Source: Clostridia bacterium
GTDB taxonomy: Bacteria; Bacillota; Clostridia; Oscillospirales; Acutalibacteraceae
Assembly (NCBI GenBank): GCA_017436255.1
Contig: JAFSDK010000038.1
Coordinates: forward strand, 388 to 64,387
DNA length: 64,000 nt
Reading direction: 5' to 3'
The translations under genes were made by a program, and so were the position numbers. Shown here piece by piece: positions 1 through 64,000 of this stretch. Within the stretch, counting starts at the first letter, position 1. The number at the start of each line of letters is the position of its first letter. The notes beneath the pieces were generated by a model that was not told where the DNA came from, did not search any database, and saw only the letters and a list, made by a program, of their open reading frames with translations.

Positions 1-675
1 ATTGGTATTTGAAACTTTATTTTTTCCATAGACCATCAAATATTCCAATGTGTCTGAAGAAAAGGTTTCAAGCGAAGGTATTTGATTGCAATTTTCCAAT
101 TCTAAAATTTTTAGTGGAATCCCTTCGGCAGAAGAAATATCTGTAAGAAATCGTAGATTCGATAACGATAAAATTTGAACAGAACTATTTTCTATTCCAT
201 TCAGCGTTTGAAGTTTTCCGCTAAAAATCCTTAGTGAATCAATAGAAGTTTTTTTCAACCGTATCAAATCTCTTTCATACCATTTCATTACTTCCAGGGT
301 TTTGAGGGATTTGGATGACGATATTCCACAGAAGTTGTATGAAGAACGTGCACACAAATATTCTAACTTTGGAAATACTGAAATATTGATACACCAATCT
401 GTATTTGCTAAAGTTTCTTCATAATCAATTTTTAGCATCTTTAATGCAGTCATTTTACCCAAAACATCATGCATATTCTCAAAAGGCATCCCTGATGTTA
501 TAATAAGTTTTTCTATCTCTTTGAAGGATTCTAAAAATTTTATATTTTCCAAATTTACAATAACATTTTTTACGTGAGTGTAATTTGAAATATCTTCAAT
601 ATCTTGGAGATCATGTATAGCTATCTCTAAAAATGTATATTCCGAATCCGCAATCCATTTTTTTACATATTGCAT
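1..675 (-). CDS. Leucine-rich-repeat protein, candidate immunity protein of the upstream RHS toxin (3-prime end runs off the window)
   Basis: Absent from the ORF track because there is no stop inside the window. My minus-strand translation from ATG 673-675 (GGAGAA 6 nt upstream) stays open for all 225 codons: MQYVKKWIADSEYTFLEIAIHDLQDIEDISNYTHVKNVIVNLENIKFLESF... It shows LRR-like periodicity (LKTLEVMKW, IDSLRIFSGKLQTLNGIENSSVQILSLSNLRFLTDIS, LKILELENCNQIPSLETF). It starts 27 nt after the RHS stop. Confidence 0.6.
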   Translation of the reverse strand, partial: MQYVKKWIADSEYTFLEIAIHDLQDIEDISNYTHVKNVIVNLENIKFLESFKEIEKLIITSGMPFENMHDVLGKMTALKMLKIDYEETLANTDWCINISVFPKLEYLCARSSYNFCGISSSKSLKTLEVMKWYERDLIRLKKTSIDSLRIFSGKLQTLNGIENSSVQILSLSNLRFLTDISSAEGIPLKILELENCNQIPSLETFSSDTLEYLMVYGKNKVSNTN

Positions 676-702
676 ATCTCGTTCTCCTAAATTAAAATAG
701 AA

Positions 703-3700
703 TTATAGCCAGGAATTAAAAATCTTAAATCCTGGACTCATAATTTTATTAATGAGTTTTCCTCCAAAATCAAAGTCATATTTAGACATTTTCATATATT
801 CATCAATAAATGCAATTTTTGAGTTGGCCGCGGGGGTCCATTGAGGACTTGATGTAATAGTATAGCCTTGCCTTTGCAACCTTCTCATAGAAGCTTGCAT
901 TCGAGATTGAGGTCCCTTGCCTACATATACTTGATCGATACCTTTTTTGTTTTTAGCAAAGATTTCGTAGGATCCTTGTTGAGTACATGATGCATTATGC
1001 ACAAGTACAAAATTGTCACCAACGAAATAGGTATGACAATCTTCAACCTCAAAGTTAAAGACTTCGACAGGCTCGTCAAGTTCAATAAGGTTTACGCTCT
1101 TGACTGTTGCGGTGTTCCAGTCCTTGGCATAGACAATGTCATTAGGTGCAAGATTAGATGCATTTACCCAACCTCTGCCCTTAACTTGGAAGGGGTGTGT
1201 CTCGGTACAATGTATGATCTCACCATCAATGTCAAGCTCGATGAGTCTGTCAACCTTGTTTACGGTTGTGGTAATAACGCGTTTTTCAGCCGATTCACCA
1301 GTGATGTGATCAACGCAGGGAATTGTATCGCCGACTTGAATGGTTTCAATAGTTTTCTTTCCAAGTGTCGTGAGGACAGTTGTTCCAGCCACAAAGCAGA
1401 ACATGGGGTTACCGGACATCGACATTGCGGCTCCGGCAAAAGCACCGCTCACCATACCGGAAATCATACCGTCAGCAGCACCTTGAACGGCACCCTTTAC
1501 GGCACCCTTGCCCATACCACGGAGCGTGCCTTCAACCGTACCGGTTTCCTGATAGCCTTCTACTGCACCCTGTACACCGCCAACAACTGCACCGGTAGCT
1601 GCTCCAACCGCTGCTCCTACGAGGGCTCCCTTGGCGGCCCCAGCCAAAACAGTACCTGCCGCACACAATGCTGCGCCTGCCGCTCCTCCGGTAGCCACCG
1701 TCGCTGCAGCTACTGCGGCACTAACAACGACAACTGCAACTACAACTGCCGCCGCAATGGCGAGCTTTTTCCAGAAGGACATATTACCTTCATCGTCCCT
1801 TGCGAATACTGGGTTATTGCCACAGTATGCATACAGATTCAGACCATTGATGTCATACATAGCGTCTTCAAGGACGCTTGTGGTATCAGCATTGATAAAT
1901 CTGCCGACTTCGGGATCGTAGTAACGGCTGTTAAGGTAATAGAGTCCGGTTTCTACGTCATAGTAGTAAGAACGGTAACGGATCGGGTTAATATCACCAA
2001 TATTGTCATCGGTGTAATTATTGACCGCAAGTACCTTGCCCCATGCATCATATGTGTAACTTGCTACCTTAAGTCCCGCAGAGGTGTAGATCTCGGTAAC
2101 GTCACCCTGAAGATTCTTACGGAAATAGTAGTCGGTTCCGTTATACTCAAAGCCAACGATTCCGCTTCCACCGTGATAGTAGGTAAGAGTTCTTACTCCG
2201 TCGCTCTCGCGCAGGATCTTGTTGCCGTCAAGCGTATATACCGTATCATTCTTGCGGTAACGGATTCCGCTTGCACCGTATTCAAAGGTGTTTGTACCAA
2301 AACTTGCAAGTCTACGAACCTTTGTCCAAGTGAGCGTATTACCGCGATAAGTAAGCGGGTTACCCATAAGGTCGTAGGTGCAGGTCTGACCGTCAAAGGA
2401 ATCCAGACGGTCGCGCCAGCCCTCGCTCTTATAGGTGTAAGTCTTGGTATCAAGACAAGCTCCGAGATTTACGTCGGTACAGAGTGCATATTCCTTCTTG
2501 AAGAGGATATTGCCTCCTACGTCGTAATCCCAAACGAAAGTCTTACCTGCGATGTGATTATCCTCACGCTTGAGGCGGTTCAGACCGTCGTAGTAATACT
2601 TAGAGAGCAGGGAAGTACCATTGCTGATGGTTTCGAGATTGCCCGCCTTGTCGTAGGTGTAACCCAGCGTAGAAGAATTTGCGCTCGTGCCGTAAACGTG
2701 GCTTGCCACACTCGAAACGATCTCGGTGGCAATGGTCTTGCCGTCCTTGGGCGTGGACAGATAGCCGTAGCTTTCGCTGAACAGTGTGCGAGAGCCTATC
2801 TGGAAGGTCTTTGCAATTGCTCTGCGAAGTCCGTCCTTGGTTACCTTATCCGTGAACTTTCCGTCAAGTGTGATTCCCATAACCTCGTTATCGGGATACA
2901 CATAACCGTTCGCATTCTTCTCGTAAACAGGGCGGTAGGTTTGCCCTACAGCACCGTAGGTCTTGGAGGTCAATCGCTCGTTTGCATCGAATACAAAGGT
3001 GTTGGTGGCAAGAATGTTTCCGTTTGTGTCGGTTTCAACGATCTTGGTCACGTTGCCCTTGGCATCGTATGTATAATTATAGCATATTCCGCGCTCATTG
3101 TCAACGAGTTGCTTTACTTTTCCGACGGAATCATAAGTCGCATTGCTGATAATTCGTTCGATATTGTTCTTGTCAGTGTAGGTGCTGACAATGGGGTTGC
3201 CGAGAATGTCAGTCGTTACACGATTCTTTTCTCCGGTGGCAAAAACAGTCTCGGTTATGTCATTTACGCCATCCTTTTCGTAATTCATCGTCAGGAGGGT
3301 GGTAGATACCGATGCGTCGCCAACGCTTACCGACTTGCTTCTTCCAAACTGATCAAACGCAAACCCAAAGTTAAAGCCATTGTGTGCAACGCGAGTCAAA
3401 TAACCGCGCGTATAGAAGAACTGGTTTTCGTTGGTTTTGTTCTCGACCGTAGAGGACAAAGACATAAGATCGTCAGTGGTGTCATCGTAGGAATAGCTGT
3501 ATTCCTGACCGTTGACCGCAGTCTGCTTCAAAAGAAGATTGCGAGAGGTGTCGTGCTGATAGGTCGTCTTGAGCTTTTCACCGTTAAGCATATATCGAGG
3601 ATCGCTTTCGGTCTTTACAAAGCTTCCGTCCTGGTAGGTATGCTCGGAGAACATATAGGTTCCGGTAGTGTCCTTGTGATAGGTCTTACGAGTCAATTCC

Positions 3701-6700
3701 TTACCATACGCGTTATAGGTGTACTCAATAACAAGTCCGCGATAATCCTGAGTCTTGATAAGATTGTGCTTGCTGTCATACTTGTAGTCCGTAGTATAGC
3801 TGCGACCGTTTCTGTCAATGACAGTGGTGCGTACAATATCAGAATCATCATCGGTATAATCGATGGTGGTAAGAACGCTATCCTTTTTGGTCGTAGTCAT
3901 CTTAATATCCTTGCACTCACCAAATACATTGATCGAATCAATGGGAGTCTCGTCAGTTCTATAAGCATTCGTAGTAGAAATACCATCCACCGAGACGAGT
4001 CTCGCATTGGTAAAGTAACAAGTTCCGGTGTTACCGGTGTAATCCAGCTTGACTGTAATACTGATCGGGCAACATTCTTTGTTCAAAACGAAGGGAATTG
4101 CAGCATACTGCCAACCGGTGTAGCCCACGTCATAGTTTTCAAAATGTTCCTCGGCTTCACCGCCTTCATAGGTGACTTTGAGGCAAAGTCTGAACTTTGC
4201 ACTGGAATTATCAGATTCTGCAGTAACGTTGCCGGAGGCTTTAGCCCAAGCAGAGGCAACAAGGACATTACCGTTCAGCTGACAATTACAAAGGTCAATC
4301 GTTTGTGACAAATATTTGCTATAACCTGAGGAAGTAAATCGATACGATTTCTTTCCGTTAATATAACTTTGCGAAACGATGCTTCCACTGCCAACGGCAG
4401 ACCAGCCAATAGGCTTGGAAGAACTGTTGACTTCGGTGAAGAAACCATTCTGAATGAAATTAGTTTCATCAGCAGAATCATTGCTCATCGCCACAGACAA
4501 AGAACGGTATTTACCGATTCTACTGGTTTCCAAATTGTCAACGATCGATTCGTAGCCGGAAATCTCGGTAATAGTAGATTCACTGATCTCAGAAGAATCT
4601 GTAATATCGGTCATATCCTGATACGAGCTTAATTCACGACCGTTTGCATCAAACTTATAAACCGTTTTGATTTTGGTTCTATCGTTGACGATTGCTGTGG
4701 ACTTGGCACGATACTCAAAAGAGATAGAGTCGTCCTGAATCTCATTAGATGTAGTAACGCTATTATCAGCAACAACGGTTTTGCCGCTGGTGGAGAGTGT
4801 TTTTACTCGTCCGTTCGCATCATATCCGATGGTATATTTGATGCCGGTATAATCAATCACCTGTTCGAGTCGTGAGTTGGCGCCATATACGAACTGTGTC
4901 TGGAGAGTTCCCTCGTTAGAATAAGCTGTATCAGCAGAAGGATAGGTGATTGAGGTCAGCTCACCGGAGGAATTGTAATCGTACAGAATTGCACGATCCA
5001 TGTCACCGTTATCAACAATCTTGGTCAGCATTCCGGAGTTATCATAATACAACTGCGCGGAATGGTTAGTTCCGTCTACAACGCTGCTAAGTCTGCCATT
5101 GGTGTAGTTGAGGCAGCTTACGTTGCCGTTTGTGTCGATAAGCTGGATAAGCTTGCCGGCACTGTTGAAAGTCATCTTGTTACCTTTTTCATCAGTCAAG
5201 ATGTGGGTGGTTGCGTGACCGCAAACACAGTTGCACTCTTCCTTATAGGTAAGTCCAAGTCCTGCATCGTCCGTGATTTCTCCGCTGGAATTGGTTTCTC
5301 CGTACATAAAGTAGTGGCGCTTGCCTTGTGCATTGGTGTACACAGCCATAATTCCATGCTTGTTGATAATTTCCAATGTCTGTTCTACAGAAAGCTTCCA
5401 GCCCTTACCGTATCGGTTAATAGAATTCTGTTCCTCGTTTACAAACTCATGACGGTACAGGTGAGAAATAGACAAAGGCAACTTAACGCCTTCGACAGTT
5501 ACATCTCCATGGGCAAAGGACATCTTTCCGGTGAAAAGATTGATGGAACCCGTTCCCGCTCTGCCGTTTTCAAACGTGTGGAACTTCTGGTGATCGGAGT
5601 ACATATCCGTACTGGTATATTCAATATACATCTTGGGACGGTAGCTATAGCTTGCATACAGAGAATAAAGGTCAAGATACGTAGAAACGCAGCTACCGTT
5701 GCAGCAGCAAGTCTCCTCATTGTTCTTCTTAATAACGATGCACTTTTCTTTTATAAAGGTCTTAGTAGGATCGTACCACTTTTCCATTGCAGCAGTCATA
5801 TCAATCTCAATCTCGGTTGCTGCGCGACGGTAGTATCCTCGAAGAGTATCAATGGCTGTTTCCATAGTCAGATTTTGTACATTTGCCCAGTTGAACGAAG
5901 AAACAGAAAGCGTTTTTCCATTCGGGTCAACCACGGGTGCAATTGTATAATCTTCAATATTGCCGTTATAAGATGCATAGGATTTTTGATGCATAAGCAA
6001 CCCGGCTTTGGTGATCTTGAATCCATCGGCAAGCGTAGGGAGGTTAAAACCGATATACAGGCGATGGATATTGCCGGAAGAATCGACACCAATACGTCTT
6101 CCGGTGTTTGTGTCGGTTGCCGTTACTTTGTTCCCGTTAGAACAAAGTTCTACCAACTGTAGGCTGTTACCGCTATACCGTGAGATCTCTACACGCGGAT
6201 CGATCACAACAGGATATGCGCGTTCGGGATCGGAAAGCCAATCGCTATCCAGCACCAGATCAAGGAAGGTGCCCTCATCCGTCTTGCGGATCTCATAATG
6301 AATATCGTCGCAAAAAGCGTCGTTTGCATCTTCCATATATGCGGGAGGAATCTTCATTTCAGGCATTTCTGAATCAAGATCGTCATCATCGCGAACAAGC
6401 GATACTACCTTTTTATCTTCGCTCAGAACAGGAAGAAGCCCTTTGAACTTCATCTGGAATGTGAATGTTTTACAGTCGGGATTCTTTGTAAGAACGATGG
6501 ATTCCTTCACGCCGTCATCAGAAACATCGTATTCCAGATCGACATTGATATCAGCTCTCTCGTACTTTACAGAAGGATGATCGCCAATATCCCAAGGGTC
6601 GCGCTTCATCTTGTGAGTGAAGGATGCCATTGATTTCTTGCGGCGAGATGTACTTCTCGGGATAAATTTCCACGAGATTTCTCGACTGTCTTTTTCTACG

Positions 6701-7020
6701 GTGACAAAGTGTTCTTTGCCTTCTGTCTTTGGCAGTCTAACCTTGAAGCAAGGCATAATTGCTTCATAATCGGTATCTGTTTCCGTAACTTCAGACGAGA
6801 TATCCACAAATTTGCCGGTATCGGGATTCAGCTTATGGATAGGATGGTCATACATAACCGCCATGAAGTTACCGTTTTGAAGGCGGAAATGCTTGATATT
6901 AGCTCCGCGCTTCGAGGTGTCTTCATACAACACCTTCGATGTTGAAGGCTTCTTTTCTTCAAGTGTTAATTCTTCAACTTCAACATCATTGATAAAAAAA
7001 TCTTTGTTTTCGTTAATCAT
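703..7020 (-). CDS. RHS/YD-repeat polymorphic toxin, 2105 aa
   Basis: ORF track. Many YD-repeat units (YDANGRVK, YKFDANGREL, YTYDAKGNVTK, YTYDKAGNLE). RHS core end motif YYDPEVGRFINADT...NLYAYCGNNPVFARDDEGN. AAGGA lies 8 nt upstream of ATG 7020. The N-terminus MINENKDFFINDVEVEE has no hydrophobic signal peptide or LXG/WXG-like signature by eye. Confidence 0.9.
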   Translation of the reverse strand: MINENKDFFINDVEVEELTLEEKKPSTSKVLYEDTSKRGANIKHFRLQNGNFMAVMYDHPIHKLNPDTGKFVDISSEVTETDTDYEAIMPCFKVRLPKTEGKEHFVTVEKDSREISWKFIPRSTSRRKKSMASFTHKMKRDPWDIGDHPSVKYERADINVDLEYDVSDDGVKESIVLTKNPDCKTFTFQMKFKGLLPVLSEDKKVVSLVRDDDDLDSEMPEMKIPPAYMEDANDAFCDDIHYEIRKTDEGTFLDLVLDSDWLSDPERAYPVVIDPRVEISRYSGNSLQLVELCSNGNKVTATDTNTGRRIGVDSSGNIHRLYIGFNLPTLADGFKITKAGLLMHQKSYASYNGNIEDYTIAPVVDPNGKTLSVSSFNWANVQNLTMETAIDTLRGYYRRAATEIEIDMTAAMEKWYDPTKTFIKEKCIVIKKNNEETCCCNGSCVSTYLDLYSLYASYSYRPKMYIEYTSTDMYSDHQKFHTFENGRAGTGSINLFTGKMSFAHGDVTVEGVKLPLSISHLYRHEFVNEEQNSINRYGKGWKLSVEQTLEIINKHGIMAVYTNAQGKRHYFMYGETNSSGEITDDAGLGLTYKEECNCVCGHATTHILTDEKGNKMTFNSAGKLIQLIDTNGNVSCLNYTNGRLSSVVDGTNHSAQLYYDNSGMLTKIVDNGDMDRAILYDYNSSGELTSITYPSADTAYSNEGTLQTQFVYGANSRLEQVIDYTGIKYTIGYDANGRVKTLSTSGKTVVADNSVTTSNEIQDDSISFEYRAKSTAIVNDRTKIKTVYKFDANGRELSSYQDMTDITDSSEISESTITEISGYESIVDNLETSRIGKYRSLSVAMSNDSADETNFIQNGFFTEVNSSSKPIGWSAVGSGSIVSQSYINGKKSYRFTSSGYSKYLSQTIDLCNCQLNGNVLVASAWAKASGNVTAESDNSSAKFRLCLKVTYEGGEAEEHFENYDVGYTGWQYAAIPFVLNKECCPISITVKLDYTGNTGTCYFTNARLVSVDGISTTNAYRTDETPIDSINVFGECKDIKMTTTKKDSVLTTIDYTDDDSDIVRTTVIDRNGRSYTTDYKYDSKHNLIKTQDYRGLVIEYTYNAYGKELTRKTYHKDTTGTYMFSEHTYQDGSFVKTESDPRYMLNGEKLKTTYQHDTSRNLLLKQTAVNGQEYSYSYDDTTDDLMSLSSTVENKTNENQFFYTRGYLTRVAHNGFNFGFAFDQFGRSKSVSVGDASVSTTLLTMNYEKDGVNDITETVFATGEKNRVTTDILGNPIVSTYTDKNNIERIISNATYDSVGKVKQLVDNERGICYNYTYDAKGNVTKIVETDTNGNILATNTFVFDANERLTSKTYGAVGQTYRPVYEKNANGYVYPDNEVMGITLDGKFTDKVTKDGLRRAIAKTFQIGSRTLFSESYGYLSTPKDGKTIATEIVSSVASHVYGTSANSSTLGYTYDKAGNLETISNGTSLLSKYYYDGLNRLKREDNHIAGKTFVWDYDVGGNILFKKEYALCTDVNLGACLDTKTYTYKSEGWRDRLDSFDGQTCTYDLMGNPLTYRGNTLTWTKVRRLASFGTNTFEYGASGIRYRKNDTVYTLDGNKILRESDGVRTLTYYHGGSGIVGFEYNGTDYYFRKNLQGDVTEIYTSAGLKVASYTYDAWGKVLAVNNYTDDNIGDINPIRYRSYYYDVETGLYYLNSRYYDPEVGRFINADTTSVLEDAMYDINGLNLYAYCGNNPVFARDDEGNMSFWKKLAIAAAVVVAVVVVSAAVAAATVATGGAAGAALCAAGTVLAGAAKGALVGAAVGAATGAVVGGVQGAVEGYQETGTVEGTLRGMGKGAVKGAVQGAADGMISGMVSGAFAGAAMSMSGNPMFCFVAGTTVLTTLGKKTIETIQVGDTIPCVDHITGESAEKRVITTTVNKVDRLIELDIDGEIIHCTETHPFQVKGRGWVNASNLAPNDIVYAKDWNTATVKSVNLIELDEPVEVFNFEVEDCHTYFVGDNFVLVHNASCTQQGSYEIFAKNKKGIDQVYVGKGPQSRMQASMRRLQRQGYTITSSPQWTPAANSKIAFIDEYMKMSKYDFDFGGKLINKIMSPGFKIFNSWL
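706..993 (-). other. C-terminal toxin tip of the RHS protein (96 aa), possibly a GIY-YIG/URI-type nuclease
   Basis: Residues after the HINT terminal HN: ASCTQQGSYEIFAKNKKGIDQVYVGKGPQSRMQASMRRL...IDEYMKM...LINK. A Tyr, 13 residues, then YVG, followed by Arg, Glu and Asn, resembles the GIY-YIG signature. The spacing is about 3 aa longer than in I-TevI. By-eye call only. Confidence 0.4.
994..1398 (-). other. Pre-toxin HINT (intein-like) domain of the RHS protein
   Basis: CFVAGTTVLT...HCTETHPF...HTYFVGDNFVLVHN. It has the first Cys, a TxxH block and a terminal HN. The residue after HN is Ala, not Cys/Ser/Thr. Confidence 0.75.
1399..1782 (-). other. Gly/Ala/Val-rich hydrophobic segment (PT-TG-like pre-toxin module)
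   Basis: 128 aa: MSFWKKLAIAAAVVVAVVVVSAAVAAATVATGGAAGAALCAAGTVLAGAAKGALVGAAVGAATGAVVGG...QETGTVEGTLRGMGKGAVKG...SGAFAGAAM. It sits between the RHS core end and the HINT domain. Confidence 0.55.
3991..4464 (-). other. Non-YD insertion in the RHS body, possibly a CBM-like jelly-roll
   Basis: aa ~853-1010: NFIQNGFFTEV...GWSAVGSGS...VASAWAKASG...YTGWQYAAIPF...CYFTNARLV. It interrupts the YD repeats. The resemblance to CBM4/9-type modules is by eye only. Confidence 0.3.
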
Positions 7021-7036
7021 TTTGTTTCCTTTCTTT

Positions 7037-8257
7037 TTAGTTCTTTAATTTGATTTCCAATATCTGAGGAGCCGAATAACAATCTCCCGTAGATATTGCA
7101 ATAAAGTCGTTTTTGCCTTTCGGCTTTTTTAGAATTAGTCCTTCATTGTAGACCAATGTGCGATCGGTACGATTTACAAAAATCGTGGTTACATCAACTG
7201 TTAGATATCTGCAATTGTTATTTGAAACAGTGATTTTAGGAGAAGCGTTAATCTTTTTGTTCCAAGTAGAACCAAAACTACAAAAGCGTTTTTCGGGAAT
7301 GTAGACATCAACATTTTCTGAGCTACCGTTTAAAATCGGAATATGAAGTAGTACTTTTTCTATACGTTCTGATACGATATCAGGGATTTTTGAAAAGTCA
7401 GGTCTTGAATATAGCCACTGTTCACCAAACTCCTTTGTTTTTCCGATAAAGCCAACCGCACCGTATGCATTGTTAACGTCAGGATGAGCACTTTCTACGG
7501 TTGTATCTTGAAACAATTTAGGTTCATATAAATTCACTTCGAATATAAGAGATCCATTTTTCCCGGAATGAAACAGGGAAATGTCATAGGTTTGATTGCC
7601 TTTATCCAAATACTTTATTTCAACCGGTAAAACCTTGTTCTTTTCATCTCGTGCATATAAACTTGCAACGGAAAGAAATGGCTTAAATTTTTCTTTCATT
7701 ACAGAGAAACACAAGGAATTAGATCTTATGCTATCTTGCTTTGCCTCCGATCTAAGCTGTAATTGAAAACTGTTTCCTTTCACTGTAAAACGCAAGCCAC
7801 ATAAGGTCGGAGTGATAATAACATTTGACTTGGAAGCAGTATCTTTTTTATATATTTCAGGCACTTCCGACATAGTAATCGTACATCTTCCATCATTGTT
7901 TTCAAAAATGCAATGATTTTGATTAACTGAGATTAGTCCGTTTGTACCTTTGAATACTGCTCCGGTTTTATTTGTTGTGAAATTTGTCTGAACCAAAGTT
8001 TTTGTTTTGATATTGTATATTGGTGTGCTAAAACAGTAGGCTGTATTCCCAACTGATTCCTTTACCATAATACGATATCGGTTACTATTCCTTCTGTCGA
8101 TAATAAAATCGCTCATACCTCGAAGATATTTTATTTCTTTTAAGATCGCATTATATTGGTAGTCATTTTTGCTGCTCTTTATATTTATCACCTCCTGTTC
8201 AGAGCACTGTAAAATCCAATGGTTATCCGGTGTCACTTTGTTCCATAGGATATACAT
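7037..8257 (-). CDS. Hypothetical 406-aa protein, apparent stand-alone paralogue of the RHS N-terminal module (DNRLRE-like C-terminal half)
   Basis: ORF track; ends 16 nt before the RHS start. The segment LYEPKLFQDTTVESAHPDVNNAYGAVGFIGKTKEFGEQWLYSRPDFSKIPDIVSERIEKVLLHIPIL...STWNKK parallels RHS aa ~270-380 (VVIDPRVEIS...GRRIGVDSSGNIHRLYIGFNLPTLADGFKITKAGLLMHQ...FNWANV). No clear SD precedes ATG 8257, so the start is uncertain. Confidence 0.6.
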   Translation of the reverse strand: MYILWNKVTPDNHWILQCSEQEVINIKSSKNDYQYNAILKEIKYLRGMSDFIIDRRNSNRYRIMVKESVGNTAYCFSTPIYNIKTKTLVQTNFTTNKTGAVFKGTNGLISVNQNHCIFENNDGRCTITMSEVPEIYKKDTASKSNVIITPTLCGLRFTVKGNSFQLQLRSEAKQDSIRSNSLCFSVMKEKFKPFLSVASLYARDEKNKVLPVEIKYLDKGNQTYDISLFHSGKNGSLIFEVNLYEPKLFQDTTVESAHPDVNNAYGAVGFIGKTKEFGEQWLYSRPDFSKIPDIVSERIEKVLLHIPILNGSSENVDVYIPEKRFCSFGSTWNKKINASPKITVSNNNCRYLTVDVTTIFVNRTDRTLVYNEGLILKKPKGKNDFIAISTGDCYSAPQILEIKLKN

Positions 8258-8317
8258 AATATAAGTCGTTTTACAGTCTGCGCACTACTGCATTACGACT
8301 ATGGCTGTAGTATAAAT

Positions 8318-8348
8318 GTTAACCACGACAGTTAGTGTCATAGTTAAA
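8318..8348. promoter_or_regulatory. 31-bp imperfect palindrome, copy B of a motif shared with 13835-13865
   Basis: GTTAACCACGACAGTTAGTGTCATAGTTAAA versus CTTAACCCTGACAACTAGTGTCAGGGTTAAA: 24/31 identical. Consensus TTAACC-NN-GACA-NN-TAGTGTCA-NN-GTTAAA. It lies in the 99-nt gap between the CYTH gene and the 406-aa/RHS genes. In the minus-strand RNA the two arm mismatches become G-U pairs. Confidence 0.6.
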
Positions 8349-8356
8349 AAAGTTTT

Positions 8357-9127
8357 TTAATAGTGCTCGTAATAACAAGAACCGGATGGGGACTGACACG
8401 AGTAACCGTCGAAGTTCCCACAAGACATACACACGCTTTCACCGGGCATCATTGAGTCGAAGTAGTCGTGCATATAATCGTCGGGATCCAAATAATCGAA
8501 TGTTCTGTTATAGTTCTTTGAAGCATGGAAAGCAGGTGCTTGAGAGGTAGCTTTTGTACTACTCATTCTCTCAAAGAATCTGCTCGATTTGCTTGGAACG
8601 TCAGGTACTTCCTTAAGGCTTTCCTTGTAAGCAAGAAAGCACTTGCGACGTGTAAGCATATCTTTGAAAATGTTCAAGATCACCTGCGCATCCTTTTCGT
8701 GTTCGGGCGCATACTCGATTTCAAGCTCAAAGTCTTTGTGTCCGAGATACTCATTCTTGTCAAGTACAGCTTCGCAGTGGGCATCCTTGAGCACAACGAA
8801 ACGTTGGGTAACAAGTTCACCTTGAAGTTTCAAGCCCATATCGGTAAACGCATTGCTTTCAAGTCCATTGCGGATTTCCATTTCGGTTTCCGTACTCTGA
8901 TCGCCGCCCGATGCGTGCTTTTTCATCGTTGCCTTATACTTTCCGTCTTTCAAGCGGATTCGGCAGGTCGTGTCCTGACTGTTCATCGAGAAGTCGTCGG
9001 TGTCAAAGTAGTAATTGACCTGCGTGGTGAGGGGCTTTTGAATCAATGGACTCTCATAGCCCAAGTGTTCCATCAGATAGTCATACTCATCTTCTGTGAG
9101 CAGTAATTTCTTTTCAAGTTCAGTCAT
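8357..9127 (-). CDS. CYTH-domain (triphosphate tunnel metalloenzyme / class IV cyclase-like) protein with a Cys/Tyr-rich C-terminal tail
   Basis: N-terminal MTELEKKLLL carries the ExExK signature. Its ATG overlaps the ligase stop (ATGA) and AGGAGG lies 8 nt upstream. The tail ends ...PGESVCMSCGNFDGYSCQSPSGSCYYEHY. Confidence 0.7.
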   Translation of the reverse strand: MTELEKKLLLTEDEYDYLMEHLGYESPLIQKPLTTQVNYYFDTDDFSMNSQDTTCRIRLKDGKYKATMKKHASGGDQSTETEMEIRNGLESNAFTDMGLKLQGELVTQRFVVLKDAHCEAVLDKNEYLGHKDFELEIEYAPEHEKDAQVILNIFKDMLTRRKCFLAYKESLKEVPDVPSKSSRFFERMSSTKATSQAPAFHASKNYNRTFDYLDPDDYMHDYFDSMMPGESVCMSCGNFDGYSCQSPSGSCYYEHY

Positions 9128-10500
9128 AGCATTTTCCTCCTGATGATTTTTCCGGAACCGTTTTTTGGTATTTCATCTAACAGATTGATTCGTGCGGGTA
9201 TTTGATATGTCGAAAGATTGCACCGGCAAATATCCTTCACTTCAGAAACATCAGAGAAATCACCTGTGATATTAAGTTCAATCTGTACACCTAATTTATC
9301 ATCCGTATAGCCGCGAACAAAGACGTCCTTTACACGATAGTCAAGTTTTAGCGCACTTTCAATCTCCTGCGGATAAATATTCATTCCCGCTTTTATAATC
9401 AGATCGTCGCTGCGTCCTTTAATCTTTAACAAGCCTTCCTCAGTAAACAGAGCTAAATCACCGGTACACAACCAGCCATCCTTTAACACTTCCGAAGTCT
9501 TTTCGGGATTGTTGTAATAACCTGCCATAACATTATCGCCTTTTACCCACAGTGTACCGATTTCATTCGCATTAACCGGAAAACCATCAGGGGAAAGAAT
9601 CTTTAAAGAAATCGAACGCAACGGCACACCCACACAATCAGCGTGTTCTCTGAATTTATTTGGTGGCAGATATGAAACTCTCGGACACGCTTCTGTAAGA
9701 CCGTAGATATGATATACATCCGCATTTGGAAACGCTTCGGATATATGTAGACCTGTTTCCATGCTCATGCATTCGCCGCTGATACAAATATGACGCAAAA
9801 AATCATTATCCGTTTCCCTTTTAAATCGCGCCATCATAGAAAGCAACGTGGGCGTTCCGCAAAAAGCGGTTATACCGTATATTTTCAACATCTTAAGAAC
9901 AATCGCTGGATTAAACGTGCCGGAATAAAAACGAATTTTTACTCCTTTTACAAGAGCGGTTAAAAACTCTCCTGTAAGGACCGCACAGTGATACAAGGGT
10001 CTTGAAATCAATATTGTGTCTGACTTTTCCATACCAAAATAAAGAGCAATATCAGATACATTTGTCATTACATTGGATTCAGTCAACATTGCACCCTTTG
10101 GCACTCCTGTTGTTCCAGATGTACACATAATCAATGCGGGATGAATACATGGTTCCTTGTAAACGGAATCCTTAATATAAATAATATGAAAATCCCCATC
10201 CTGATCGGTAATTACAGCGTCCGGGCTAATGGCGTCTAAAATTTTATTACAATGTAGCTCACCGTATCTTTGCGACAACGGTAACGCTGTCACACCTGCC
10301 GCAAAACAGCTAAGCAGCGCCATACTCGTTGCGATCTCAGACTGACATAAAATAGCGCAACACTTAATACCCTTCAACCTTTTTGAAAATTCTTCTGTAA
10401 AAACTATCACCTCTTCAAATGTCATTGAAACATCGTTCTCACAGATTTCCTGTTGCAGATTTAACTGCATTTTATTTTTGAGATACTTCCACAGTTTCAT
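9124..10500 (-). CDS. ANL-superfamily adenylate-forming ligase (acyl/aminoacyl-AMP ligase, probably loads the adjacent ACP)
   Basis: Motifs MCTSGTTGVPKG, YGLTE, WLCTGD, GRSDDLIIKAGMNIYPQEIE, PKNGSGKIIRRK. I chose the start at ATG 10500 (AAGGAG 7 nt upstream) rather than the ORF-track start at 10530. Confidence 0.85.
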   Translation of the reverse strand: MKLWKYLKNKMQLNLQQEICENDVSMTFEEVIVFTEEFSKRLKGIKCCAILCQSEIATSMALLSCFAAGVTALPLSQRYGELHCNKILDAISPDAVITDQDGDFHIIYIKDSVYKEPCIHPALIMCTSGTTGVPKGAMLTESNVMTNVSDIALYFGMEKSDTILISRPLYHCAVLTGEFLTALVKGVKIRFYSGTFNPAIVLKMLKIYGITAFCGTPTLLSMMARFKRETDNDFLRHICISGECMSMETGLHISEAFPNADVYHIYGLTEACPRVSYLPPNKFREHADCVGVPLRSISLKILSPDGFPVNANEIGTLWVKGDNVMAGYYNNPEKTSEVLKDGWLCTGDLALFTEEGLLKIKGRSDDLIIKAGMNIYPQEIESALKLDYRVKDVFVRGYTDDKLGVQIELNITGDFSDVSEVKDICRCNLSTYQIPARINLLDEIPKNGSGKIIRRKML

Positions 10501-11503
10501 TTTCAAGCTCCTTTTCTGCTTTATCAACAAGCAATGTTAGTAAATATTTTTCTTTGTCGGCCAAATTTAAAAGTTTCTTCTTAATAATTGGCAAAACAGA
10601 ATCCCTGCGTTTCATATGATGCGAAGCATACAACATACGCATCATATCCGCATCAGAAACTACGCTCTTATACTGCTCACTAATCTCATCCGTCAAATTC
10701 AAGCATTGTTCGATACATACTATTCTCTCAAGCATTGCCTTTTTATGTTCCCAAATCAAGCGGAACACACGCCTATCCATTCGTTCATAAGGGATATCTC
10801 CGTTATAAAGCTTCGTCACATATTCTGCAATATACTCATGAACTACTAAACCATAAGCATTGCCCTCTTCATCAAACGGATGTTTTTTTAAATCCGAATC
10901 AAGATATTCTTTAATCTTTTGGCAAGCAATCTTAGGGGAAAATTCGATTTTATCCCCCTTTACCTTTAATCCACAGAAACGGCTAAAAATGCCCTTTTTT
11001 CGCATTGCAACTCTTCCTGCATTAAAGTCTTTTTGTGACACCCAAAACTTTTGATAGATCCAATTACTGTCATAGGCATAAACACAATAGGTTTTATCGT
11101 TTTGGTCATATCCACAAATTAAACCGTCGTGGCTAAAATGACGTTCTTTATACCAGCTTTTTCCTTTTATATAAAAATCATCTACACGGCCGAAAGCAAC
11201 ATAAAAGCCCTTATCGAGCATTTGGCGTATGATCGGGTTAATATAACCGTTTGTAAATTCTGAAGATAACCAATATCTATCTAAATACGGGTTAACAGAC
11301 CACGATGAGCCTGCAATAGTTATTTGAGGTGTTGTGAAACCAGTTAAGAATTTTTTGCTGCATGTAAGATTCATCACCTGATTGAGATACCAATTACGCA
11401 CAGACTGATTGTTTCCTATAATAGCAGTTCCCGGTCCTTGGTAGTGATAAGTTTGATACAACGGTTCTATCAATGGTAATTCAACATGCTTATTCATTTT
11501 CAT
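10472..11503 (-). CDS. Hypothetical 343-aa protein; possible papain-fold (C39/BtrH-like) transferase
   Basis: ORF track, trimmed to MKMNKHVELPL because the longer N-terminus overlaps the ACP gene. The only motif I can point to is SHDGLICGYDQNDKTYCVYAYD, an H-x4-GYD pattern typical of papain-like peptidases/acyltransferases. I recognise no family with confidence. Confidence 0.5.
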   Translation of the reverse strand: MKMNKHVELPLIEPLYQTYHYQGPGTAIIGNNQSVRNWYLNQVMNLTCSKKFLTGFTTPQITIAGSSWSVNPYLDRYWLSSEFTNGYINPIIRQMLDKGFYVAFGRVDDFYIKGKSWYKERHFSHDGLICGYDQNDKTYCVYAYDSNWIYQKFWVSQKDFNAGRVAMRKKGIFSRFCGLKVKGDKIEFSPKIACQKIKEYLDSDLKKHPFDEEGNAYGLVVHEYIAEYVTKLYNGDIPYERMDRRVFRLIWEHKKAMLERIVCIEQCLNLTDEISEQYKSVVSDADMMRMLYASHHMKRRDSVLPIIKKKLLNLADKEKYLLTLLVDKAEKELENETVEVSQK

Positions 11504-11735
11504 CACCGCAATATTTAGCAACCATATCAATAACATTTTGTACAGTGCCAAGATCAAAAGGATTCATGTCTGCTTCGTCTAATTCAATATCAAAAGCTTC
11601 TTCTATTTCAACAAGCATAGTTACCATCATAAGACTGTCAAGTGCAAGATCTCCTTGTAAATGGTCAGTATTTTCAACGGTTTCTTCGCCACTGAGTTCG
11701 CATAAAATTTCCTTTACCTTAGTTTCGATATTCAT
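11490..11735 (-). CDS. Acyl carrier protein
   Basis: 81 aa, acidic, with the phosphopantetheine-site motif GDLALDSLMMV. Its ATG overlaps the upstream stop (ATGA). Confidence 0.8.
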   Translation of the reverse strand: MNIETKVKEILCELSGEETVENTDHLQGDLALDSLMMVTMLVEIEEAFDIELDEADMNPFDLGTVQNVIDMVAKYCGDENE

Positions 11736-12367
11736 TTATTCATCACCCTTTCCACTTCTCTTTTTACAATTGCATAACATTCCTCAATAGGCATTTCAGT
11801 AGATATCAATACACCGTTATTCGCTCTGCAAATTTTAATATATTCATCTCTAAGCTTATGTTGGAGTTCCATATCAATATATCTGTCCTTCTCTTCGATA
11901 CGGCTCCTTACACGTTTTACAGCGGTTTCAACCGGAACATCAAAAAAGAATGCAACATCCGGTTTAACAACTGACTCAGCAATCTCATAAATCCACTGGT
12001 CGTTTTCAAAACCACGTGCACGTAAATTAGCAAGACAGGAATAAAAATATCTATCACTGATAACAACATTACCCTGTGCCATCTGCGGTTCAATAACTTT
12101 ATTAACATGCTGCAAACGATCACTGGCCGCCAAAAGTGACAAACTTCTATAGTCGTAAGCATCATGGTCAGGATTATCCATATAGGTTCTAAAAATATCT
12201 GATTCTCGAACCGCATTGGTAGGTTGTTTTGTCTTGAAGGTTTGAAACTTTTCTCCCAATTCCTTTTCAAGCCTGGTTAACATTGTGCTTTTACCACAGC
12301 CATCAAGTCCACAAAAGGTAAATAAAAATCCCGGTGTATTATTAGGTCTCATATTTAGAGTCTTCAC
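11732..12367 (-). CDS. Thymidylate-kinase-like P-loop nucleotide kinase
   Basis: FTFCGLDGCGKST P-loop (compare the FEGLDGAGKST type), ISDRYFYS, lid-like RVRSRIEEKDR. GTG start with GGAGG upstream. Overlaps the NTase gene by 26 nt. Confidence 0.7.
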   Translation of the reverse strand: MKTLNMRPNNTPGFLFTFCGLDGCGKSTMLTRLEKELGEKFQTFKTKQPTNAVRESDIFRTYMDNPDHDAYDYRSLSLLAASDRLQHVNKVIEPQMAQGNVVISDRYFYSCLANLRARGFENDQWIYEIAESVVKPDVAFFFDVPVETAVKRVRSRIEEKDRYIDMELQHKLRDEYIKICRANNGVLISTEMPIEECYAIVKREVERVMNK

Positions 12368-13439
12368 TATGATTCACCTCCTCCAAAAGTGCCTTTCTGT
12401 TATCTGCAAAAAAGCGTTCTAGAATATTGCGTTCCGTAAAAACCAATTCCTTTTTATCCTTTGGAGAAATAATTCTGTGAACAAAATCCAAATCATAACC
12501 CAATGCTTTTGTAGCAACTTCTATTGCATACTGATTTCTAAAGTTAAACAATTCTGCCGTATGCAATACAGCGAATGCGCAAACTTTTTCCATACTAAGC
12601 TTCTCTGCTCTGTCAAAAATGGAATCAACATATTTCTCGTCAGCATCGTTAAGAAGCATATAAATATCGCAATATTTGTACAAAGTCATATCGCGCATCA
12701 TTTCCACCCACGGCAGAGTTGTAGCTTCCTTATAAAGATGACTGCACAAATGAACAAAGAAATCATCTGCTCTCAAAGTGCGAACTCTGAAATCCCCCAA
12801 CTTCACAAACAGCGTGTTATTCATCATCTCTTCAAGAAGATCTGTATCTCCCGGTTTGTAATCCAACGAGAAATTAATATCAACCTCCAAAAACTGCATT
12901 CCGGGAAGATTAGTTTCCTTAATATACGGTACGGTCTCTCCGCGCATCATTTTAGATTCAATTATTTCCTTGCGTGTTGCAGCTTCGAATTTACCGTTGC
13001 GAACATTGCCCTGTTTAAATCCGGCAACAAGCAATGCATTTCCCACCTCTGTAACATCCTTAGGGTGTACAAGCAAATCAATATCATTTGAAGTTCTATA
13101 ACCTTCTGGATATGCTTTACAGAGATAGGCACCTTTTAACATCGCATATTTGCATTCACAACTGGAAAGTGCCTTCTCCACAAATTCAACACACTGAAAA
13201 AAGCTGTTGTTTTTTTCGATGCTTTGCATAGACGCACCCTTAAGAGAATTTCTAAATTCTCGATTTACCTTACCTAACAAGCCATGTTTCTTAAGGATTC
13301 CATAGGCTACTGCCTGCATACGGTTAAAGAACAAGTGTCCCAAAACTGTAGGTGTGGCAGCATCAAGCAAACTCTCGTCAAAATCCATCTCCTTGAAACT
13401 ACATAAACTTTTAAATAATTCTTTTTCCTTTTGTCTCAT
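12342..13439 (-). CDS. Nucleotidyltransferase-fold protein (uncharacterised NTP_transf_5-like family)
   Basis: YAMLKGAYLCKAYPEGYRTSNDIDLLVHPKDVTEVGNALLVAGF matches the LKG...R..DiDlLV...a..L...Gf pattern I recall for that family. 365 aa. Confidence 0.6.
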   Translation of the reverse strand: MRQKEKELFKSLCSFKEMDFDESLLDAATPTVLGHLFFNRMQAVAYGILKKHGLLGKVNREFRNSLKGASMQSIEKNNSFFQCVEFVEKALSSCECKYAMLKGAYLCKAYPEGYRTSNDIDLLVHPKDVTEVGNALLVAGFKQGNVRNGKFEAATRKEIIESKMMRGETVPYIKETNLPGMQFLEVDINFSLDYKPGDTDLLEEMMNNTLFVKLGDFRVRTLRADDFFVHLCSHLYKEATTLPWVEMMRDMTLYKYCDIYMLLNDADEKYVDSIFDRAEKLSMEKVCAFAVLHTAELFNFRNQYAIEVATKALGYDLDFVHRIISPKDKKELVFTERNILERFFADNRKALLEEVNHSEDSKYET

Positions 13440-13452
13440 AATAAATTTCCTT

Positions 13453-13800
13453 TCAATTTTTTTGTTTTGTATATTGCGAGATAATAAACTTCAGCAAATT
13501 GTTTTCTTCCATACTCAGATTACATACAGCTTTTTCATCTGCGAATTTAGATAATTTATGTAATACAGATAATTCTTTATCGGTCATATACATTCTGCTC
13601 ATTGAATAATCGTCTGTGACAAAAACTCCTCCATATCTACCACACTGGGTATAGATAGGTTCCATAACACTTAGTACTTCTATATCTCGCAAAATCGTTC
13701 TTGTGGAAACGCCGAACTCTTCTGCTAAATTTGAAATTGTTTCGTGTCTTCTCCGGCACAGTACACGCATTATTTCTGTCCTTCGTTCAGCAGTTCCCAT
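13453..13800 (-). CDS. Small HTH transcriptional regulator (DeoR/YafY-type N-terminal HTH, no obvious ligand domain)
   Basis: MGTAERRTEIMRVLCRRRHETISNLAEEFGVSTRTILRDIEVL. I chose the start at ATG 13800 (AGGAGG 7-8 nt upstream). It ends 13 nt before the NTase gene. Confidence 0.7.
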   Translation of the reverse strand: MGTAERRTEIMRVLCRRRHETISNLAEEFGVSTRTILRDIEVLSVMEPIYTQCGRYGGVFVTDDYSMSRMYMTDKELSVLHKLSKFADEKAVCNLSMEENNLLKFIISQYTKQKN

Positions 13801-13834
13801 TCGTACTCCCTCCTTTCTTGAACACAGTTTAAAA

Positions 13835-13865
13835 CTTAACCCTGACAACTAGTGTCAGGGTTAAA
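13835..13865. promoter_or_regulatory. 31-bp perfect palindrome, copy A (TTAACCCTGACA-ACTAG-TGTCAGGGTTAA), candidate operator
   Basis: 12-bp perfect arms. The centre lies about 50 nt upstream of the regulator ATG. It shares 24/31 positions with 8318-8348. Confidence 0.6.
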
Positions 13866-13879
13866 CTAAAAAAATAAAA

Positions 13880-13921
13880 AATTCCAAATCAATGTGTGTA
13901 TTACATTGATTTGGAATTTTT
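13880..13921. terminator. Strong bidirectional rho-independent terminator / insulator
   Basis: 16-bp perfect stem AATTCCAAATCAATGT / ACATTGATTTGGAATT with a 7-nt loop, an A-run before and a T-run after. Confidence 0.75.
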
Positions 13922-14294
13922 CACTGCGACAATAAAGGCCCCATATTGCAAAAAAGATAAAAACTATGGATTGCAATTCGAAGCAACCATTTCTGAATTA
14001 CATTTATACAACTTTACTGAAAAAGATATTTATAAAATAACAAATCGCTCATTCAATAAGATTAATATATGAACGAATTCTTTACTTCTCTTGCCATAAT
14101 TTCAAGTTTTAGTGTGTTTTCATCAAAAGTTAAGATAGTTTCTATAAGTGGCCATAAATACAGTCTCATTTTTAACAACTATACTATAGCCTATCTGATT
14201 TTGAAAAGTTTTGCAACAATACCGTCAAAAAATGAAGTGTTATTATAGTGGTTCGATTAGCCTATGTATTTATTTTTTAATGGCATTTTAATAA

Positions 14295-14432
14295 CACTCG
14301 GGAACATCAAGGGAGGTAGGCGTAAACCTTAAGCAGGGTTACAACGGCGATTTAACATCTAAGCAGGCCGGCTCAATCGGTGGACAGATGGTTAAGAAGA
14401 TGATCGAATCTTACGAAAATAGCATGAAATAA
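14295..14432 (+). pseudogene. 5-prime-truncated alpha/beta-type small acid-soluble spore protein gene
   Basis: My translation gives HSGTSREVGVNLKQGYNGDLTSKQAGSIGGQMVKKMIESYENSMK*. The part from EVGVNLKQGYNGDLTS onward matches the conserved C-terminal half of alpha/beta SASPs. An in-frame TAA lies at 14292-14294 and no start codon follows, so about 30 N-terminal residues are missing. Its own terminator is retained. Confidence 0.65.
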
Positions 14433-14445
14433 ATTTTATAGCACA

Positions 14446-14478
14446 AAAGACAGAGCAATATATATTGCTCTGTCTTTT
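14446..14478 (+). terminator. Rho-independent terminator of the SASP relic
   Basis: AAAGACAGAGCAAT-ATAT-ATTGCTCTGTCTTT followed by T. Confidence 0.7.
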
Positions 14479-14532
14479 ACTTATGAATTGATTTTTTACC
14501 GATTTTATGGTAAAATAACTCTGGTGATTTTC

Positions 14533-15690
14533 ATGAATTTAAAAATTGGTTTACTTAATGATTCTTTCCCGCCCACTATTGATGGTGTTGCTAACTGTGT
14601 TAAAAACTATGCGGATATTATTGCTGCCAATTACGGTACGCCAACCGTTATAACCCCTGAATATCCACACGTTATAGACAACTATCCATACGAAGTTTAC
14701 AGATATTCTTCGGTTAAATTCAGGGGCAAAATGCCATACCGTGTTGGTAACCCCTTCTCACCCGCTTCAATACTAGAATTAAAAAGCAAAGGGTTTGATA
14801 TACTGCACAATCACTGTCCGTTTGCTTCAGGTTTGCTTTCTCACTATATTGCCGGAAAAAAAACGCCCATAGTTTTTACATACCACACTAAGTTTGATAT
14901 TGATATTGACAATTTTGTGCACAACGAACAGTTTAATACCATATCTAAAAAGTTCATTCTTAACAACATAAATTATTCCGATGAAGTTTGGTGTGTATCT
15001 CATGGCTCGATTGAAAGTCTTAGAAATCTCGGCTATAAGGGTAACGTACACGTTATGCCTAACGGCACTGATTTCAAAAAAGGCAAATCTAGTATCGGTG
15101 CAATTAATGACATCAGGCGAATCTATAAAATTGACGAAACTACGCCCGTATTTGCATTTTGCGGACGTATGATGTGGTATAAAAACATTAAACTAATTCT
15201 TGATGGACTGAAACTACTTAAAAATGATGGATACAAATTTAAAATGTTGTTTATTGGTGGTGGTCCGGACCGCGCCGCAATTGAACAATACTCAAATTAT
15301 TTAGGCTTATCTGCTTACGTTGAATTTACCGGACCAATTTATGACCGTGAAAAGTTACGCGCAATTTACAGTTGCATAGATATGCTTCTTTTCCCTTCAA
15401 CATACGATACTTCGGGACTTGTTGTCAAGGAGGCTGCCGCATGTGATTGTGCAGCCCTACTAGTTAAAGGAAGTTGCGCCAGCGAAGGTATAACAGATGG
15501 CGTTGATGGTGTTTTGATTGATGAAACACCAAACAGTTTGGCGTATACGCTGGCTAAGGTAATTAATACGGAGGGTTTGTTTGAAAAACTTGGAAAAGCA
15601 GCATCCAACAATATATACTTCACTTGGGAACAGGCCGTTGAGAAAGCATACGAGCGTTACCAAAATATAATTGATAAAAAATCTAAATAA
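14533..15690 (+). CDS. GT4-family glycosyltransferase (possibly a glycolipid synthase)
   Basis: MNLKIGLLNDSFPPTIDGVANCV N-terminus and the GT-B C-terminal E-x7-E region (STYDTSGLVVKEAAA). The start was moved from TTG 14488 to ATG 14533. Confidence 0.75.
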   Translation: MNLKIGLLNDSFPPTIDGVANCVKNYADIIAANYGTPTVITPEYPHVIDNYPYEVYRYSSVKFRGKMPYRVGNPFSPASILELKSKGFDILHNHCPFASGLLSHYIAGKKTPIVFTYHTKFDIDIDNFVHNEQFNTISKKFILNNINYSDEVWCVSHGSIESLRNLGYKGNVHVMPNGTDFKKGKSSIGAINDIRRIYKIDETTPVFAFCGRMMWYKNIKLILDGLKLLKNDGYKFKMLFIGGGPDRAAIEQYSNYLGLSAYVEFTGPIYDREKLRAIYSCIDMLLFPSTYDTSGLVVKEAAACDCAALLVKGSCASEGITDGVDGVLIDETPNSLAYTLAKVINTEGLFEKLGKAASNNIYFTWEQAVEKAYERYQNIIDKKSK

Positions 15691-15757
15691 TTTTTCAAGC
15701 GGTATTATGTATATTTAACTCATATTGTTGCAAAATACTAACAAAGGAGTTGATATT

Positions 15758-15964
15758 ATGTTAGACCGCATTTGCCTAATTTTAGTAATCCTTGGTGCAA
15801 TTAACTGGGGAAGCATCGGTATCTTCCAGTTTGACATTGTTGCTTGGATTTTCGGCGGCAGCGATGCACTACTCGCGCGAATCATTTATACGGTTATCGC
15901 ACTTGCAGGTATTTGGTGCATTTCACTTCTTTTCAGACAAAGAAATGAAATTATTGAAAAATAA
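15758..15964 (+). CDS. DUF378-like small membrane protein
   Basis: MLDRICLILVILGAINWGSIGIFQFDIVAWIFGG; AAAGGAG 8 nt upstream. Confidence 0.6.
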   Translation: MLDRICLILVILGAINWGSIGIFQFDIVAWIFGGSDALLARIIYTVIALAGIWCISLLFRQRNEIIEK

Positions 15965-15967
15965 TAA

Positions 15968-15997
15968 AAAGGAATAGTCGCTTGACTATTCCTTTTT
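15968..15997. terminator. Bidirectional terminator between convergent genes
   Basis: AAAGGAATAGTC-GCTT-GACTATTCCTTT followed by a T-run. Confidence 0.7.
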
Positions 15998-16909
15998 ATT
16001 TTTTTTATCAAATGAAATTTGTGATAAAACTATACCAATAAATATAACTGCACAACCAATGTAGGAACGTAAATTCATACCCTTATCAATGCCAAACAGC
16101 ACACCACCTACTGCAGCAAAAACCGATTCGGTTGAAAGTATAATGGCTGAGTATGTTGGATCGGCATCTCTTTGCCCTAAAACCTGACAAGTGTATGCAA
16201 TGCCCGACGAGCAAATTCCCATATAAAGCAACGGCATTATGTTGATTTCAATCTGTGAAATTATAACAGAAATATCTAAATTGCCTGTTATTATCATACA
16301 AATTAGTCCCCATAGACCGCAAACCAAAAACTGCACGCTTGAAAATTTAATAGGGCTAACCTTATCAATAAATCTATCAATGGTGATAATATGAAATGCC
16401 CAGAATATTGCACCAATAAACAATACGATATCGGCAAAGCCAATATTTCCTATCCCATTTTGTACACTTAAAAGATACAAACCAATAACTGCACATATAG
16501 CACCAAGCAGAACGTTTATTCCTGTTTTTTTTCTAAAAAGTATTAAACATATTATTGGCACCAGAACAGTGTATGTTCCCGTTATAAATCCCGCCTTGCC
16601 CGCATTAGGATTTACATTAATTCCCCACTGTTGCAATGCCGAAGCAATAAACAATATGGTACCACATATAGCACCACCAATAATTGTTTCCTTGTTATTT
16701 GCTTTTTTCGATTCCTTTTTTTCTTTGCGATTCTCATACAAAAGAATTATAGGAATAAGTGAAGCAGAGCCTAAAATATATCTAAATGCTATTAACAAAA
16801 AAATATTTATACTGTCACCCGCATCACACTGAGCAACAAACGCAAAGCCCCAAATTATTGACGCCAAAAAGAAGAAAAAGTTTGATTTAACTGACTTACT
16901 TACCTTCAT
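15986..16909 (-). CDS. EamA/DMT-family transporter
   Basis: About 10 TM segments in a duplicated EamA-like pattern; 307 aa. Confidence 0.7.
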   Translation of the reverse strand: MKVSKSVKSNFFFFLASIIWGFAFVAQCDAGDSINIFLLIAFRYILGSASLIPIILLYENRKEKKESKKANNKETIIGGAICGTILFIASALQQWGINVNPNAGKAGFITGTYTVLVPIICLILFRKKTGINVLLGAICAVIGLYLLSVQNGIGNIGFADIVLFIGAIFWAFHIITIDRFIDKVSPIKFSSVQFLVCGLWGLICMIITGNLDISVIISQIEINIMPLLYMGICSSGIAYTCQVLGQRDADPTYSAIILSTESVFAAVGGVLFGIDKGMNLRSYIGCAVIFIGIVLSQISFDKKNKKE

Positions 16910-16918
16910 TGTTTCACA

Positions 16919-17785
16919 CTATTCTTTTACTATTTTTCCATCAATAATCTTAAAAGTTATATTGCCTAAACGGTCGGTCCTTAATATTGTAGTACCGATA
17001 TTTTGTAAGCGCTTTACTACAACATCATGCGGATGTCCATAACTGTTATCTTTACCGCAAGATATAACCGAATATCTCGGTGTGGCTACATTTAAAAATT
17101 CTTGCGAAGTAGAGGTACGACTACCATGATGACCAACCTTTAATACATCACAATCAAAATTGATATTTTGGTCAATCAGTTTGCGCTCTGTCACCTGCTC
17201 TGCATCACCTGTAAACAAAAATTTACTGCCACCATTTTCTGCCATAAGGACGATTGACATATTGTTTTCATCCTCTGCTTTTTCATCGCTTAACAAAACG
17301 GTAAGTTTAAAGTTACCAATATTTATAACCATGCCCTCAGTAGCATAATGACACTTAATATTTAAATACTCTGCTGTGTCTTTAATATTTTTGAGTGCCG
17401 TAGCATTATCGTCATCACTCGGCAAAACGTCCGAAAAAACAATGTTTTCAACATTAAACTCATCGAGTAAAAATTCTGCACTACCAATATGGTCATCATG
17501 CGGATGCGACAGAATCATAACGTCTAAAGTATCAATATTATAACTTTTAAGGGTTTTTGAAATTGCCGTCGCAGACATTGGCGTACCGGCGTCAATAAGT
17601 GCTGCATAACCATCACTGTAAATCAGAGTACTATCACCCTGCCCTACGCTTATAAATTCAACAAAATCATTTTGAGATGTCGTTTTGTTGATATTCTTAA
17701 CGGCCGTAACAACCGTAAGCAACAAAACGGCAATTACAACTAAAATTATTTTTTGCTTTTTAGTAAGTTTAATAAGAGATGCCAT
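16919..17785 (-). CDS. Membrane-anchored MBL-fold hydrolase (ComEC C-terminal-domain-like)
   Basis: FISVGQGDSTLI and LSHPHDDHIG motifs; N-terminal TM helix. Confidence 0.7.
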   Translation of the reverse strand: MASLIKLTKKQKIILVVIAVLLLTVVTAVKNINKTTSQNDFVEFISVGQGDSTLIYSDGYAALIDAGTPMSATAISKTLKSYNIDTLDVMILSHPHDDHIGSAEFLLDEFNVENIVFSDVLPSDDDNATALKNIKDTAEYLNIKCHYATEGMVINIGNFKLTVLLSDEKAEDENNMSIVLMAENGGSKFLFTGDAEQVTERKLIDQNINFDCDVLKVGHHGSRTSTSQEFLNVATPRYSVISCGKDNSYGHPHDVVVKRLQNIGTTILRTDRLGNITFKIIDGKIVKE

Positions 17786-20178
17786 TATTCTTCACCGGCC
17801 TGCATTTCAAGAAGCATCTCTTTGGTCATAAGCACCTGTCTCGGTTTTGAACCTTCGTAAGGTCCAACCACACCGCGTTCTTCCATAACGTCAATAAGTC
17901 TGGCGGCACGCGCATATCCGAGTTTAAGTTTGCGTTGCAACATTGAAGTAGACGCTTGACCAAGTTCAACCACCGTTTCAATGGCGGCATTAAGCATGGG
18001 GTCGTCATCATCAAGGTTAGGCTCGGCAACACCTGTTTTGTTTTTCTTTTCAATTGCTGCCTGACGTTCAATTTCCTGCATAACGTCTTCATCATATTCA
18101 CTTGAATGGTCACTCTTTATGTAGTCAACAACCGCCTCAACCTCTTCATCACTTACAAAACAACCTTGTAGACGGTTAGGTTTAGAAGAACCAATAGGAT
18201 TAAATAACATATCACCGCGTCCAAGAAGTTTTTCAGCACCCGCGCTATCAAGTATAGTACGGCTATCAACCTGACTTGAAACGGCAAAAGCGATACGAGT
18301 AGGAATATTTGCCTTAATTACACCCGTTACAACATCAACCGATGGACGTTGTGTAGCAATAAGCAAATGCATACCGGCAGCACGTGCTTTTGCGGCTATA
18401 CGGTTGATTGAATCTTCAACCTCGCCCGGTGCAGTCATCATTAGGTCCGCTAACTCGTCGATAATAATAACGATTTGTGGCATTTTATTAAGTTCTAACT
18501 CAGGATTACTTTCGGCAAGTTTATTAAATCCTGCTAAATCCCTCACACCATTTTGCGCGAACATAGCATATCTTTGCTCCATCTCGGTTACTGCCCAACC
18601 TAAAGCACCTGCGGCTTTTCTCGGATCGGTAACAACGGGAACAAGCAAATGCGGTATACCATTATAAACACCAAGTTCTACAACCTTGGGGTCAATCATC
18701 AAAAGTTTAACCTCTTCGGGACTTGCCTTGTACAGAATACTCATAATAATAGAGTTTATACAAACCGATTTACCAGAGCCTGTAGCACCTGCAATAAGTC
18801 CGTGTGGCATTTTGGCAATATCGGTAACAACGGCATTACCTGCAATATCACGTCCCAAAGCAACCGTTAATTTGCTTTTTGAACCTGTAAACATGGGTGA
18901 ATCAATAATCTCGCGTACACCCACAACATTGCTTGACTTGTTAGGAACTTCAATACCAACTGCCGCCTTATTAGGAATTGGTGCCTCAATGCGAACGCCT
19001 GCGGTAGCAAGATTAAGTGCTATATCATCAGCCAGATTTGTAATCTTGCTGATTTTAACACCGGCACAAGGCTGTAACTCGTAACGCGTAACAGTTGGAC
19101 CACGGCTTATATCAACAATTCTTGTCTCAACACCAAAACTGCGTAAAGTATCAACTAAATGTGCCGCCGTAGTATCAAGGTCGTTTTCAGTAGCCGCCGT
19201 ATTTTCAAACACGGGCGGTTTAAGGAGTGATATGGGCGGGAACTTATAACCTTCATTTTCGGTTATTATCATTGTTGATTTTTTCTGTTCTTCATCAAAC
19301 TCAGCAACTAATTGTTCTTCCTGTTCTTTGCCTAAACGTTCTTTACGTTGAATTTTTTTCTCTGACTTAGCTTCTTCGAGCGCTTCGTCAATTTGCTCAT
19401 TATCCTCAGGTGGCGCATTATCATTTTCTACACCATTATAGGTTTCAACAACTTTTTTCTGACGTTCATTTAATGAAACGGTATTAACAGTTCTCGTTTC
19501 AGGAATATCATCAACCGAAATATCGACTTCGCTTCTGCGTTTAGCAGCAGCCACAACGTTTTGATTGTTCTCTTGTTCAACAAAAACATCGTCCGCATGT
19601 TCTTTGATTTTTTTAACAGGTTTTGAAAGGGTCTTAAAAAAGCTAATCAAGGTGGTGCCTGTCAAAATCATAACCAATACAAATAAAATTAAAATTACAG
19701 TTATAACAGCACCCGTATTACCAAACAACAATTCAATAGGTCTTCCTAAAAGAGCACCTAAGAAACCGCTACCTTTAATGTTAATTCCTGCCTGGTAAGA
19801 CATACTTAAATGTTTACCAAAGGTTTCCCCATTATTTTTAATAAACAGGTCGGTAAGGGCACCGGCAAAAAGTGCAATACCTATAGCTTCAAACGTTCTG
19901 GCAAATGCGGTACCTTGAAATTTATCAAGCGCATACATAACGGCAATAAACCCAAGAAGTAATGGATAAAAATATGCCAACCAACCAAACAAACCAAATG
20001 AAAAATTATGTAAGAATCTCCAAACGTTTTCGCCAGGTATAAGTACAACACACAGCGTAAATACAGCAGCCGCAAAACATATAATTGAAGTTATGTGTCG
20101 TGCAGCCGACGAAGTAATAGTTTTTGCTTGCGACTTGCTTGAAGTTTTCTTTTTTGAAGTAGACTTTTTAGTAGCCAT
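17785..20178 (-). CDS. ftsK: DNA translocase FtsK/SpoIIIE
   Basis: N-terminal TM helices, Walker A GATGSGKSV, C-terminal winged-helix gamma domain (ASTSMLQRKLKLGYARAARLID). Confidence 0.9.
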   Translation of the reverse strand: MATKKSTSKKKTSSKSQAKTITSSAARHITSIICFAAAVFTLCVVLIPGENVWRFLHNFSFGLFGWLAYFYPLLLGFIAVMYALDKFQGTAFARTFEAIGIALFAGALTDLFIKNNGETFGKHLSMSYQAGINIKGSGFLGALLGRPIELLFGNTGAVITVILILFVLVMILTGTTLISFFKTLSKPVKKIKEHADDVFVEQENNQNVVAAAKRRSEVDISVDDIPETRTVNTVSLNERQKKVVETYNGVENDNAPPEDNEQIDEALEEAKSEKKIQRKERLGKEQEEQLVAEFDEEQKKSTMIITENEGYKFPPISLLKPPVFENTAATENDLDTTAAHLVDTLRSFGVETRIVDISRGPTVTRYELQPCAGVKISKITNLADDIALNLATAGVRIEAPIPNKAAVGIEVPNKSSNVVGVREIIDSPMFTGSKSKLTVALGRDIAGNAVVTDIAKMPHGLIAGATGSGKSVCINSIIMSILYKASPEEVKLLMIDPKVVELGVYNGIPHLLVPVVTDPRKAAGALGWAVTEMEQRYAMFAQNGVRDLAGFNKLAESNPELELNKMPQIVIIIDELADLMMTAPGEVEDSINRIAAKARAAGMHLLIATQRPSVDVVTGVIKANIPTRIAFAVSSQVDSRTILDSAGAEKLLGRGDMLFNPIGSSKPNRLQGCFVSDEEVEAVVDYIKSDHSSEYDEDVMQEIERQAAIEKKNKTGVAEPNLDDDDPMLNAAIETVVELGQASTSMLQRKLKLGYARAARLIDVMEERGVVGPYEGSKPRQVLMTKEMLLEMQAGEE

Positions 20179-20221
20179 TTTAAAATCCCCCTACTTTATT
20201 ATCCCTATGTAAATAAGGACG

Positions 20222-20905
20222 TTAGTCCTTATTTTCAATCATATTATTTAAGCATTCAATTACATCCGATAAATTACCAAGTTTATCGATAAGACCTTCT
20301 TTAACCGCCTTTTCCCCATTAAGCACAGATCCTACGTCTGTTACAAGCTCGCCTGTATTCATCATAAGTTCCGTAAAACGCTCGGAAGAAATTTTTGAAT
20401 TTGACGTTACAAAATCAGTGATGCGTTCCTGCATACGCTCAAAATGATTTAGCATCTGTGGAACACCCAAGACCAAACCGTTCATTCTTACAGGATGAAT
20501 GGTCATTGTAGCCGACGGTACGATAAACGACTTTTTAGAAGCCACCGCAAGCGGCACACCGATTGAATGACCGCCACCAAGCACCAAAGATACAGTGGGT
20601 TTCTTCATACCCGCTATCAGTTCCGCAATGGCAAGTCCCGCTTCAACGTCACCGCCAACCGTATTGAGAATAATGAGTAAACCCTCAATATAGTTATCCT
20701 GTTCAATAGCAACAAGTTGCGGTATTACGTGTTCGTATTTAGTGGTTTTATTTTGCTCAGGTAAAGCTGTATGACCCTCAATTTCGCCAACAATTGTAAG
20801 ACAAAAAATATTGTGTTTACCCCTGCCAATTGTCAGCGAACCCATTTCTTTAATCTTATCAATGTCGGTTTCAACTGAATTGTTTTCATTGTTGTTTTCG
20901 TTCAT
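20222..20905 (-). CDS. ClpP-family protein, TepA-like
   Basis: LNTVGGDVEAGLAIAE...GGGHSIGVPLAV. Synteny upstream of ftsK/spoIIIE as in Bacillus. I chose the start at the ATG preceded by GGAGG. Confidence 0.65.
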   Translation of the reverse strand: MNENNNENNSVETDIDKIKEMGSLTIGRGKHNIFCLTIVGEIEGHTALPEQNKTTKYEHVIPQLVAIEQDNYIEGLLIILNTVGGDVEAGLAIAELIAGMKKPTVSLVLGGGHSIGVPLAVASKKSFIVPSATMTIHPVRMNGLVLGVPQMLNHFERMQERITDFVTSNSKISSERFTELMMNTGELVTDVGSVLNGEKAVKEGLIDKLGNLSDVIECLNNMIENKD

Positions 20906-20991
20906 AAACATTCCTCCAAACATATTATTTGGTAAATATTTATAAACATACATTAATTATACTATTTTTAAATAAATAATTCAAGTAATAA

Positions 20992-21015
20992 ATAAAGAGA
21001 TGCTACTGCATCTCT
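20992..21015 (-). terminator. Terminator after clpC
   Basis: AAAGAGATGC-TACT-GCATCTCTTT; T-rich on the minus strand. Confidence 0.55.
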
Positions 21016-21022
21016 TTATTCT

Positions 21023-23485
21023 TTAAGAAAACACATATTCGCCGTTTTTATAGCTGCATCTAAGGGTATCTCCACCCTTAATAGAGCCATCAAGAATTCG
21101 CTCGCTAATTAAGTCTTCAATACTGTTTTGAATTTCGCGTCTAAGCGGTCTTGCGCCATAGGTCGCGTCAAAACCCACGGTAGCAACCTGCTGGGTTACC
21201 GAATCATCAAAGGTAATATCAATTCCCAAATTTTTTAACTTAATGACAAGTGAATTAAGCATTTTACCCGCAATAGTTTTAATTTCTTCCGTATTCAATT
21301 TTTTAAACACAATAGTATCGTCAATACGATTTAAAAATTCAGGTCTAAAGACTTTTTTAAGTTCACCAACCACCAAATCCTTAATAGAGTTATAATCCTT
21401 CTCAACGTCACTATCTCCCGCATTAAATCCAAACGCCTGCTTTTTCTCGGTAATAAGTCGTGCGCCAATATTAGAGGTCATAATCACTATAGTATTTTTG
21501 AAATTAACCTTGCGTCCTTGAGAATCGGTTAAAATGCCGTCATCAAGTATCTGTAATAAAATGTTAAATACATCCGGATGCGCCTTTTCAATTTCATCAA
21601 ACAGAACTACGGAATACGGATTTCTTCTAACCTTTTCGGTCAGTTGACCACCCTCGTCAAATCCGACGTATCCGGGTGGCGAACCTATAAGTCTAGACAC
21701 CGTATGCTTTTCCATATACTCTGACATATCAAGTCTTATCATGGCGTTTTCAGTACCAAAAAGCGCCTCGGCAAGTGACTTGCAAAGTTCGGTTTTTCCT
21801 ACACCGGTGGGTCCTAAGAAAATAAACGAACCTATTGGTCTGTTAGGGTCTTTAAGACCTACTCTACCACGCCTAATAGCCTTTGACAGTGAAGTTACCG
21901 CTTCATTTTGACCAACAATTCTTGCGTGCAATACATCCTCCATTTTAAGAAGACGTGCACTCTCCTGCTCGGTCAATTGTGTAACCGGTACACCAGTCCA
22001 ATCAGATACGATTTCGGCAATATCATTTTCACCTACTGAACCTTTAAAATGGTCGTTTTCGTTCTGCCAAATTTCTTTTTGCTCATTAAGTTCATGCCGT
22101 AACTTTTTTTCGTTATCTCTATATTTTGCTGCTGCTTCAAAATCTTGCGACTCTATGGCAGCATTTTTTTCTTCCTCAAGCGATGCAAGTTTATTCTCTA
22201 ATTCTTTAATTTTATCCGGTTGTTTAGTATTGCGCAAACGCACCCGTGAACCCGCCTCGTCAATTAGGTCTATAGCTTTATCGGGCAAAAATCTGTCTGT
22301 AATATAGCGTGCCGAAAGTTTCACAGCAGCCTCTATTGCCTGTTCGGTTATCCTCACTCCGTGATGTGCCTCATATCTATCTTTTAAGCCATTAAGAATA
22401 AGAATTGCATCTTCTTCGCTCGGCTCGCCTACATTCACAGGTTGAAAACGTCTTTCAAGTGCCGAATCTTTTTCGATATTCTTCCGATATTCCGTTATAG
22501 TTGTGGCACCGATAAGTTGCAATTCGCCACGCGCTAAATATGGTTTTAAAATATTGGCAGCATCAGTAGCACCTTCCGCGGCGCCTGCACCAATAATGTT
22601 GTGTACCTCATCAATAAACAAGATAATATCTTGTGATGCAGTCGCTTCTTCTATTACCGCTTTGATGCGCTCTTCAAAGTCACCTCGGTATTTTGTACCT
22701 GCAACCATACCGGTTAAATCAAGCGCAAATATCTTTTTATTTTTAAGAATATCCGGCACATCTCCATTTGAAATTTTAAGCGCTAACCCCTCAGCAATAG
22801 CGGTTTTACCAACACCCGGTTCACCGATAAGGCAAGGGTTGTTTTTTGTCCTACGACAGAGAATCTGCAGCACCCTATCAATCTCATCATTTCTTCCAAT
22901 AACCGGGTCTAATTTACCATTTTTTGCCGCAGCAGTTAGGTCGTGACTAAACTTTGAAAGCACTCCATCAGATTTTTGAATATTGTCTTTAGAACTATTA
23001 TTCATATATGAATTCACATCGTTTTTATTATACTCAACGTCAATTCCCGAGGCCTTAAATGCAGCCGTAGTTAAAAAAGCAATATCAACGTTAAGTTTTT
23101 TTAAAAAACGTATTGCATAATTATCAACATCACTTAAAAGCGCAATAAGAATATGCTCGGTACCAACCAATTTTTTATTAAGATTTTTAGAACCGCTAAC
23201 CGCAACCTCAATAACCTTTTTAGCCCTTGGTGTCAGGTGGTCAGGGGTTAACGCAGTAGGTGTACCTATACCTATTGCTTCTTTAATTTGCTCCTCAATC
23301 TTTTGAGCGGTTACGCCATTTTTATTCATAACTGCTGCCGCAACCGAAGAACCTACCTTTAAAAGACCTAAAAGCAAATGTTCACTACCAATGTATGTGT
23401 GCCCAAATAATTCAGCAGAATTTATTGCTTGATTTATGGCTTCACTGGCTTTGGGAGTGAAACCATTGAAATTATATTTCATCAA
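21023..23485 (-). CDS. clpC: ATP-dependent Clp protease ATPase subunit ClpC
   Basis: Clp_N repeats, two AAA+ modules (GEPGVGKTA, GPTGVGKTE), UVR-like linker, operon context. Confidence 0.9.
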   Translation of the reverse strand: MMKYNFNGFTPKASEAINQAINSAELFGHTYIGSEHLLLGLLKVGSSVAAAVMNKNGVTAQKIEEQIKEAIGIGTPTALTPDHLTPRAKKVIEVAVSGSKNLNKKLVGTEHILIALLSDVDNYAIRFLKKLNVDIAFLTTAAFKASGIDVEYNKNDVNSYMNNSSKDNIQKSDGVLSKFSHDLTAAAKNGKLDPVIGRNDEIDRVLQILCRRTKNNPCLIGEPGVGKTAIAEGLALKISNGDVPDILKNKKIFALDLTGMVAGTKYRGDFEERIKAVIEEATASQDIILFIDEVHNIIGAGAAEGATDAANILKPYLARGELQLIGATTITEYRKNIEKDSALERRFQPVNVGEPSEEDAILILNGLKDRYEAHHGVRITEQAIEAAVKLSARYITDRFLPDKAIDLIDEAGSRVRLRNTKQPDKIKELENKLASLEEEKNAAIESQDFEAAAKYRDNEKKLRHELNEQKEIWQNENDHFKGSVGENDIAEIVSDWTGVPVTQLTEQESARLLKMEDVLHARIVGQNEAVTSLSKAIRRGRVGLKDPNRPIGSFIFLGPTGVGKTELCKSLAEALFGTENAMIRLDMSEYMEKHTVSRLIGSPPGYVGFDEGGQLTEKVRRNPYSVVLFDEIEKAHPDVFNILLQILDDGILTDSQGRKVNFKNTIVIMTSNIGARLITEKKQAFGFNAGDSDVEKDYNSIKDLVVGELKKVFRPEFLNRIDDTIVFKKLNTEEIKTIAGKMLNSLVIKLKNLGIDITFDDSVTQQVATVGFDATYGARPLRREIQNSIEDLISERILDGSIKGGDTLRCSYKNGEYVFS

Positions 23486-23491
23486 ATCACC

Positions 23492-24502
23492 TTATTCTAA
23501 TAAATTTCGTATAGTAATTGCACGATTAATGTCGCGCTCATCCGCATCACAAATTCCACATTTGCGCATCAAGCTATGCGGTTGACATTCTATCAATATG
23601 CGAATCGGTACAGAACTATCAATATCAATTATGCCCATACTGATTCCAAGTTTAATCATTGAAGTAAGTTGCATCATTTCTTTTGTACTGATGACGCGTG
23701 CATTTTTTAGAATTCCGTACGCTCTGCAAATCTTATCCTCAAGTAAAGTTCTATTTGCGGAGTTTCTTAACGATAATTCTTTTTCCACAATTTGCATTGT
23801 TATTGCCGTAAGATTTTTTAAAGCATCTCTTTCGGAAATGCCCAATGTAATCTGATTAGAAAGTTGATAAAGTGATGCTGCAGATTCAGTGCCTTCACCA
23901 TACATTCCACGTACCGTAAAACCAATTTTGCTTACTGAATCAGCAATTAACGATATCTCCCTTGTTGACTCAAGTAAAGGTAAATGCAACATTACAGATG
24001 CCCTAAGGCCCGTGCCTAGATTGGTTGGGCACTGCGTAAGATATCCTAACTTTTCATCAAATGCGAAATGAAGTGTATCTCCTAAAAATGAATCTATTCG
24101 TTCTGCAATATCATACGCTTTTTCAAGTTCTAAACCACTATACAGCACTTGAATTCTTATATGGTCCTCTTCGCCAATCATCACACAAACCGACTCATCT
24201 TCAGAAATGATTATGGCTTTATTTTGGCGGTTTTGGGCAAATTCGGGACTGATAATGTGACGTTCAACCATTGCATAACATTCATTTTCAGGCACGTCAT
24301 TCATATCTATAAACTTTAAAGTTTTTGCATATGGGGTGTTGCTATCACAAATAGCTGATTTAACACGTTCCTTAATCTGCTTTTGTTCTTCAGCATTCAA
24401 TCGCGAATTAAAAGGGATACCTGAAATATTTCTGGCAAGACGTATGCGGGAAGTAATTATTACATCACTATTTTTGCCATGTTGTGTATACCAACTACTC
24501 AT
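23492..24502 (-). CDS. mcsB: Protein arginine kinase McsB
   Basis: Guanido-kinase signature CPTNLGTGLRASV; operon context. Confidence 0.85.
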   Translation of the reverse strand: MSSWYTQHGKNSDVIITSRIRLARNISGIPFNSRLNAEEQKQIKERVKSAICDSNTPYAKTLKFIDMNDVPENECYAMVERHIISPEFAQNRQNKAIIISEDESVCVMIGEEDHIRIQVLYSGLELEKAYDIAERIDSFLGDTLHFAFDEKLGYLTQCPTNLGTGLRASVMLHLPLLESTREISLIADSVSKIGFTVRGMYGEGTESAASLYQLSNQITLGISERDALKNLTAITMQIVEKELSLRNSANRTLLEDKICRAYGILKNARVISTKEMMQLTSMIKLGISMGIIDIDSSVPIRILIECQPHSLMRKCGICDADERDINRAITIRNLLE

Positions 24503-24998
24503 TATTATCACCCTGCCTTTCAAGTTGTCTTATTCTGTCACGTATTTCAGCGGCTTTTTCAAATTCTTCTTTAATAATTACGTCACTTAGTTGGGCACGT
24601 AATAATTCAATTTCGGTTTTTTCATTTAAAACACTTAGCGGCGCTCTGTTAGGTATTTTTCCGATATGAGTCACGCTACCATGTATTCTTTTTAAATATG
24701 GTAACAGTTCGTCGTAAAATGCCGTATAACAACTCGAACAACCTACCACCCCACTGTTAACTATATCCGAAAAACTACAACCACATTGATCGCATTTCTT
24801 TGTTGACGGTGATAAATAGGCACTTGAAGCATCACCGAATACTGAGGCTAGCATACTAGCTAAACTATTACTGCCAAAGGTTGAATACCCTGTTTTTGCG
24901 GCGCACGCTTGACATAAATGTTGCTCTGTAACAACGCCGTTTATAACTTTCTTAATATGAGTTGTAGCGGTATTAATACCGCAGTTTTCACACTTCAT
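24495..24998 (-). CDS. mcsA: McsA (zinc-finger plus UVR-motif activator of McsB)
   Basis: CxxC pairs (CENCG, CQAC, CDQCG, CSSC) and a C-terminal UVR motif EEFEKAAEIRDRIRQLE. Confidence 0.8.
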   Translation of the reverse strand: MKCENCGINTATTHIKKVINGVVTEQHLCQACAAKTGYSTFGSNSLASMLASVFGDASSAYLSPSTKKCDQCGCSFSDIVNSGVVGCSSCYTAFYDELLPYLKRIHGSVTHIGKIPNRAPLSVLNEKTEIELLRAQLSDVIIKEEFEKAAEIRDRIRQLERQGDNNE

Positions 24999-25016
24999 AA
25001 AAATCCCTCCAAAAAC

Positions 25017-25469
25017 TTATATCAAGGTAAGTAACATCTGTTTAAGTAATGACGCACGCAAATATTCTTGTACGTGAGGTGCTATACCTCGCATTACTGT
25101 ATTAGATGTAGCGGCTGTTAAAAGCCTTGCCGTTTCACTCGAAATAATATCCGATTGCAAACAGTTTTCTATTAATATACGCGCAGTTAGAGAATCAATA
25201 TTGTCGCCTATTGAATTAATAATATGCATTAGTGCCGACGAACGATTCAATTTAACACGCGTGATTCTGATATAACCGCCACCACCGCGGCGGCTCTCAA
25301 TTAAATAACCGTGCTCGGGCGTAAAACGCGATGATAATACATAATTTATCTGACTAGGTACACAACCCATTAAGGTGGCAAATTCATTGCGCTGTATTTC
25401 GGTAATATTATCTGCCGATTCATCCAACATTTGTAAAATTCTTTGGGTAATTAAATCACTCATTCTCAT
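25017..25469 (-). CDS. ctsR: Class III stress-gene repressor CtsR
   Basis: First gene of the ctsR-mcsA-mcsB-clpC operon; ESRRGGGGYIRI motif. Confidence 0.85.
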   Translation of the reverse strand: MRMSDLITQRILQMLDESADNITEIQRNEFATLMGCVPSQINYVLSSRFTPEHGYLIESRRGGGGYIRITRVKLNRSSALMHIINSIGDNIDSLTARILIENCLQSDIISSETARLLTAATSNTVMRGIAPHVQEYLRASLLKQMLLTLI

Positions 25470-25506
25470 AATTTACACCTCTTTGTCTTTTCCTGACTTT
25501 AATTAT

Positions 25507-25535
25507 ATTATACACTAAAGTCAAAGAAAGTCAAA
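25507..25535 (-). promoter_or_regulatory. SigA-type promoter of the ctsR operon overlapped by a consensus CtsR operator
   Basis: Plus strand 25519-25535 reads AGTCAAAGAAAGTCAAA, a perfect match to (A/G)GTCAAA-NAN-(A/G)GTCAAA. On the minus strand, TTGACT (25529-25534), a 16-nt spacer, then TATAAT (25507-25512). A degenerate inverted copy lies at 25482-25499. Confidence 0.75.
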
Positions 25536-25617
25536 CTATTTTTAAAATAAAAACCGCACTGTAACAAAATTAAAGCGACGGCATAGTATGTAATAAAGTG
25601 GAAAGGAGGTCTGTCAA

Positions 25618-25731
25618 ATGTGTTCTAATTCTTTCGGAGGCTGCACCTGGATTATCATCTTAATACTCATCTTATTCTGCTGCGGTGGTAACAACAATGG
25701 TTGTGACTGCAACAATAACGGCTGCTGCTAA
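25618..25731 (+). CDS. Unannotated 37-aa Cys-rich tiny membrane protein (YjcZ-like sporulation peptide?)
   Basis: Not in the ORF track. AGGAGG lies 8 nt upstream of ATG 25618. Product MCSNSFGGCTWIIILILILFCCGGNNNGCDCNNNGCC. A terminator follows 15 nt downstream. Confidence 0.6.
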   Translation: MCSNSFGGCTWIIILILILFCCGGNNNGCDCNNNGCC

Positions 25732-25745
25732 TCCTTCCAACAAAA

Positions 25746-25775
25746 AAACACCTGCTCTGTTGAGCAGGTGTTTTT
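25746..25775. terminator. Bidirectional terminator (tiny ORF / ftsZ)
   Basis: AAACACCTGCTC-TGTT-GAGCAGGTGTTT with a T-run after and an A-run before. Confidence 0.75.
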
Positions 25776-25785
25776 GCTTTAAAAA

Positions 25786-26850
25786 TTATTTATTGAAGAT
25801 ATCAAGTACATTCATTGTATCGGTATATGTATCATCTTCTTCAGAAGAGTTAGACATAAGTTCACTTACAAAGTCTTTCTTTTCTTCTTTCTTTTCATTA
25901 CCAAGACCGGTAGCAACAACTGTTACGCGGATAGTATCCTCAAGTGTCTCATCAAGCTGAGCACCCCAAATAATTGTTGCATCAGGATGAGCCATTTCAG
26001 AGATGATAGAAGAAGCAAGTTCAACCTCTTCAAGACCGATATCTTCAGAACCTGTAATGCTAATGATAACGCCACGAGCATTGTCCATAGATGTTTCGAT
26101 AAGCGGGCTTGTGATAGCAGCGCGAGCAGCCTGTTCAGCCTTGTCTCTACCAGTAGCAACACCAACACCCATATGAGCATAACCGGCATCGGTCATGATA
26201 GCGCTAACATCTGCGAAGTCGAGGTTAACAAGAGCAGTAACGTTAATGAGTTCAGAGATGCTCTGTACGCCCTGACGAAGAACGTCATCAGCAATATCAA
26301 ATGCATTTTTGAAGGTAATCTTCTGCTCGGAAACATACTTTAAGCGGTCATTAGGGATAACTACAAGGCTATCAACGTGTTCACGTAATGCAGCAATACC
26401 TGCTTCAGCCTGAGTCATTCTCTTCTTACCTTCAAAGCCGAAGGGCTTTGTAACAATACCAACAGTAAGAATGCCAAGTTCCTTAGCAATCTGTGCAACA
26501 ACAGGAGCAGCACCAGTACCGGTACCACCGCCCATACCTGCGGTAATAAAAATCATATCAGCACTGCCAATAGCAGCCTTGATTTCATCCTTAGATTCCT
26601 CAGCAGCGGTTCTACCCTTATCAGGATTTGCGCCCGCACCCATACCATTGGTAGACTTGGTACCAATCTGAACCTTTTGTGAAGCTTTAGAAAGATATAG
26701 AGCTGCCTTATCTGTATTTATCGCAATAAATTCAACACCACGAACACCGGCATCAACCATGCGGTTTACTGCGTTACCGCCGCCACCGCCGACACCTACA
26801 ACTTTAATTTGAACAACATCGTCCAATTCATTTGAAACTTCAAATGCCAT
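25786..26850 (-). CDS. ftsZ: Cell division GTPase FtsZ
   Basis: [24 protein letters not shown]. Start at MAFEV with GGTGGAGG upstream. Confidence 0.95.
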
Positions 26851-26975
26851 CTTAAATTCCTCCACCTTAAACTTTATTTTAATGCATGAATACACACTTT
26901 GCGTATATTAACATATAAATCATATCACAATAGTTTACAAATTTCAATAGTAAAATTTACAAAATTGTAATTTTT

Positions 26976-27776
26976 TTAAAAAATGTTACATGGCTCATAA
27001 TAAGCACGTTGATTTTTATTTGTCCAAGCACTTAAATCTATGCGTCCCATAGTATCTTTTCCATTTTTTTCAATAATTTTATCAACCATACCATTCAGGT
27101 GTGCAATCTTTCCATCCAGATTGCTAACAGTTCCAAACTCAACAATAAATCTATTATCAATCAAAATTTTTACGCTATTTTCATTACTTATGTCAATGTA
27201 CCCTATTGATAAATCGTCGGAAGATAATTTTGAATGTATCATTTTAACATTCTTAAAATCATTTTCATCCATTAAGACACTTTCACCTAAATTAATATCT
27301 AATTTTTTATTAGTCTTAATAAGTGTCGTGCTTTCAGGTTGTGTAGTAAACTTTGAAAGAACTTTATTATCTTCATCAGCAGTATAATACATACTTTTAT
27401 GTTCGTAGCAAAAAACGTCAGTCGTTTCAGTCACAATAATTTCAAGTGTAGCTTCAGGGAAAATATTCCTTCTTAACTCAACCGATTTAATATATGGCAG
27501 GTCAAGCGTGAGAATATTCTCTATATCTTTTTGTGAAATACTGTACAACTTGTCCCCGAGTGATAACTTGCTAGAATCAATTACCTCTTTTGACATATAA
27601 ATTGTATTACCTGTAACATTAATATGCTCTATGGGGAATAATACTGTGTAGGATAAAATCCCTATCGCAAGTGCAATTAAAATTAAAATAGAAATGGCAA
27701 AAACCACCGCACGTGCTTTACTGCGGTGTTTCTTAGCCGTTTTTTCATTTCTTGAATCAACTTCCCTAATTTCCAT
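26976..27776 (-). CDS. ftsQ: Cell division protein FtsQ/DivIB
   Basis: Single TM helix followed by a POTRA-like region (IEHINVTGN); dcw position. Confidence 0.7.
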   Translation of the reverse strand: MEIREVDSRNEKTAKKHRSKARAVVFAISILILIALAIGILSYTVLFPIEHINVTGNTIYMSKEVIDSSKLSLGDKLYSISQKDIENILTLDLPYIKSVELRRNIFPEATLEIIVTETTDVFCYEHKSMYYTADEDNKVLSKFTTQPESTTLIKTNKKLDINLGESVLMDENDFKNVKMIHSKLSSDDLSIGYIDISNENSVKILIDNRFIVEFGTVSNLDGKIAHLNGMVDKIIEKNGKDTMGRIDLSAWTNKNQRAYYEPCNIF

Positions 27777-27780
27777 TTTA

Positions 27781-29034
27781 CTATACCCTTTTTATATCGG
27801 CACCTAAATTACTAAAGCACCTTTCTATATTTTCATAACCTCTGTCAATATGATAAACATTATCAATCTCGGTAATACCTTCTGCCGCCAAAGCCGCAAC
27901 AACCAATGCGGCGCCTCCACGTAAGTCAGTGGCTGCCGTTTTAGCGCCCATAAATTTTTTACAACTCTCAACTAATGCTACGTTTGAGTAGGTTCTGATT
28001 TTTGCACCTAGGCGTTTTAATTCATCAATATATTTAAATCTGTTTTGAAATATGTTTTCAATAAATAAAGTAGACGAATCTGCAAGCGCCAACATTGTTA
28101 AAATTGGTGGACCGGCATCGGTTGGAAAGCCGGGATAAACCATGGTTTTTATCATAGGTACCGAGAGCAAACGTTTATTTCTTTCAATAGTAATTTCTTC
28201 ATCCCCTACAGAAAGAACACAACCACACTCATTAAAAATACTTAATGTAGCTCTCATATGCTCAGGATTTACCTTTTTAACATTAACCTTACTACCTGTT
28301 ACTGCTGCCGCAGCAAGATAGGTAGCCACTTCAATACGGTCAGGTATTACATAATGTTCGGCAGGTCCTATTTTATCAACGCCAACAATTCGTACAGTAT
28401 CGTTGCCTGCACCAAAAATATTAGCGCCGCATTTGTTAAGAAATTCGGCTAAATCAACAATTTCAGGCTCTTTAGCCGCATTGTGAATTACCGTTTCTCC
28501 CTTAGCTAAAACAGCGGCAAGAATTATATTTTCGGTAGCACCTACACTTGGAAACTGAAGCGTAATATCATTACCGATAATGCCATCGATAGCACTACAT
28601 TTTAAGAAACCGTGTTCTTCTTCAATTGTTACTCCCATTTTTTTTAGCGCCGAAATATGTAGGTCAATAGGTCTTGGCCCCAACTCACAACCGCCCGGAC
28701 TACTGACTATTGCGCCCCCCGTGCGACCGATTATAGCACCTAAAAATACAATTGATGAACGCATCTCACGCATAAGATCATCAGGTATTTCATTTTTGGT
28801 TACTACCGATGAATTAACTGTAACGGTATTACCTTCTCGTTTACAGTAGCAACCAAGATAGTTTAAAATCTTGATAGCAGCATCAACGTCAGATAAATTG
28901 GGACAATTATGTAATACGCTTTCACCTTTGCACAACAATGTTGCCGCCAAAAGTGGTAATGCACTATTTTTGGCACCATGTGCCAAAATGGTGCCATCAA
29001 TTTTTCTGCCACCCGAAATCACTAATTTTGACAC
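27781..29034 (-). CDS. murA: UDP-N-acetylglucosamine 1-carboxyvinyltransferase
   Basis: MSKLVISGGRKIDGTILAHGAKNSALPLLAA; active-site loop SSPGGCELGPRPID. Confidence 0.9.
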   Translation of the reverse strand: MSKLVISGGRKIDGTILAHGAKNSALPLLAATLLCKGESVLHNCPNLSDVDAAIKILNYLGCYCKREGNTVTVNSSVVTKNEIPDDLMREMRSSIVFLGAIIGRTGGAIVSSPGGCELGPRPIDLHISALKKMGVTIEEEHGFLKCSAIDGIIGNDITLQFPSVGATENIILAAVLAKGETVIHNAAKEPEIVDLAEFLNKCGANIFGAGNDTVRIVGVDKIGPAEHYVIPDRIEVATYLAAAAVTGSKVNVKKVNPEHMRATLSIFNECGCVLSVGDEEITIERNKRLLSVPMIKTMVYPGFPTDAGPPILTMLALADSSTLFIENIFQNRFKYIDELKRLGAKIRTYSNVALVESCKKFMGAKTAATDLRGGAALVVAALAAEGITEIDNVYHIDRGYENIERCFSNLGADIKRV

Positions 29035-29099
29035 TTATTAACACCTCACATATAGAGTTAAATATCTCACTCTCATACTATGTGAAGTTTTCAAAAATG

Positions 29100-30215
29100 T
29101 TATTGTTTTATTTCCAAAAGCGAAGAAATCACGCCGTAAATACGCTCATTTGCATCAGTAATTGCAGATTTTTTAGCATTTAAGCACATTTGTTCAATAA
29201 GGTTTTTATCGTTTGAAAGTTTCTCAAAGATTTTAATTAAACTTTCACCGCTCAAATCTTTTTCTTCAATAATTTCTGCGGCCCCCACATTTTTAAGGGT
29301 CATAGCATTATGGTATTGATGATTTTCTGCTACATAAGGTGACGGAATCAAAATTGAAGCCTTTCCGCATGCCTGTAATTCACTAAGGGTAATTGCGCCT
29401 GCACGACAAATCACAACATCGGCCGCAGCCATACAAACGTCCATATCGTAGATATATTCTCTAACTTCAATATCACTTGAAAGATTAATATCAGAAAGCG
29501 ATGCCATCATACCCTCATATCCAACCTTGCCGGTACCATGAATATGACGATATTTGCCACTACCATTATGCCATTTAATAAGCTGGCTAACCGACTCGTT
29601 AATAGCACGGGCACCAAGGCTACCGCCAAACGATAAAATTAACGGCTTATCCCCTACGCCAAGTTTCTTTCTTGCATCTTCACGTGAAACGTTAAGTAGC
29701 GCCTGACGTACAGGATTGCCTGTAATTACAGGTTTATTCTTCAAATTAAGATGCTTTTCTGCCTCGGGCATAGCAAGCATTACACAATCGGCACCCGGTG
29801 CTAACATCTTAGTAGTTACTCCGGGAAATGCATTTTGCTCATGAATTGCTGTTTTTATGCCAAGTTTTTGTGCCTCGCGCAAGACAGGACCACTAACGTA
29901 ACCGCCAGTACCAATTACAAGGTCGGGGTTTAAGGTTTTAAGTATATTTTTAGCCTTTATTGATGACGTTACTGCCTTAATGGCGGCAGAAACGTTTCTT
30001 GCGATATTTTTAGGGGTTAATTTACGCTGAAAACCCGCAACGTCAATTGTGTAAAAATCATATCCGCATTCGGGTACAAGTTTAGCCTCAAGTTTATTGG
30101 CAGTACCAATATAACTAATTTTAGCATCGGGATGTTTTTCTTTTACGTACCCTGCTATTGCCAAAGCAGGATTTATGTGTCCGGCAGTACCGCCTCCGGC
30201 AAAAAGAATATGCAT
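29100..30215 (-). CDS. murG: Lipid II GlcNAc transferase MurG
   Basis: MHILFAGGGTAGHINPALA; 371 aa. Confidence 0.9.
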   Translation of the reverse strand: MHILFAGGGTAGHINPALAIAGYVKEKHPDAKISYIGTANKLEAKLVPECGYDFYTIDVAGFQRKLTPKNIARNVSAAIKAVTSSIKAKNILKTLNPDLVIGTGGYVSGPVLREAQKLGIKTAIHEQNAFPGVTTKMLAPGADCVMLAMPEAEKHLNLKNKPVITGNPVRQALLNVSREDARKKLGVGDKPLILSFGGSLGARAINESVSQLIKWHNGSGKYRHIHGTGKVGYEGMMASLSDINLSSDIEVREYIYDMDVCMAAADVVICRAGAITLSELQACGKASILIPSPYVAENHQYHNAMTLKNVGAAEIIEEKDLSGESLIKIFEKLSNDKNLIEQMCLNAKKSAITDANERIYGVISSLLEIKQ

Positions 30216-30230
30216 ATGTGACTCCTTAAA

Positions 30231-31379
30231 TTATAATTTTTGTAGACTTGATTGACGTGATATTGACAGCACAATTCCCATCTGCGCCAACAAAATAACA
30301 AGTGAAGTGCCGCCGTAACTAAAGAACGGTAAACTAATACCGGTATTAGGTAACGTATTGGTAACAACCAGTATGTTGAGTATTGCTTGTAATCCCACCT
30401 GAAATGTAAGACCTACTGCCAATAATGAGCCAAACTTGTCGGGTGCTTTAAGCGCTATTGTAAACCCACGCCAAACAAGCGCACAGAAAAGTAAAATTAT
30501 TACCGTTGCACCAATAAGACCAAGTTCCTCACAAACTATTGAGAAAATGAAGTCATTGTGTGGCTCGGGTACCCAAAGGTATTTTTGGCGTGACTGACCG
30601 ATACCTCTACCCATAATGCCGCCTGAACCGATCGCAAGCAAGGACTGAATGGTTTGATAGCCAAGTCCCGACGCATCTGCCCACGGGTCTATCCAATATT
30701 TAATACGATCGCTACCATAACCGATTATGCCGGAAAAATAAGCAATTAGTCCAAGTGCTACAACGGTTACTGAACCACCGATTATATATTTAGCTGAAAG
30801 ACCACCAACAATCATTAAAACAACGCCTATAAGAAGTATCAAAAGCGTCGCCGATATATGTGGTTCCAAAACAACTAAAACACAAATAGCCGCCAATAAA
30901 AACACTAAAAACAGTATAAATTTAAATTTATCCATCAGTTTATAATTTACCGATATTAGATGTGAAAAAAGCACTACAATTGAAAATTTTGCAATTTCCG
31001 ACGGTTGAAAACTGAACGAGCCGATTGCCAGCCAACGTTTAACATCCATATTAGGCATCATCGGCGGCATAATTAAAAGAAATGCCAGCATTGCAATACA
31101 AAGTGCATATAGAATCCAAGAGAATTTTTTGTAAATATGATAATCAATTCTCGAAGTAATAAACATAGCAATTAAGCCAACTGCCGCAAATATCGTTTGT
31201 CTTAAAATAAAATGAAAACTGTTTTCGTAATAGGTATACGAAAAAGCATAGCTCGCAGAAAATAACATAACAAGACCAATGGTCAGTAGTATAAGAACAA
31301 AGCTTAAAAAAGCAATATCTATTTTACCTTGGCTTAGTTTAATTTTATTTGGTTTATCTTCACTAACCTTACGAGCCAT
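30231..31379 (-). CDS. ftsW: SEDS peptidoglycan polymerase FtsW/SpoVE
   Basis: 10-TM SEDS pattern; PEPHNDFIFS, LPFFSYGGTS. Confidence 0.85.
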   Translation of the reverse strand: MARKVSEDKPNKIKLSQGKIDIAFLSFVLILLTIGLVMLFSASYAFSYTYYENSFHFILRQTIFAAVGLIAMFITSRIDYHIYKKFSWILYALCIAMLAFLLIMPPMMPNMDVKRWLAIGSFSFQPSEIAKFSIVVLFSHLISVNYKLMDKFKFILFLVFLLAAICVLVVLEPHISATLLILLIGVVLMIVGGLSAKYIIGGSVTVVALGLIAYFSGIIGYGSDRIKYWIDPWADASGLGYQTIQSLLAIGSGGIMGRGIGQSRQKYLWVPEPHNDFIFSIVCEELGLIGATVIILLFCALVWRGFTIALKAPDKFGSLLAVGLTFQVGLQAILNILVVTNTLPNTGISLPFFSYGGTSLVILLAQMGIVLSISRQSSLQKL

Positions 31380-31401
31380 AAGTATCTCCTAGTAAAAAAA
31401 T

Positions 31402-32412
31402 TTATATTAAAAGCAAAATTGCGATTGCCGAAGTAATAACAGTCACTAAAGAGAAAATTGTAACAATTTTCCCCTCGGACCAACCAGATAATTCAAAATG
31501 ATGATGTATAGGACTCATTTTAAAGAGTCTTTTCTTTGTCTTTTTAAAATATACAACCTGTAATATAACCGAGAAAGCTTCAATCAAATAAACAATACCA
31601 ATAAGTAACAATAAAATTGGGCAACCTACGCCATAAGACAGTGCTACTACTGCACCACCCAAGAACATAGAACCTGTATCACCCATAAATACCTTTGCGG
31701 GATGAGCATTCCATAAAACAAAGCCCGCACAACCGCCTGCAACAGCGGCGGCGATAGTGTTGTATCCGATATTTTGCAAGAAACCCGCAGACAACATAAA
31801 ACCGCAACACACAACCAATGTAACGGTTGACGCTAAACCATCAATACCATCGGTCAAATTTACTGCGTTAGTGAAACCATAAATAAAGAAAAGTGAAATA
31901 GGCCAAAAAATTAAACCAATACCCTCTGTAACAGTAACGTTACCGATAAATGGAATCCATGTAGTATTATATCCCGATAACCACAGCGCTAATAGATAGC
32001 CAGCCGCAACTAAAAACTGAAGAAATGTTTTTTGCCTTGCGGTGAGTCCTAAATTGCGTTTTTTAACAACCTTAATATAATCGTCGATAAATCCGATAAA
32101 ACCCATACCCAAAGCCAACACAATACCGGATACAAACTTTGTAATTTGTCCGTCAATTTTAAAGTTGGTGAATAAGGCACCACCATAAATAAAGGATGCG
32201 ATAATTGAAACAATTATGCCGACTATTACGCCAAAAATAATCATAACGCCACCCATCGTGGGGGTGCCTTGCTTACTAGCGTGCCACTTAGGTCCTATAT
32301 CAAGTATTGTTTGACCAAACTTTAGTTTATGCAAATAAGGTATTACCACTTTACCCGAAATGGCGCATACCAAAAATGCAATAAAAGCGGCAATAATCGG
32401 TGAAAATTCCAT
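31402..32412 (-). CDS. mraY: Phospho-N-acetylmuramoyl-pentapeptide transferase
   Basis: NAVNLTDGIDGLA, GDTGSMFLGG. Start moved to MEFSP (AAGGAG upstream). Confidence 0.9.
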   Translation of the reverse strand: MEFSPIIAAFIAFLVCAISGKVVIPYLHKLKFGQTILDIGPKWHASKQGTPTMGGVMIIFGVIVGIIVSIIASFIYGGALFTNFKIDGQITKFVSGIVLALGMGFIGFIDDYIKVVKKRNLGLTARQKTFLQFLVAAGYLLALWLSGYNTTWIPFIGNVTVTEGIGLIFWPISLFFIYGFTNAVNLTDGIDGLASTVTLVVCCGFMLSAGFLQNIGYNTIAAAVAGGCAGFVLWNAHPAKVFMGDTGSMFLGGAVVALSYGVGCPILLLLIGIVYLIEAFSVILQVVYFKKTKKRLFKMSPIHHHFELSGWSEGKIVTIFSLVTVITSAIAILLLI

Positions 32413-32425
32413 TTGTAAAACTCCT

Positions 32426-33850
32426 TTACTGCTCAAGACATTCTCTGATGATTTCACGCTCATCGAGATGTATTTTACCGGTACTTAAAATCTGATAGGT
32501 TTCATGACCCTTACCGGCTAATACAATTATATCATTTTTTCCTGCAGTTGCAATCGCAAATTTTACTGCTTCTTCCCTGTTTTCAATAATTTTGTATTTT
32601 TTTCTTCCATCTTTAATTCCCGAAACTATATCATTAATTATAGACATAGGGTCTTCACTTCTGGGATTATCGCTTGTGATAATTACAAAATCAGCAAGTC
32701 GTGTCGCAATTTCACCCATAATAGGACGTTTTGTTTTATCACGATCACCGCCACAACCGAAAACAACCACTAAACGACATTCGCGATATTCTTTAAAAGT
32801 ATTTAATATATTTTCAAGACCATCAGGCGTATGCGCATAATCAATTATTACCGTAAAATCGCGATTTGTAGGTACTACCTCAGCACGACCTTTAACACCG
32901 TGCATTTCTAATAATGCCGAAGATATAACCGACATATCTATGCCAAGTTCAATAGCACACGCTGCTGCACAAAGTGAATTGTAAACTGTAAATTTACCAC
33001 CTGTGCCAACGCGTATTTTGTTTATAAAATTATATCCAACCATTTGGTACTTAACAGAATCAGGTTTATAGAAAATTTCTTTAGCTGTATAGGTTGACAT
33101 GTCTTGCTTGACAGAATATGAAACTACCTTACCGGTTAAACTGTCTATCAATTTTTTGCCGTAAACATCATCAAAATTCACTACGGCCGTCTTGCTCATT
33201 TTAAATAATTTCGATTTCGCAACGAAATAGTTTTCCATTGTCAAATGATAATCAAGATGGTCTTGCGTAAGGTTTGTAAAAGCAGCAACTTCAAAAGTTA
33301 GATTATGAACCCTTTTTTGGTCAAGAGCATGTGAAGAAACCTCCATAACTGCATACTGACAGCCCTCGTCAACCATCTGTGCTAATAATGCATTTAACTC
33401 ATATGCACCCGGAGTAGTATTATTTGATGAAATAATCTTATCACCTACCATATTTTGTATGGTACCAATAACACCAACCTTATTACCTGATTTTTCAAGA
33501 ATTGCTTTAAGCATATAAACTACTGACGTTTTGCCGTTTGTACCCGTAACACCAATAAGTTTAATCTTATCGGCAGGGCTACCAAACCAACGAGCGCTCA
33601 TTTCTGCGTAAACAGCATGCGTATCATCAACTACAATTTGATTGGCAAGCCCTAAATCACGCTCACTAACAATAACTACTGCACCGTTTTCAACCGCTGA
33701 CTTAGCAAATTTATGCCCATCTAAGTTCGTACCATTTATGCAAATAAACGCAAAACCCGTCTGCACCTCTTTAGAATTGCAGGTCATACCTGTTATTTCT
33801 ATGTTATTAAGCTTACTTTCAATATTTGGTAACAATTCCCTAAGTTTCAT
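32426..33850 (-). CDS. murE: UDP-MurNAc-L-Ala-D-Glu:meso-DAP ligase MurE
   Basis: GVTGTNGKTS P-loop; a DNPR motif (TSDNPRSEDP) indicating meso-DAP specificity. Confidence 0.85.
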   Translation of the reverse strand: MKLRELLPNIESKLNNIEITGMTCNSKEVQTGFAFICINGTNLDGHKFAKSAVENGAVVIVSERDLGLANQIVVDDTHAVYAEMSARWFGSPADKIKLIGVTGTNGKTSVVYMLKAILEKSGNKVGVIGTIQNMVGDKIISSNNTTPGAYELNALLAQMVDEGCQYAVMEVSSHALDQKRVHNLTFEVAAFTNLTQDHLDYHLTMENYFVAKSKLFKMSKTAVVNFDDVYGKKLIDSLTGKVVSYSVKQDMSTYTAKEIFYKPDSVKYQMVGYNFINKIRVGTGGKFTVYNSLCAAACAIELGIDMSVISSALLEMHGVKGRAEVVPTNRDFTVIIDYAHTPDGLENILNTFKEYRECRLVVVFGCGGDRDKTKRPIMGEIATRLADFVIITSDNPRSEDPMSIINDIVSGIKDGRKKYKIIENREEAVKFAIATAGKNDIIVLAGKGHETYQILSTGKIHLDEREIIRECLEQ

Positions 33851-33869
33851 TTTCGAACCTTTCTCTATG

Positions 33870-36128
33870 CTAATCGGCGATATTATCCGCCTTTGTATCT
33901 CTAAAATATACTGTTATTACGCTACCCGTGTTAACTTTTTCACCCACAGGTATACTTTGTTTATACGCTACCACTGTAGATGATGACGTATTGCCCGCAA
34001 ATTGAATATTTAATCCTGCATTTACGGCAGTAGCATTGGCAGCCGAAACGCTTAAATTAGTAAAATCAGGCACCGTAGTTTGTGTAACCTGCTCGTTATC
34101 CTTTTCGGTATACAGTAGTACAATACCACCCGAATGAAGCGACTCGGTAGATGCAGGTATTTGATTAACCACCTTATCACCATTACCGATAATTTTGTAA
34201 TTAAGTTTAGCATTATTTACCTTACCCTTAGCAACGGTTAACGTATCGCCTATTACGTAAGGAACGCTAATTGATAACGCCGCCAATTCCTTATCGGTAT
34301 ATGTTGGCTCATATCCAAGATACGGTAAAACCTCCGCAAGTATTTCTGCACCAATGGGTGCCGAAACCGCCGAGCCATAATATTGACCGGCACTTGGTTC
34401 GTCTATCATTACAAGTACCGCAATTTCGGGTTCATCAGCAGGTGCTACTGCAAGATATGACGCAATATATAAATCCTTACCATCGTTTAAAATAGTTTCT
34501 GATACCTTTTGTGAGGTGCCTGTTTTACCGCCTGTTTTGTAACCTGCAACGTACATATTTTTAGTGCTGCTTTCACTTACAACAGCGCCCATCATTTGAC
34601 GAATAACCTTTGAAGTTGACTCGGATATAACCTGTCTTTTAACAGTTTTGCCAACCGATTTAACAATTTTTCCTTCACTATCAATTTGCTTGCTTACGAT
34701 ATGTGGTTGTACTAAGTATCCACCGTTAACTGCAGCAGAAATTGCGGTAATCATCTGTATCGGAGTAATTTGGAATGTTTGGCCAAATGACGACGAAGCA
34801 AGTTCAACTGTTCCCATATTTTCTTTAGAGTGATAAACCGAATTTGATTCACCCGGCAAATCGATTCCGGTCTTTTTGGTAAGGCCAAACGATTCAAAAT
34901 ATTTTGCAAATGTTGACGTTCCTATCAATTGACCCACCATAATATACGCAGGATTGCAAGAATTAACCATTGTTTCTATAAAATTTTGGGTTCCATGTCC
35001 GCCACGTTTATGGCAATGATACTTTTGACCCGCAATATTTATTGCATAGTTACACGTGAACGACGATTTAGTGGTAACAAGATTTTCTTCTAAAGCTATG
35101 GCTGCGGTAATAACTTTAAAAACCGAACCGGGCTCATATGTGTCAGAAACTGCCTTGTTTCGCCATTGCTTGTTTTGCAGTGTTGATTTAAGTTGATTTT
35201 TCTTAGCCTCATCTAGCTCAGAATCAACCTTTACTTGATCGTCTTCGGATAGTGTAAATGGTTTATTGGGATCGAAATCCCCTTTAATGGCCATTGCCAA
35301 TATTTCGGCTGTGTTTACATTCATAACAATACAAGCACCACGATTTTGTGCTTTATTTGCGGCCACACCTTCTTCAAGATACTTCTCGGCAATATACTGA
35401 ATGTAATTGTCAATCGTAAGCACTAAAGAATTGCCGGCAACCGCCTCTTCTACTCTCTCATAGGTAAATCTCATATTTGTGCCTTGCGCACTCTTAGCCG
35501 CAACTACACGCCCGGCAACACCGGTTAAATCACTATTGTAGTAACTCTCAATACCTGATAAGCCTTGATTATCGCTTCCCACAAAGCCAAGCACAACCGA
35601 CGCCAAGTTTTCATTCGGATAATATCTCTTGGTTGTTTCGTCAAGACCAATATATGAAGATAATTCTAAGTCCTCATTATCTGTAATAAACTCACGCACT
35701 TTATCGGCTTGACTTTTATCTACTTGCTTTTTTACGATAACGTAATAGGTGTTTTTCTCAGTATAACCGTATACTTTTTCACGCTCAACGTCTAATATAC
35801 GTGAAAGTCCGTCCGCAATTGTATTTTTTACAACTTCGCGCTCAGCCACATCATCAATTTTAAAAATACCATTGGGTGTTATATAAACCGTCCATGCCGT
35901 AGCACTAGTTGCCAATAAATTCATATTTTTATCATAAATATTTCCTCGAGGGGCGCTTAACAAAGTATCATACAATTGTTGCTCAAGAGCCAAATTTTGA
36001 TACTTCTCACCATTAATTACCGAAATGTTTACAAGGCTGGCCACAGATGAGCCAACCGTTAATATAACAACCGCAAGAAGTGTGATAAATATGCGCTTTA
36101 CCATCTTTTTGGTCAGTTTATCATTCAT
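33870..36128 (-). CDS. Class B penicillin-binding protein (FtsI/SpoVD/PBP2B type) with C-terminal PASTA domains
   Basis: SVFK, SCN and KTGT motifs; two PASTA-like repeats at the C-terminus. Confidence 0.85.
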   Translation of the reverse strand: MNDKLTKKMVKRIFITLLAVVILTVGSSVASLVNISVINGEKYQNLALEQQLYDTLLSAPRGNIYDKNMNLLATSATAWTVYITPNGIFKIDDVAEREVVKNTIADGLSRILDVEREKVYGYTEKNTYYVIVKKQVDKSQADKVREFITDNEDLELSSYIGLDETTKRYYPNENLASVVLGFVGSDNQGLSGIESYYNSDLTGVAGRVVAAKSAQGTNMRFTYERVEEAVAGNSLVLTIDNYIQYIAEKYLEEGVAANKAQNRGACIVMNVNTAEILAMAIKGDFDPNKPFTLSEDDQVKVDSELDEAKKNQLKSTLQNKQWRNKAVSDTYEPGSVFKVITAAIALEENLVTTKSSFTCNYAINIAGQKYHCHKRGGHGTQNFIETMVNSCNPAYIMVGQLIGTSTFAKYFESFGLTKKTGIDLPGESNSVYHSKENMGTVELASSSFGQTFQITPIQMITAISAAVNGGYLVQPHIVSKQIDSEGKIVKSVGKTVKRQVISESTSKVIRQMMGAVVSESSTKNMYVAGYKTGGKTGTSQKVSETILNDGKDLYIASYLAVAPADEPEIAVLVMIDEPSAGQYYGSAVSAPIGAEILAEVLPYLGYEPTYTDKELAALSISVPYVIGDTLTVAKGKVNNAKLNYKIIGNGDKVVNQIPASTESLHSGGIVLLYTEKDNEQVTQTTVPDFTNLSVSAANATAVNAGLNIQFAGNTSSSTVVAYKQSIPVGEKVNTGSVITVYFRDTKADNIAD

Positions 36129-36156
36129 TCCGATACCTCCGTAAAAATGCTCGAAA

Positions 36157-36183
36157 ACGAGAGTTAAAAATTTTAACTCTCGT
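36157..36183 (-). terminator. 13-bp perfect hairpin between ftsL and the PBP gene (attenuator, processing site or binding site)
   Basis: ACGAGAGTTAAAA-A-TTTTAACTCTCGT; on the minus strand it is followed by TTTTCGAGCATTTTT. Confidence 0.4.
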
Positions 36184-36229
36184 GTCGTAATAATATAATT
36201 ATATGTACATTACCTTTGTGATAATTCTT

Positions 36230-36697
36230 TTATTCATCAGAAACTACCCTATCACCCGCTGAAGTAATAGCAGCATCTTTATTATTAACCTGAATATAAA
36301 CAACCTGGTTTTTATCCATTTTTTTCATGCCAAGTGCCGTTGCGGCGTTACCAAGGTTATTGTAAGAAACTATTTTTTCAAGTTCAACGTCTAAAGCCGT
36401 AAGCTCAGCCTCAAGTTCAACTATCTCTTCATTAATATCATTGATTTGAGAATCAACCTCGTTTATGCGCAATCTAAGGAAAATATTACCACATAAAACG
36501 CTTAAGAAGAAAACGGAAAGCAAAACAGTAACAACGCTTAAAGAAACGGTATGTGCAGCCGCTTTTTTACGTGTTTTCTTTTTTTGCGTTGTTTCAGGCA
36601 TTTTAATAACATTGTTAGTATTACTGTTTTTTTCGCGCGGCATAAACAAATCAAAATCATACGCCAAACTATCGTTGTAATACTTTACATTATCCAC
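36230..36697 (-). CDS. ftsL: FtsL-like septum formation protein
   Basis: Single TM helix plus coiled coil (INEVDSQINDINEEIVELEAELTALDVELEK); sits between rsmH and the PBP gene. Confidence 0.6.
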   Translation of the reverse strand: MDNVKYYNDSLAYDFDLFMPREKNSNTNNVIKMPETTQKKKTRKKAAAHTVSLSVVTVLLSVFFLSVLCGNIFLRLRINEVDSQINDINEEIVELEAELTALDVELEKIVSYNNLGNAATALGMKKMDKNQVVYIQVNNKDAAITSAGDRVVSDE

Positions 36698-36713
36698 CTT
36701 GTTTTCCCCTTTT

Positions 36714-37634
36714 CTATAACTTCTTTATCGCACGCAGAATCGCGCTTCTGCTACGCGGATTATCTTCAAGTTCTTCCCTTGACGCCATTATTGGCTTTCG
36801 ATTCACGAGTTCACCTCGAGGTGTCTTACCGCACACACATACCGGAAAATCGGACGGACAGGTGCAACCCGTGCAAAACTCTTTAAATTTAAGTTTAACC
36901 ATTCTATCTTCTAACGAATGGAAAGTTATTATCGACAGCACACCGCCGCCATTTAGCAAATTAAATGCTTTCGATATAGCCTCTTCGAGACTTTCAAGTT
37001 CGCCGTTTACGGCAATTCTTAACGCTTGGAAACATTTTCTGGCAGGATGTCCGTCACGTCTTGCAAATGCCGGAACTGCAGAAGCTATTATTTCCGCGAG
37101 TTGTGTTGTTGTTTCTATAGGTGTGTTTTCGCGTTCTTTTACAATTCTCTGTGCGATTTTGTAAGAGAATTTTTCTTCACCATATTTTGTAAAAATTTCT
37201 GTAAGTTCACTAACGGAATAAGTGTTCACCATATCCGCAGCAGTAATGCCGTCTTTGCTCATTCGCATATCAAGCGGTGCTTCCTTGTGATAAGAAAATC
37301 CTCGCTCTGCAGTATCAAGTTGAAAAGACGAAACGCCTAAGTCAAGTAAAATTCCATCAACCTTGTCTATTCCCTCTTCTTTTAAGACAACGTCCATATC
37401 CTTAAAATTCGTCTTAATAACTTTTGCAGGTAATCCACTTAATCTTTCGGTTGCGGTTTTAACGGCATCAGGGTCACGGTCAAGAGCGTACAAAAAACCA
37501 TTTTTTAGTTTTTGTGCAATACCTTTTGAATGTCCCGCGCCACCTGCGGTGCCATCAACATAAATACCATCGGGTTTTATACTTAACGATTCTATTACCT
37601 CATCAAATAAAACCGACTTGTGATTAAACTCCAT
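36714..37634 (-). CDS. rsmH: 16S rRNA (cytosine1402-N4)-methyltransferase
   Basis: HKSVLFDEV, DGTAGGAGHS, DLGVSSFQLD. Confidence 0.9.
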   Translation of the reverse strand: MEFNHKSVLFDEVIESLSIKPDGIYVDGTAGGAGHSKGIAQKLKNGFLYALDRDPDAVKTATERLSGLPAKVIKTNFKDMDVVLKEEGIDKVDGILLDLGVSSFQLDTAERGFSYHKEAPLDMRMSKDGITAADMVNTYSVSELTEIFTKYGEEKFSYKIAQRIVKERENTPIETTTQLAEIIASAVPAFARRDGHPARKCFQALRIAVNGELESLEEAISKAFNLLNGGGVLSIITFHSLEDRMVKLKFKEFCTGCTCPSDFPVCVCGKTPRGELVNRKPIMASREELEDNPRSRSAILRAIKKL

Positions 37635-37645
37635 ACGCTATCACC

Positions 37646-38068
37646 TTAAAGTTGGAATTTATCGGCATCTGCGAAAATGTCTTCAGGAGTGAACACGTCT
37701 TCCTCTGCCCAAAGTTCGCTTGCCCAGAGTTCAACGTATGAGTTCATACCTATCAAATGGGCGTTGCCTTGAAGTGAAGCATATTCTCTTAGTGACGGCG
37801 GAATAAGTATTCTGCCCTGAGCATCAAACTCAACGTTAAACGCACCGTCAAAAATAAATCTTTTAATACCGCTTGCTTGTGATGACGGAAGCTCTGAAAT
37901 TTTAGCAACCAACTTTTCCCATTCGCTAAAGGGATAAACACACAAACAACGCTTTCCGCTGATACCACGGCATATAATAAAGGTTTCACCTAGATCGTCT
38001 CTAAACTTGGCCGGAATGAAAACTCGACCCTTTTTATCAACGTTATGGTCATAACCACCGTACAACAT
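37646..38068 (-). CDS. mraZ: Transcriptional regulator MraZ
   Basis: Duplicated DxxGR motifs (DKKGRVFIPAKFR, DAQGRILIPPSLR). Confidence 0.9.
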   Translation of the reverse strand: MLYGGYDHNVDKKGRVFIPAKFRDDLGETFIICRGISGKRCLCVYPFSEWEKLVAKISELPSSQASGIKRFIFDGAFNVEFDAQGRILIPPSLREYASLQGNAHLIGMNSYVELWASELWAEEDVFTPEDIFADADKFQL

Positions 38069-38089
38069 CGAATTTTCACCTCCATTTTA

Positions 38090-38137
38090 ACCACTTTGAT
38101 CCACTTCAATGTATTTTTGTGACACTTTTCACCACTT
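38090..38137 (-). promoter_or_regulatory. Putative MraZ operator: tandem AAAGTG(G/T)-type decamer repeats
   Basis: The minus strand reads AAAGTGGTGA AAAGTGTCAC AAAAATACAT TGAAGTGGAT CAAAGTGGTT. Four of five about-10-bp-spaced units match AAAGTG(G/T), directly upstream of the mraZ RBS. Confidence 0.5.
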
Positions 38138-38211
38138 TTGTCATCATTATAACTCACTTTTCATAAAAAATCAATAGTTTTTTATAATTTTTTTGAAAAA
38201 TAAAAAAGGGT

Positions 38212-38247
38212 CAAATCACGTGGATTCGACCCTTTTTAAAGGTTATA
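38212..38247. terminator. Bidirectional terminator
   Basis: AAAGGGTC..AATC-ACGTG-GATT..GACCCTTT with flanking A- and T-runs. Confidence 0.65.
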
Positions 38248-38252
38248 TTTTA

Positions 38253-38681
38253 TTAAAACATTATATATACTTTATATTCTTGTCGGCAGTTTGGGCATCG
38301 CACTGTGTGATGTCCGCGACGTATTGGAAGCCTTGCAACACTTTTGCAATTAGGACAGGTTCTGTATCGTTTTTTGCCTATATCCTTAACCCTTCTAAAA
38401 AACAGTTTAATTTTTGGCTCTGCCCTGCCAATCGTTCGCAAATAAAAATTATTCTCACGTTGTCTGGCATTTATATTGCGCGAAAGCACACGTAATACAA
38501 AAACAACTAAAAGTGCCATTTGCACCGAATACAAAACAATTTTAGCAGTACCCTGTACAAAAATATTTGAAACAGCAACCAACAAATATATCAGAAGCAA
38601 AAACTTACCTAAAGCATCAAATCCGTAACGGCCATACATAAACCGTGAAATTTTTTCGAAAAAACGATACATTGTACTCAC
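38253..38681 (-). CDS. Membrane protein with a C-terminal zinc ribbon
   Basis: Two TM helices, then CPNC-x18-CPNC. Confidence 0.6.
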   Translation of the reverse strand: MSTMYRFFEKISRFMYGRYGFDALGKFLLLIYLLVAVSNIFVQGTAKIVLYSVQMALLVVFVLRVLSRNINARQRENNFYLRTIGRAEPKIKLFFRRVKDIGKKRYRTCPNCKSVARLPIRRGHHTVRCPNCRQEYKVYIMF

Positions 38682-38735
38682 TCCATTTCATATTGATTAT
38701 AACACTAATTTATGAATAAATATACATTTTTAAAT

Positions 38736-38769
38736 AAAAAAGCGCATTCGACAAATTTGCCGAATGCGT
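38736..38769 (-). terminator. Terminator after kdgK
   Basis: GCGCATTCG / CGAATGCGT stem; 6-nt T-run on the minus strand. Confidence 0.65.
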
Positions 38770-38781
38770 TTCTTATTTATT

Positions 38782-39804
38782 TTATCTTTGTACTCTACCC
38801 GAGCCGTCGCCACCTGCAAGTTTTTCAATTTCAGCAACGCCTACGCGGTTATAGTCGCCCTCCACCGAGTGCTTAAGAGCCGATGCAGCAACCGCAAACT
38901 CAATAGATTCTTGAGTTGATTTGCCTGAAAGCAATGCGTAAATTAGACCTCCGCCGAAACTATCGCCACCGCCTACACGGTCAACTATGCGAAGATGATA
39001 TGTTTTTGAGAAGCAATAATCTTCACCATCATAAAGCATACCTGCCCAATCGTTATCACTGGCAGAGATAGAGGTACGAAGAGTAATTGCAACCTTTTCA
39101 AAACCAAACTTATCCATAAGCTGTTTTGCAACAGATTTATAGCCTTCGTGATTAAGTTTACCGCCGTAAATATCGGTGTCTTCCGCCTCAATACCAAATA
39201 CATCCTTAGCATCCTCTTCATTAGAGATACATACATCAACGTACTGACAAAGGTCGGTCATAGCCGCTCTTGCTTCATCGCGTGTCCAAAGTTTACCACG
39301 ATAGTTAAGGTCACACGAAATCTTTACACCCTTTGCCTTTGCGGCAATACAAGCCTGACGGCAAATTTCAACAACATTAGCACCAAGCGCAGGAGTGATG
39401 CCTGTAAAGTGGAACCAATCAGCGCCCTCAAAAATGCTATCCCAATCGAAATCAGTCACAGAAGCCTCTTGAATTGCAGAATGGGCACGGTCATATATAC
39501 AAACCGAACCACGTTGTGATGCACCTTTTTCCAAGAAATAAATGCCTACCCTCTCACCACCGCGAACAATTTTAGAAGTATCTACACCAAAATAGCGAAG
39601 TGAGTTAACAGCGGCTTGACCGATAGCATGTTTAGGAAGTTTTGTAACATATACGCTATCCATACCATAGTTAGCAAGCGAAACTGCTACGTTAGCTTCG
39701 CCACCGCCAAAAGTTGCTTGCATTTGGTCGTTCTGAAAAAAACGATAATAACCATTAGGTGCCAAACGAAGCATAATTTCACCAAAAGTAACAATTCTAG
39801 CCAT
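38782..39804 (-). CDS. kdgK: 2-dehydro-3-deoxygluconokinase (PfkB family)
   Basis: MARIVTFGEIMLRL..., DRVGGGDSFGGGLIYALL; overlaps the eda gene. Confidence 0.8.
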   Translation of the reverse strand: MARIVTFGEIMLRLAPNGYYRFFQNDQMQATFGGGEANVAVSLANYGMDSVYVTKLPKHAIGQAAVNSLRYFGVDTSKIVRGGERVGIYFLEKGASQRGSVCIYDRAHSAIQEASVTDFDWDSIFEGADWFHFTGITPALGANVVEICRQACIAAKAKGVKISCDLNYRGKLWTRDEARAAMTDLCQYVDVCISNEEDAKDVFGIEAEDTDIYGGKLNHEGYKSVAKQLMDKFGFEKVAITLRTSISASDNDWAGMLYDGEDYCFSKTYHLRIVDRVGGGDSFGGGLIYALLSGKSTQESIEFAVAASALKHSVEGDYNRVGVAEIEKLAGGDGSGRVQR

Positions 39805-40444
39805 TTTTTCTTGCCTCCTTAACTATTTCAACCGACTGTTTGCAAAGGTCGATTATTTCGTCCCATTTTTGATTTTCAATAAGTTCGGCAGTAACCATAT
39901 ACGAACCGCCGCAAGCGCATATAACCGATGCACTTAAATATTCCTTTAAATTGCCAAGCGAAATACCACCTGTTGGCATAACCTTAAACATTGGGAACGG
40001 AGCGCTCATTGCCTTAATTTTAGAAAGACCGCCCGACTGCTCTGCCGGAAAGAATTTTAATACTTCAAGACCTAACTTGTACGCCTTATGATAATCTGTA
40101 GGTGTTGTGCAACCCGGATATATCGGTATATTCTTTTCTTTACAATAAACAACAAGTTCTTCATCAAGACCGGGTGTAACAATAAACTCTGCACCTGCAG
40201 CAATAGCTTTATCTATCTGTTCGGTTGTTAAAACCGTACCTGCACCAACTAACATTTCAGGACAAGCCTGTTTCATAAGTGCAATAGCCTTATCAGCACC
40301 TGCCGCACGAAAAGTAACCTCTGCAACCGGTACACCGCCTTCGCACAATGCTTTTGCCAAGGGAGCAGCATCTCTTTCGGGATTAGTAAGTTTAATTACC
40401 GGAACAACGCCGATGTTTGAAATCGCCTCATTAATACCAGACAT
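39797..40444 (-). CDS. eda: KDPG / KHG aldolase
   Basis: VVPVIKL, VAEVTFR, KFFPAE motifs. Confidence 0.8.
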   Translation of the reverse strand: MSGINEAISNIGVVPVIKLTNPERDAAPLAKALCEGGVPVAEVTFRAAGADKAIALMKQACPEMLVGAGTVLTTEQIDKAIAAGAEFIVTPGLDEELVVYCKEKNIPIYPGCTTPTDYHKAYKLGLEVLKFFPAEQSGGLSKIKAMSAPFPMFKVMPTGGISLGNLKEYLSASVICACGGSYMVTAELIENQKWDEIIDLCKQSVEIVKEARKNG

Positions 40445-40588
40445 AACTTAAACACTCCGTTTTCATAAAATTTTCTGATTTTAGTATAGCACAATCAATT
40501 TTACCTTTCAATAATCATTATTTTAAATAAGTGAAAATTTTTAATATTTTTTGTAATATTTTAATGCGTTATTTTTACACCTAAAAAT

Positions 40589-40622
40589 ACAAAAAATAAC
40601 ATACCGCATTTGGTATGTTATT
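40589..40622 (-). terminator. Terminator of the lipid operon
   Basis: AATAACATACC-GCATTT-GGTATGTTATT, followed by TTTTTT on the minus strand; overlaps the stop of the LRAT-like gene. Confidence 0.75.
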
Positions 40623-41025
40623 TCTTTTTAATCTTATTTCTTATTTCAGCACGAACACTATCAACAAATCCTGATTTTGATTCGCCAAAAATACATTCAT
40701 TAACAAAATGTTCGCAGTTATTGTGTAAGATATTATATCCGTCTTCCCCAACACGTGACAATGCAATTTTTACCGCTTTTTCATTACTGTGTTTACGTAC
40801 ACGCTCCGAAATCGAAAACTCGGCCTTTTCAACCGCACTGCCATTTCTAAAGGTGTCGATATCGGTTGTAATAACCTTTATTTCCTCGGGGGCAATGCCT
40901 GTGTTATCGGGCATGCCGAACTGAACTACGCATTGTTCGTCCACAAATATGCCGTAGTGATAGTAAAACTTCACCTTAACGCGAACAACGTCACCGTATT
41001 GAGGTGCATTGGCACTCCACTTCAT
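40618..41025 (-). CDS. LRAT / NlpC-P60 (NC-domain) acyltransferase-phospholipase-like protein
   Basis: His box FYYHYGIFV and catalytic Cys box LHNNCEHFVNEC. Confidence 0.7.
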   Translation of the reverse strand: MKWSANAPQYGDVVRVKVKFYYHYGIFVDEQCVVQFGMPDNTGIAPEEIKVITTDIDTFRNGSAVEKAEFSISERVRKHSNEKAVKIALSRVGEDGYNILHNNCEHFVNECIFGESKSGFVDSVRAEIRNKIKKK

Positions 41026-41035
41026 ATAATATCAC

Positions 41036-41284
41036 CTAAATGTTAGCTTCAATTTTTTTAACTACGTCTCCAATAGTTCTTAGTGACACAAAGTCTTCAT
41101 TTGTAAAACGCACACCAAATTCTTCTTCTACCGCCATAGCCATATATAAAAGTCCTATTGAATTCATACCAATATCTTCAATTAAGCGTGTTTCTTCAGT
41201 TAAAGAATCGACCTTTAGTTCACCTTCAAAAACGCTGTTAAACAGTTCTGTAAGACGCTCGATAATATTATTTTGATTGCTCAT
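41036..41284 (-). CDS. Acyl carrier protein
   Basis: 82 aa from MSNQNN; IEDIGMNSIGLLYMAMAVEEEF (Ser in the helix-2 position). Confidence 0.7.
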   Translation of the reverse strand: MSNQNNIIERLTELFNSVFEGELKVDSLTEETRLIEDIGMNSIGLLYMAMAVEEEFGVRFTNEDFVSLRTIGDVVKKIEANI

Positions 41285-41924
41285 ATACCTTCTTACACTC
41301 CTCCATTTTTTCAAGCAGTTGTTCTGAAAGCACTGCTATGTCACTAACCGACGGAAAACGTTTATTGCATTTTTCACGACAGTTAAACTCATCCCCAATT
41401 ACAACCTTTTGTCTGTTCCACCAATGTTTTCTTTTTAAGGTGTAAGCAGGAACGATAGGCACACCCGCCTGCATAGAAATTAAAATTGCTCCCGATTTGA
41501 TTTTATCAACCTCGCCATTAGCCGTTATACCACCCTGTGGGAACATACTTAAAAGTTTTCCACTTTTGAGTAAATCTACACATTTACGTATCGCATTTAT
41601 ATCGGATATATCTCGGTCAATCTTAATACAACCCATACCTTTTAGCAAAACTTCAACTAATTTATTTCTCATAACCTCTTTGGCGGCTAGAAAGAACACT
41701 CTGCGATACCAAAAGGTAGTGCCAATTAAAAATGGGTCAGAAAAACCTGTATGATTTGAAACTACAATAACACCGCCTTTTAGACGTTTAGTATATTTTC
41801 CGCCCGAAACATGTATACGCTTATGACGATAAATTGGCATAAGGACACTACACACTAGACGACCTGCATCCATCGGTAAAAATCTAAAAGGGTTTTTACG
41901 TTCTTTATTTTGCATTGTTTTCAA
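41268..41924 (-). CDS. PlsC/LPLAT-family acyltransferase
   Basis: HX4D motif SNHTGFSDP and MFPQGG block. The start is TTG 41924 or ATG 41915. Confidence 0.75.
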   Translation of the reverse strand: MKTMQNKERKNPFRFLPMDAGRLVCSVLMPIYRHKRIHVSGGKYTKRLKGGVIVVSNHTGFSDPFLIGTTFWYRRVFFLAAKEVMRNKLVEVLLKGMGCIKIDRDISDINAIRKCVDLLKSGKLLSMFPQGGITANGEVDKIKSGAILISMQAGVPIVPAYTLKRKHWWNRQKVVIGDEFNCREKCNKRFPSVSDIAVLSEQLLEKMEECKKVYEQSK

Positions 41925-42549
41925 GAAACTCCTTTAAATCTGCCACCTTTTGTTCAAGCAACTCGGTTAAGCGATTAATTTCTTCCTCGTTTGGATTTTT
42001 TTCGTTACAACACTCGTGTATATCAATAGGTGTGCCAATAACAACGCTTGCTCGCTTAAAGAGTCCGTAATTGCCATCAGTATATATAGGCACAATTTTA
42101 GCATCGGAATGTAAAGCAATGTAGGTAATGCTTGGTTTGAATGGCCAACCTTTGCCGCCTACGGGCAAACGTCCCTCTGGGAAAACACCAACAGTGCCAC
42201 CCTCATCAAGCACCTTTATTGATTCCTGCATAAACCCAAAATCATAGGTGTCACGATTTACGTATATACCGCCTATGCCAAATAAAAACGATGCAAACAA
42301 CTTGCCTTTGTTAAACAAAACCTCTGCCATCAAAAACCTTATGGTTCTACCAAAAAAGATACATAAATAGAGTACAAAGTCCATCAAGGACTTATGATTA
42401 GACATAAGTATGCATCCTTTAGGAAGTCGACGCGATTGTTTTTTCTTATCAACATAATAAATTTTGGGTTTAAAAAACAATAGTGCAAGCGGCACCCCCG
42501 TTAGTTTCACAAACCACAAAAGCAGCAAATTAACCTTTTTTTGCTTCAT
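41905..42549 (-). CDS. PlsC/LPLAT-family acyltransferase
   Basis: HX4D motif SNHKSLMDF and VFPEGR block. Confidence 0.75.
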   Translation of the reverse strand: MKQKKVNLLLLWFVKLTGVPLALLFFKPKIYYVDKKKQSRRLPKGCILMSNHKSLMDFVLYLCIFFGRTIRFLMAEVLFNKGKLFASFLFGIGGIYVNRDTYDFGFMQESIKVLDEGGTVGVFPEGRLPVGGKGWPFKPSITYIALHSDAKIVPIYTDGNYGLFKRASVVIGTPIDIHECCNEKNPNEEEINRLTELLEQKVADLKEFLENNAK

Positions 42550-42551
42550 AG

Positions 42552-44456
42552 TTAGATGTACCTTTCTATATATGCGCTGATATCGCGCACGGTATATGCG
42601 TAATTTTCTCCATCCTGCGCCGATACGCTAAACTCGTTAGCAAGCGCCGACAATATTGAAAAATATTGTAAACTTGTCGCTCCCAAATCAATCATTATAT
42701 GGGCATCGTAATCAATATCTTCTAAATTTAAAGATAAAACATCTGCAATAATCTCGGCAACCTTTTTAGCAATTGGATTTTCATCAGCAATGTCATTTGC
42801 TACTTCGGTTTTATTAAACGGCAATAAATTAACGGCGCCGTTATCTATTGCTCTTTGGAGATATTTACGGCTTACTTTAATTGCGGTTTCGGCGGACAAC
42901 GCATCATAGGTCATATAGAATTTACGCACCTGCATAGTAAGCGGCAACATTGAATTTATTTTTTCTAATTCATGTTTTAGAGCAATAATTCTTTCGGATG
43001 ATAAATACTTACTAATCTGCGCTACAAGGCACAACTCCTCATGCGAGTCAACAGACAAGCCTAAAACCGAAAGTGCTATAACATCCTTCACGTTAAAGAA
43101 ATTTTCAACAGTATCAGGGTTTATATTTTCGCCATTTTCGCCAATAACTACGTCGCTTTGTCTTCCTACCACGTAATAATAACCCTTTTCATCGCAATTA
43201 ACTATATCACCCGTTTTAAACCAACCATCAGTAACGATTTCTTGGTCTCCTTTTATCCTTCTAATACAAACCGATTCGCCTTTAATGTAAAGCACACCAT
43301 CTTCATCAACTTTATACTCTGCCGATTCAAACGGCAAACCAATTGATGCCAAGTTTCTATCGGCTGGACGGTCGCGAAACTCAACCGAAGCAATGCCGAT
43401 TTCACTCATACCGTAACCATTATGTAATGCATAGCCAATTCCATTAAAAAGTTCAAGGGTTGATTTTCTTATAAAACTACCGCCACTAATAAGGAACTGC
43501 ACACTTTGACCAAAAATCTGATCAGTAACGTCGGACATAATTTTCTTAGAAATCTTAGTGCCAAAATATGGAAAAGCATTCTGCAATTTCGTGCAAAGCC
43601 TAATACCCTTATTTAATTTTTCAAGTTTTCCTTGTTGTGTAGCATTATTAAGCACCTTTTTCTCAATCGTATGCCAAAGTAATGGTACGGCAAAAATATG
43701 TGTGACTTCGTGCCTGCGACAAGTGTTTAAAATCGTTTCGGGTGCCATATCATTTAAAAACACCAATGTCCTACCAAAAAAAGTAAACCAAAAATATACG
43801 GCACACAAACCGAAAATATGATAGAAAGGTAAAAAAGCTAATATTTTTAATTGGCCCTTATAGTGTTTCGTAATTCGCCTATTGTCTTTTACTATTTTTT
43901 CAGAATTTAAAATTTGCGCTGAAATAGACCTGCCATCATAAATACAAATAGTTTCATTTAGCGAGGTTGCCGAAGTTGCAATCGCAATTTCATTTTCAAA
44001 TTCGGCATCGCAAATATCTGACTCAGGCAGTGAAGAAAATTCTATGTAATCTAGGTCAAGTGTACCTTTTTTATCGCAAATAACTTTATCGATATTAAGC
44101 GTTTCAAAAATTCTTTTGGTGATACTATCAGGATGTCTTGTATTAACTAAATATGGTTTATTACCACTCTTTAAAATTCCCCAAAAAGCCGCAATCCAAT
44201 CCACTCCGTTTTCCATCTGCAAACCGACCCATCCATGTGTGTCACCAATTTTAGCATAAATAGCGTTGGCCGCTGACTCACAACGTTTAAAAATATCACC
44301 ATATGAGTACTTATAGGTGCGAAAACCATCGTTACCCTCTGCCATAACATAGCTGGCATTAGAAAAAGTGATTTCGTAAATGGATTTAAAATCTCTTTTT
44401 GAGTTTTTTAAAGCATTTGCATTCTTTTTAATTAAAATTTTAAGTTCTTTTTTCAT
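42552..44456 (-). CDS. ANL adenylate-forming enzyme fused to a C-terminal carrier-protein domain (fatty acyl-AMP ligase-like)
   Basis: YGMSE, WFKTGD and GRQSDVVIGENGENINP motifs. C-terminal carrier domain MIDLGATSLQYFSIL. The A3 P-loop is degenerate (TSATSLNE). I chose the start at MKKELKIL. Confidence 0.75.
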   Translation of the reverse strand: MKKELKILIKKNANALKNSKRDFKSIYEITFSNASYVMAEGNDGFRTYKYSYGDIFKRCESAANAIYAKIGDTHGWVGLQMENGVDWIAAFWGILKSGNKPYLVNTRHPDSITKRIFETLNIDKVICDKKGTLDLDYIEFSSLPESDICDAEFENEIAIATSATSLNETICIYDGRSISAQILNSEKIVKDNRRITKHYKGQLKILAFLPFYHIFGLCAVYFWFTFFGRTLVFLNDMAPETILNTCRRHEVTHIFAVPLLWHTIEKKVLNNATQQGKLEKLNKGIRLCTKLQNAFPYFGTKISKKIMSDVTDQIFGQSVQFLISGGSFIRKSTLELFNGIGYALHNGYGMSEIGIASVEFRDRPADRNLASIGLPFESAEYKVDEDGVLYIKGESVCIRRIKGDQEIVTDGWFKTGDIVNCDEKGYYYVVGRQSDVVIGENGENINPDTVENFFNVKDVIALSVLGLSVDSHEELCLVAQISKYLSSERIIALKHELEKINSMLPLTMQVRKFYMTYDALSAETAIKVSRKYLQRAIDNGAVNLLPFNKTEVANDIADENPIAKKVAEIIADVLSLNLEDIDYDAHIMIDLGATSLQYFSILSALANEFSVSAQDGENYAYTVRDISAYIERYI

Positions 44457-44553
44457 AGTAACACCTTGAATCGACAAACTATCTCTGTTATTATATAAGT
44501 AAATATTACTAAAGTCAAGTTTCATAAGTAGCAAATGGGTGGTGTGCCGTTTT

Positions 44554-45117
44554 ATGTTTTGTTTATACACGTACGATGAATTTAATCAAGATAATTACAA
44601 CAAATGCCTTGCACTTATGGAGCCTGAACGCAGAGAGAAAATACTAACCGGTAAACATAAATCAACGCGCGATATGTCGATATTTGGTGAATGGATGGTA
44701 AAAACAGAACTTTCTAAGATTTCGGGTATTTCTATAGAAAAAATCAACATTGCGCGCACCTCAAAAGGCAAGCCCTATGCCGTAAACCTACCATATCATT
44801 TCAGCATAAGTCACTGTGAAAATCTACTAGCGATAGCCATTGATAAAAAAGAAATTGGAATAGACATTGAAATTATTAAACCGCTTAAAAGTGACGTAAC
44901 AAAAATGTTATGCACAAAAAGTGATATGTTGTTTTTAAAAAGTGCCGAAACTGAAGCTGAACAACTGCTACGTTTTTATAAAATTTGGACCGCTAAAGAA
45001 GCCTACTTTAAAATGCTGGGAAGCGGTATTACAAATTTAAAAAGTATCAATTACAACGACATTAAACTACAACACATCATCAAAGACAATTGCATAATAT
45101 CCATAGTACAAGCATAA
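44554..45117 (+). CDS. Sfp-type 4-prime-phosphopantetheinyl transferase
   Basis: KGKPY...FSISHC, IGIDIE, WTAKEAYFKMLG. Divergent from the lipid operon. Confidence 0.8.
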   Translation: MFCLYTYDEFNQDNYNKCLALMEPERREKILTGKHKSTRDMSIFGEWMVKTELSKISGISIEKINIARTSKGKPYAVNLPYHFSISHCENLLAIAIDKKEIGIDIEIIKPLKSDVTKMLCTKSDMLFLKSAETEAEQLLRFYKIWTAKEAYFKMLGSGITNLKSINYNDIKLQHIIKDNCIISIVQA

Positions 45118-45121
45118 AATT

Positions 45122-45152
45122 AAGGTGATTACCTGGCGGTAATCACCTTTTT
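45122..45152 (+). terminator. Terminator after the PPTase gene
   Basis: AAGGTGATTAC-CTGGCG-GTAATCACCTT followed by TTT. Confidence 0.65.
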
Positions 45153-46032
45153 AGTTAAACACTTTTTCGCCTTTTTGCAGTCGGTTTGCTAACTCATCAA
45201 AAGTTACAAATTCATATCCTAGTTTTTGAAGCAATTTAATAATTGATTCAATTTTGCGATGATAACTTTTAACGCCTGCTCTTAAATAATATTGATCGTG
45301 ACTTTTAAGATTGGGTGTTTGCGGCATTTTCATTTTCGAAAGTTCAAATGGATGCAGATAAAATACATAATAGTCACTATGCGCTAAATACTGACGAAGC
45401 ATTGACAAAAAGAAGGTCCAATCACTTATTCGCGCATAACCGCCGCCTGATACAGGTATACGCAAACCAAGCCATTGGTGGCATGGCATACCAAACTCAA
45501 AAAAATCACCACGTCTAAAAACGTTATCAGTAATCTTGTTAAATCTACTTACATCAATCTCAGCTGCATGAACACGATTCGGGAAATCAAAACGACTGGA
45601 ATCGTACTTAAACCCTAATTCCGAGAGGACATCAAGACGCTCATTATCTAAGCTAAAAAATGGCGCTCTGTATCCTTTAACTTCAACGCCGAAAAGTTCT
45701 TCAAGCCACTTCTTTGCGGTCGCTATTCTATAGCGAAACTCATCACAATCAAGTTTAATAGGCGCTGTATGGTCATAGCCGTGCAGTGCTAAATCGTGAC
45801 CATTCGAAATATAACGTTTCATTTTTCCCTGAACGGCCTGAGCCGCTTCACACATCGCAAAAAACGTCGCTTTAATATTATATTTATCAAGAATTGATAC
45901 ATATTCATCAAGTCCGTCGAGCATATCTTGATCTATCTTTAAATCACTATCCATAATACAGCCCGTATCAGTAAAGTTTTCAAGATCCATTGTGAAAACT
46001 GCCATTTTTCGTCTGTTACTATTTTTCATCAT
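45151..46032 (-). CDS. Polysaccharide deacetylase (CE4, DUF3473-type)
   Basis: FTMDLE, HGYDH, RAPFFS motifs. Confidence 0.7.
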   Translation of the reverse strand: MMKNSNRRKMAVFTMDLENFTDTGCIMDSDLKIDQDMLDGLDEYVSILDKYNIKATFFAMCEAAQAVQGKMKRYISNGHDLALHGYDHTAPIKLDCDEFRYRIATAKKWLEELFGVEVKGYRAPFFSLDNERLDVLSELGFKYDSSRFDFPNRVHAAEIDVSRFNKITDNVFRRGDFFEFGMPCHQWLGLRIPVSGGGYARISDWTFFLSMLRQYLAHSDYYVFYLHPFELSKMKMPQTPNLKSHDQYYLRAGVKSYHRKIESIIKLLQKLGYEFVTFDELANRLQKGEKVFN

Positions 46033-46972
46033 TTAAAAATTCCACTATTGCTTCATCGTATTTTTCTAAATTATTTATGCGAAGATGTGAGTGGCCGCCC
46101 TTGCTAAACCACACAATTCGCTTGTCTACACTACCGCATTTTTCAAATAATTGCTTGCTTTTTTTCGGCAAAGAAAAGACGTCTTTTTCTCCATAAAGAA
46201 ACAATGCCCTCTGTTTTAGTTTACTAATTACGTTAATTGGCGCTGTTTTTATAAGATTTGTACCTGTATGTCTGGTAATCTGAAACATAACTAAATCTAA
46301 AACAGGAAACAACGGTCTATTAATCTGTATCATATGTTGCTTAAAGGTTTCACGGAAACTTGTAAAACAACCTTCAGTAACAATACCTTTTACCGAGTCA
46401 GGACATGCCTTATCTGTCATAGCTAAAAGACCCGATGCGGTGCCAACACAGATAGTGTGAAAATAAATAGTATCAATATTAAAATCATTCTCAAGCTTCT
46501 TTACCCAAGCCAATACGTCGCCACTTTCTTTATAGCCGATAGTATTGTATTTACCATCACTAAATCCGTGAGCGCGTGTATCAATAACCAATACGTTATA
46601 TCCTGCTTTTTGATATGCAGGCGCAAAATAATATGAATATTTAAGGCACTCACATCTTCCGGGTAAAATTATAACACATTTGCCATTATCAGAAAATCGA
46701 TAAAATTCACCGTATAAATTTAATCCATCATTAAAAATATGAACATCTTGCTTTTTATCGGCGTTTTCATCCGCCCACGCACAACCCGCATCCCACATTG
46801 CTTGTTGCTCTTCATTTTCGGGGCACGAACAAACTCTACCCCATTTTTCGGGGTTGGTTCTTACAAGTTGCTCTGCATAAACTCGCTTCGCAATAGGCAC
46901 AGTAACCGATAACATAGCAATAATTCCGCCTACCAAAACAAGCAAGATTGCCGCCGCAATTATCCAATCCAT
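46019..46972 (-). CDS. Membrane-anchored alpha/beta hydrolase
   Basis: N-terminal TM helix, alpha/beta-fold spacing, C-terminal GGHSH. I chose the start at MDWII (GGAGG 7 nt upstream). Confidence 0.6.
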   Translation of the reverse strand: MDWIIAAAILLVLVGGIIAMLSVTVPIAKRVYAEQLVRTNPEKWGRVCSCPENEEQQAMWDAGCAWADENADKKQDVHIFNDGLNLYGEFYRFSDNGKCVIILPGRCECLKYSYYFAPAYQKAGYNVLVIDTRAHGFSDGKYNTIGYKESGDVLAWVKKLENDFNIDTIYFHTICVGTASGLLAMTDKACPDSVKGIVTEGCFTSFRETFKQHMIQINRPLFPVLDLVMFQITRHTGTNLIKTAPINVISKLKQRALFLYGEKDVFSLPKKSKQLFEKCGSVDKRIVWFSKGGHSHLRINNLEKYDEAIVEFLNDEK

Positions 46973-47076
46973 ACAGGTCCTCCATCGCATAAAAAATTAG
47001 CCGAAAATAATAATAAATATATTATAGCAAATATTAAATAAAATTCCACTATTTTTTTATAATTTATCGACTTTTA

Positions 47077-47105
47077 TTGAAAATTGTCGCTTTTTATGTT
47101 ATATT
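47077..47105 (+). promoter_or_regulatory. SigA-type promoter of the fakB-fakB-fakA-plsX operon
   Basis: TTGAAA, 17 nt, TATATT, with TGT immediately upstream of the -10 (extended -10). Confidence 0.55.
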
Positions 47106-47135
47106 AATCATATATGCTTTTTAGGAGAGATTTTA

Positions 47136-48080
47136 ATGAGTAACTTTGTTATTATTCCCGACACTGCGTGCGACCTAACCAAGGACTTACGCGAACGTTT
47201 TGGCATTGAAGATTATCTGCACGGTATTATTTATTACCCTACTGGCGAAGAAAAGAAAATATCGCTTGATTGGGATGATATGACTCCTGAAGAATATTAC
47301 GATTCTATGAAGGGTCGTACTGCTCTATATACAACAGCCACTCCTACCACGGGTGAGACAATTGAAATATTTGAAAAATATCTTTCACAAGGTATAGACG
47401 TTTTAAGTATTTCGTTGTCTGCAGGTCTTTCTTCAACATATTCAAATTGCCTTAACGTAGCAGAAGATTTAAAAAAGAAATACCCTGAACGTAAAATCAT
47501 CTGTATTGACTCAATGAGATATTCAACTTCTCTTGCACTTCTTGTTATAGAAGCTTGTATTAAGCGTAATGAAGGTAAATCAATTGATGAGGTTGCCGAC
47601 TATATTAACGAAATTAAGAATACAATTCATCAAATAGGTTCAATGGATGATTTATTCTTTCTGGTTAAAACAGGTCGTGTAACCAACTTTAAAGCACTAT
47701 TCGGTCAAATGATTGGCCTTAACATTATGGCTGATTTTAACCACAACGGTATGTCTGAAGTTTTGGGTAAAATTAAGGGTCAACGCAACGCTATTGATGC
47801 CGATATTAAATATATAGCCGAAACTATAGTTGAACCTGAAAAACAAATCATTTTTGTTGCTCACACAAATCGTGAAGCGGCAGCAAAACTTCTTGCCGAG
47901 AAAATTAAAGAAACCATGAAACCGAAAGAAGTAATTTTGCACACAGTAGGTATGGCATGCGGTGCCACAATAGGCCCCGGCCTTTGCGCTGCATTTTATC
48001 GTGGTAAACCTATAAGCGAAAATTTAACCGACGAAAAGGCTCTTATGGCACACATCATTGAGTCTCAAAAAAATAAATAA
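47136..48080 (+). CDS. fakB: DegV-family fatty-acid-binding protein (FakB type)
   Basis: IIPDTACDL N-terminus and DegV fold pattern; operon with the DAK2 protein. Confidence 0.8.
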   Translation: MSNFVIIPDTACDLTKDLRERFGIEDYLHGIIYYPTGEEKKISLDWDDMTPEEYYDSMKGRTALYTTATPTTGETIEIFEKYLSQGIDVLSISLSAGLSSTYSNCLNVAEDLKKKYPERKIICIDSMRYSTSLALLVIEACIKRNEGKSIDEVADYINEIKNTIHQIGSMDDLFFLVKTGRVTNFKALFGQMIGLNIMADFNHNGMSEVLGKIKGQRNAIDADIKYIAETIVEPEKQIIFVAHTNREAAAKLLAEKIKETMKPKEVILHTVGMACGATIGPGLCAAFYRGKPISENLTDEKALMAHIIESQKNK

Positions 48081-48093
48081 AGGGGATAAAAAA

Positions 48094-48978
48094 ATGAGTT
48101 TCACTATTATTGCTGACTCAACATCAGACCTTAACAAAGAACTTCGAGATAGGTACAAAATTGACTACGTAACAATGAACTACGTTCTTGACGGAGTTGA
48201 ATACCCTGCGTCACTTGACTGGGAAAGTCACTCACCTAAAGAGTTCTACGACCTTATGCGTCAGGGCAAGCGTATTACAACCACTCAGGTTCCGCGTGAA
48301 TTGTTTTATGATAAATTTTCTGCCAACCTTAAAGATGGCAAAGACGTAATTTATATTGCTTGTTCTTCTGCCCTTTCAGGTTCCTATAACCTTGCCACCG
48401 TTGTTGCAAAAGAATTAGCAGACGAATATCCCAACAACACCGTTTTCTGTGTTGACTCACTAATAAGTTCACTTGGTCAAGGCAGTTTAGCTATTAAGGC
48501 TTCGGAGCTAAGAAGCGAAGGCAAAACCGCTGCTGAAACAGCAGATTTTCTTATATCAAATCGCCTAAAATTTAATCAATTTGGTACCGCAGACACTCTT
48601 GAGTATCTACGCCGTGCCGGTCGAGTAAAGGCTTCAAAGGCATTCTTCGGAAACCTTTTTGGTGTTAAACCAATTATTATTTCTGACGTTAATGGCCAAA
48701 ACTATGCTTACAAAAAGACAAAAGGTTCTTTAAATGCTAAAATCGCTATTGCCGAAGACATCGCAGCCGCTGTGGAAAACCCCCAAGACCAAATTCTTTA
48801 TATTTCGCACGGTGATGATATTACAAGCGCTGAGCAGTTAAAAGAAATTATTCTTGAGCGTGTCGCATTCAAGGGCGTACATATTGACCATATTGGACCG
48901 ATAGTCGGTTCCTGCGTAGGTCCCGGCACAATTATAGGTTTTTGTTGCGGCAAAGAAGTTACAATTAAGGGTGAATAA
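48094..48978 (+). CDS. fakB: DegV-family fatty-acid-binding protein (second FakB paralogue)
   Basis: MSFTIIADSTSDL. Start trimmed from the ORF-track 48058. Confidence 0.8.
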   Translation: MSFTIIADSTSDLNKELRDRYKIDYVTMNYVLDGVEYPASLDWESHSPKEFYDLMRQGKRITTTQVPRELFYDKFSANLKDGKDVIYIACSSALSGSYNLATVVAKELADEYPNNTVFCVDSLISSLGQGSLAIKASELRSEGKTAAETADFLISNRLKFNQFGTADTLEYLRRAGRVKASKAFFGNLFGVKPIIISDVNGQNYAYKKTKGSLNAKIAIAEDIAAAVENPQDQILYISHGDDITSAEQLKEIILERVAFKGVHIDHIGPIVGSCVGPGTIIGFCCGKEVTIKGE

Positions 48979-48983
48979 CTATT

Positions 48984-50606
48984 ATGCAAACATCTACTAT
49001 TAGCGTCAAACTCTGGCAAGATATGTTGGCTGGTGGCTACCGAAATTTAAAACAAAATATGTCGGTCATAGATGATCTTAACGTTTTCCCTGTACCCGAT
49101 GGTGATACCGGTAAAAATATGACTATGACTATTGAAGGTGGCGTTTTCGCAACACAAGGAGACTTTGATGGAATTGGCGCTCTTATGACCAAATTTTCAC
49201 GTAATTCATTATTATCTGCAAGGGGTAATTCGGGCGTTATTCTTTCACAGTTTATACGCGGTCTTGCCTTTGGCAGTGAATCGGTAAATGAATTCACACC
49301 CGAAACCTTTACAACGGCTTATGAGTGTGGTGTTAAATACGCCTATAATGCTGTTGCTAAGCCCACCGAAGGCACTATGCTTACGGTACTTAGAGAGGGC
49401 GGCGAATTTTTAACAAAACAAAATTTCGAGAATTTTAAAGATTGCTTTGATGCTCTTATTGAAGAATTACACCGTTCTTTACGCAACACCCCTGAACTCT
49501 TGCCCGTACTTAAAGAGGCCAGCGTTGTTGATAGCGGCGGTGCAGGTATAATTTGTATTTTTGAGGGTATGCAGGCGGTACTTAACGGCGAAAGTATTGA
49601 TGATATTGATATTCCCGTTGACTCAAGTTTTGTTGATACATCAAATTTCAACGAAGACAGTACGCTTGAATACGGCTATTGTACCGAATTTATTTTGCAA
49701 CTTCTTAACTGCAAGACCGATATTGCGGCTTTTCGTCTTGAAGAAATGACCGCTAAACTAGAACAGTTGGGTGACTCGGTTGTAACGGTACAGGACGGAA
49801 GTATTGTTAAGATACACGTACACTCATTCTCACCTGAAGAGGTTATACGATACGTTAGACGATACGGCGAACTTGTAAACGTTAAAATTGAAAATATGTC
49901 GGTACAACATAGCGAAATTGAGGCTGCTGCCGCTAAGCATGAGAAGTTTGCAGTTATTGCCACCGCCACAGGTGACGGTATAATGGAATTCTTTAAAGGC
50001 ATTGGCGTAAGCGAGGTTATTAACGGCGGCCGTACAAACAACCCGTCTGCCGATGATTTTATTCAGGCTTTCAACAAGGTAAATGCAGATTATATAATTG
50101 TTTTACCTAACGATTCAAACGTTGTACTTACCGCTGAACAGGCCGCTAAACTTTATGATAAATCAGACGTTAGAGTTATTAAAACTCGCTCAATTGCAGA
50201 AGGCTTTTCTGCACTATCAATGATGGACCTTTCGGTTGATACCATTGACGAATTGATAAGCGATATGACACAGTGTCTGCCCTATGTGGCTTCAGGTTAC
50301 GTTACAACCGCAACACGTGACGCACTTTTTAGTGGTGTTAACATTAAAAAGGACGATTGGATAGGACTTGAAGGCGACACAATATATGCCGCTACTAATA
50401 ATCCGATAGATGCTGCTATGTTACTCTTTGAACGTCTACCCAACATTGACGAAAAACAGGTTATAACTGCTTTTTACGGCAAGGGCGTTACAGAAGACGA
50501 GGTAAATAAATTAGAGAAACTCTTTAGCGAAAAATATCCTTTAATTGAACTTGGATTTATAAAGGGTGACCAAGACGTTTACCGTTATATTTTCGCCATC
50601 GAATAA
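48984..50606 (+). CDS. fakA: DAK2-domain fatty acid kinase subunit (FakA/YloV type)
   Basis: VFPVPDGDTGKNM; 540 aa. Confidence 0.8.
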   Translation: MQTSTISVKLWQDMLAGGYRNLKQNMSVIDDLNVFPVPDGDTGKNMTMTIEGGVFATQGDFDGIGALMTKFSRNSLLSARGNSGVILSQFIRGLAFGSESVNEFTPETFTTAYECGVKYAYNAVAKPTEGTMLTVLREGGEFLTKQNFENFKDCFDALIEELHRSLRNTPELLPVLKEASVVDSGGAGIICIFEGMQAVLNGESIDDIDIPVDSSFVDTSNFNEDSTLEYGYCTEFILQLLNCKTDIAAFRLEEMTAKLEQLGDSVVTVQDGSIVKIHVHSFSPEEVIRYVRRYGELVNVKIENMSVQHSEIEAAAAKHEKFAVIATATGDGIMEFFKGIGVSEVINGGRTNNPSADDFIQAFNKVNADYIIVLPNDSNVVLTAEQAAKLYDKSDVRVIKTRSIAEGFSALSMMDLSVDTIDELISDMTQCLPYVASGYVTTATRDALFSGVNIKKDDWIGLEGDTIYAATNNPIDAAMLLFERLPNIDEKQVITAFYGKGVTEDEVNKLEKLFSEKYPLIELGFIKGDQDVYRYIFAIE

Positions 50607-50618
50607 GAAGGTATTTAA

Positions 50619-51605
50619 ATGAAAAAAGTTATTGTTGATATTTTTGGCGCCGACGCAGGTCCCGCACCCGTAATAAAGGGCACGCTTAATGCACTTGAAA
50701 AATTTAGTGAACTTGGCGTTGTTTTTATTGGCAGTCGCAATATAATTGAACAATATTGTCGTGAAAACGACAGAATTGAAATTATTGAAACCGACGATTA
50801 TATAACCAATGAAGAAAACCCACAGGTTATTTTTACAGGCCGTGACAATTCTTCGATTGCACTCGGTTATAAAAGACTTAAAAGCGATGATGACTGTATT
50901 GGTATGATAAGTGCAGGTAGCACAGGTGCTTTACTTATAGGTTCAATTTGTCGTTTAGGGCTTATTAAAGGACTTAAAACCCCTGCCCTGTCATCAAATT
51001 TACCGCTTTATAATGGTGAAACCGCATGTCTTGTTGATTGTGGCGCAAATATTCAATGCACCGCAAAAGACCTTATGCGATTTGCGGTTATGGGTAATGC
51101 TTTCCGCCAAAGCATTAAGCCGGAAGCCACACCGCGTGTTGCACTTATGTCGGTAGGCCGTGAAGATAACAAAGGTACACCGCTTATTCAAGAGGCTTTT
51201 TCACTTATTAAAGAATTACCCATTAATTTCATTGGTAATATGGAGGGTAATGATTTTGTTACGGGATATGCCGACGTAATTGTTACCGACGGATACGCAG
51301 GCAATATCATACTTAAAAATACCGAAGCTACGGGTGCCGTTGCACGCGGCATAGTTTCTGCCGTTGCTGAAAAGCATAGTCAACAAAATGAGCCTGTTGT
51401 AAAAGAAATATTAAAGGAATTAACCCTCGCATTTGATTTTAATACACGTGGAGGCGCTACTTTCTTAGGCACAAATAAAACCGTTATTAAAATGCATGGA
51501 TGCGCTACCGAGATTACACCCGTTGCTTGTATTGACCAATTGTTAAGACTTGAAGCATCAGGTTTCTCGCAAAAAATTAAAACTGCATTGCAGAATATAC
51601 AGTAA
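50619..51605 (+). CDS. plsX: Phosphate acyltransferase PlsX
   Basis: VTDGYAGNIILKNTE, MHGCA; 328 aa. Confidence 0.8.
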   Translation: MKKVIVDIFGADAGPAPVIKGTLNALEKFSELGVVFIGSRNIIEQYCRENDRIEIIETDDYITNEENPQVIFTGRDNSSIALGYKRLKSDDDCIGMISAGSTGALLIGSICRLGLIKGLKTPALSSNLPLYNGETACLVDCGANIQCTAKDLMRFAVMGNAFRQSIKPEATPRVALMSVGREDNKGTPLIQEAFSLIKELPINFIGNMEGNDFVTGYADVIVTDGYAGNIILKNTEATGAVARGIVSAVAEKHSQQNEPVVKEILKELTLAFDFNTRGGATFLGTNKTVIKMHGCATEITPVACIDQLLRLEASGFSQKIKTALQNIQ

Positions 51606-51613
51606 ACAAAAAA

Positions 51614-51637
51614 GCGATACCGTTTTTTCGGTATCGC
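51614..51637. terminator. Hairpin between convergent plsX and the GT2 gene
   Basis: GCGATACCG-TTTTTT-CGGTATCGC. The U-tract is good only for the minus-strand gene. Confidence 0.6.
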
Positions 51638-51645
51638 CTGATTAT

Positions 51646-52659
51646 TTATTTAATTGTCTTATGCATCAATTTATGTACTTGATACTCAACTAAAAGCATT
51701 AACAACGCCGCTACGTTTACCGATATAATCAAAGGTATTGCCGTTGTAAACAGAGTAATTACCTCTACTAATATGGTGTATGCCGTTGCACGAATTACGC
51801 TAAAACAAAGTATTCTCATACCGTCTTTATAGGTCACCTTTGAAAACACCAAAAACTTTTGTGTTAAAAAGGTAATAAATGCGCCTATCATAACGGCAGT
51901 TGGTATTGTAATAACCGAATATTCATAACCAAATATAACGGTTGCTACCATTGTAAGCACTTGCCATATTGCTACGCCTAAGCAAGACGGCCAAACACTT
52001 GAAAACAATCTTTTATAAATGCGCAGTGTATCGGCTACGGGATTAAAATGTGAACTTTTATTGCCATCTATGTATATTGCTTTAATTGGTAATGTTGTAA
52101 TTTTTATGCCCTGTTTATCCGCATAACATAACATATTCATTTCATAATCGTACTTGTCGCCCTTTACTCTAAGCAACCAGTCGATATGTTTAACCGCAAA
52201 TCCCCTAAGGCCTGACTGATTGTCATCAAAGTAATGTCCGTTCATAACGGTATAAACTATTCTCGATAGGTCGTTACCGAATTTTGAACGGAATGGCATA
52301 TTTTTTTGAAACTCTCTAACAGTTAACACAAAATCTTTACCACTTTTTAGTGTTTGCTGTACGCGAATAATATCTTCTACTTTATGTTGACCATCAGCAT
52401 CTGCGGTTATAAACTCTTCGCAAGTTGGGAAGTGCTCTTTAATTGCGGCAAATCCCCTTTTAAGCGCCGCGCCCTTTCCCTCGTTTTTTGGTGAGTTTAT
52501 AATTTTTGCCTTGTCGGTAATAGCAGTGAAAATCTTATTGTAAGTTTCATCACTACCGTCGTTTACGACCAATACCGAAAAATTTTGCTCGTGCAGGCGA
52601 TCGACCAAACCAATCAATTGTTCATCCGGTTGATATGCCGGTATAACAACCACACTCAT
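51646..52659 (-). CDS. GT2 glycosyltransferase fused to a GtrA-like membrane domain
   Basis: VVIPAYQPDE...VLVVNDGS, ADADGQH; four C-terminal TM helices. Confidence 0.7.
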   Translation of the reverse strand: MSVVVIPAYQPDEQLIGLVDRLHEQNFSVLVVNDGSDETYNKIFTAITDKAKIINSPKNEGKGAALKRGFAAIKEHFPTCEEFITADADGQHKVEDIIRVQQTLKSGKDFVLTVREFQKNMPFRSKFGNDLSRIVYTVMNGHYFDDNQSGLRGFAVKHIDWLLRVKGDKYDYEMNMLCYADKQGIKITTLPIKAIYIDGNKSSHFNPVADTLRIYKRLFSSVWPSCLGVAIWQVLTMVATVIFGYEYSVITIPTAVMIGAFITFLTQKFLVFSKVTYKDGMRILCFSVIRATAYTILVEVITLFTTAIPLIISVNVAALLMLLVEYQVHKLMHKTIK

Positions 52660-52688
52660 CCTCTAATCCCCTTTTTATAAAACAAAAC

Positions 52689-53621
52689 TTATGTTTCTGT
52701 TCTCAAGAAACGATCAATTCCATCAATAAGAAAGTCGTTTGCTTGTCCGCTTTCATCAAACAATAAGTTTGTATGCCCATTTTGCCCTACCTTATCACAT
52801 AGCAAATATTCAACGTTATCACGTTGAGATTTTAAACTATGCGAGTAAAGTGAATACTTTTCTAAACTATATTTTTCATCAGCACTTCCCTGCACTATCA
52901 TAACAGGTACGTTGCTTTCACTTATTAAGCGTGCCGCATTTAAGTTTGAAACCTTACTGCCAAAAAGTGAATCTTGATACATATACAAAAACGGATAATT
53001 TGCGTATGCTAACACGCCAACCGTACTTTCGGCAGGTTGAATAACTGCTTCCATACTACTGTTAACGGCACTAACTGCAACAACCGCCTTTATGTCATAA
53101 TTAAACGAAAGCACACCACATGCGGCATATGCGCCACGAGAATGACCTAACAAATAGATGTCTTCATAACCAAATCTGTCATTCTGTTCGGCAAAATCAA
53201 GTGCCGCTTTTAAATCGTATATTACTTGTGAAAATCCAACCGCAGAGTTGCCCTCACTTAAACAACTGCCTGTTGGGTCAAAACAAAACACTGCCCAGCC
53301 CTTTTTATTTAAAGAGTCGATTTGCCACAAATATTCATCAACCGAAGCGTGATAACCCGGTATAAAAATAATAAGACCGTCACTATCGGCATTATAGATA
53401 TAGCCACTTAGTTCATTTTTTCCGCTTTTGAATTTTATAGATTCTCTATTTTCAACCAATTCAGAAAGTGCAGACGGCACGGATGGTATTATGTCGTATC
53501 GCTCAAAAATCCCATCATAAACCACCTTGGTAACCAAAAATGAAGCAATAATTACCAAAAATATGGAAATAATGATACCTGACCAAATCCTTTTGAAGAA
53601 TTTCTTCTTTGAAGATATCAT
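52689..53621 (-). CDS. Membrane-anchored alpha/beta hydrolase
   Basis: GHSRGA nucleophile elbow; N-terminal TM helix. Confidence 0.65.
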   Translation of the reverse strand: MISSKKKFFKRIWSGIIISIFLVIIASFLVTKVVYDGIFERYDIIPSVPSALSELVENRESIKFKSGKNELSGYIYNADSDGLIIFIPGYHASVDEYLWQIDSLNKKGWAVFCFDPTGSCLSEGNSAVGFSQVIYDLKAALDFAEQNDRFGYEDIYLLGHSRGAYAACGVLSFNYDIKAVVAVSAVNSSMEAVIQPAESTVGVLAYANYPFLYMYQDSLFGSKVSNLNAARLISESNVPVMIVQGSADEKYSLEKYSLYSHSLKSQRDNVEYLLCDKVGQNGHTNLLFDESGQANDFLIDGIDRFLRTET

Positions 53622-53667
53622 TATTATCACCACTCTAAAAAAAATAATGTATGAGGAGTAAAAGAAT

Positions 53668-54630
53668 ATGTGTTTTCCACAGATAATAAAGGAAGATGAT
53701 TATCTAACCCGTATCGGCGAAATTCTTAAAAGTTTAAAGCCGTACAAAACGGTTGAAAAGGTGCCGGGTTTTGATTCTGAGGACCTTTATCTCGAAAGAT
53801 ATGTAAGACCTGAAAACACCGCAAATATTGTGATACTTCACGGTTTTACCGAGTTTTCAGAAAAATACACCGAAATGATTTGGTATTTTTTCAGTCTTAA
53901 AATGAACGTATTTATTTATGACCAACGCGGTCACGGTAATTCATACCGCCAAGTTGACAATATAAAACTCATACATGTATCATCCTTTTACGACTATGTA
54001 AAAGACCTTGATTCTGTAATTGAAAATCAGGTAAAAGTTTATGGCAAAGATTTACCTGTTTATTTATTTTCTCACTCAATGGGAGGAGCAATTGCCGCAC
54101 TTTATACCGCAGAATATCCAAATAAAATAGCAAAATCCGTAATGTCATCACCGATGATTAGCCCAAAAACGCATAATATACCGCGCAAACTTGTTATGTG
54201 GAAGGCAAACAAACATGGTGTAAGGGATGGTTGGGAAGCAAAATTCCCATATGCCGCTGAATTTAATCCCGACGTAAGTTTTGAAAATACTGTTGATGGT
54301 TCAGAGGTGCGTTTTAACACAATTTTTAAATTACGACTTGCAACGCCACAGTATCAATCATCATCGGCCACTAACCGTTGGATGTGGGAAGCCATTAACG
54401 TTCAAGATTTAATACTAAAACATAAAAATCTAAAGAAAGCAAATACAGAAGTTTTAATACTAACTGCGGGAAATGAAACCGTTGTTAAAAACAAATTGCA
54501 ATTAAAATATGCCAAAAAAATAAATAACTGTAAGCAAATCACAATAGATGGTGCTAAACATAACCTGTTTATTTCATCGAATGAGATGCTTGAAAGTTAT
54601 TATAACAATATATTCACTTTTTTAAGCTGA
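53668..54630 (+). CDS. Alpha/beta hydrolase (lysophospholipase / monoacylglycerol lipase-like)
   Basis: HGFTEFSEKY, SHSMGG; GAGGAG RBS. Confidence 0.65.
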   Translation: MCFPQIIKEDDYLTRIGEILKSLKPYKTVEKVPGFDSEDLYLERYVRPENTANIVILHGFTEFSEKYTEMIWYFFSLKMNVFIYDQRGHGNSYRQVDNIKLIHVSSFYDYVKDLDSVIENQVKVYGKDLPVYLFSHSMGGAIAALYTAEYPNKIAKSVMSSPMISPKTHNIPRKLVMWKANKHGVRDGWEAKFPYAAEFNPDVSFENTVDGSEVRFNTIFKLRLATPQYQSSSATNRWMWEAINVQDLILKHKNLKKANTEVLILTAGNETVVKNKLQLKYAKKINNCKQITIDGAKHNLFISSNEMLESYYNNIFTFLS

Positions 54631-54657
54631 AGATAATTATTTATCTTCAGCTTTTTT
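54626..54657 (+). terminator. Terminator
   Basis: GCTGAAGATAA-TTAT-TTATCTTCAGC followed by TTTTTT. Confidence 0.75.
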
Positions 54658-55011
54658 ATTAAATAACTGTTTAGCCGTGCCTATTATTACTTCAATAATC
54701 TGATCAACGTTTGATTTTTCCTTTACATCAACATTTACAACCTTGACATCGTTGTCTTTAATAACTAAAAAGCTCATCGGTACCATATCAACCTTTGCGC
54801 CTCCACCCGTAGGTTGATTGCGCTTTTTATGCGAATTATCAACAATATCTGCGCCACCACCTGCAAACGAAACCGATAATTTAGAAACAGGCACTATAGT
54901 CACACCGTCCTTTTGGAACGGCTCACCTAAAACCGAATTACTCTTTACAAGATTTATTGTTCGCTCTGCAACAAACTCCATAACCTCTGTTACGTTGTTT
55001 CGCCCAGTCAT
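54637..55011 (-). CDS. ytfJ: Sporulation protein YtfJ/GerW family
   Basis: GEPFQKDGVTIVPVSKLSVSFAGGGAD. Confidence 0.75.
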   Translation of the reverse strand: MTGRNNVTEVMEFVAERTINLVKSNSVLGEPFQKDGVTIVPVSKLSVSFAGGGADIVDNSHKKRNQPTGGGAKVDMVPMSFLVIKDNDVKVVNVDVKEKSNVDQIIEVIIGTAKQLFNKKAEDK

Positions 55012-55646
55012 TATATCACACCCTGAGTCTCAAGATTTCGCTTAACAATGTAGAACAATGCGCGTATTATATGAAACGTTTTTACACGTAATTCAAGGTA
55101 CACGCTATAACTTGAATCATCATTTAGATAATCACAGGTTATATTAACGTTCATTTTACGTTCATTAACCTTAAAGTTTGATTTTACGTACCCAACAATT
55201 GGATAAATTACCGCACAAGCAGTGCCGTAATCAATAGCAGCATCCTCCCCTGCGCTTACACTAACTATGTCAAATTTTTTAATTTTACAGTACTTAAGTA
55301 TCCAAACAACACGATTTAAAATTGCTAATAAAACATCTGCGGTCTCTTTGACAGTAACGGCAGTACCACGATTTTCCATAGTCGTTCTAATAGTCTTAAC
55401 ACTCTCAAGATGAGAAATACCGACCGCTTTTTTTACACCCTTAATAATTACGTTATTAGGGTCAGGTTCTTCTCCATAAAGTTTACCTAAAAAGCGATAA
55501 AGAAATTTAAAACCATTTTTGTCATCAACCGAAATTAAAACGCCAACAGGCAAACAAAGGGCTATTGCAACTATTAGCAGAATAACAGCTAATATAATTC
55601 CAAAAATCTTTAGAACTATCACGCAGACCCTCCTACTGCAAAACAT
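55011..55646 (-). CDS. YtfI-like (DUF2953) sporulation membrane protein
   Basis: Synteny and TAATG coupling with ytfJ; N-terminal TM helix. An alternative GTG start at 55622 has AGGAGG 6 nt upstream. Confidence 0.5.
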   Translation of the reverse strand: MFCSRRVCVIVLKIFGIILAVILLIVAIALCLPVGVLISVDDKNGFKFLYRFLGKLYGEEPDPNNVIIKGVKKAVGISHLESVKTIRTTMENRGTAVTVKETADVLLAILNRVVWILKYCKIKKFDIVSVSAGEDAAIDYGTACAVIYPIVGYVKSNFKVNERKMNVNITCDYLNDDSSYSVYLELRVKTFHIIRALFYIVKRNLETQGVI

Positions 55647-55757
55647 TATATAAATATTTTACCATACGAAAAAAACAAATTCAATATAAATTATTTGTAG
55701 ATTATCGCATTTTATTACGCCTTTTGGTCACACTAATAAAAAGGAAAGGTGATATAA

Positions 55758-56192
55758 ATGATTGAACAAGATACTATCAGGCTACTTCGTGAATGTGACG
55801 CGGGAGTGAAAATGGGCGTCGCATCAATTGACGACGTAATTGACCGAATAGCAAATTCAAAAATGGCAGATATTTTAATTGAATGTAAAAAGGAGCATGA
55901 AAAGCTTAACGATGAAATTAAGAAATTACTCGACAAATACCATGATGACGGCAAAGACCCTAACCCTATTGCAAAAGGTATGTCTTGGATGAAGACCACT
56001 ATGAAAATGGCGGTAGAAGATAGCGACAATACCATTGCCGACCTTATGACCGATGGTTGCAATATGGGTGTTAAATCATTAAACAAGTATCTTAATAAAT
56101 ATGAAGCAGCTGACGAGGTTTCAAAGGATATAACCAAACGCCTTATAAACCTTGAAGAAAAACTTGCAATAGATTTGCGCGTGTTTTTGTAA
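55758..56192 (+). CDS. Hypothetical helical protein
   Basis: AAAGGAAAGG RBS and helix-rich composition. The antisense ORF 55733-56137 is rejected. Confidence 0.5.
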   Translation: MIEQDTIRLLRECDAGVKMGVASIDDVIDRIANSKMADILIECKKEHEKLNDEIKKLLDKYHDDGKDPNPIAKGMSWMKTTMKMAVEDSDNTIADLMTDGCNMGVKSLNKYLNKYEAADEVSKDITKRLINLEEKLAIDLRVFL

Positions 56193-56262
56193 AAAGCCCT
56201 TTAAAATTTTGTCTAAAACAGGTATAATGCTATATACTATTTGATTTTTAAGGGGCTTATTT

Positions 56263-57546
56263 ATGAGCAAAGGTTTTAAAAAATATCTTATCGACGGCTT
56301 TCTCATAGGCTCCGCATTATTCTCAATGTTTTTTGGTGCCGGCAATATGATTTTTCCGCCATATTTAGGCTTTAAGGCTGGAAGTGAATGGTTACTTGCC
56401 TTTATCAGCTACTTTATTGCCGATATTGGTTTAGCACTGCTTGCGATTTTTGCCTTAATTAAAACGGGAAGCAATAATGAACTTTTAAAACCTCTTGGCA
56501 AAATACCGTCATTTTTGCTTATGTTCTCGGTGTTTATGTGTATTGGTCCCTTAATTACCATACCAAGAACAGCAGCAACTACCTATGAATTGGCAATAAA
56601 ACCGCTTGGCAGCAATTTTAGCACAATAATATTTTTTATAATTTTTTTCACAATAGTTTTTTTATTGTGTTATAACAAAAGTGCTGTAGTTGATATTGTA
56701 GGTAAATTCCTTACTCCGCTATTATTTTTAGGATTAATATTTTTAATTGTATTGGGGATTATTTATCAGTTTAACGATGTAGATATAGCATCTCGCAGTC
56801 AAAATATAATTGCCGACGGTATTGAAGCGGGCTATCAGTCGATGGACGTACTTGGCGCTATGGTATTTGGGATATTGGTGCTTAATGCCTTTAGACAAAA
56901 GGGTTACACCGAGCCACGCGGAAAACTCAAAATTTTCGGTGTTTCCGGATTGGTTGCAGGTGGCGGTTTGCTTGTAATCTATTTAGGTCTTACCTATCTT
57001 GGTGCCTGTGTTGCACCAAATTACACAATGCACATTTCCCGTACCGAACTGCTTATAAATATTGTAAACACCATTATCCCCGGCAAAACGGGCATAGTGT
57101 TCTTTGGTATTATAGCAGGTCTTGCGTGTCTATCCACCGCTATTGCGCTTACCAGTGCATCTGCCGAATATCTATCAGAACTCACAAAAGGTAAAATAAA
57201 ATATAAAACTTTTGTTACAGCAATTTGTATCTTTGATATTGCTGTATCACTTCTCGGTGTTGAGGGACTGATAATGCTGGCTTCCCCTATTTTAAGCGTT
57301 ATATATCCGCCAATACTAATTACCGTCATTTTAAGTTTATTTAAAAAGCAAATCGGTGTTTACGCCTTCAGACTATCTGCTGTAGCAGCTTTTGTCTTTT
57401 CAGTGATTGATGTTTTGAATTTTAGGTTTATATATACAATACCACTTGCTCGCTACGGCTTTGCTTGGTTGTTGCCCACCGTAGCACTCTTCTTAGTAGG
57501 TTTTACTATTGACAAATTATCACATAAAAAAAGAGCCTTACAATAG
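56263..57546 (+). CDS. brnQ: Branched-chain amino acid transporter (LIVCS family)
   Basis: FFGAGNMIFPPYLG; 12 TM helices. Confidence 0.85.
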   Translation: MSKGFKKYLIDGFLIGSALFSMFFGAGNMIFPPYLGFKAGSEWLLAFISYFIADIGLALLAIFALIKTGSNNELLKPLGKIPSFLLMFSVFMCIGPLITIPRTAATTYELAIKPLGSNFSTIIFFIIFFTIVFLLCYNKSAVVDIVGKFLTPLLFLGLIFLIVLGIIYQFNDVDIASRSQNIIADGIEAGYQSMDVLGAMVFGILVLNAFRQKGYTEPRGKLKIFGVSGLVAGGGLLVIYLGLTYLGACVAPNYTMHISRTELLINIVNTIIPGKTGIVFFGIIAGLACLSTAIALTSASAEYLSELTKGKIKYKTFVTAICIFDIAVSLLGVEGLIMLASPILSVIYPPILITVILSLFKKQIGVYAFRLSAVAAFVFSVIDVLNFRFIYTIPLARYGFAWLLPTVALFLVGFTIDKLSHKKRALQ

Positions 57547-57557
57547 GGCTCTTTTTT
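57532..57557 (+). terminator. Terminator of brnQ
   Basis: AGAGCC-loop-GGCTCT followed by TTTTT. Confidence 0.6.
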
Positions 57558-57558
57558 C

Positions 57559-57587
57559 TTGCAGAAATTCAGTATGTATGGTAAAAT
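57559..57587 (+). promoter_or_regulatory. SigA-type promoter of the ABC-F gene
   Basis: TTGCAG, 17 nt, TAAAAT, with a TGG extended -10. Confidence 0.5.
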
Positions 57588-57612
57588 ATCTGTATTGAAT
57601 GGAGTAGATTAA

Positions 57613-59490
57613 ATGCAATTTAAAATTTCTGATGCCGCAGTTTCATTTGGTGCAAACACGGTACTTGAATGCATAAATTTTGAAATAAAACCGAAAGACA
57701 GAATAGCTGTTGTGGGACGCAACGGTTGTGGTAAAACTACGCTTTTAAAGGTAATTTCGGGCGAAATTGAACCTGACCGCAACGATTCTACACACGCCAA
57801 TATAATACGCTCTGACATAAAAAGTATAGGCTATTTAAAACAGACCGCATTTGATGACGATAGCGTAACCCTTATAGACGAAATACGCAAAATTTACGCC
57901 CCTATCATCGCAATTAAAGAGCGAATGGATGAATTATCGTTTTTATTGGAAACGGTCACTGACGACACAAAAATCAAAGAATTTTCCGCCTTGCAAGAAA
58001 AATTTAATTTGCTTGGCGGCTACTATTTTGAAAAAGAATATGAAACGGTAATTAAAAAATTTGGGTTCAGTGACCAAGATAAATACCGTCCGCTTTCAGA
58101 TTTTTCAGGTGGACAACGCACAAAAATTGCATTTATTAAATTGTTACTAAGCAAACCGGATATTCTTTTACTTGACGAACCTACCAACCATCTAGATATT
58201 GAATCTACATTATGGCTTGAAGACTACATAAACAATTACGAAAAATCGGTAGTGATTGTTTCGCACGACCGAATGTTTCTTGATAAAACAGTTAATATTG
58301 TTTACGAGATTGAATATGGTGAGACATACCGCTATGTTGGTAACTACACTGAATTTGTAGCACAAAAAAAGGCAATACGCGAAAAACAACTTAAGGACTA
58401 TGAGTACCAACAAAAAGAAATAGCAAGACTTACTGCTATTATCGAAAGATTTAAAAACAAGCCCACCAAGGTTGCCATGACCCGTTCAAAACTAAAGATG
58501 ATTGAACACATGGTAAAACTTGAGGCACCCGAAAATGAGGACAAGCGCACCTTTCATATTGATTTTCAACCCGAGAGTAAAAGTTATAAGGACGTTTTAA
58601 CTGTAAAAGACCTTGAAATTGGTTATGATAGGGTACTATCTACCGTAAACGTTAATATTGAGCGTGGTGAACGCGTAGGAATTATCGGTGCTAACGGACT
58701 TGGTAAATCTACTTTTCTAAAAACAATAGTTTCACAAATACCTGCTATTTCAGGTCAGTTTAGTTTTGGCAGCAATGTAAAATTCGGTTATTTTGACCAG
58801 CAAACCACCCACACTACAAGCAATAAAAACGTCTTAGAAGATTTTACCGATGAGTTCCCTACCCTTACACAAACTGAAGCACGTAAAGCGCTTGGCGCAT
58901 TTTTGTTTACAGGTGACGACGTATTTAACAACGTATCTGACCTCTCGGGCGGTGAACGTGTACGATTAACGCTATGTAAAATTTTAAGGCGCAAACCAAA
59001 TTTCTTAATTTTGGACGAACCTACCAACCATATGGATATTATTGGTAAGGAAACACTTGAAGATATTTTAAACTATTATGAAGGCACAGTTTTATTTGTT
59101 TCGCATGACCGATATTTTATCAAAAAAATCGCAACATCGCTTTTAGTTTTTGATACTGACGGGGTTAAATATTATAAGTATGGTTATGAACAATATTTAA
59201 ACTCAATTTCACAAAATACAATTAACTACAATAACGAAAAGACTGCGATTAAAAAAGAGAAAAAGGTATATACAACTCCCGGTAAAGAAAAAGCAAAACG
59301 TGAAAGAAAAATTAAAAAACTTGAAGAACAAATATCTCTTATTGAAAAAAATATTGCCCTAATTAAAGGACAATTGAACGATGAAACAATATGTGCCGAT
59401 TACGTCAAGTTAGAACAGTTGCAAAACGAACTAAACGAAAATGAAGAAAAGCTGCTTTTACTTCTTGAAGAATGGGATACAATAGTATAA
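57613..59490 (+). CDS. ABC-F family ATPase (two NBDs, no TMD)
   Basis: GRNGCGKTT and GANGLGKST Walker A motifs, two LSGGQ/LSGGE signatures, C-terminal coiled coil. Confidence 0.85.
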   Translation: MQFKISDAAVSFGANTVLECINFEIKPKDRIAVVGRNGCGKTTLLKVISGEIEPDRNDSTHANIIRSDIKSIGYLKQTAFDDDSVTLIDEIRKIYAPIIAIKERMDELSFLLETVTDDTKIKEFSALQEKFNLLGGYYFEKEYETVIKKFGFSDQDKYRPLSDFSGGQRTKIAFIKLLLSKPDILLLDEPTNHLDIESTLWLEDYINNYEKSVVIVSHDRMFLDKTVNIVYEIEYGETYRYVGNYTEFVAQKKAIREKQLKDYEYQQKEIARLTAIIERFKNKPTKVAMTRSKLKMIEHMVKLEAPENEDKRTFHIDFQPESKSYKDVLTVKDLEIGYDRVLSTVNVNIERGERVGIIGANGLGKSTFLKTIVSQIPAISGQFSFGSNVKFGYFDQQTTHTTSNKNVLEDFTDEFPTLTQTEARKALGAFLFTGDDVFNNVSDLSGGERVRLTLCKILRRKPNFLILDEPTNHMDIIGKETLEDILNYYEGTVLFVSHDRYFIKKIATSLLVFDTDGVKYYKYGYEQYLNSISQNTINYNNEKTAIKKEKKVYTTPGKEKAKRERKIKKLEEQISLIEKNIALIKGQLNDETICADYVKLEQLQNELNENEEKLLLLLEEWDTIV

Positions 59491-59502
59491 AATAATAAAA
59501 AA

Positions 59503-59522
59503 TCGGCCGCATTTGCGACCGA
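59503..59522 (-). terminator. Terminator of the 42-aa ORF
   Basis: Minus strand TCGGTCGC-AAAT-GCGGCCGA (one mismatch) followed by TTTTTT. Confidence 0.55.
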
Positions 59523-59529
59523 AAAAATC

Positions 59530-59658
59530 TTAGTACCAACCTGGGAGCCAACCGGAATTATCATCAACATCAAAAGAGTCAGATATAACGTCTTGCATAT
59601 CAAACTTTTTAATTGTTATTACCGGAGACTCATAATTTCTTTTTTCTTCAAAATTCAT
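59530..59658 (-). CDS. Unannotated 42-aa acidic peptide ending GWLPGWY
   Basis: Not in the ORF track. GGTGG lies 10 nt upstream of ATG 59656-59658. Product MNFEEKRNYESPVITIKKFDMQDVISDSFDVDDNSGWLPGWY. It has its own terminator. Confidence 0.5.
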   Translation of the reverse strand: MNFEEKRNYESPVITIKKFDMQDVISDSFDVDDNSGWLPGWY

Positions 59659-59747
59659 AACTTGTTTACCACCTATGTTTACTCTCGTTTATAATAATAC
59701 CACATGTGATTTTCTTTGTCAATAAAAAATTTATGGAGGTTTTGTTT

Positions 59748-60008
59748 GTGAAAAAATATCGCAGTGCATTACAAATTTTCGGTTTCATTTTATTAATCAT
59801 CAGTATTATTGCCTTTATAGTTTCAATGATACTTTGCTATATTGGTGAAACTAAAGGTATTATTTCAATCTTTATTTCCCTTTTCCTTTTCCTAATAGGT
59901 TATAACGCGTACAATAAAGGAAAAATTCAAACCGAAAAACATTTCGGTAATGATAATAATAAAGACGAAGATGAAAATATATATAAAGACACATTAAAAA
60001 AGGACTGA
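59748..60008 (+). CDS. Small two-TM membrane protein
   Basis: GTG start with GGAGG 8 nt upstream; (M)KKYRSALQIFGFILLIISIIAFIV... Confidence 0.5.
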   Translation: MKKYRSALQIFGFILLIISIIAFIVSMILCYIGETKGIISIFISLFLFLIGYNAYNKGKIQTEKHFGNDNNKDEDENIYKDTLKKD

Positions 60009-60031
60009 GAAATCATTTTCTCAGTCCTTTT
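60002..60031. terminator. Bidirectional terminator
   Basis: GGACTGAGAAA-TCA-TTTCTCAGTCC followed by TTTT. Confidence 0.75.
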
Positions 60032-60035
60032 AATT

Positions 60036-61139
60036 TTACTTAGAAGAAACAGTTTCAGAGTTTTCTTCCTTTTTAATATAAGTACCCTCTTCTTTAATAA
60101 AGTCATGAATCTTTGTTGTGGCAATATCCAAATCATAAACATAATAGTAAATACCATTAATTTTAGTATCTTTGGCATTGCACTCTTTATCAGGCAAACT
60201 CATACTTTCAATTTTTGGTGAATTTTTAATTGCCCAAGCGCCAAGTTCAAGTAATTCGGCATTGCTGAGTGACGTTTCACAGTTTTTAAGCAAAAGGCCA
60301 ACCGCAGAAGACAGTTTAAAGACGTTTGATGCCATAATTTTTTGATAAGCAGCCATCAAAACCTCTTTTTGTCGGTTGCCACGCTCAATATCTCCGCCAG
60401 GGCTGTAGCGGTTGCGTGTGTATGCTAACGCCTGTGAACCTGTAAGTAACTGCTTGCCTGTTTTCGTGATTGGTTTACAAGGTATACCTATTTCATTAAG
60501 GTGATTTACATATTCGCTATTCATAACACTTTTTTCGCTTGCATCAACGTCAATTTCAACGCCGCCAACATAATCAATCAACTCTACCATTTGGAAAAAG
60601 TTAACAGTTACGTAATCGGTAATATCCATATCAAAGTTTTGGTTAAGTGTTTTAACAGCAAGTTGCGCTCTACCAAATGCATATGCGTGTGTTAGTTTAT
60701 CCTGTCCGTGGGCGTCAATTTTAACATAAGTATCACGAGCCAATGAGGTCATTTTAATCTTGTTATGCACACGGTCAATGGTTAAAATTATTACTGCATC
60801 TGAACGTCCTGACATTTGGTTGCTTCTGTTATCAAGACCAAACAATGCAATATTTGTATATTTTTCTTTAAACAACTCCTGCGTTGCAAGATTTACGTCG
60901 GTATCTCCCCCGTCAAAATTGCTATCAACACCACGATTAAAGAAGCCGTCAATCAATGGCCATAAAATTATACCCGCAACAACACAAGCTACAAGCAAAA
61001 AAGCAACAATGCCAAGAATAATTTTAGTTTTTAACTTCATTTTACGCCTTGGCGACTCTTTTGAATGTTTACCGCCTCTGGTAGACTCATTAGGCGATAA
61101 GTCCGAAAGGTTAACTGTTATCTCTTTTTGTTCCTTCAT
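60036..61139 (-). CDS. LytR-CpsA-Psr (LCP) family protein
   Basis: TM anchor; NIALFGLDNRS...GRSDAVIILTID...SLARDTYV. Confidence 0.8.
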   Translation of the reverse strand: MKEQKEITVNLSDLSPNESTRGGKHSKESPRRKMKLKTKIILGIVAFLLVACVVAGIILWPLIDGFFNRGVDSNFDGGDTDVNLATQELFKEKYTNIALFGLDNRSNQMSGRSDAVIILTIDRVHNKIKMTSLARDTYVKIDAHGQDKLTHAYAFGRAQLAVKTLNQNFDMDITDYVTVNFFQMVELIDYVGGVEIDVDASEKSVMNSEYVNHLNEIGIPCKPITKTGKQLLTGSQALAYTRNRYSPGGDIERGNRQKEVLMAAYQKIMASNVFKLSSAVGLLLKNCETSLSNAELLELGAWAIKNSPKIESMSLPDKECNAKDTKINGIYYYVYDLDIATTKIHDFIKEEGTYIKKEENSETVSSK

Positions 61140-61375
61140 ATCTATATCTCCAAAAAACAATATTCGTCATAATATTTTAAACCTTTTTATAAGTTATGTC
61201 AATATTTTTAAGTTTAATATTTATTTTTATCTATTGAAATTATAACACAACGTTTATATAATTATATTAGTAATTTTTGTAAAATTTAGGATGCTATTCT
61301 ATACCCGATAAATACTCGCAAATCTTAGAAAAGCATTTTTTGAATAATCAATACAATACACAAGGCGGTGATGAT

Positions 61376-61870
61376 ATGAAAAACACTAACAAAGAGAATG
61401 AAAATCAATATGATTCTTTAAAGGATATTACCGAGTTTCAAAACAATATGTTTAACCCCGGACACTATATCGGTACCGGAAAGATACCACCTACAGTTTC
61501 TGCCCCGGGTAATGCGATGCCGTTAGCCGTGGTGTGTTTTATTGCAACAATCGTTTTTTTAGGTTTTGGTTTGTTTTTATTTTTTGGTAACGTAACCGTT
61601 ACCTCAGGCGGACTGATTAAATCTCAAATAATAAATAAAATCATTGCGTTAGTTATAATGTTGGGAATATCGGTATTTTGTCTGCTTTTAGGTTTTAGAT
61701 ATTTTAAGAAATCAAAGGTATTTTATAAAGAAAAATCCACATTGCAAAAGGAAAAAATTGATGAAACCGTCGAAGACCAACTTTGGCAACGCACATGCCC
61801 TAAATGCGGTATTTCACATGATTTCGATTATCCCAAATGTCCTAATTGTAAATTCAGTTATATTGACTAA
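61376..61870 (+). CDS. Membrane protein with a C-terminal zinc ribbon
   Basis: Two TM helices, then CPKC-x11-CPNC. ATG start chosen over TTG 61340. Confidence 0.55.
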   Translation: MKNTNKENENQYDSLKDITEFQNNMFNPGHYIGTGKIPPTVSAPGNAMPLAVVCFIATIVFLGFGLFLFFGNVTVTSGGLIKSQIINKIIALVIMLGISVFCLLLGFRYFKKSKVFYKEKSTLQKEKIDETVEDQLWQRTCPKCGISHDFDYPKCPNCKFSYID

Positions 61871-61881
61871 CAAAACAAAAA

Positions 61882-61901
61882 AGCCGTGAATATTCACGGC
61901 T
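61882..61901. terminator. Bidirectional terminator
   Basis: AGCCGTGAAT/ATTCACGGCT palindrome with flanking A- and T-runs. Confidence 0.7.
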
Positions 61902-61906
61902 TTTAA

Positions 61907-62578
61907 TTATATACAATAAAAGAATATACACAAAAAATGCATTATACTTGCCAGCACTACGAATATATGGAAAACCGAATGGATATAGCGCTTTTTAGCG
62001 CCAATACCGTAAAGCACAGCGCCAATGGTATACATTATTCCGCCACCCAATAGCCACATAAATCCATCAAATGTCAGCGCCCGATATACAGGTACAATTG
62101 TGAATATTACACACCAACCCATACCTAAATAGCAAATCATCGACAACACATTGTATTTTTTTAAATCAATGGCAGTAAATGTCGTCGCTAATGCCGCTAT
62201 ACCCCACACAATGCCGAACACCACCCAAGCGGTGACAGGCTGTGTTTTTCTGAGAAGCGACAACATAATAGGCGTGTATGTACCCGCAATCATAAAATAA
62301 ATTGTGCAGTGGTCAAGCACCTGTAAAACCTTTTTACCCATGCCTACCCTTACACCATGATAAACGCTTGACATCGTAAACAGGCATATAACCGATGCTC
62401 CGTAAATTGCCGTTGACACAACACCCCAGACGTTGCCCTTAATTGCCGCAAAAACGACACAGAGCACCAGATAAACAACACCAAGTCCTCCGCCAACAAT
62501 GTGTGTCACCATATTAAATATTTCTTCACCCGAAGTGTAATCGGGCAAAATTCTGTCAATAAGTTTTGTTCTACGCAT
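61907..62578 (-). CDS. Hemolysin III / PAQR family membrane protein
   Basis: 7 TM helices; HGVRVG...LDH and HIFV motifs. I chose the ATG start at 62578. Confidence 0.75.
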   Translation of the reverse strand: MRRTKLIDRILPDYTSGEEIFNMVTHIVGGGLGVVYLVLCVVFAAIKGNVWGVVSTAIYGASVICLFTMSSVYHGVRVGMGKKVLQVLDHCTIYFMIAGTYTPIMLSLLRKTQPVTAWVVFGIVWGIAALATTFTAIDLKKYNVLSMICYLGMGWCVIFTIVPVYRALTFDGFMWLLGGGIMYTIGAVLYGIGAKKRYIHSVFHIFVVLASIMHFLCIFFYCI

Positions 62579-63314
62579 TTTCCTCAAACTCAATTAGCGC
62601 CTTAACTACCGTTTTGTCTTGGCACTTTGCCTCAACGTAATAGGTGTTATCGGTCTTTTTGCAATAAAGTCTTAATATATCACCCTCGCGGGTTTCATTT
62701 ATGAAATGAATTTCAAAGGTTTTAACAGTATTTTTAAGCAAGAAATCGACGTCAAAGCAGTCCATAACTATGCGTGTATAAACACAGTTATTGGTATGCA
62801 GATTTTCGTCAATGTCGCTACTACGTATTTTACGTTCGTAAACCTTGTCGGCTTCATCTACCGTTTCTTTAAGGCGTGAAAACTCACCTGCATCGGTGCG
62901 ATTGGTTAAATAATCATCCGACGTATCAATTGTCGTCGAAGTAACTCTACGAGGACGATGGGTATCAATATCTAAAACGCACCATTCACTTGTAGCCGAG
63001 ACCATTGTTTCACCGTTTTCACCAACAAACTCATAGTCACGCGGCATTATTAGCATACCGGGTTTTAATGGCCAGGTTTTAAGCAGTATTTCATCCGAAA
63101 ATCTTACCGCTTTTTTAAAGTTCATACGAATTTTTGATACTACCCAAAACGCGTTATTGTTTTTTAAAAATGTATCACGGTCGTATCCATATTCAATTGA
63201 ACGTGCCGTTGCAAGATACTGCAAAAAAGCCGCCGTAGTGGGCACCGATAATACACCGTTTAGGTCTAAATCGGTTGAGTCGATTTTTCGTTTAATTTCA
63301 AAATAATCTGCCAT
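62571..63314 (-). CDS. Acyl-ACP thioesterase
   Basis: Double hot-dog layout typical of bacterial FatA/B-like thioesterases; start at MADYFEIK. Confidence 0.65.
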   Translation of the reverse strand: MADYFEIKRKIDSTDLDLNGVLSVPTTAAFLQYLATARSIEYGYDRDTFLKNNNAFWVVSKIRMNFKKAVRFSDEILLKTWPLKPGMLIMPRDYEFVGENGETMVSATSEWCVLDIDTHRPRRVTSTTIDTSDDYLTNRTDAGEFSRLKETVDEADKVYERKIRSSDIDENLHTNNCVYTRIVMDCFDVDFLLKNTVKTFEIHFINETREGDILRLYCKKTDNTYYVEAKCQDKTVVKALIEFEENA

Positions 63315-63380
63315 AATTAACCCTTCTATGTGTAAGGCTGTACCCATAATGAGTACAGCCTTTTTTTAATTTAGATTAAA

Positions 63381-64000
63381 TTATTTAAGTAAAGATTTGT
63401 AAAGAGCGGTAATCTCTTCAACGCTTGTATCCTTCGGGTTACCAGGACGGCAAGCATCATCGTAAGCCGACTGTGCCAAGAAAGCAATATCTTCTTCCTT
63501 AACGATACCATCGAGTGTAGCAGGAATGCCAACGTCGATTGATAACTGTCTTACAGCGTCAATAGCAGCCTTGCGATATTCTTCAACTGTCATTTTTTCG
63601 GTACCTTCAACGCCCATAGCAGCAGCGATGTACTTATACTTGTCGCCTGTTTCAGGTGCATTGTATTCCATAACGGTAGGAAGAATGATAGCGTTTGCAA
63701 TACCGTGAGGGGTATCATAAAGAGCGCCGAGCGGATGAGCCATTGAGTGAACAATACCAAGACCTACGTTACTGAAGCCCATACCTGCAACGTACTGACC
63801 GAGAGCCATACCCTCTCTGCCTTCTGCAGTGTTTTCAACAGCACCGCGGAGGCTTCTTGCAATAATCTCGATTGCTTTAAGATGGAACATATCAGAAAGC
63901 TCCCAAGCGCCCTTGGTGATGTAACCTTCAATAGCATGTGTTAATGCATCCATACCGGTAGCAGCGGTAAGACCCTTGGGCATTGTAGCCATCATATCGG
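63381..64000 (-). CDS. Iron-containing alcohol dehydrogenase, C-terminal part (5-prime end outside the window)
   Basis: GLTAATGMDALTHAIEGY, HSMAHPLG; the frame is open to the window edge. Confidence 0.8.
   Translation of the reverse strand, partial: DMMATMPKGLTAATGMDALTHAIEGYITKGAWELSDMFHLKAIEIIARSLRGAVENTAEGREGMALGQYVAGMGFSNVGLGIVHSMAHPLGALYDTPHGIANAIILPTVMEYNAPETGDKYKYIAAAMGVEGTEKMTVEEYRKAAIDAVRQLSIDVGIPATLDGIVKEEDIAFLAQSAYDDACRPGNPKDTSVEEITALYKSLLK

Follow-up and report, generated by a model that had tools for sequence, protein, structure and literature searches.

A conserved seven-gene enzyme operon at the centre of a strain-variable weapon island of uncultured gut Clostridia

The 64,000-nucleotide stretch of Clostridia DNA analysed here (the window) carries seven co-directional minus-strand genes (13800..8357) that bring carrier-protein and nucleotide chemistry together beside an RHS toxin gene. 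This raises the questions of whether these genes form one system and what that system makes. A first-pass annotation of the letters had listed the seven open reading frames with their positions and overlap pattern, all of which were reproduced. The genes are joined by ATGA overlaps at 11732-11735 and 9124-9127, by further overlaps of 14, 26 and 29 nt, and by a single gap of 13 nt. The families that had been read by eye from motifs were each recovered by profile search (Table 1), and only protein X had no Pfam or NCBIfam match. As the annotation had supposed, PADLOC, Rfam and the literature gave no counterpart of this gene set among characterised pathways, envelope loci or defence systems, nor was any description found of an enzyme operon that forms the constant, regulator-controlled centre of exchangeable giant-toxin and lysis cassettes.

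Table 1. Features of the island, in window coordinates
Feature	Position	Strand	Evidence and remarks
RHS polymorphic toxin	703..7020	-	2105 aa; no signal peptide
DNRLRE-domain protein	7037..8257	-	406 aa; NCBIfam DNRLRE_dom, E 1e-6; alternative start 8236; first cargo gene
Operator 2	8319..8347		Palindrome TTAACTATGACA-CTAAC-TGTCGTGGTTAA; followed by -10-like TATACT at 8309-8314; toxin-cassette promoter
CYTH	8357..9127	-	CYTH profile, E 3.9e-15
ANL ligase	9124..10500	-	AMP-binding profile, E 9.4e-53
Protein X	10472..11503	-	343 aa; fold match, not profile
ACP	11490..11735	-	PP-binding profile, E 3.3e-11
Tmk-like kinase	11732..12367	-	Thymidylate_kin profile, E 3.3e-28
NTase	12342..13439	-	NTP_transf_5 (PF14907) profile, E 4e-31
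HTH	13453..13800	-	HTH_11 profile, E 8.7e-8
Operator 1	13836..13864		29-bp palindrome TTAACCCTGACA-CTAGT-TGTCAGGGTTAA; followed by -10-like TAAACT at 13826-13831
Intrinsic-terminator-like hairpin	13876..13922	-	20-bp stem and T-run, just upstream of operon promoter
Alpha/beta SASP gene, 5'-truncated	14298..14432	+	Pfam SASP, E 2.6e-19, profile positions 20-59 of 59; island edge

Relatives of protein X were found in 131 species-level genomes, all of them metagenome-assembled, in which gene calls are broken at times. Among loci taken from one genome per species and having sufficient flank, the NTase, Tmk-like kinase and ACP genes were colinear in 69-70 of 73, the ANL ligase gene in 69 of 71, and the CYTH gene, which is the operon's least conserved gene and is absent at times, in 54 of 71. 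Gene order was retained in ~70 of ~73 species-level genomes, every one belonging to uncultured gut Clostridia, and the colinear, overlapping arrangement of six or seven genes persisted over 48-88% protein identity. The seven genes are a single conserved unit, whose arrangement is far beyond chance. The unit travels with RHS and other toxin cassettes, and this linkage persisted across differing genomic neighbourhoods. Specifically, same-strand DNRLRE, RHS, Rv2525c-like or Big_2 cargo was present in 33 loci (87%) of the 38 with at least 9 kb downstream, and recognisable cargo was not found within 10 kb in 5 of the 38. At the opposite edge of the block, the truncated gene noticed in the first-pass annotation proved to be real, namely a 5'-truncated SASP gene.

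How operon and cargo might be regulated together was suggested by a 29-bp palindrome of the general form TTAACCCTGACA-N5-TGTCAGGGTTAA. We observed 95 such palindromes in 1.21 Mb of sequence, against 0.45 expected from shuffles; they stand ahead of the HTH gene and of each cargo or lysis unit, and in 93 of the 95 a TAnnnT element lies 4-10 nt past the 23-nt palindrome core. Within the operon promoter, operator 1 covers roughly -45 to -17 and overlaps the -35 region, and its equivalent lies ~57 nt upstream of the HTH match start in most relatives that have sequence upstream of the HTH gene. Operator 2 precedes the window's own cassette, consisting of the DNRLRE protein and the RHS toxin. The HTH protein, a small winged-HTH protein of 115 aa, is predicted to bind the palindrome, and we infer from these sequence patterns that it is both autoregulator and repressor of the entire regulon. 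In addition, one operator base covaries with one recognition-helix residue, the alignment's top mutual-information column: TGACA operators went with Leu in 23 of 27 loci and GGACA operators with Arg or Gln in 20 of 21, although part of this covariation could come from the shared ancestry of two clades. The hairpin upstream of the promoter, with counterparts of similar sequence in front of the operators of many relatives, probably shields the island against read-through. We consider this architecture, in which an autoregulated operon shares its palindrome with the cargo promoters, to be highly probable. The idea that the module is co-regulated with the RHS toxin beside it has strong support, from the shared operator and from the conserved linkage to toxin cassettes.

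The cargo itself is heterogeneous. The RHS toxin consists of a DNRLRE-containing N-terminus, DUF6531, an RHS shell, a Gly/Ala-rich hydrophobic stretch, PT-HINT and a short C-terminal toxin. The DNRLRE protein, which is without a signal peptide and is conserved downstream of the operon, is judged to be a paralogue of the RHS protein's N-terminal region, since that region carries the same domain and both have N-terminal motifs in common. In relatives, the operator precedes Rv2525c-like hydrolases with Big_2/RHS giants, S8-protease giants, or phage-type XhlA-holin-amidase lysis cassettes (Phage_holin_5_2, E 1e-24; Amidase_2, E 3e-13); other regulon members include a metallophosphoesterase with a membrane anchor and proteins with surface-type DNRLRE and Big_2 domains. 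The N-terminal motif [EQ]E[IL][YV]L[AEV]PE is common to RHS and S8 giants; no motif was common to all cargo families, and class B and C cargo had no EEIYLAPE-type N-terminus. No signal peptide was seen among the extracellular-type cargo proteins, as judged by eye from their N-termini. Taken together, these results strongly support a "weapon island" of uncultured gut Clostridia that varies between strains around the seven-gene operon as its conserved core.

Given that the catalytic motifs of the operon enzymes are all conserved in 50-78 orthologues, these enzymes look active. The DSL serine (S34) of the ACP is invariant. The ANL ligase retains all core motifs and is nearest to aryl- and short/medium-acyl-CoA ligases; an alpha-amino acid was judged by eye not to be its substrate. 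Protein X, which could not be placed by the first-pass annotation but was guessed to be a transferase, gave a structure model of AF2 pLDDT 89, and its top PDB fold matches in Foldseek were AziU2-U3 (E 6e-10) and CcbD, including CcbD-PCP domain complexes (E 4e-7). The model thus folds like a papain-fold, carrier-protein-dependent, amide-forming condensation enzyme of the BtrH/CcbD/AziU3 superfamily, with C48, H125 and D145 as candidate catalytic residues from conservation, and supports the guess that X is the transferase that partners the ligase and the ACP. Nine of 25 remote X homologues matched Pfam BtrH_N.

The Tmk-like kinase belongs to its proposed family and retains the catalytic motifs, but dTMP was rejected as its substrate: the residues of the dTMP pocket are replaced (TKQPT, A80, N114-L115) almost invariantly in the family, the stacking Phe is Ala, and the acceptor pocket is enlarged. 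The NTase has a pol-beta fold with an intact Asp triad (D119, D121, D187). Its closest fold matches are weak (best E 9e-4, TMq 0.33) and comprise antibiotic nucleotidyltransferases, including ANT(2'') and LnuA, and the MenT toxin. The CYTH protein has intact ExExK and Arg/Glu residues.

As the best explanation, in which the regulon architecture is combined with two-arm protein tailoring, we tentatively propose the following, at somewhat less than even confidence. In one arm, the ANL ligase would adenylate a carboxylic acid and load it onto the dedicated ACP, from which X, as a Cys-His papain-fold enzyme, would take the acyl group to form an amide with an amine. In the other, the Tmk-like kinase would phosphorylate a phosphate-bearing substrate other than dTMP, the NTP_transf_5 enzyme would join a nucleotidyl or phospho-linked group to an acceptor, and the CYTH protein would hydrolyse a triphosphate by-product or trim the product. 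The arms would converge on one cytoplasmic group, N-acylated and phospho- or nucleotidyl-linked, with which the signal-peptide-less proteins of the regulon would be tailored (armed, anchored or primed for release by a holin/endolysin-type route). Published abstracts offer precedents for such release of signal-less large toxins by holin or lysis cassettes, on C. difficile TcdE (e.g. PMC10516005) and on the Yersinia entomophaga Tc toxin (PMC10847048).

Tailoring of regulon proteins by the operon product is the more doubtful part of this proposal. Hints of a protein or peptide substrate come from remote X homologues in radical-SAM, ABC-transporter and S8-peptidase clusters that resemble peptide-maturation loci, from solitary X paralogues that adjoin cargo at L064 and L085 with no ligase or ACP nearby, from the shared N-terminal motif, and from the operon's having no conserved exporter or scaffold-building enzyme. 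PsmN is a further hint. The suggested pairing of a kinase with an NTase of this general type in lasso-peptide tailoring finds a published example in PsmK/PsmN, where PsmN, a nucleotidyltransferase of an uncharacterised family, decorates a kinase-installed phosphate on the peptide; however, PsmK is HPrK-type and not Tmk-type. Counting against protein tailoring are the small-molecule acceptors used by all solved relatives of X, the weak antibiotic-enzyme and MenT fold matches of the NTase, the small phosphates on which Tmk-family kinases and CYTH enzymes usually act, the heterogeneity of the cargo, the loci without recognisable cargo, and the 64-kb window itself, in which no lysis cassette was found.

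Several of these points would equally fit a small-molecule effector, a doubtful reading too, nearly as likely as tailoring, in which a free N-acyl nucleotide or N-acyl phospho-amine is the product of the six enzymes. In one coherent route, X would acylate a nucleotide that bears an amine, its conversion to the triphosphate would fall to the Tmk-like kinase and housekeeping Ndk, the NTase would use it and the CYTH protein would limit it. Such a product would be an inducer of the HTH repressor (an autoinducer-like toxin/lysis switch), a cofactor or a co-released antimicrobial. Besides the acceptors of X relatives and the antibiotic-acting NTase neighbours, the invariant, enlarged kinase pocket favours it, and a Tmk and PF14907 pair that flanks a PEP mutase elsewhere points to small-molecule chemistry. 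The enzymes also share a transcript with the regulator that governs the toxins through its operators, a layout typical of regulator/signal-synthase pairs. In altemicidin biosynthesis, a carrier-protein-tethered acyl group is moved onto a dinucleotide scaffold (abstract, PMC11685415). Against this stand the lack of a conserved exporter (L080 has a possible ABC pair, from protein sizes only), the ~55 residues of the HTH protein beyond its DNA-binding domain, which leave scant space for a ligand pocket, the lone X paralogues that remain beside cargo without the other enzymes, and the cost of five or six enzymes for a signal. It is improbable that the operon instead serves to modify a wall or teichoic-acid precursor in its cytoplasmic, nucleotide-activated form, in loose analogy to Dlt and Lic, which would render the producer resistant to, or properly decorated for, its own wall-binding or wall-degrading regulon proteins. 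The wall-directed regulon (Amidase_2, Rv2525c-like glycoside-hydrolase-like proteins, the anchored metallophosphoesterase, DNRLRE, Big_2) and the match of the ACP to DltC models (E 4e-9) are consistent with this. Because the operon has an autoregulated regulator promoter rather than a TATACT/TATAAT-type cargo promoter, it may also be expressed uninduced. The logic of a kinase and a nucleotidyltransferase fold is akin to that of LicA/LicC/LicD, but the Lic pathway uses other kinase and nucleotidyltransferase families, the operon has no membrane protein and no DltB, DltD or LicB equivalent, and polymorphic toxins are usually countered by cognate immunity proteins.

Anti-phage defence, the other half of the co-regulation idea, found no support. 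Abortive infection, in which infection is sensed or a nucleotide signal made by the enzymes and the derepressed RHS toxin and lysis cassette kill the infected cell, is very unlikely. It would suit toxins without secretion signals placed under one regulator with lysis genes, the weak matches of the Tmk-like protein to the PADLOC candidates PDC-M51B and VakA (E 2e-15 and 3e-14), and the resemblance of the HTH protein to the N-terminus of WYL-type regulators. However, PADLOC models matched none of the NTase, ACP, X, ligase, CYTH and DNRLRE proteins, the module was not found on viral contigs, and the cargo bears the hallmarks (RHS shell, PT-HINT, strain-variable C-terminal and cargo regions) of polymorphic toxins used between bacteria. 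Less probable still is an assembly of unrelated parts, namely an AbiE-like toxin-antitoxin pair of HTH and NTase, an ordinary metabolic or biosynthetic cluster, and a fortuitously adjacent RHS gene. The HTH gene does lie immediately ahead of the NTase gene, whose product has MenT1 toxin as best fold match and a sub-threshold match to AbiEii (E 2.2e-4, 21.7 bits against a cut-off of 22.5). The reading as unrelated parts is contradicted by the colinearity of the overlapping genes, and by several loci (L031, L052, L060, L070) in which the NTase gene stands behind the operator without an HTH gene, which would be lethal if it encoded a toxin. Chance adjacency is ruled out because of the shared operator, with its palindrome counts, and the 87% cargo linkage.

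The CYTH gene shows further variation. Its product has a Cys-rich C-terminal tail of ~65 aa (~8357-8560) that is confined to a subset of relatives. An assembly of the same species matches the window at 99.6% identity as far down as position 9083 and diverges beyond it. The boundary between constant and variable DNA is not at the operon end but 45 nt within the CYTH gene, where a strain-level recombination breakpoint falls.

All seven co-directional minus-strand genes claimed in the first-pass annotation were present in the ORF listing between 13800 and 8357, and each family assigned by eye (HTH, nucleotidyltransferase, Tmk-like, ACP, ANL and CYTH) was reproduced by profile searches. The two ATGA overlaps at 11732-11735 and 9124-9127 were both read in the sequence, and the packing is as tight as claimed: the remaining overlaps are 14-29 nt, the single gap is 13 nt, and Shine-Dalgarno sites stand before the chosen starts. 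Note that the relatives are all metagenome assemblies, as is the window's own source.

Genes of the seven-gene operon, listed from upstream to downstream, with the profile match of each product
Gene	Coordinates	Strand	Support
HTH	13453-13800	-	ORF listing; Pfam HTH_11, E 8.7e-8
Nucleotidyltransferase	12342-13439	-	ORF listing; Pfam NTP_transf_5, E 4e-31
Tmk-like kinase	11732-12367	-	ORF listing; Pfam Thymidylate_kin, E 3.3e-28
ACP	11490-11735	-	ORF listing; Pfam PP-binding, E 3.3e-11
X	10472-11503	-	ORF listing; no Pfam match
ANL ligase	9124-10500	-	ORF listing; Pfam AMP-binding, E 9.4e-53
CYTH	8357-9127	-	ORF listing; Pfam CYTH, E 3.9e-15

In a species-level scan of GTDB r232 with one genome per species, 131 genomes contained a relative of X, the 343-aa protein left unplaced earlier. 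Each of the 80 genomes fetched from this set belonged to uncultured Clostridia of the gut or rumen, with labels such as Acutalibacteraceae, Oscillospiraceae, Ruminococcaceae, Faecousia and Christensenellaceae. Conservation of the operon was scored by tblastn with the window proteins, counting only loci with enough flank. The nucleotidyltransferase and the Tmk-like kinase were each found in 70/73 loci, the ACP in 69/73, the ANL ligase in 69/71 and the CYTH protein in 54/71, and the HTH protein in 58/73, sensitivity being limited for so short a protein; detection by tblastn is incomplete for short or fast-evolving genes in general. All detected genes were colinear and on a single strand, so that the Tmk-like, NTP_transf_5-like, ACP, ANL and CYTH genes are kept together across genomes. 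In most loci the kinase was the best conserved protein (60-93% identity) and the CYTH protein the most divergent (33-61%, three loci excepted), the latter being absent from the more divergent loci. Furthermore, no X relative was found on the viral contigs searched, indicating that the module is not phage-borne.

The genes downstream of the operon, hereafter the cargo, are of a few recurrent types. Downstream of the seven genes, in neighbourhoods that are independent of one another, come a protein of ~375 aa with no Pfam match and then an RHS protein of ~2000 aa; the window counterparts of the two lie at 7037-8257 and 703-7020, respectively. The NCBIfam DNRLRE domain occurs in both the 375-aa protein and the RHS N-terminal region, and N-terminal motifs are also common to the two; direct BLASTP similarity between them was insignificant, and the relationship rests on the shared DNRLRE_dom and these motifs. 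The window RHS protein contains DUF6531, RHS repeats and PT-HINT, and no LysM anchor or T6SS/T7SS targeting domain was found in it by Pfam. Its N-terminus is acidic and lacks a hydrophobic signal peptide, as judged by eye; the cargo proteins as a whole have extracellular-type domains, yet are without signal peptides by the same inspection. Alternative cargo on the same strand comprises Rv2525c-like glycoside-hydrolase-like proteins followed by Big_2-repeat or Big_2-RHS giants, S8-protease giants, and membrane-anchored metallophosphoesterases. The gene set does travel with RHS loci, a point raised for checking in the first-pass annotation: among the 38 loci with at least 9 kb of downstream sequence, RHS was present in 21, and at least one of the cargo families in 33.

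Another assembly of the same species matches the window at 99.6% identity between 23439 and 9083, the latter position lying 45 nt into the CYTH gene. Past that point in the downstream direction, this assembly differs in its CYTH allele and has genes for an S8 giant, a DNRLRE protein and a serine recombinase, together with small ORFs. The cargo is therefore strain-variable, and the constant part gives way to the variable part where the CYTH gene starts. No correspondence was seen between CYTH alleles and the class of cargo.

In the window, the operon lies between two similar 29-bp palindromes, one at 13836-13864 before the HTH gene (operator 1) and one at 8319-8347 before the DNRLRE and RHS cassette (operator 2). 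In related loci the motif reads TTAACC(C/T)(T/G)GACA-N5-TGTC(A/C)GGGTTAA, and it occurred 95 times in 1.21 Mb, compared with 0.45 occurrences expected from shuffles. It stands ~57 nt before the HTH match begins, right after a terminator hairpin, and again before each downstream unit, and TAnnnT follows the 23-nt palindrome core by 4-10 nt at 93 of the 95 sites. Since the palindrome is observed to cover about -45 to -17 of the promoters, we infer that it is a putative repressor-type operator. A role of the palindromes as terminators was rejected, as they are without T-runs, lie upstream of genes and have -10 boxes after them.

The genes directly behind the palindrome promoters are those for the HTH protein (or, in loci that lack its gene, for the nucleotidyltransferase), DNRLRE proteins, RHS giants, Rv2525c-like proteins, S8 giants, a lone X paralogue, and a lysis cassette of XhlA-like, holin and amidase genes. 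Among 50 aligned HTH proteins, the column that carries most information on operator type (0.91 bit) falls in the recognition helix, RTI-x-RDI, where x is Leu in 23 of 27 loci with a TGACA operator and Arg or Gln in 20 of 21 loci with a GGACA operator. An Arg-guanine contact is chemically sensible, and shared ancestry of the two clades could contribute to the covariation. Taken together, the palindrome count, the promoter position, the genes behind the palindromes and the recognition-helix covariation make the HTH protein the likely regulator of a regulon comprising the enzyme operon, toxins and lysis genes. Co-regulation with the adjacent RHS gene, proposed in one earlier reading of the operon as a conflict or defence module, thus gained support from the same palindrome before the operon and the RHS cassette and from the conserved cargo linkage.

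In one of the related loci, numbered L005 to L092 here, two identical palindrome copies enclose a large serine recombinase gene with a conserved ORF of ~51 aa in front of it (L025:14171-17310); the same pair of genes stands behind one palindrome at a contig end in another (L092:19942-21098). The palindromes might double as recombination or cassette-exchange sites, but the operator function is favoured because of the fixed promoter geometry and the covariation with the HTH protein. An Rfam search of window positions 1-16000 gave sub-threshold chance matches only, and the palindromes and 5' UTRs matched no known RNA family. Cargo promoters share a GCAGCTG box ~8 nt past the -10 (L006:2985-3080, L014:7871-7970, L026:12952-13050 and L058:7960-8050), and Rv2525c-like cargo genes have a 5'-UTR hairpin with a GGGACGC loop; box and hairpin may be a second cis-regulatory layer. 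In addition, a terminator-like hairpin with a 20-bp stem lies at 13876-13922 (-), directly upstream of operator 1. Many related loci have a hairpin of like sequence (AACCTGGCAAAT...ATTTGTCAGGTT) ahead of the operator, and that of the window may be an island-borne insulator. The truncated gene noted at the island border, at 14298-14432 (+), proved to be an alpha/beta SASP gene that lacks its 5' end (Pfam SASP, E 2.6e-19, with 20-59 of the 59 profile positions covered), which faces the island over ~430 nt of AT-rich non-coding DNA and may be a scar of island insertion.

The catalytic motifs of the operon enzymes are conserved throughout 50-78 orthologues, and the operon is predicted from these motifs to encode a set of active enzymes. 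Homologues of X form 787 clusters at 90% identity, each ~340 aa long and none with annotation, and a profile search of 1.84 billion representative proteins gave 2121 relatives. X itself had no match in Pfam, NCBIfam or PADLOC profile searches, and a PDB sequence search returned chance-level ZinT matches only. An AlphaFold model (AF2) of X from 43 homologues had a pLDDT of 89.2. When this model was compared with the PDB by Foldseek, the top match was AziU2-U3 (E 6e-10, TMq 0.55), followed by the lincosamide condensation enzyme CcbD and its PCP-domain complexes (E 4e-7 to 7e-6), and then by phytochelatin synthase and other papain-like enzymes. By this comparison, X shares a papain-like fold with solved BtrH/CcbD-type members. 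Pfam BtrH_N was matched by 9 of 25 remote X homologues (best E 3.6e-7). Four residues are nearly invariant among 77 orthologues, namely C48 (76/77), which precedes a helix in the model, H122 and H125 (77/77 each) and D145 (74/77). The ACP, X and ANL genes overlap in the window and are colinear in 69 of 71-73 related loci.

BtrH, LmbD/CcbD, CtaG and AziU3 are known papain-fold ligases that form amides using carrier proteins. Because of the fold matches, the BtrH_N domain in remote relatives and the near-invariant C48, H122, H125 and D145, we place X as a predicted new branch of these ligases, which would form an amide from a carrier-protein-bound acyl group. The putative transferase that had been postulated to work with the ligase and ACP is matched by X, given the BtrH/CcbD-type fold of its model. 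As in the butirosin, lincosamide, closthioamide and azinomycin systems (BtrH, LmbD-CcbD, CtaG and AziU3-U2), X has this fold and a conserved Cys/His/Asp set that may be catalytic, lies beside a dedicated carrier protein and an adenylating enzyme, and has remote members that match BtrH_N. Unlike those systems, X has no Pfam match, no aminoglycoside, thiosugar or polythioamide pathway genes are found here, and the partners are a Tmk-like kinase, an NTP_transf_5 protein and a CYTH protein wired to toxin and lysis genes rather than to an antibiotic cluster. Remote X homologues were found in radical-SAM, ABC-transporter and S8-peptidase clusters that resemble peptide-maturation loci. Lone X paralogues lie beside toxin cargo at L064:5042-6130 and L085:9962-10996 without ligase, ACP, kinase or nucleotidyltransferase, the former with its own operator in front.

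The Tmk-like kinase scored 101.7 bits against TIGR00041, the NCBI dTMP-kinase model, above the cut-off of 83.25, and its GLDGCGKT/ST, SDRY and RVRSR motifs are invariant or nearly so among orthologues. In Tmk structures, dTMP is contacted by the TREPGG loop, a base-stacking Phe and the Tyr-Gln of the AYQ motif. In an alignment to Thermus Tmk, TREPGG is replaced by TKQPTN, LLF by LLA (the stacking Phe becoming Ala80) and AYQ by ANL, and these replacements (TKQPT, A80, N114 and L115) are invariant or nearly so in 76 orthologues. A dTMP kinase identity was therefore rejected, and with it the earlier label "thymidylate". Since the dTMP pocket is replaced while the phosphate-handling DRY motif and the LID arginines are retained, we conclude that the kinase probably phosphorylates a phosphate-bearing acceptor other than dTMP.

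The nucleotidyltransferase, which is 100% identical to an NCBI entry, scored 108.9 bits against PF14907 (NTP_transf_5; gathering cut-off 31.2), and its pol-beta carboxylates are conserved (D119 in 50/51, D121 and D187 in 51/51 orthologues). Its model had a pLDDT of 89.7, but the solved relatives given by a fold search were all weak (MenT1, E 9e-4, followed by TM1012, ANT(2'')-Ia and LnuA), and we therefore draw no substrate from the fold; a PDB sequence search had no match. The ACP has a conserved DSL serine and matches DltC models in NCBIfam profile searches. In the ANL ligase, the motifs TSGTTG.PKG (A3), YGLTE (A5), GR.DD (A8) and GSGK (A10 lysine) are present in 76-78 of 78 orthologues. It is nearest to feruloyl-, fatty-acyl-, o-succinylbenzoyl-, oxalyl- and chlorobenzoyl-CoA ligases, and because an acyl-CoA-synthetase-type PLYH motif is read by eye in place of the amino-acid-binding Asp, we infer that its substrate is probably a carboxylic acid and not an alpha-amino acid. 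The CYTH protein retains the ExExK motif and the Arg/Lys/Glu tunnel residues (E3, E5, K7, R56, R58, K69, E134, E136 and E138) in 56-57 of 57 orthologues, with BH2851 and GBAA_1210 as closest solved relatives. Its C-terminal tail of ~65 aa in the window (8357-8560) ends CMSCGNFDGYSCQSPSGSCYYEHY. CYTH proteins of the same length as the window's, 256 aa, occur in L023, L046, L047 and L091, and one of 251 aa in L052; that of L008 (12376-13410) has a different extension of ~150 aa, in which a PPC domain was unsupported (E 0.72).

We propose that the ANL ligase would load a carboxylic acid onto the ACP and that X would move the acyl group from the ACP to an amine, and that the Tmk-like kinase, nucleotidyltransferase and CYTH protein would act on a phosphorylated or nucleotide substrate. 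Tentatively, both arms may meet in an N-acyl, phospho- or nucleotidyl-linked group with which regulon proteins are tailored ahead of a release of the holin/endolysin type. This is suggested because the operon stays constant while its cargo varies, remote X homologues lie in apparent peptide-maturation clusters, lone X paralogues remain with cargo, a conserved exporter is absent, and the RHS and S8 giants share an N-terminal motif. It also has a precedent in the lasso peptide pseudomycoidin, where PsmN, a nucleotidyltransferase of an "uncharacterised family", adds a group to the phosphate installed on the peptide by the kinase PsmK (PMC6993621). The operon could then conceivably be a dedicated and hitherto unrecognised "arming" pathway for polymorphic toxins, placing an acyl-phospho(nucleotidyl) mark on signal-less giant toxins or adaptors that would be required for release or delivery from Gram-positive gut anaerobes; if so, toxins would be exported or activated by a new accessory route with its own repressor-operator regulon. 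Nearly as likely as tailoring, and equally tentative, is a free small-molecule product serving as an inducer, cofactor or co-weapon. The solved X relatives all take small acceptors, the kinase pocket is remodelled, and a pair of Tmk and PF14907 proteins is reported next to a PEP mutase in a phosphonate inventory.

Other explanations are less likely than protein tailoring or a small molecule. Envelope self-protection is improbable. As in Dlt systems, a short ANL ligase accompanies a small carrier protein that matches DltC models; unlike in Dlt, the ligase is nearer to acyl- and aryl-CoA ligases than to DltA, and the transfer enzyme is a soluble papain-fold protein. The Dlt D-alanylation system itself was rejected, as DltB (MBOAT) and DltD domains are absent from the window operon and the related loci. 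Abortive infection we consider very unlikely. In PADLOC v2 the HTH protein partially matched WYL/CasR/CARF3-type regulator models and the Tmk-like kinase matched PDC-M51B, VakA and, marginally, PtuA; the five remaining operon proteins had no match and no defence system was recognised, so that the defence part of the conflict or defence reading was not upheld. Least credible of all is a fortuitous adjacency or an AbiE-like pair. As in AbiE/MenT, the gene of a putative HTH autoregulator immediately precedes that of a pol-beta nucleotidyltransferase with weak AbiEii and MenT1 similarity, but here the nucleotidyltransferase sits in a six-enzyme operon. An AbiE type IV toxin-antitoxin identity was rejected because the AbiEii score of 21.7 bits is below the Pfam cut-off of 22.5 and the HTH protein is not AbiEi-like, and an obligatory antitoxin because the nucleotidyltransferase gene lies directly behind the operator without an HTH gene in L031, L052, L060 and L070.

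The kinase and nucleotidyltransferase pairing mentioned for lasso-peptide tailoring clusters in the first-pass annotation holds in part: PsmK/PsmN is such a pair with an uncharacterised-family nucleotidyltransferase (PMC6993621), but PsmK is of the HPrK type and not of the Tmk type found here. A lasso or other RiPP cluster was rejected, since no lasso cyclase, B1/B2 proteins or precursor peptide is among the called genes of the window and related loci. For RTX toxins, the HlyC/CyaC acyltransferase gene lies upstream of the giant toxin gene and acyl-ACP arms the toxin. The operon may be compared with these systems, by analogy only, in having an acyltransferase and acyl-ACP next to a giant toxin; HlyC differs in fold and draws on the ACP of the cell itself, type I export carries RTX toxins out, and no nucleotide enzymes take part.

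The lysis cassettes, made up of XhlA-like, Phage_holin_5_2 (E 1e-24) and Amidase_2 (E 3e-13) genes, follow the same operator, and ~20 of 80 related loci have one within 10 kb; none was found in the 64-kb window. To our knowledge, the release or arming of very large signal-less toxins by Gram-positive anaerobes is largely open, and the known cases (PaLoc and Tc) involve only holin/endolysin and a regulator. The Yersinia Tc toxin includes an RHS-type component. C. difficile TcdE/TcdL and Yersinia entomophaga Tc are reported cases in which large signal-less toxins are released by holin/endolysin (type 10 secretion, PaLoc-like) (PMC10516005, PMC10847048). The regulon resembles these in its giant toxins without signal peptides and in the phage-derived holin and amidase predicted to be co-regulated with them in some loci. 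On the other hand, it has a small HTH protein and a palindromic operator where PaLoc has a TcdR-type sigma factor, its six-enzyme module is without counterpart there, and the window is without a lysis cassette. Like WapA/Rhs toxins such as Streptococcus suis WapA (PMC12704120), the RHS cargo has an N-terminal DNRLRE domain, an RHS shell and a variable C-terminal toxin, and cargo differs between strains. Unlike WapA, it is without a Sec signal, LysM, sortase or SecF-like partner, carries PT-HINT and a Gly/Ala-rich hydrophobic stretch before the toxin, and has a stand-alone DNRLRE paralogue just upstream.

Full-text literature searches gave no description of this gene combination, consistent with the earlier statement that no characterised system has it. 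Nothing relevant was found there for RHS or polymorphic toxins together with ACP, nucleotidyltransferase, CYTH and Tmk, nor for NTP_transf_5 by name. The parts come from known enzyme superfamilies, and the whole set matches no described system. The element is widespread, given the 131 species-level genomes and the 787 protein clusters for X, and one operator appears to tie its six-enzyme pathway firmly to lysis cassettes and to exchangeable giants of the RHS, Big_2 and protease types. Should the enzymes modify toxins, toxin maturation of a new kind would be at hand; should their product be a small molecule, it would be a new nucleotide-linked acyl metabolite that controls or accompanies interbacterial warfare in the gut. 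Either way, the locus supplies a defined operator with its likely regulator, places the uncharacterised PF14907 family in a new functional context, and adds a Tmk-like subfamily with a predicted non-dTMP pocket and a probable new branch of BtrH/CcbD-type ligases.

Several features of the cargo were also observed. The RHS and S8-protease giants have in common the motif [EQ]E[IL][YV]L[AEV]PE within the first ~25 residues (for example at L092:15000-15080, L025:17380-17440 and L005:14312-14390), and Rv2525c-like class B proteins instead start with a conserved MAC[KR], after which comes a linker that varies; it is possible that these N-terminal motifs are targeting or modification motifs. A Cys-Gly-Lys-Gly motif at the N-terminus of class-C cargo was discarded, being by eye a translated Shine-Dalgarno region. 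On the coding strand inside the window RHS ORF, a perfect sigma-70 consensus, TTGACA-17-TATAAT with an upstream TG, lies at 3076-3104 (-); it could serve as a promoter within the gene, driving the 3' region of RHS or immunity genes downstream, or could be due to chance. The Gly/Ala-rich hydrophobic stretch of the RHS protein (residues ~1745-1880, window ~1380-1790) lies between the RHS shell and PT-HINT, in DNA with a GC content of ~0.50 compared with 0.36-0.44 elsewhere, and may be a membrane-insertion segment. Lastly, a metallophosphoesterase with an N-terminal transmembrane segment is a recurrent regulon member (L037:5869-6780, L064:13194-14160 and L060 at ~10790), and in some loci it replaces the endolysin after the XhlA-like and holin genes.
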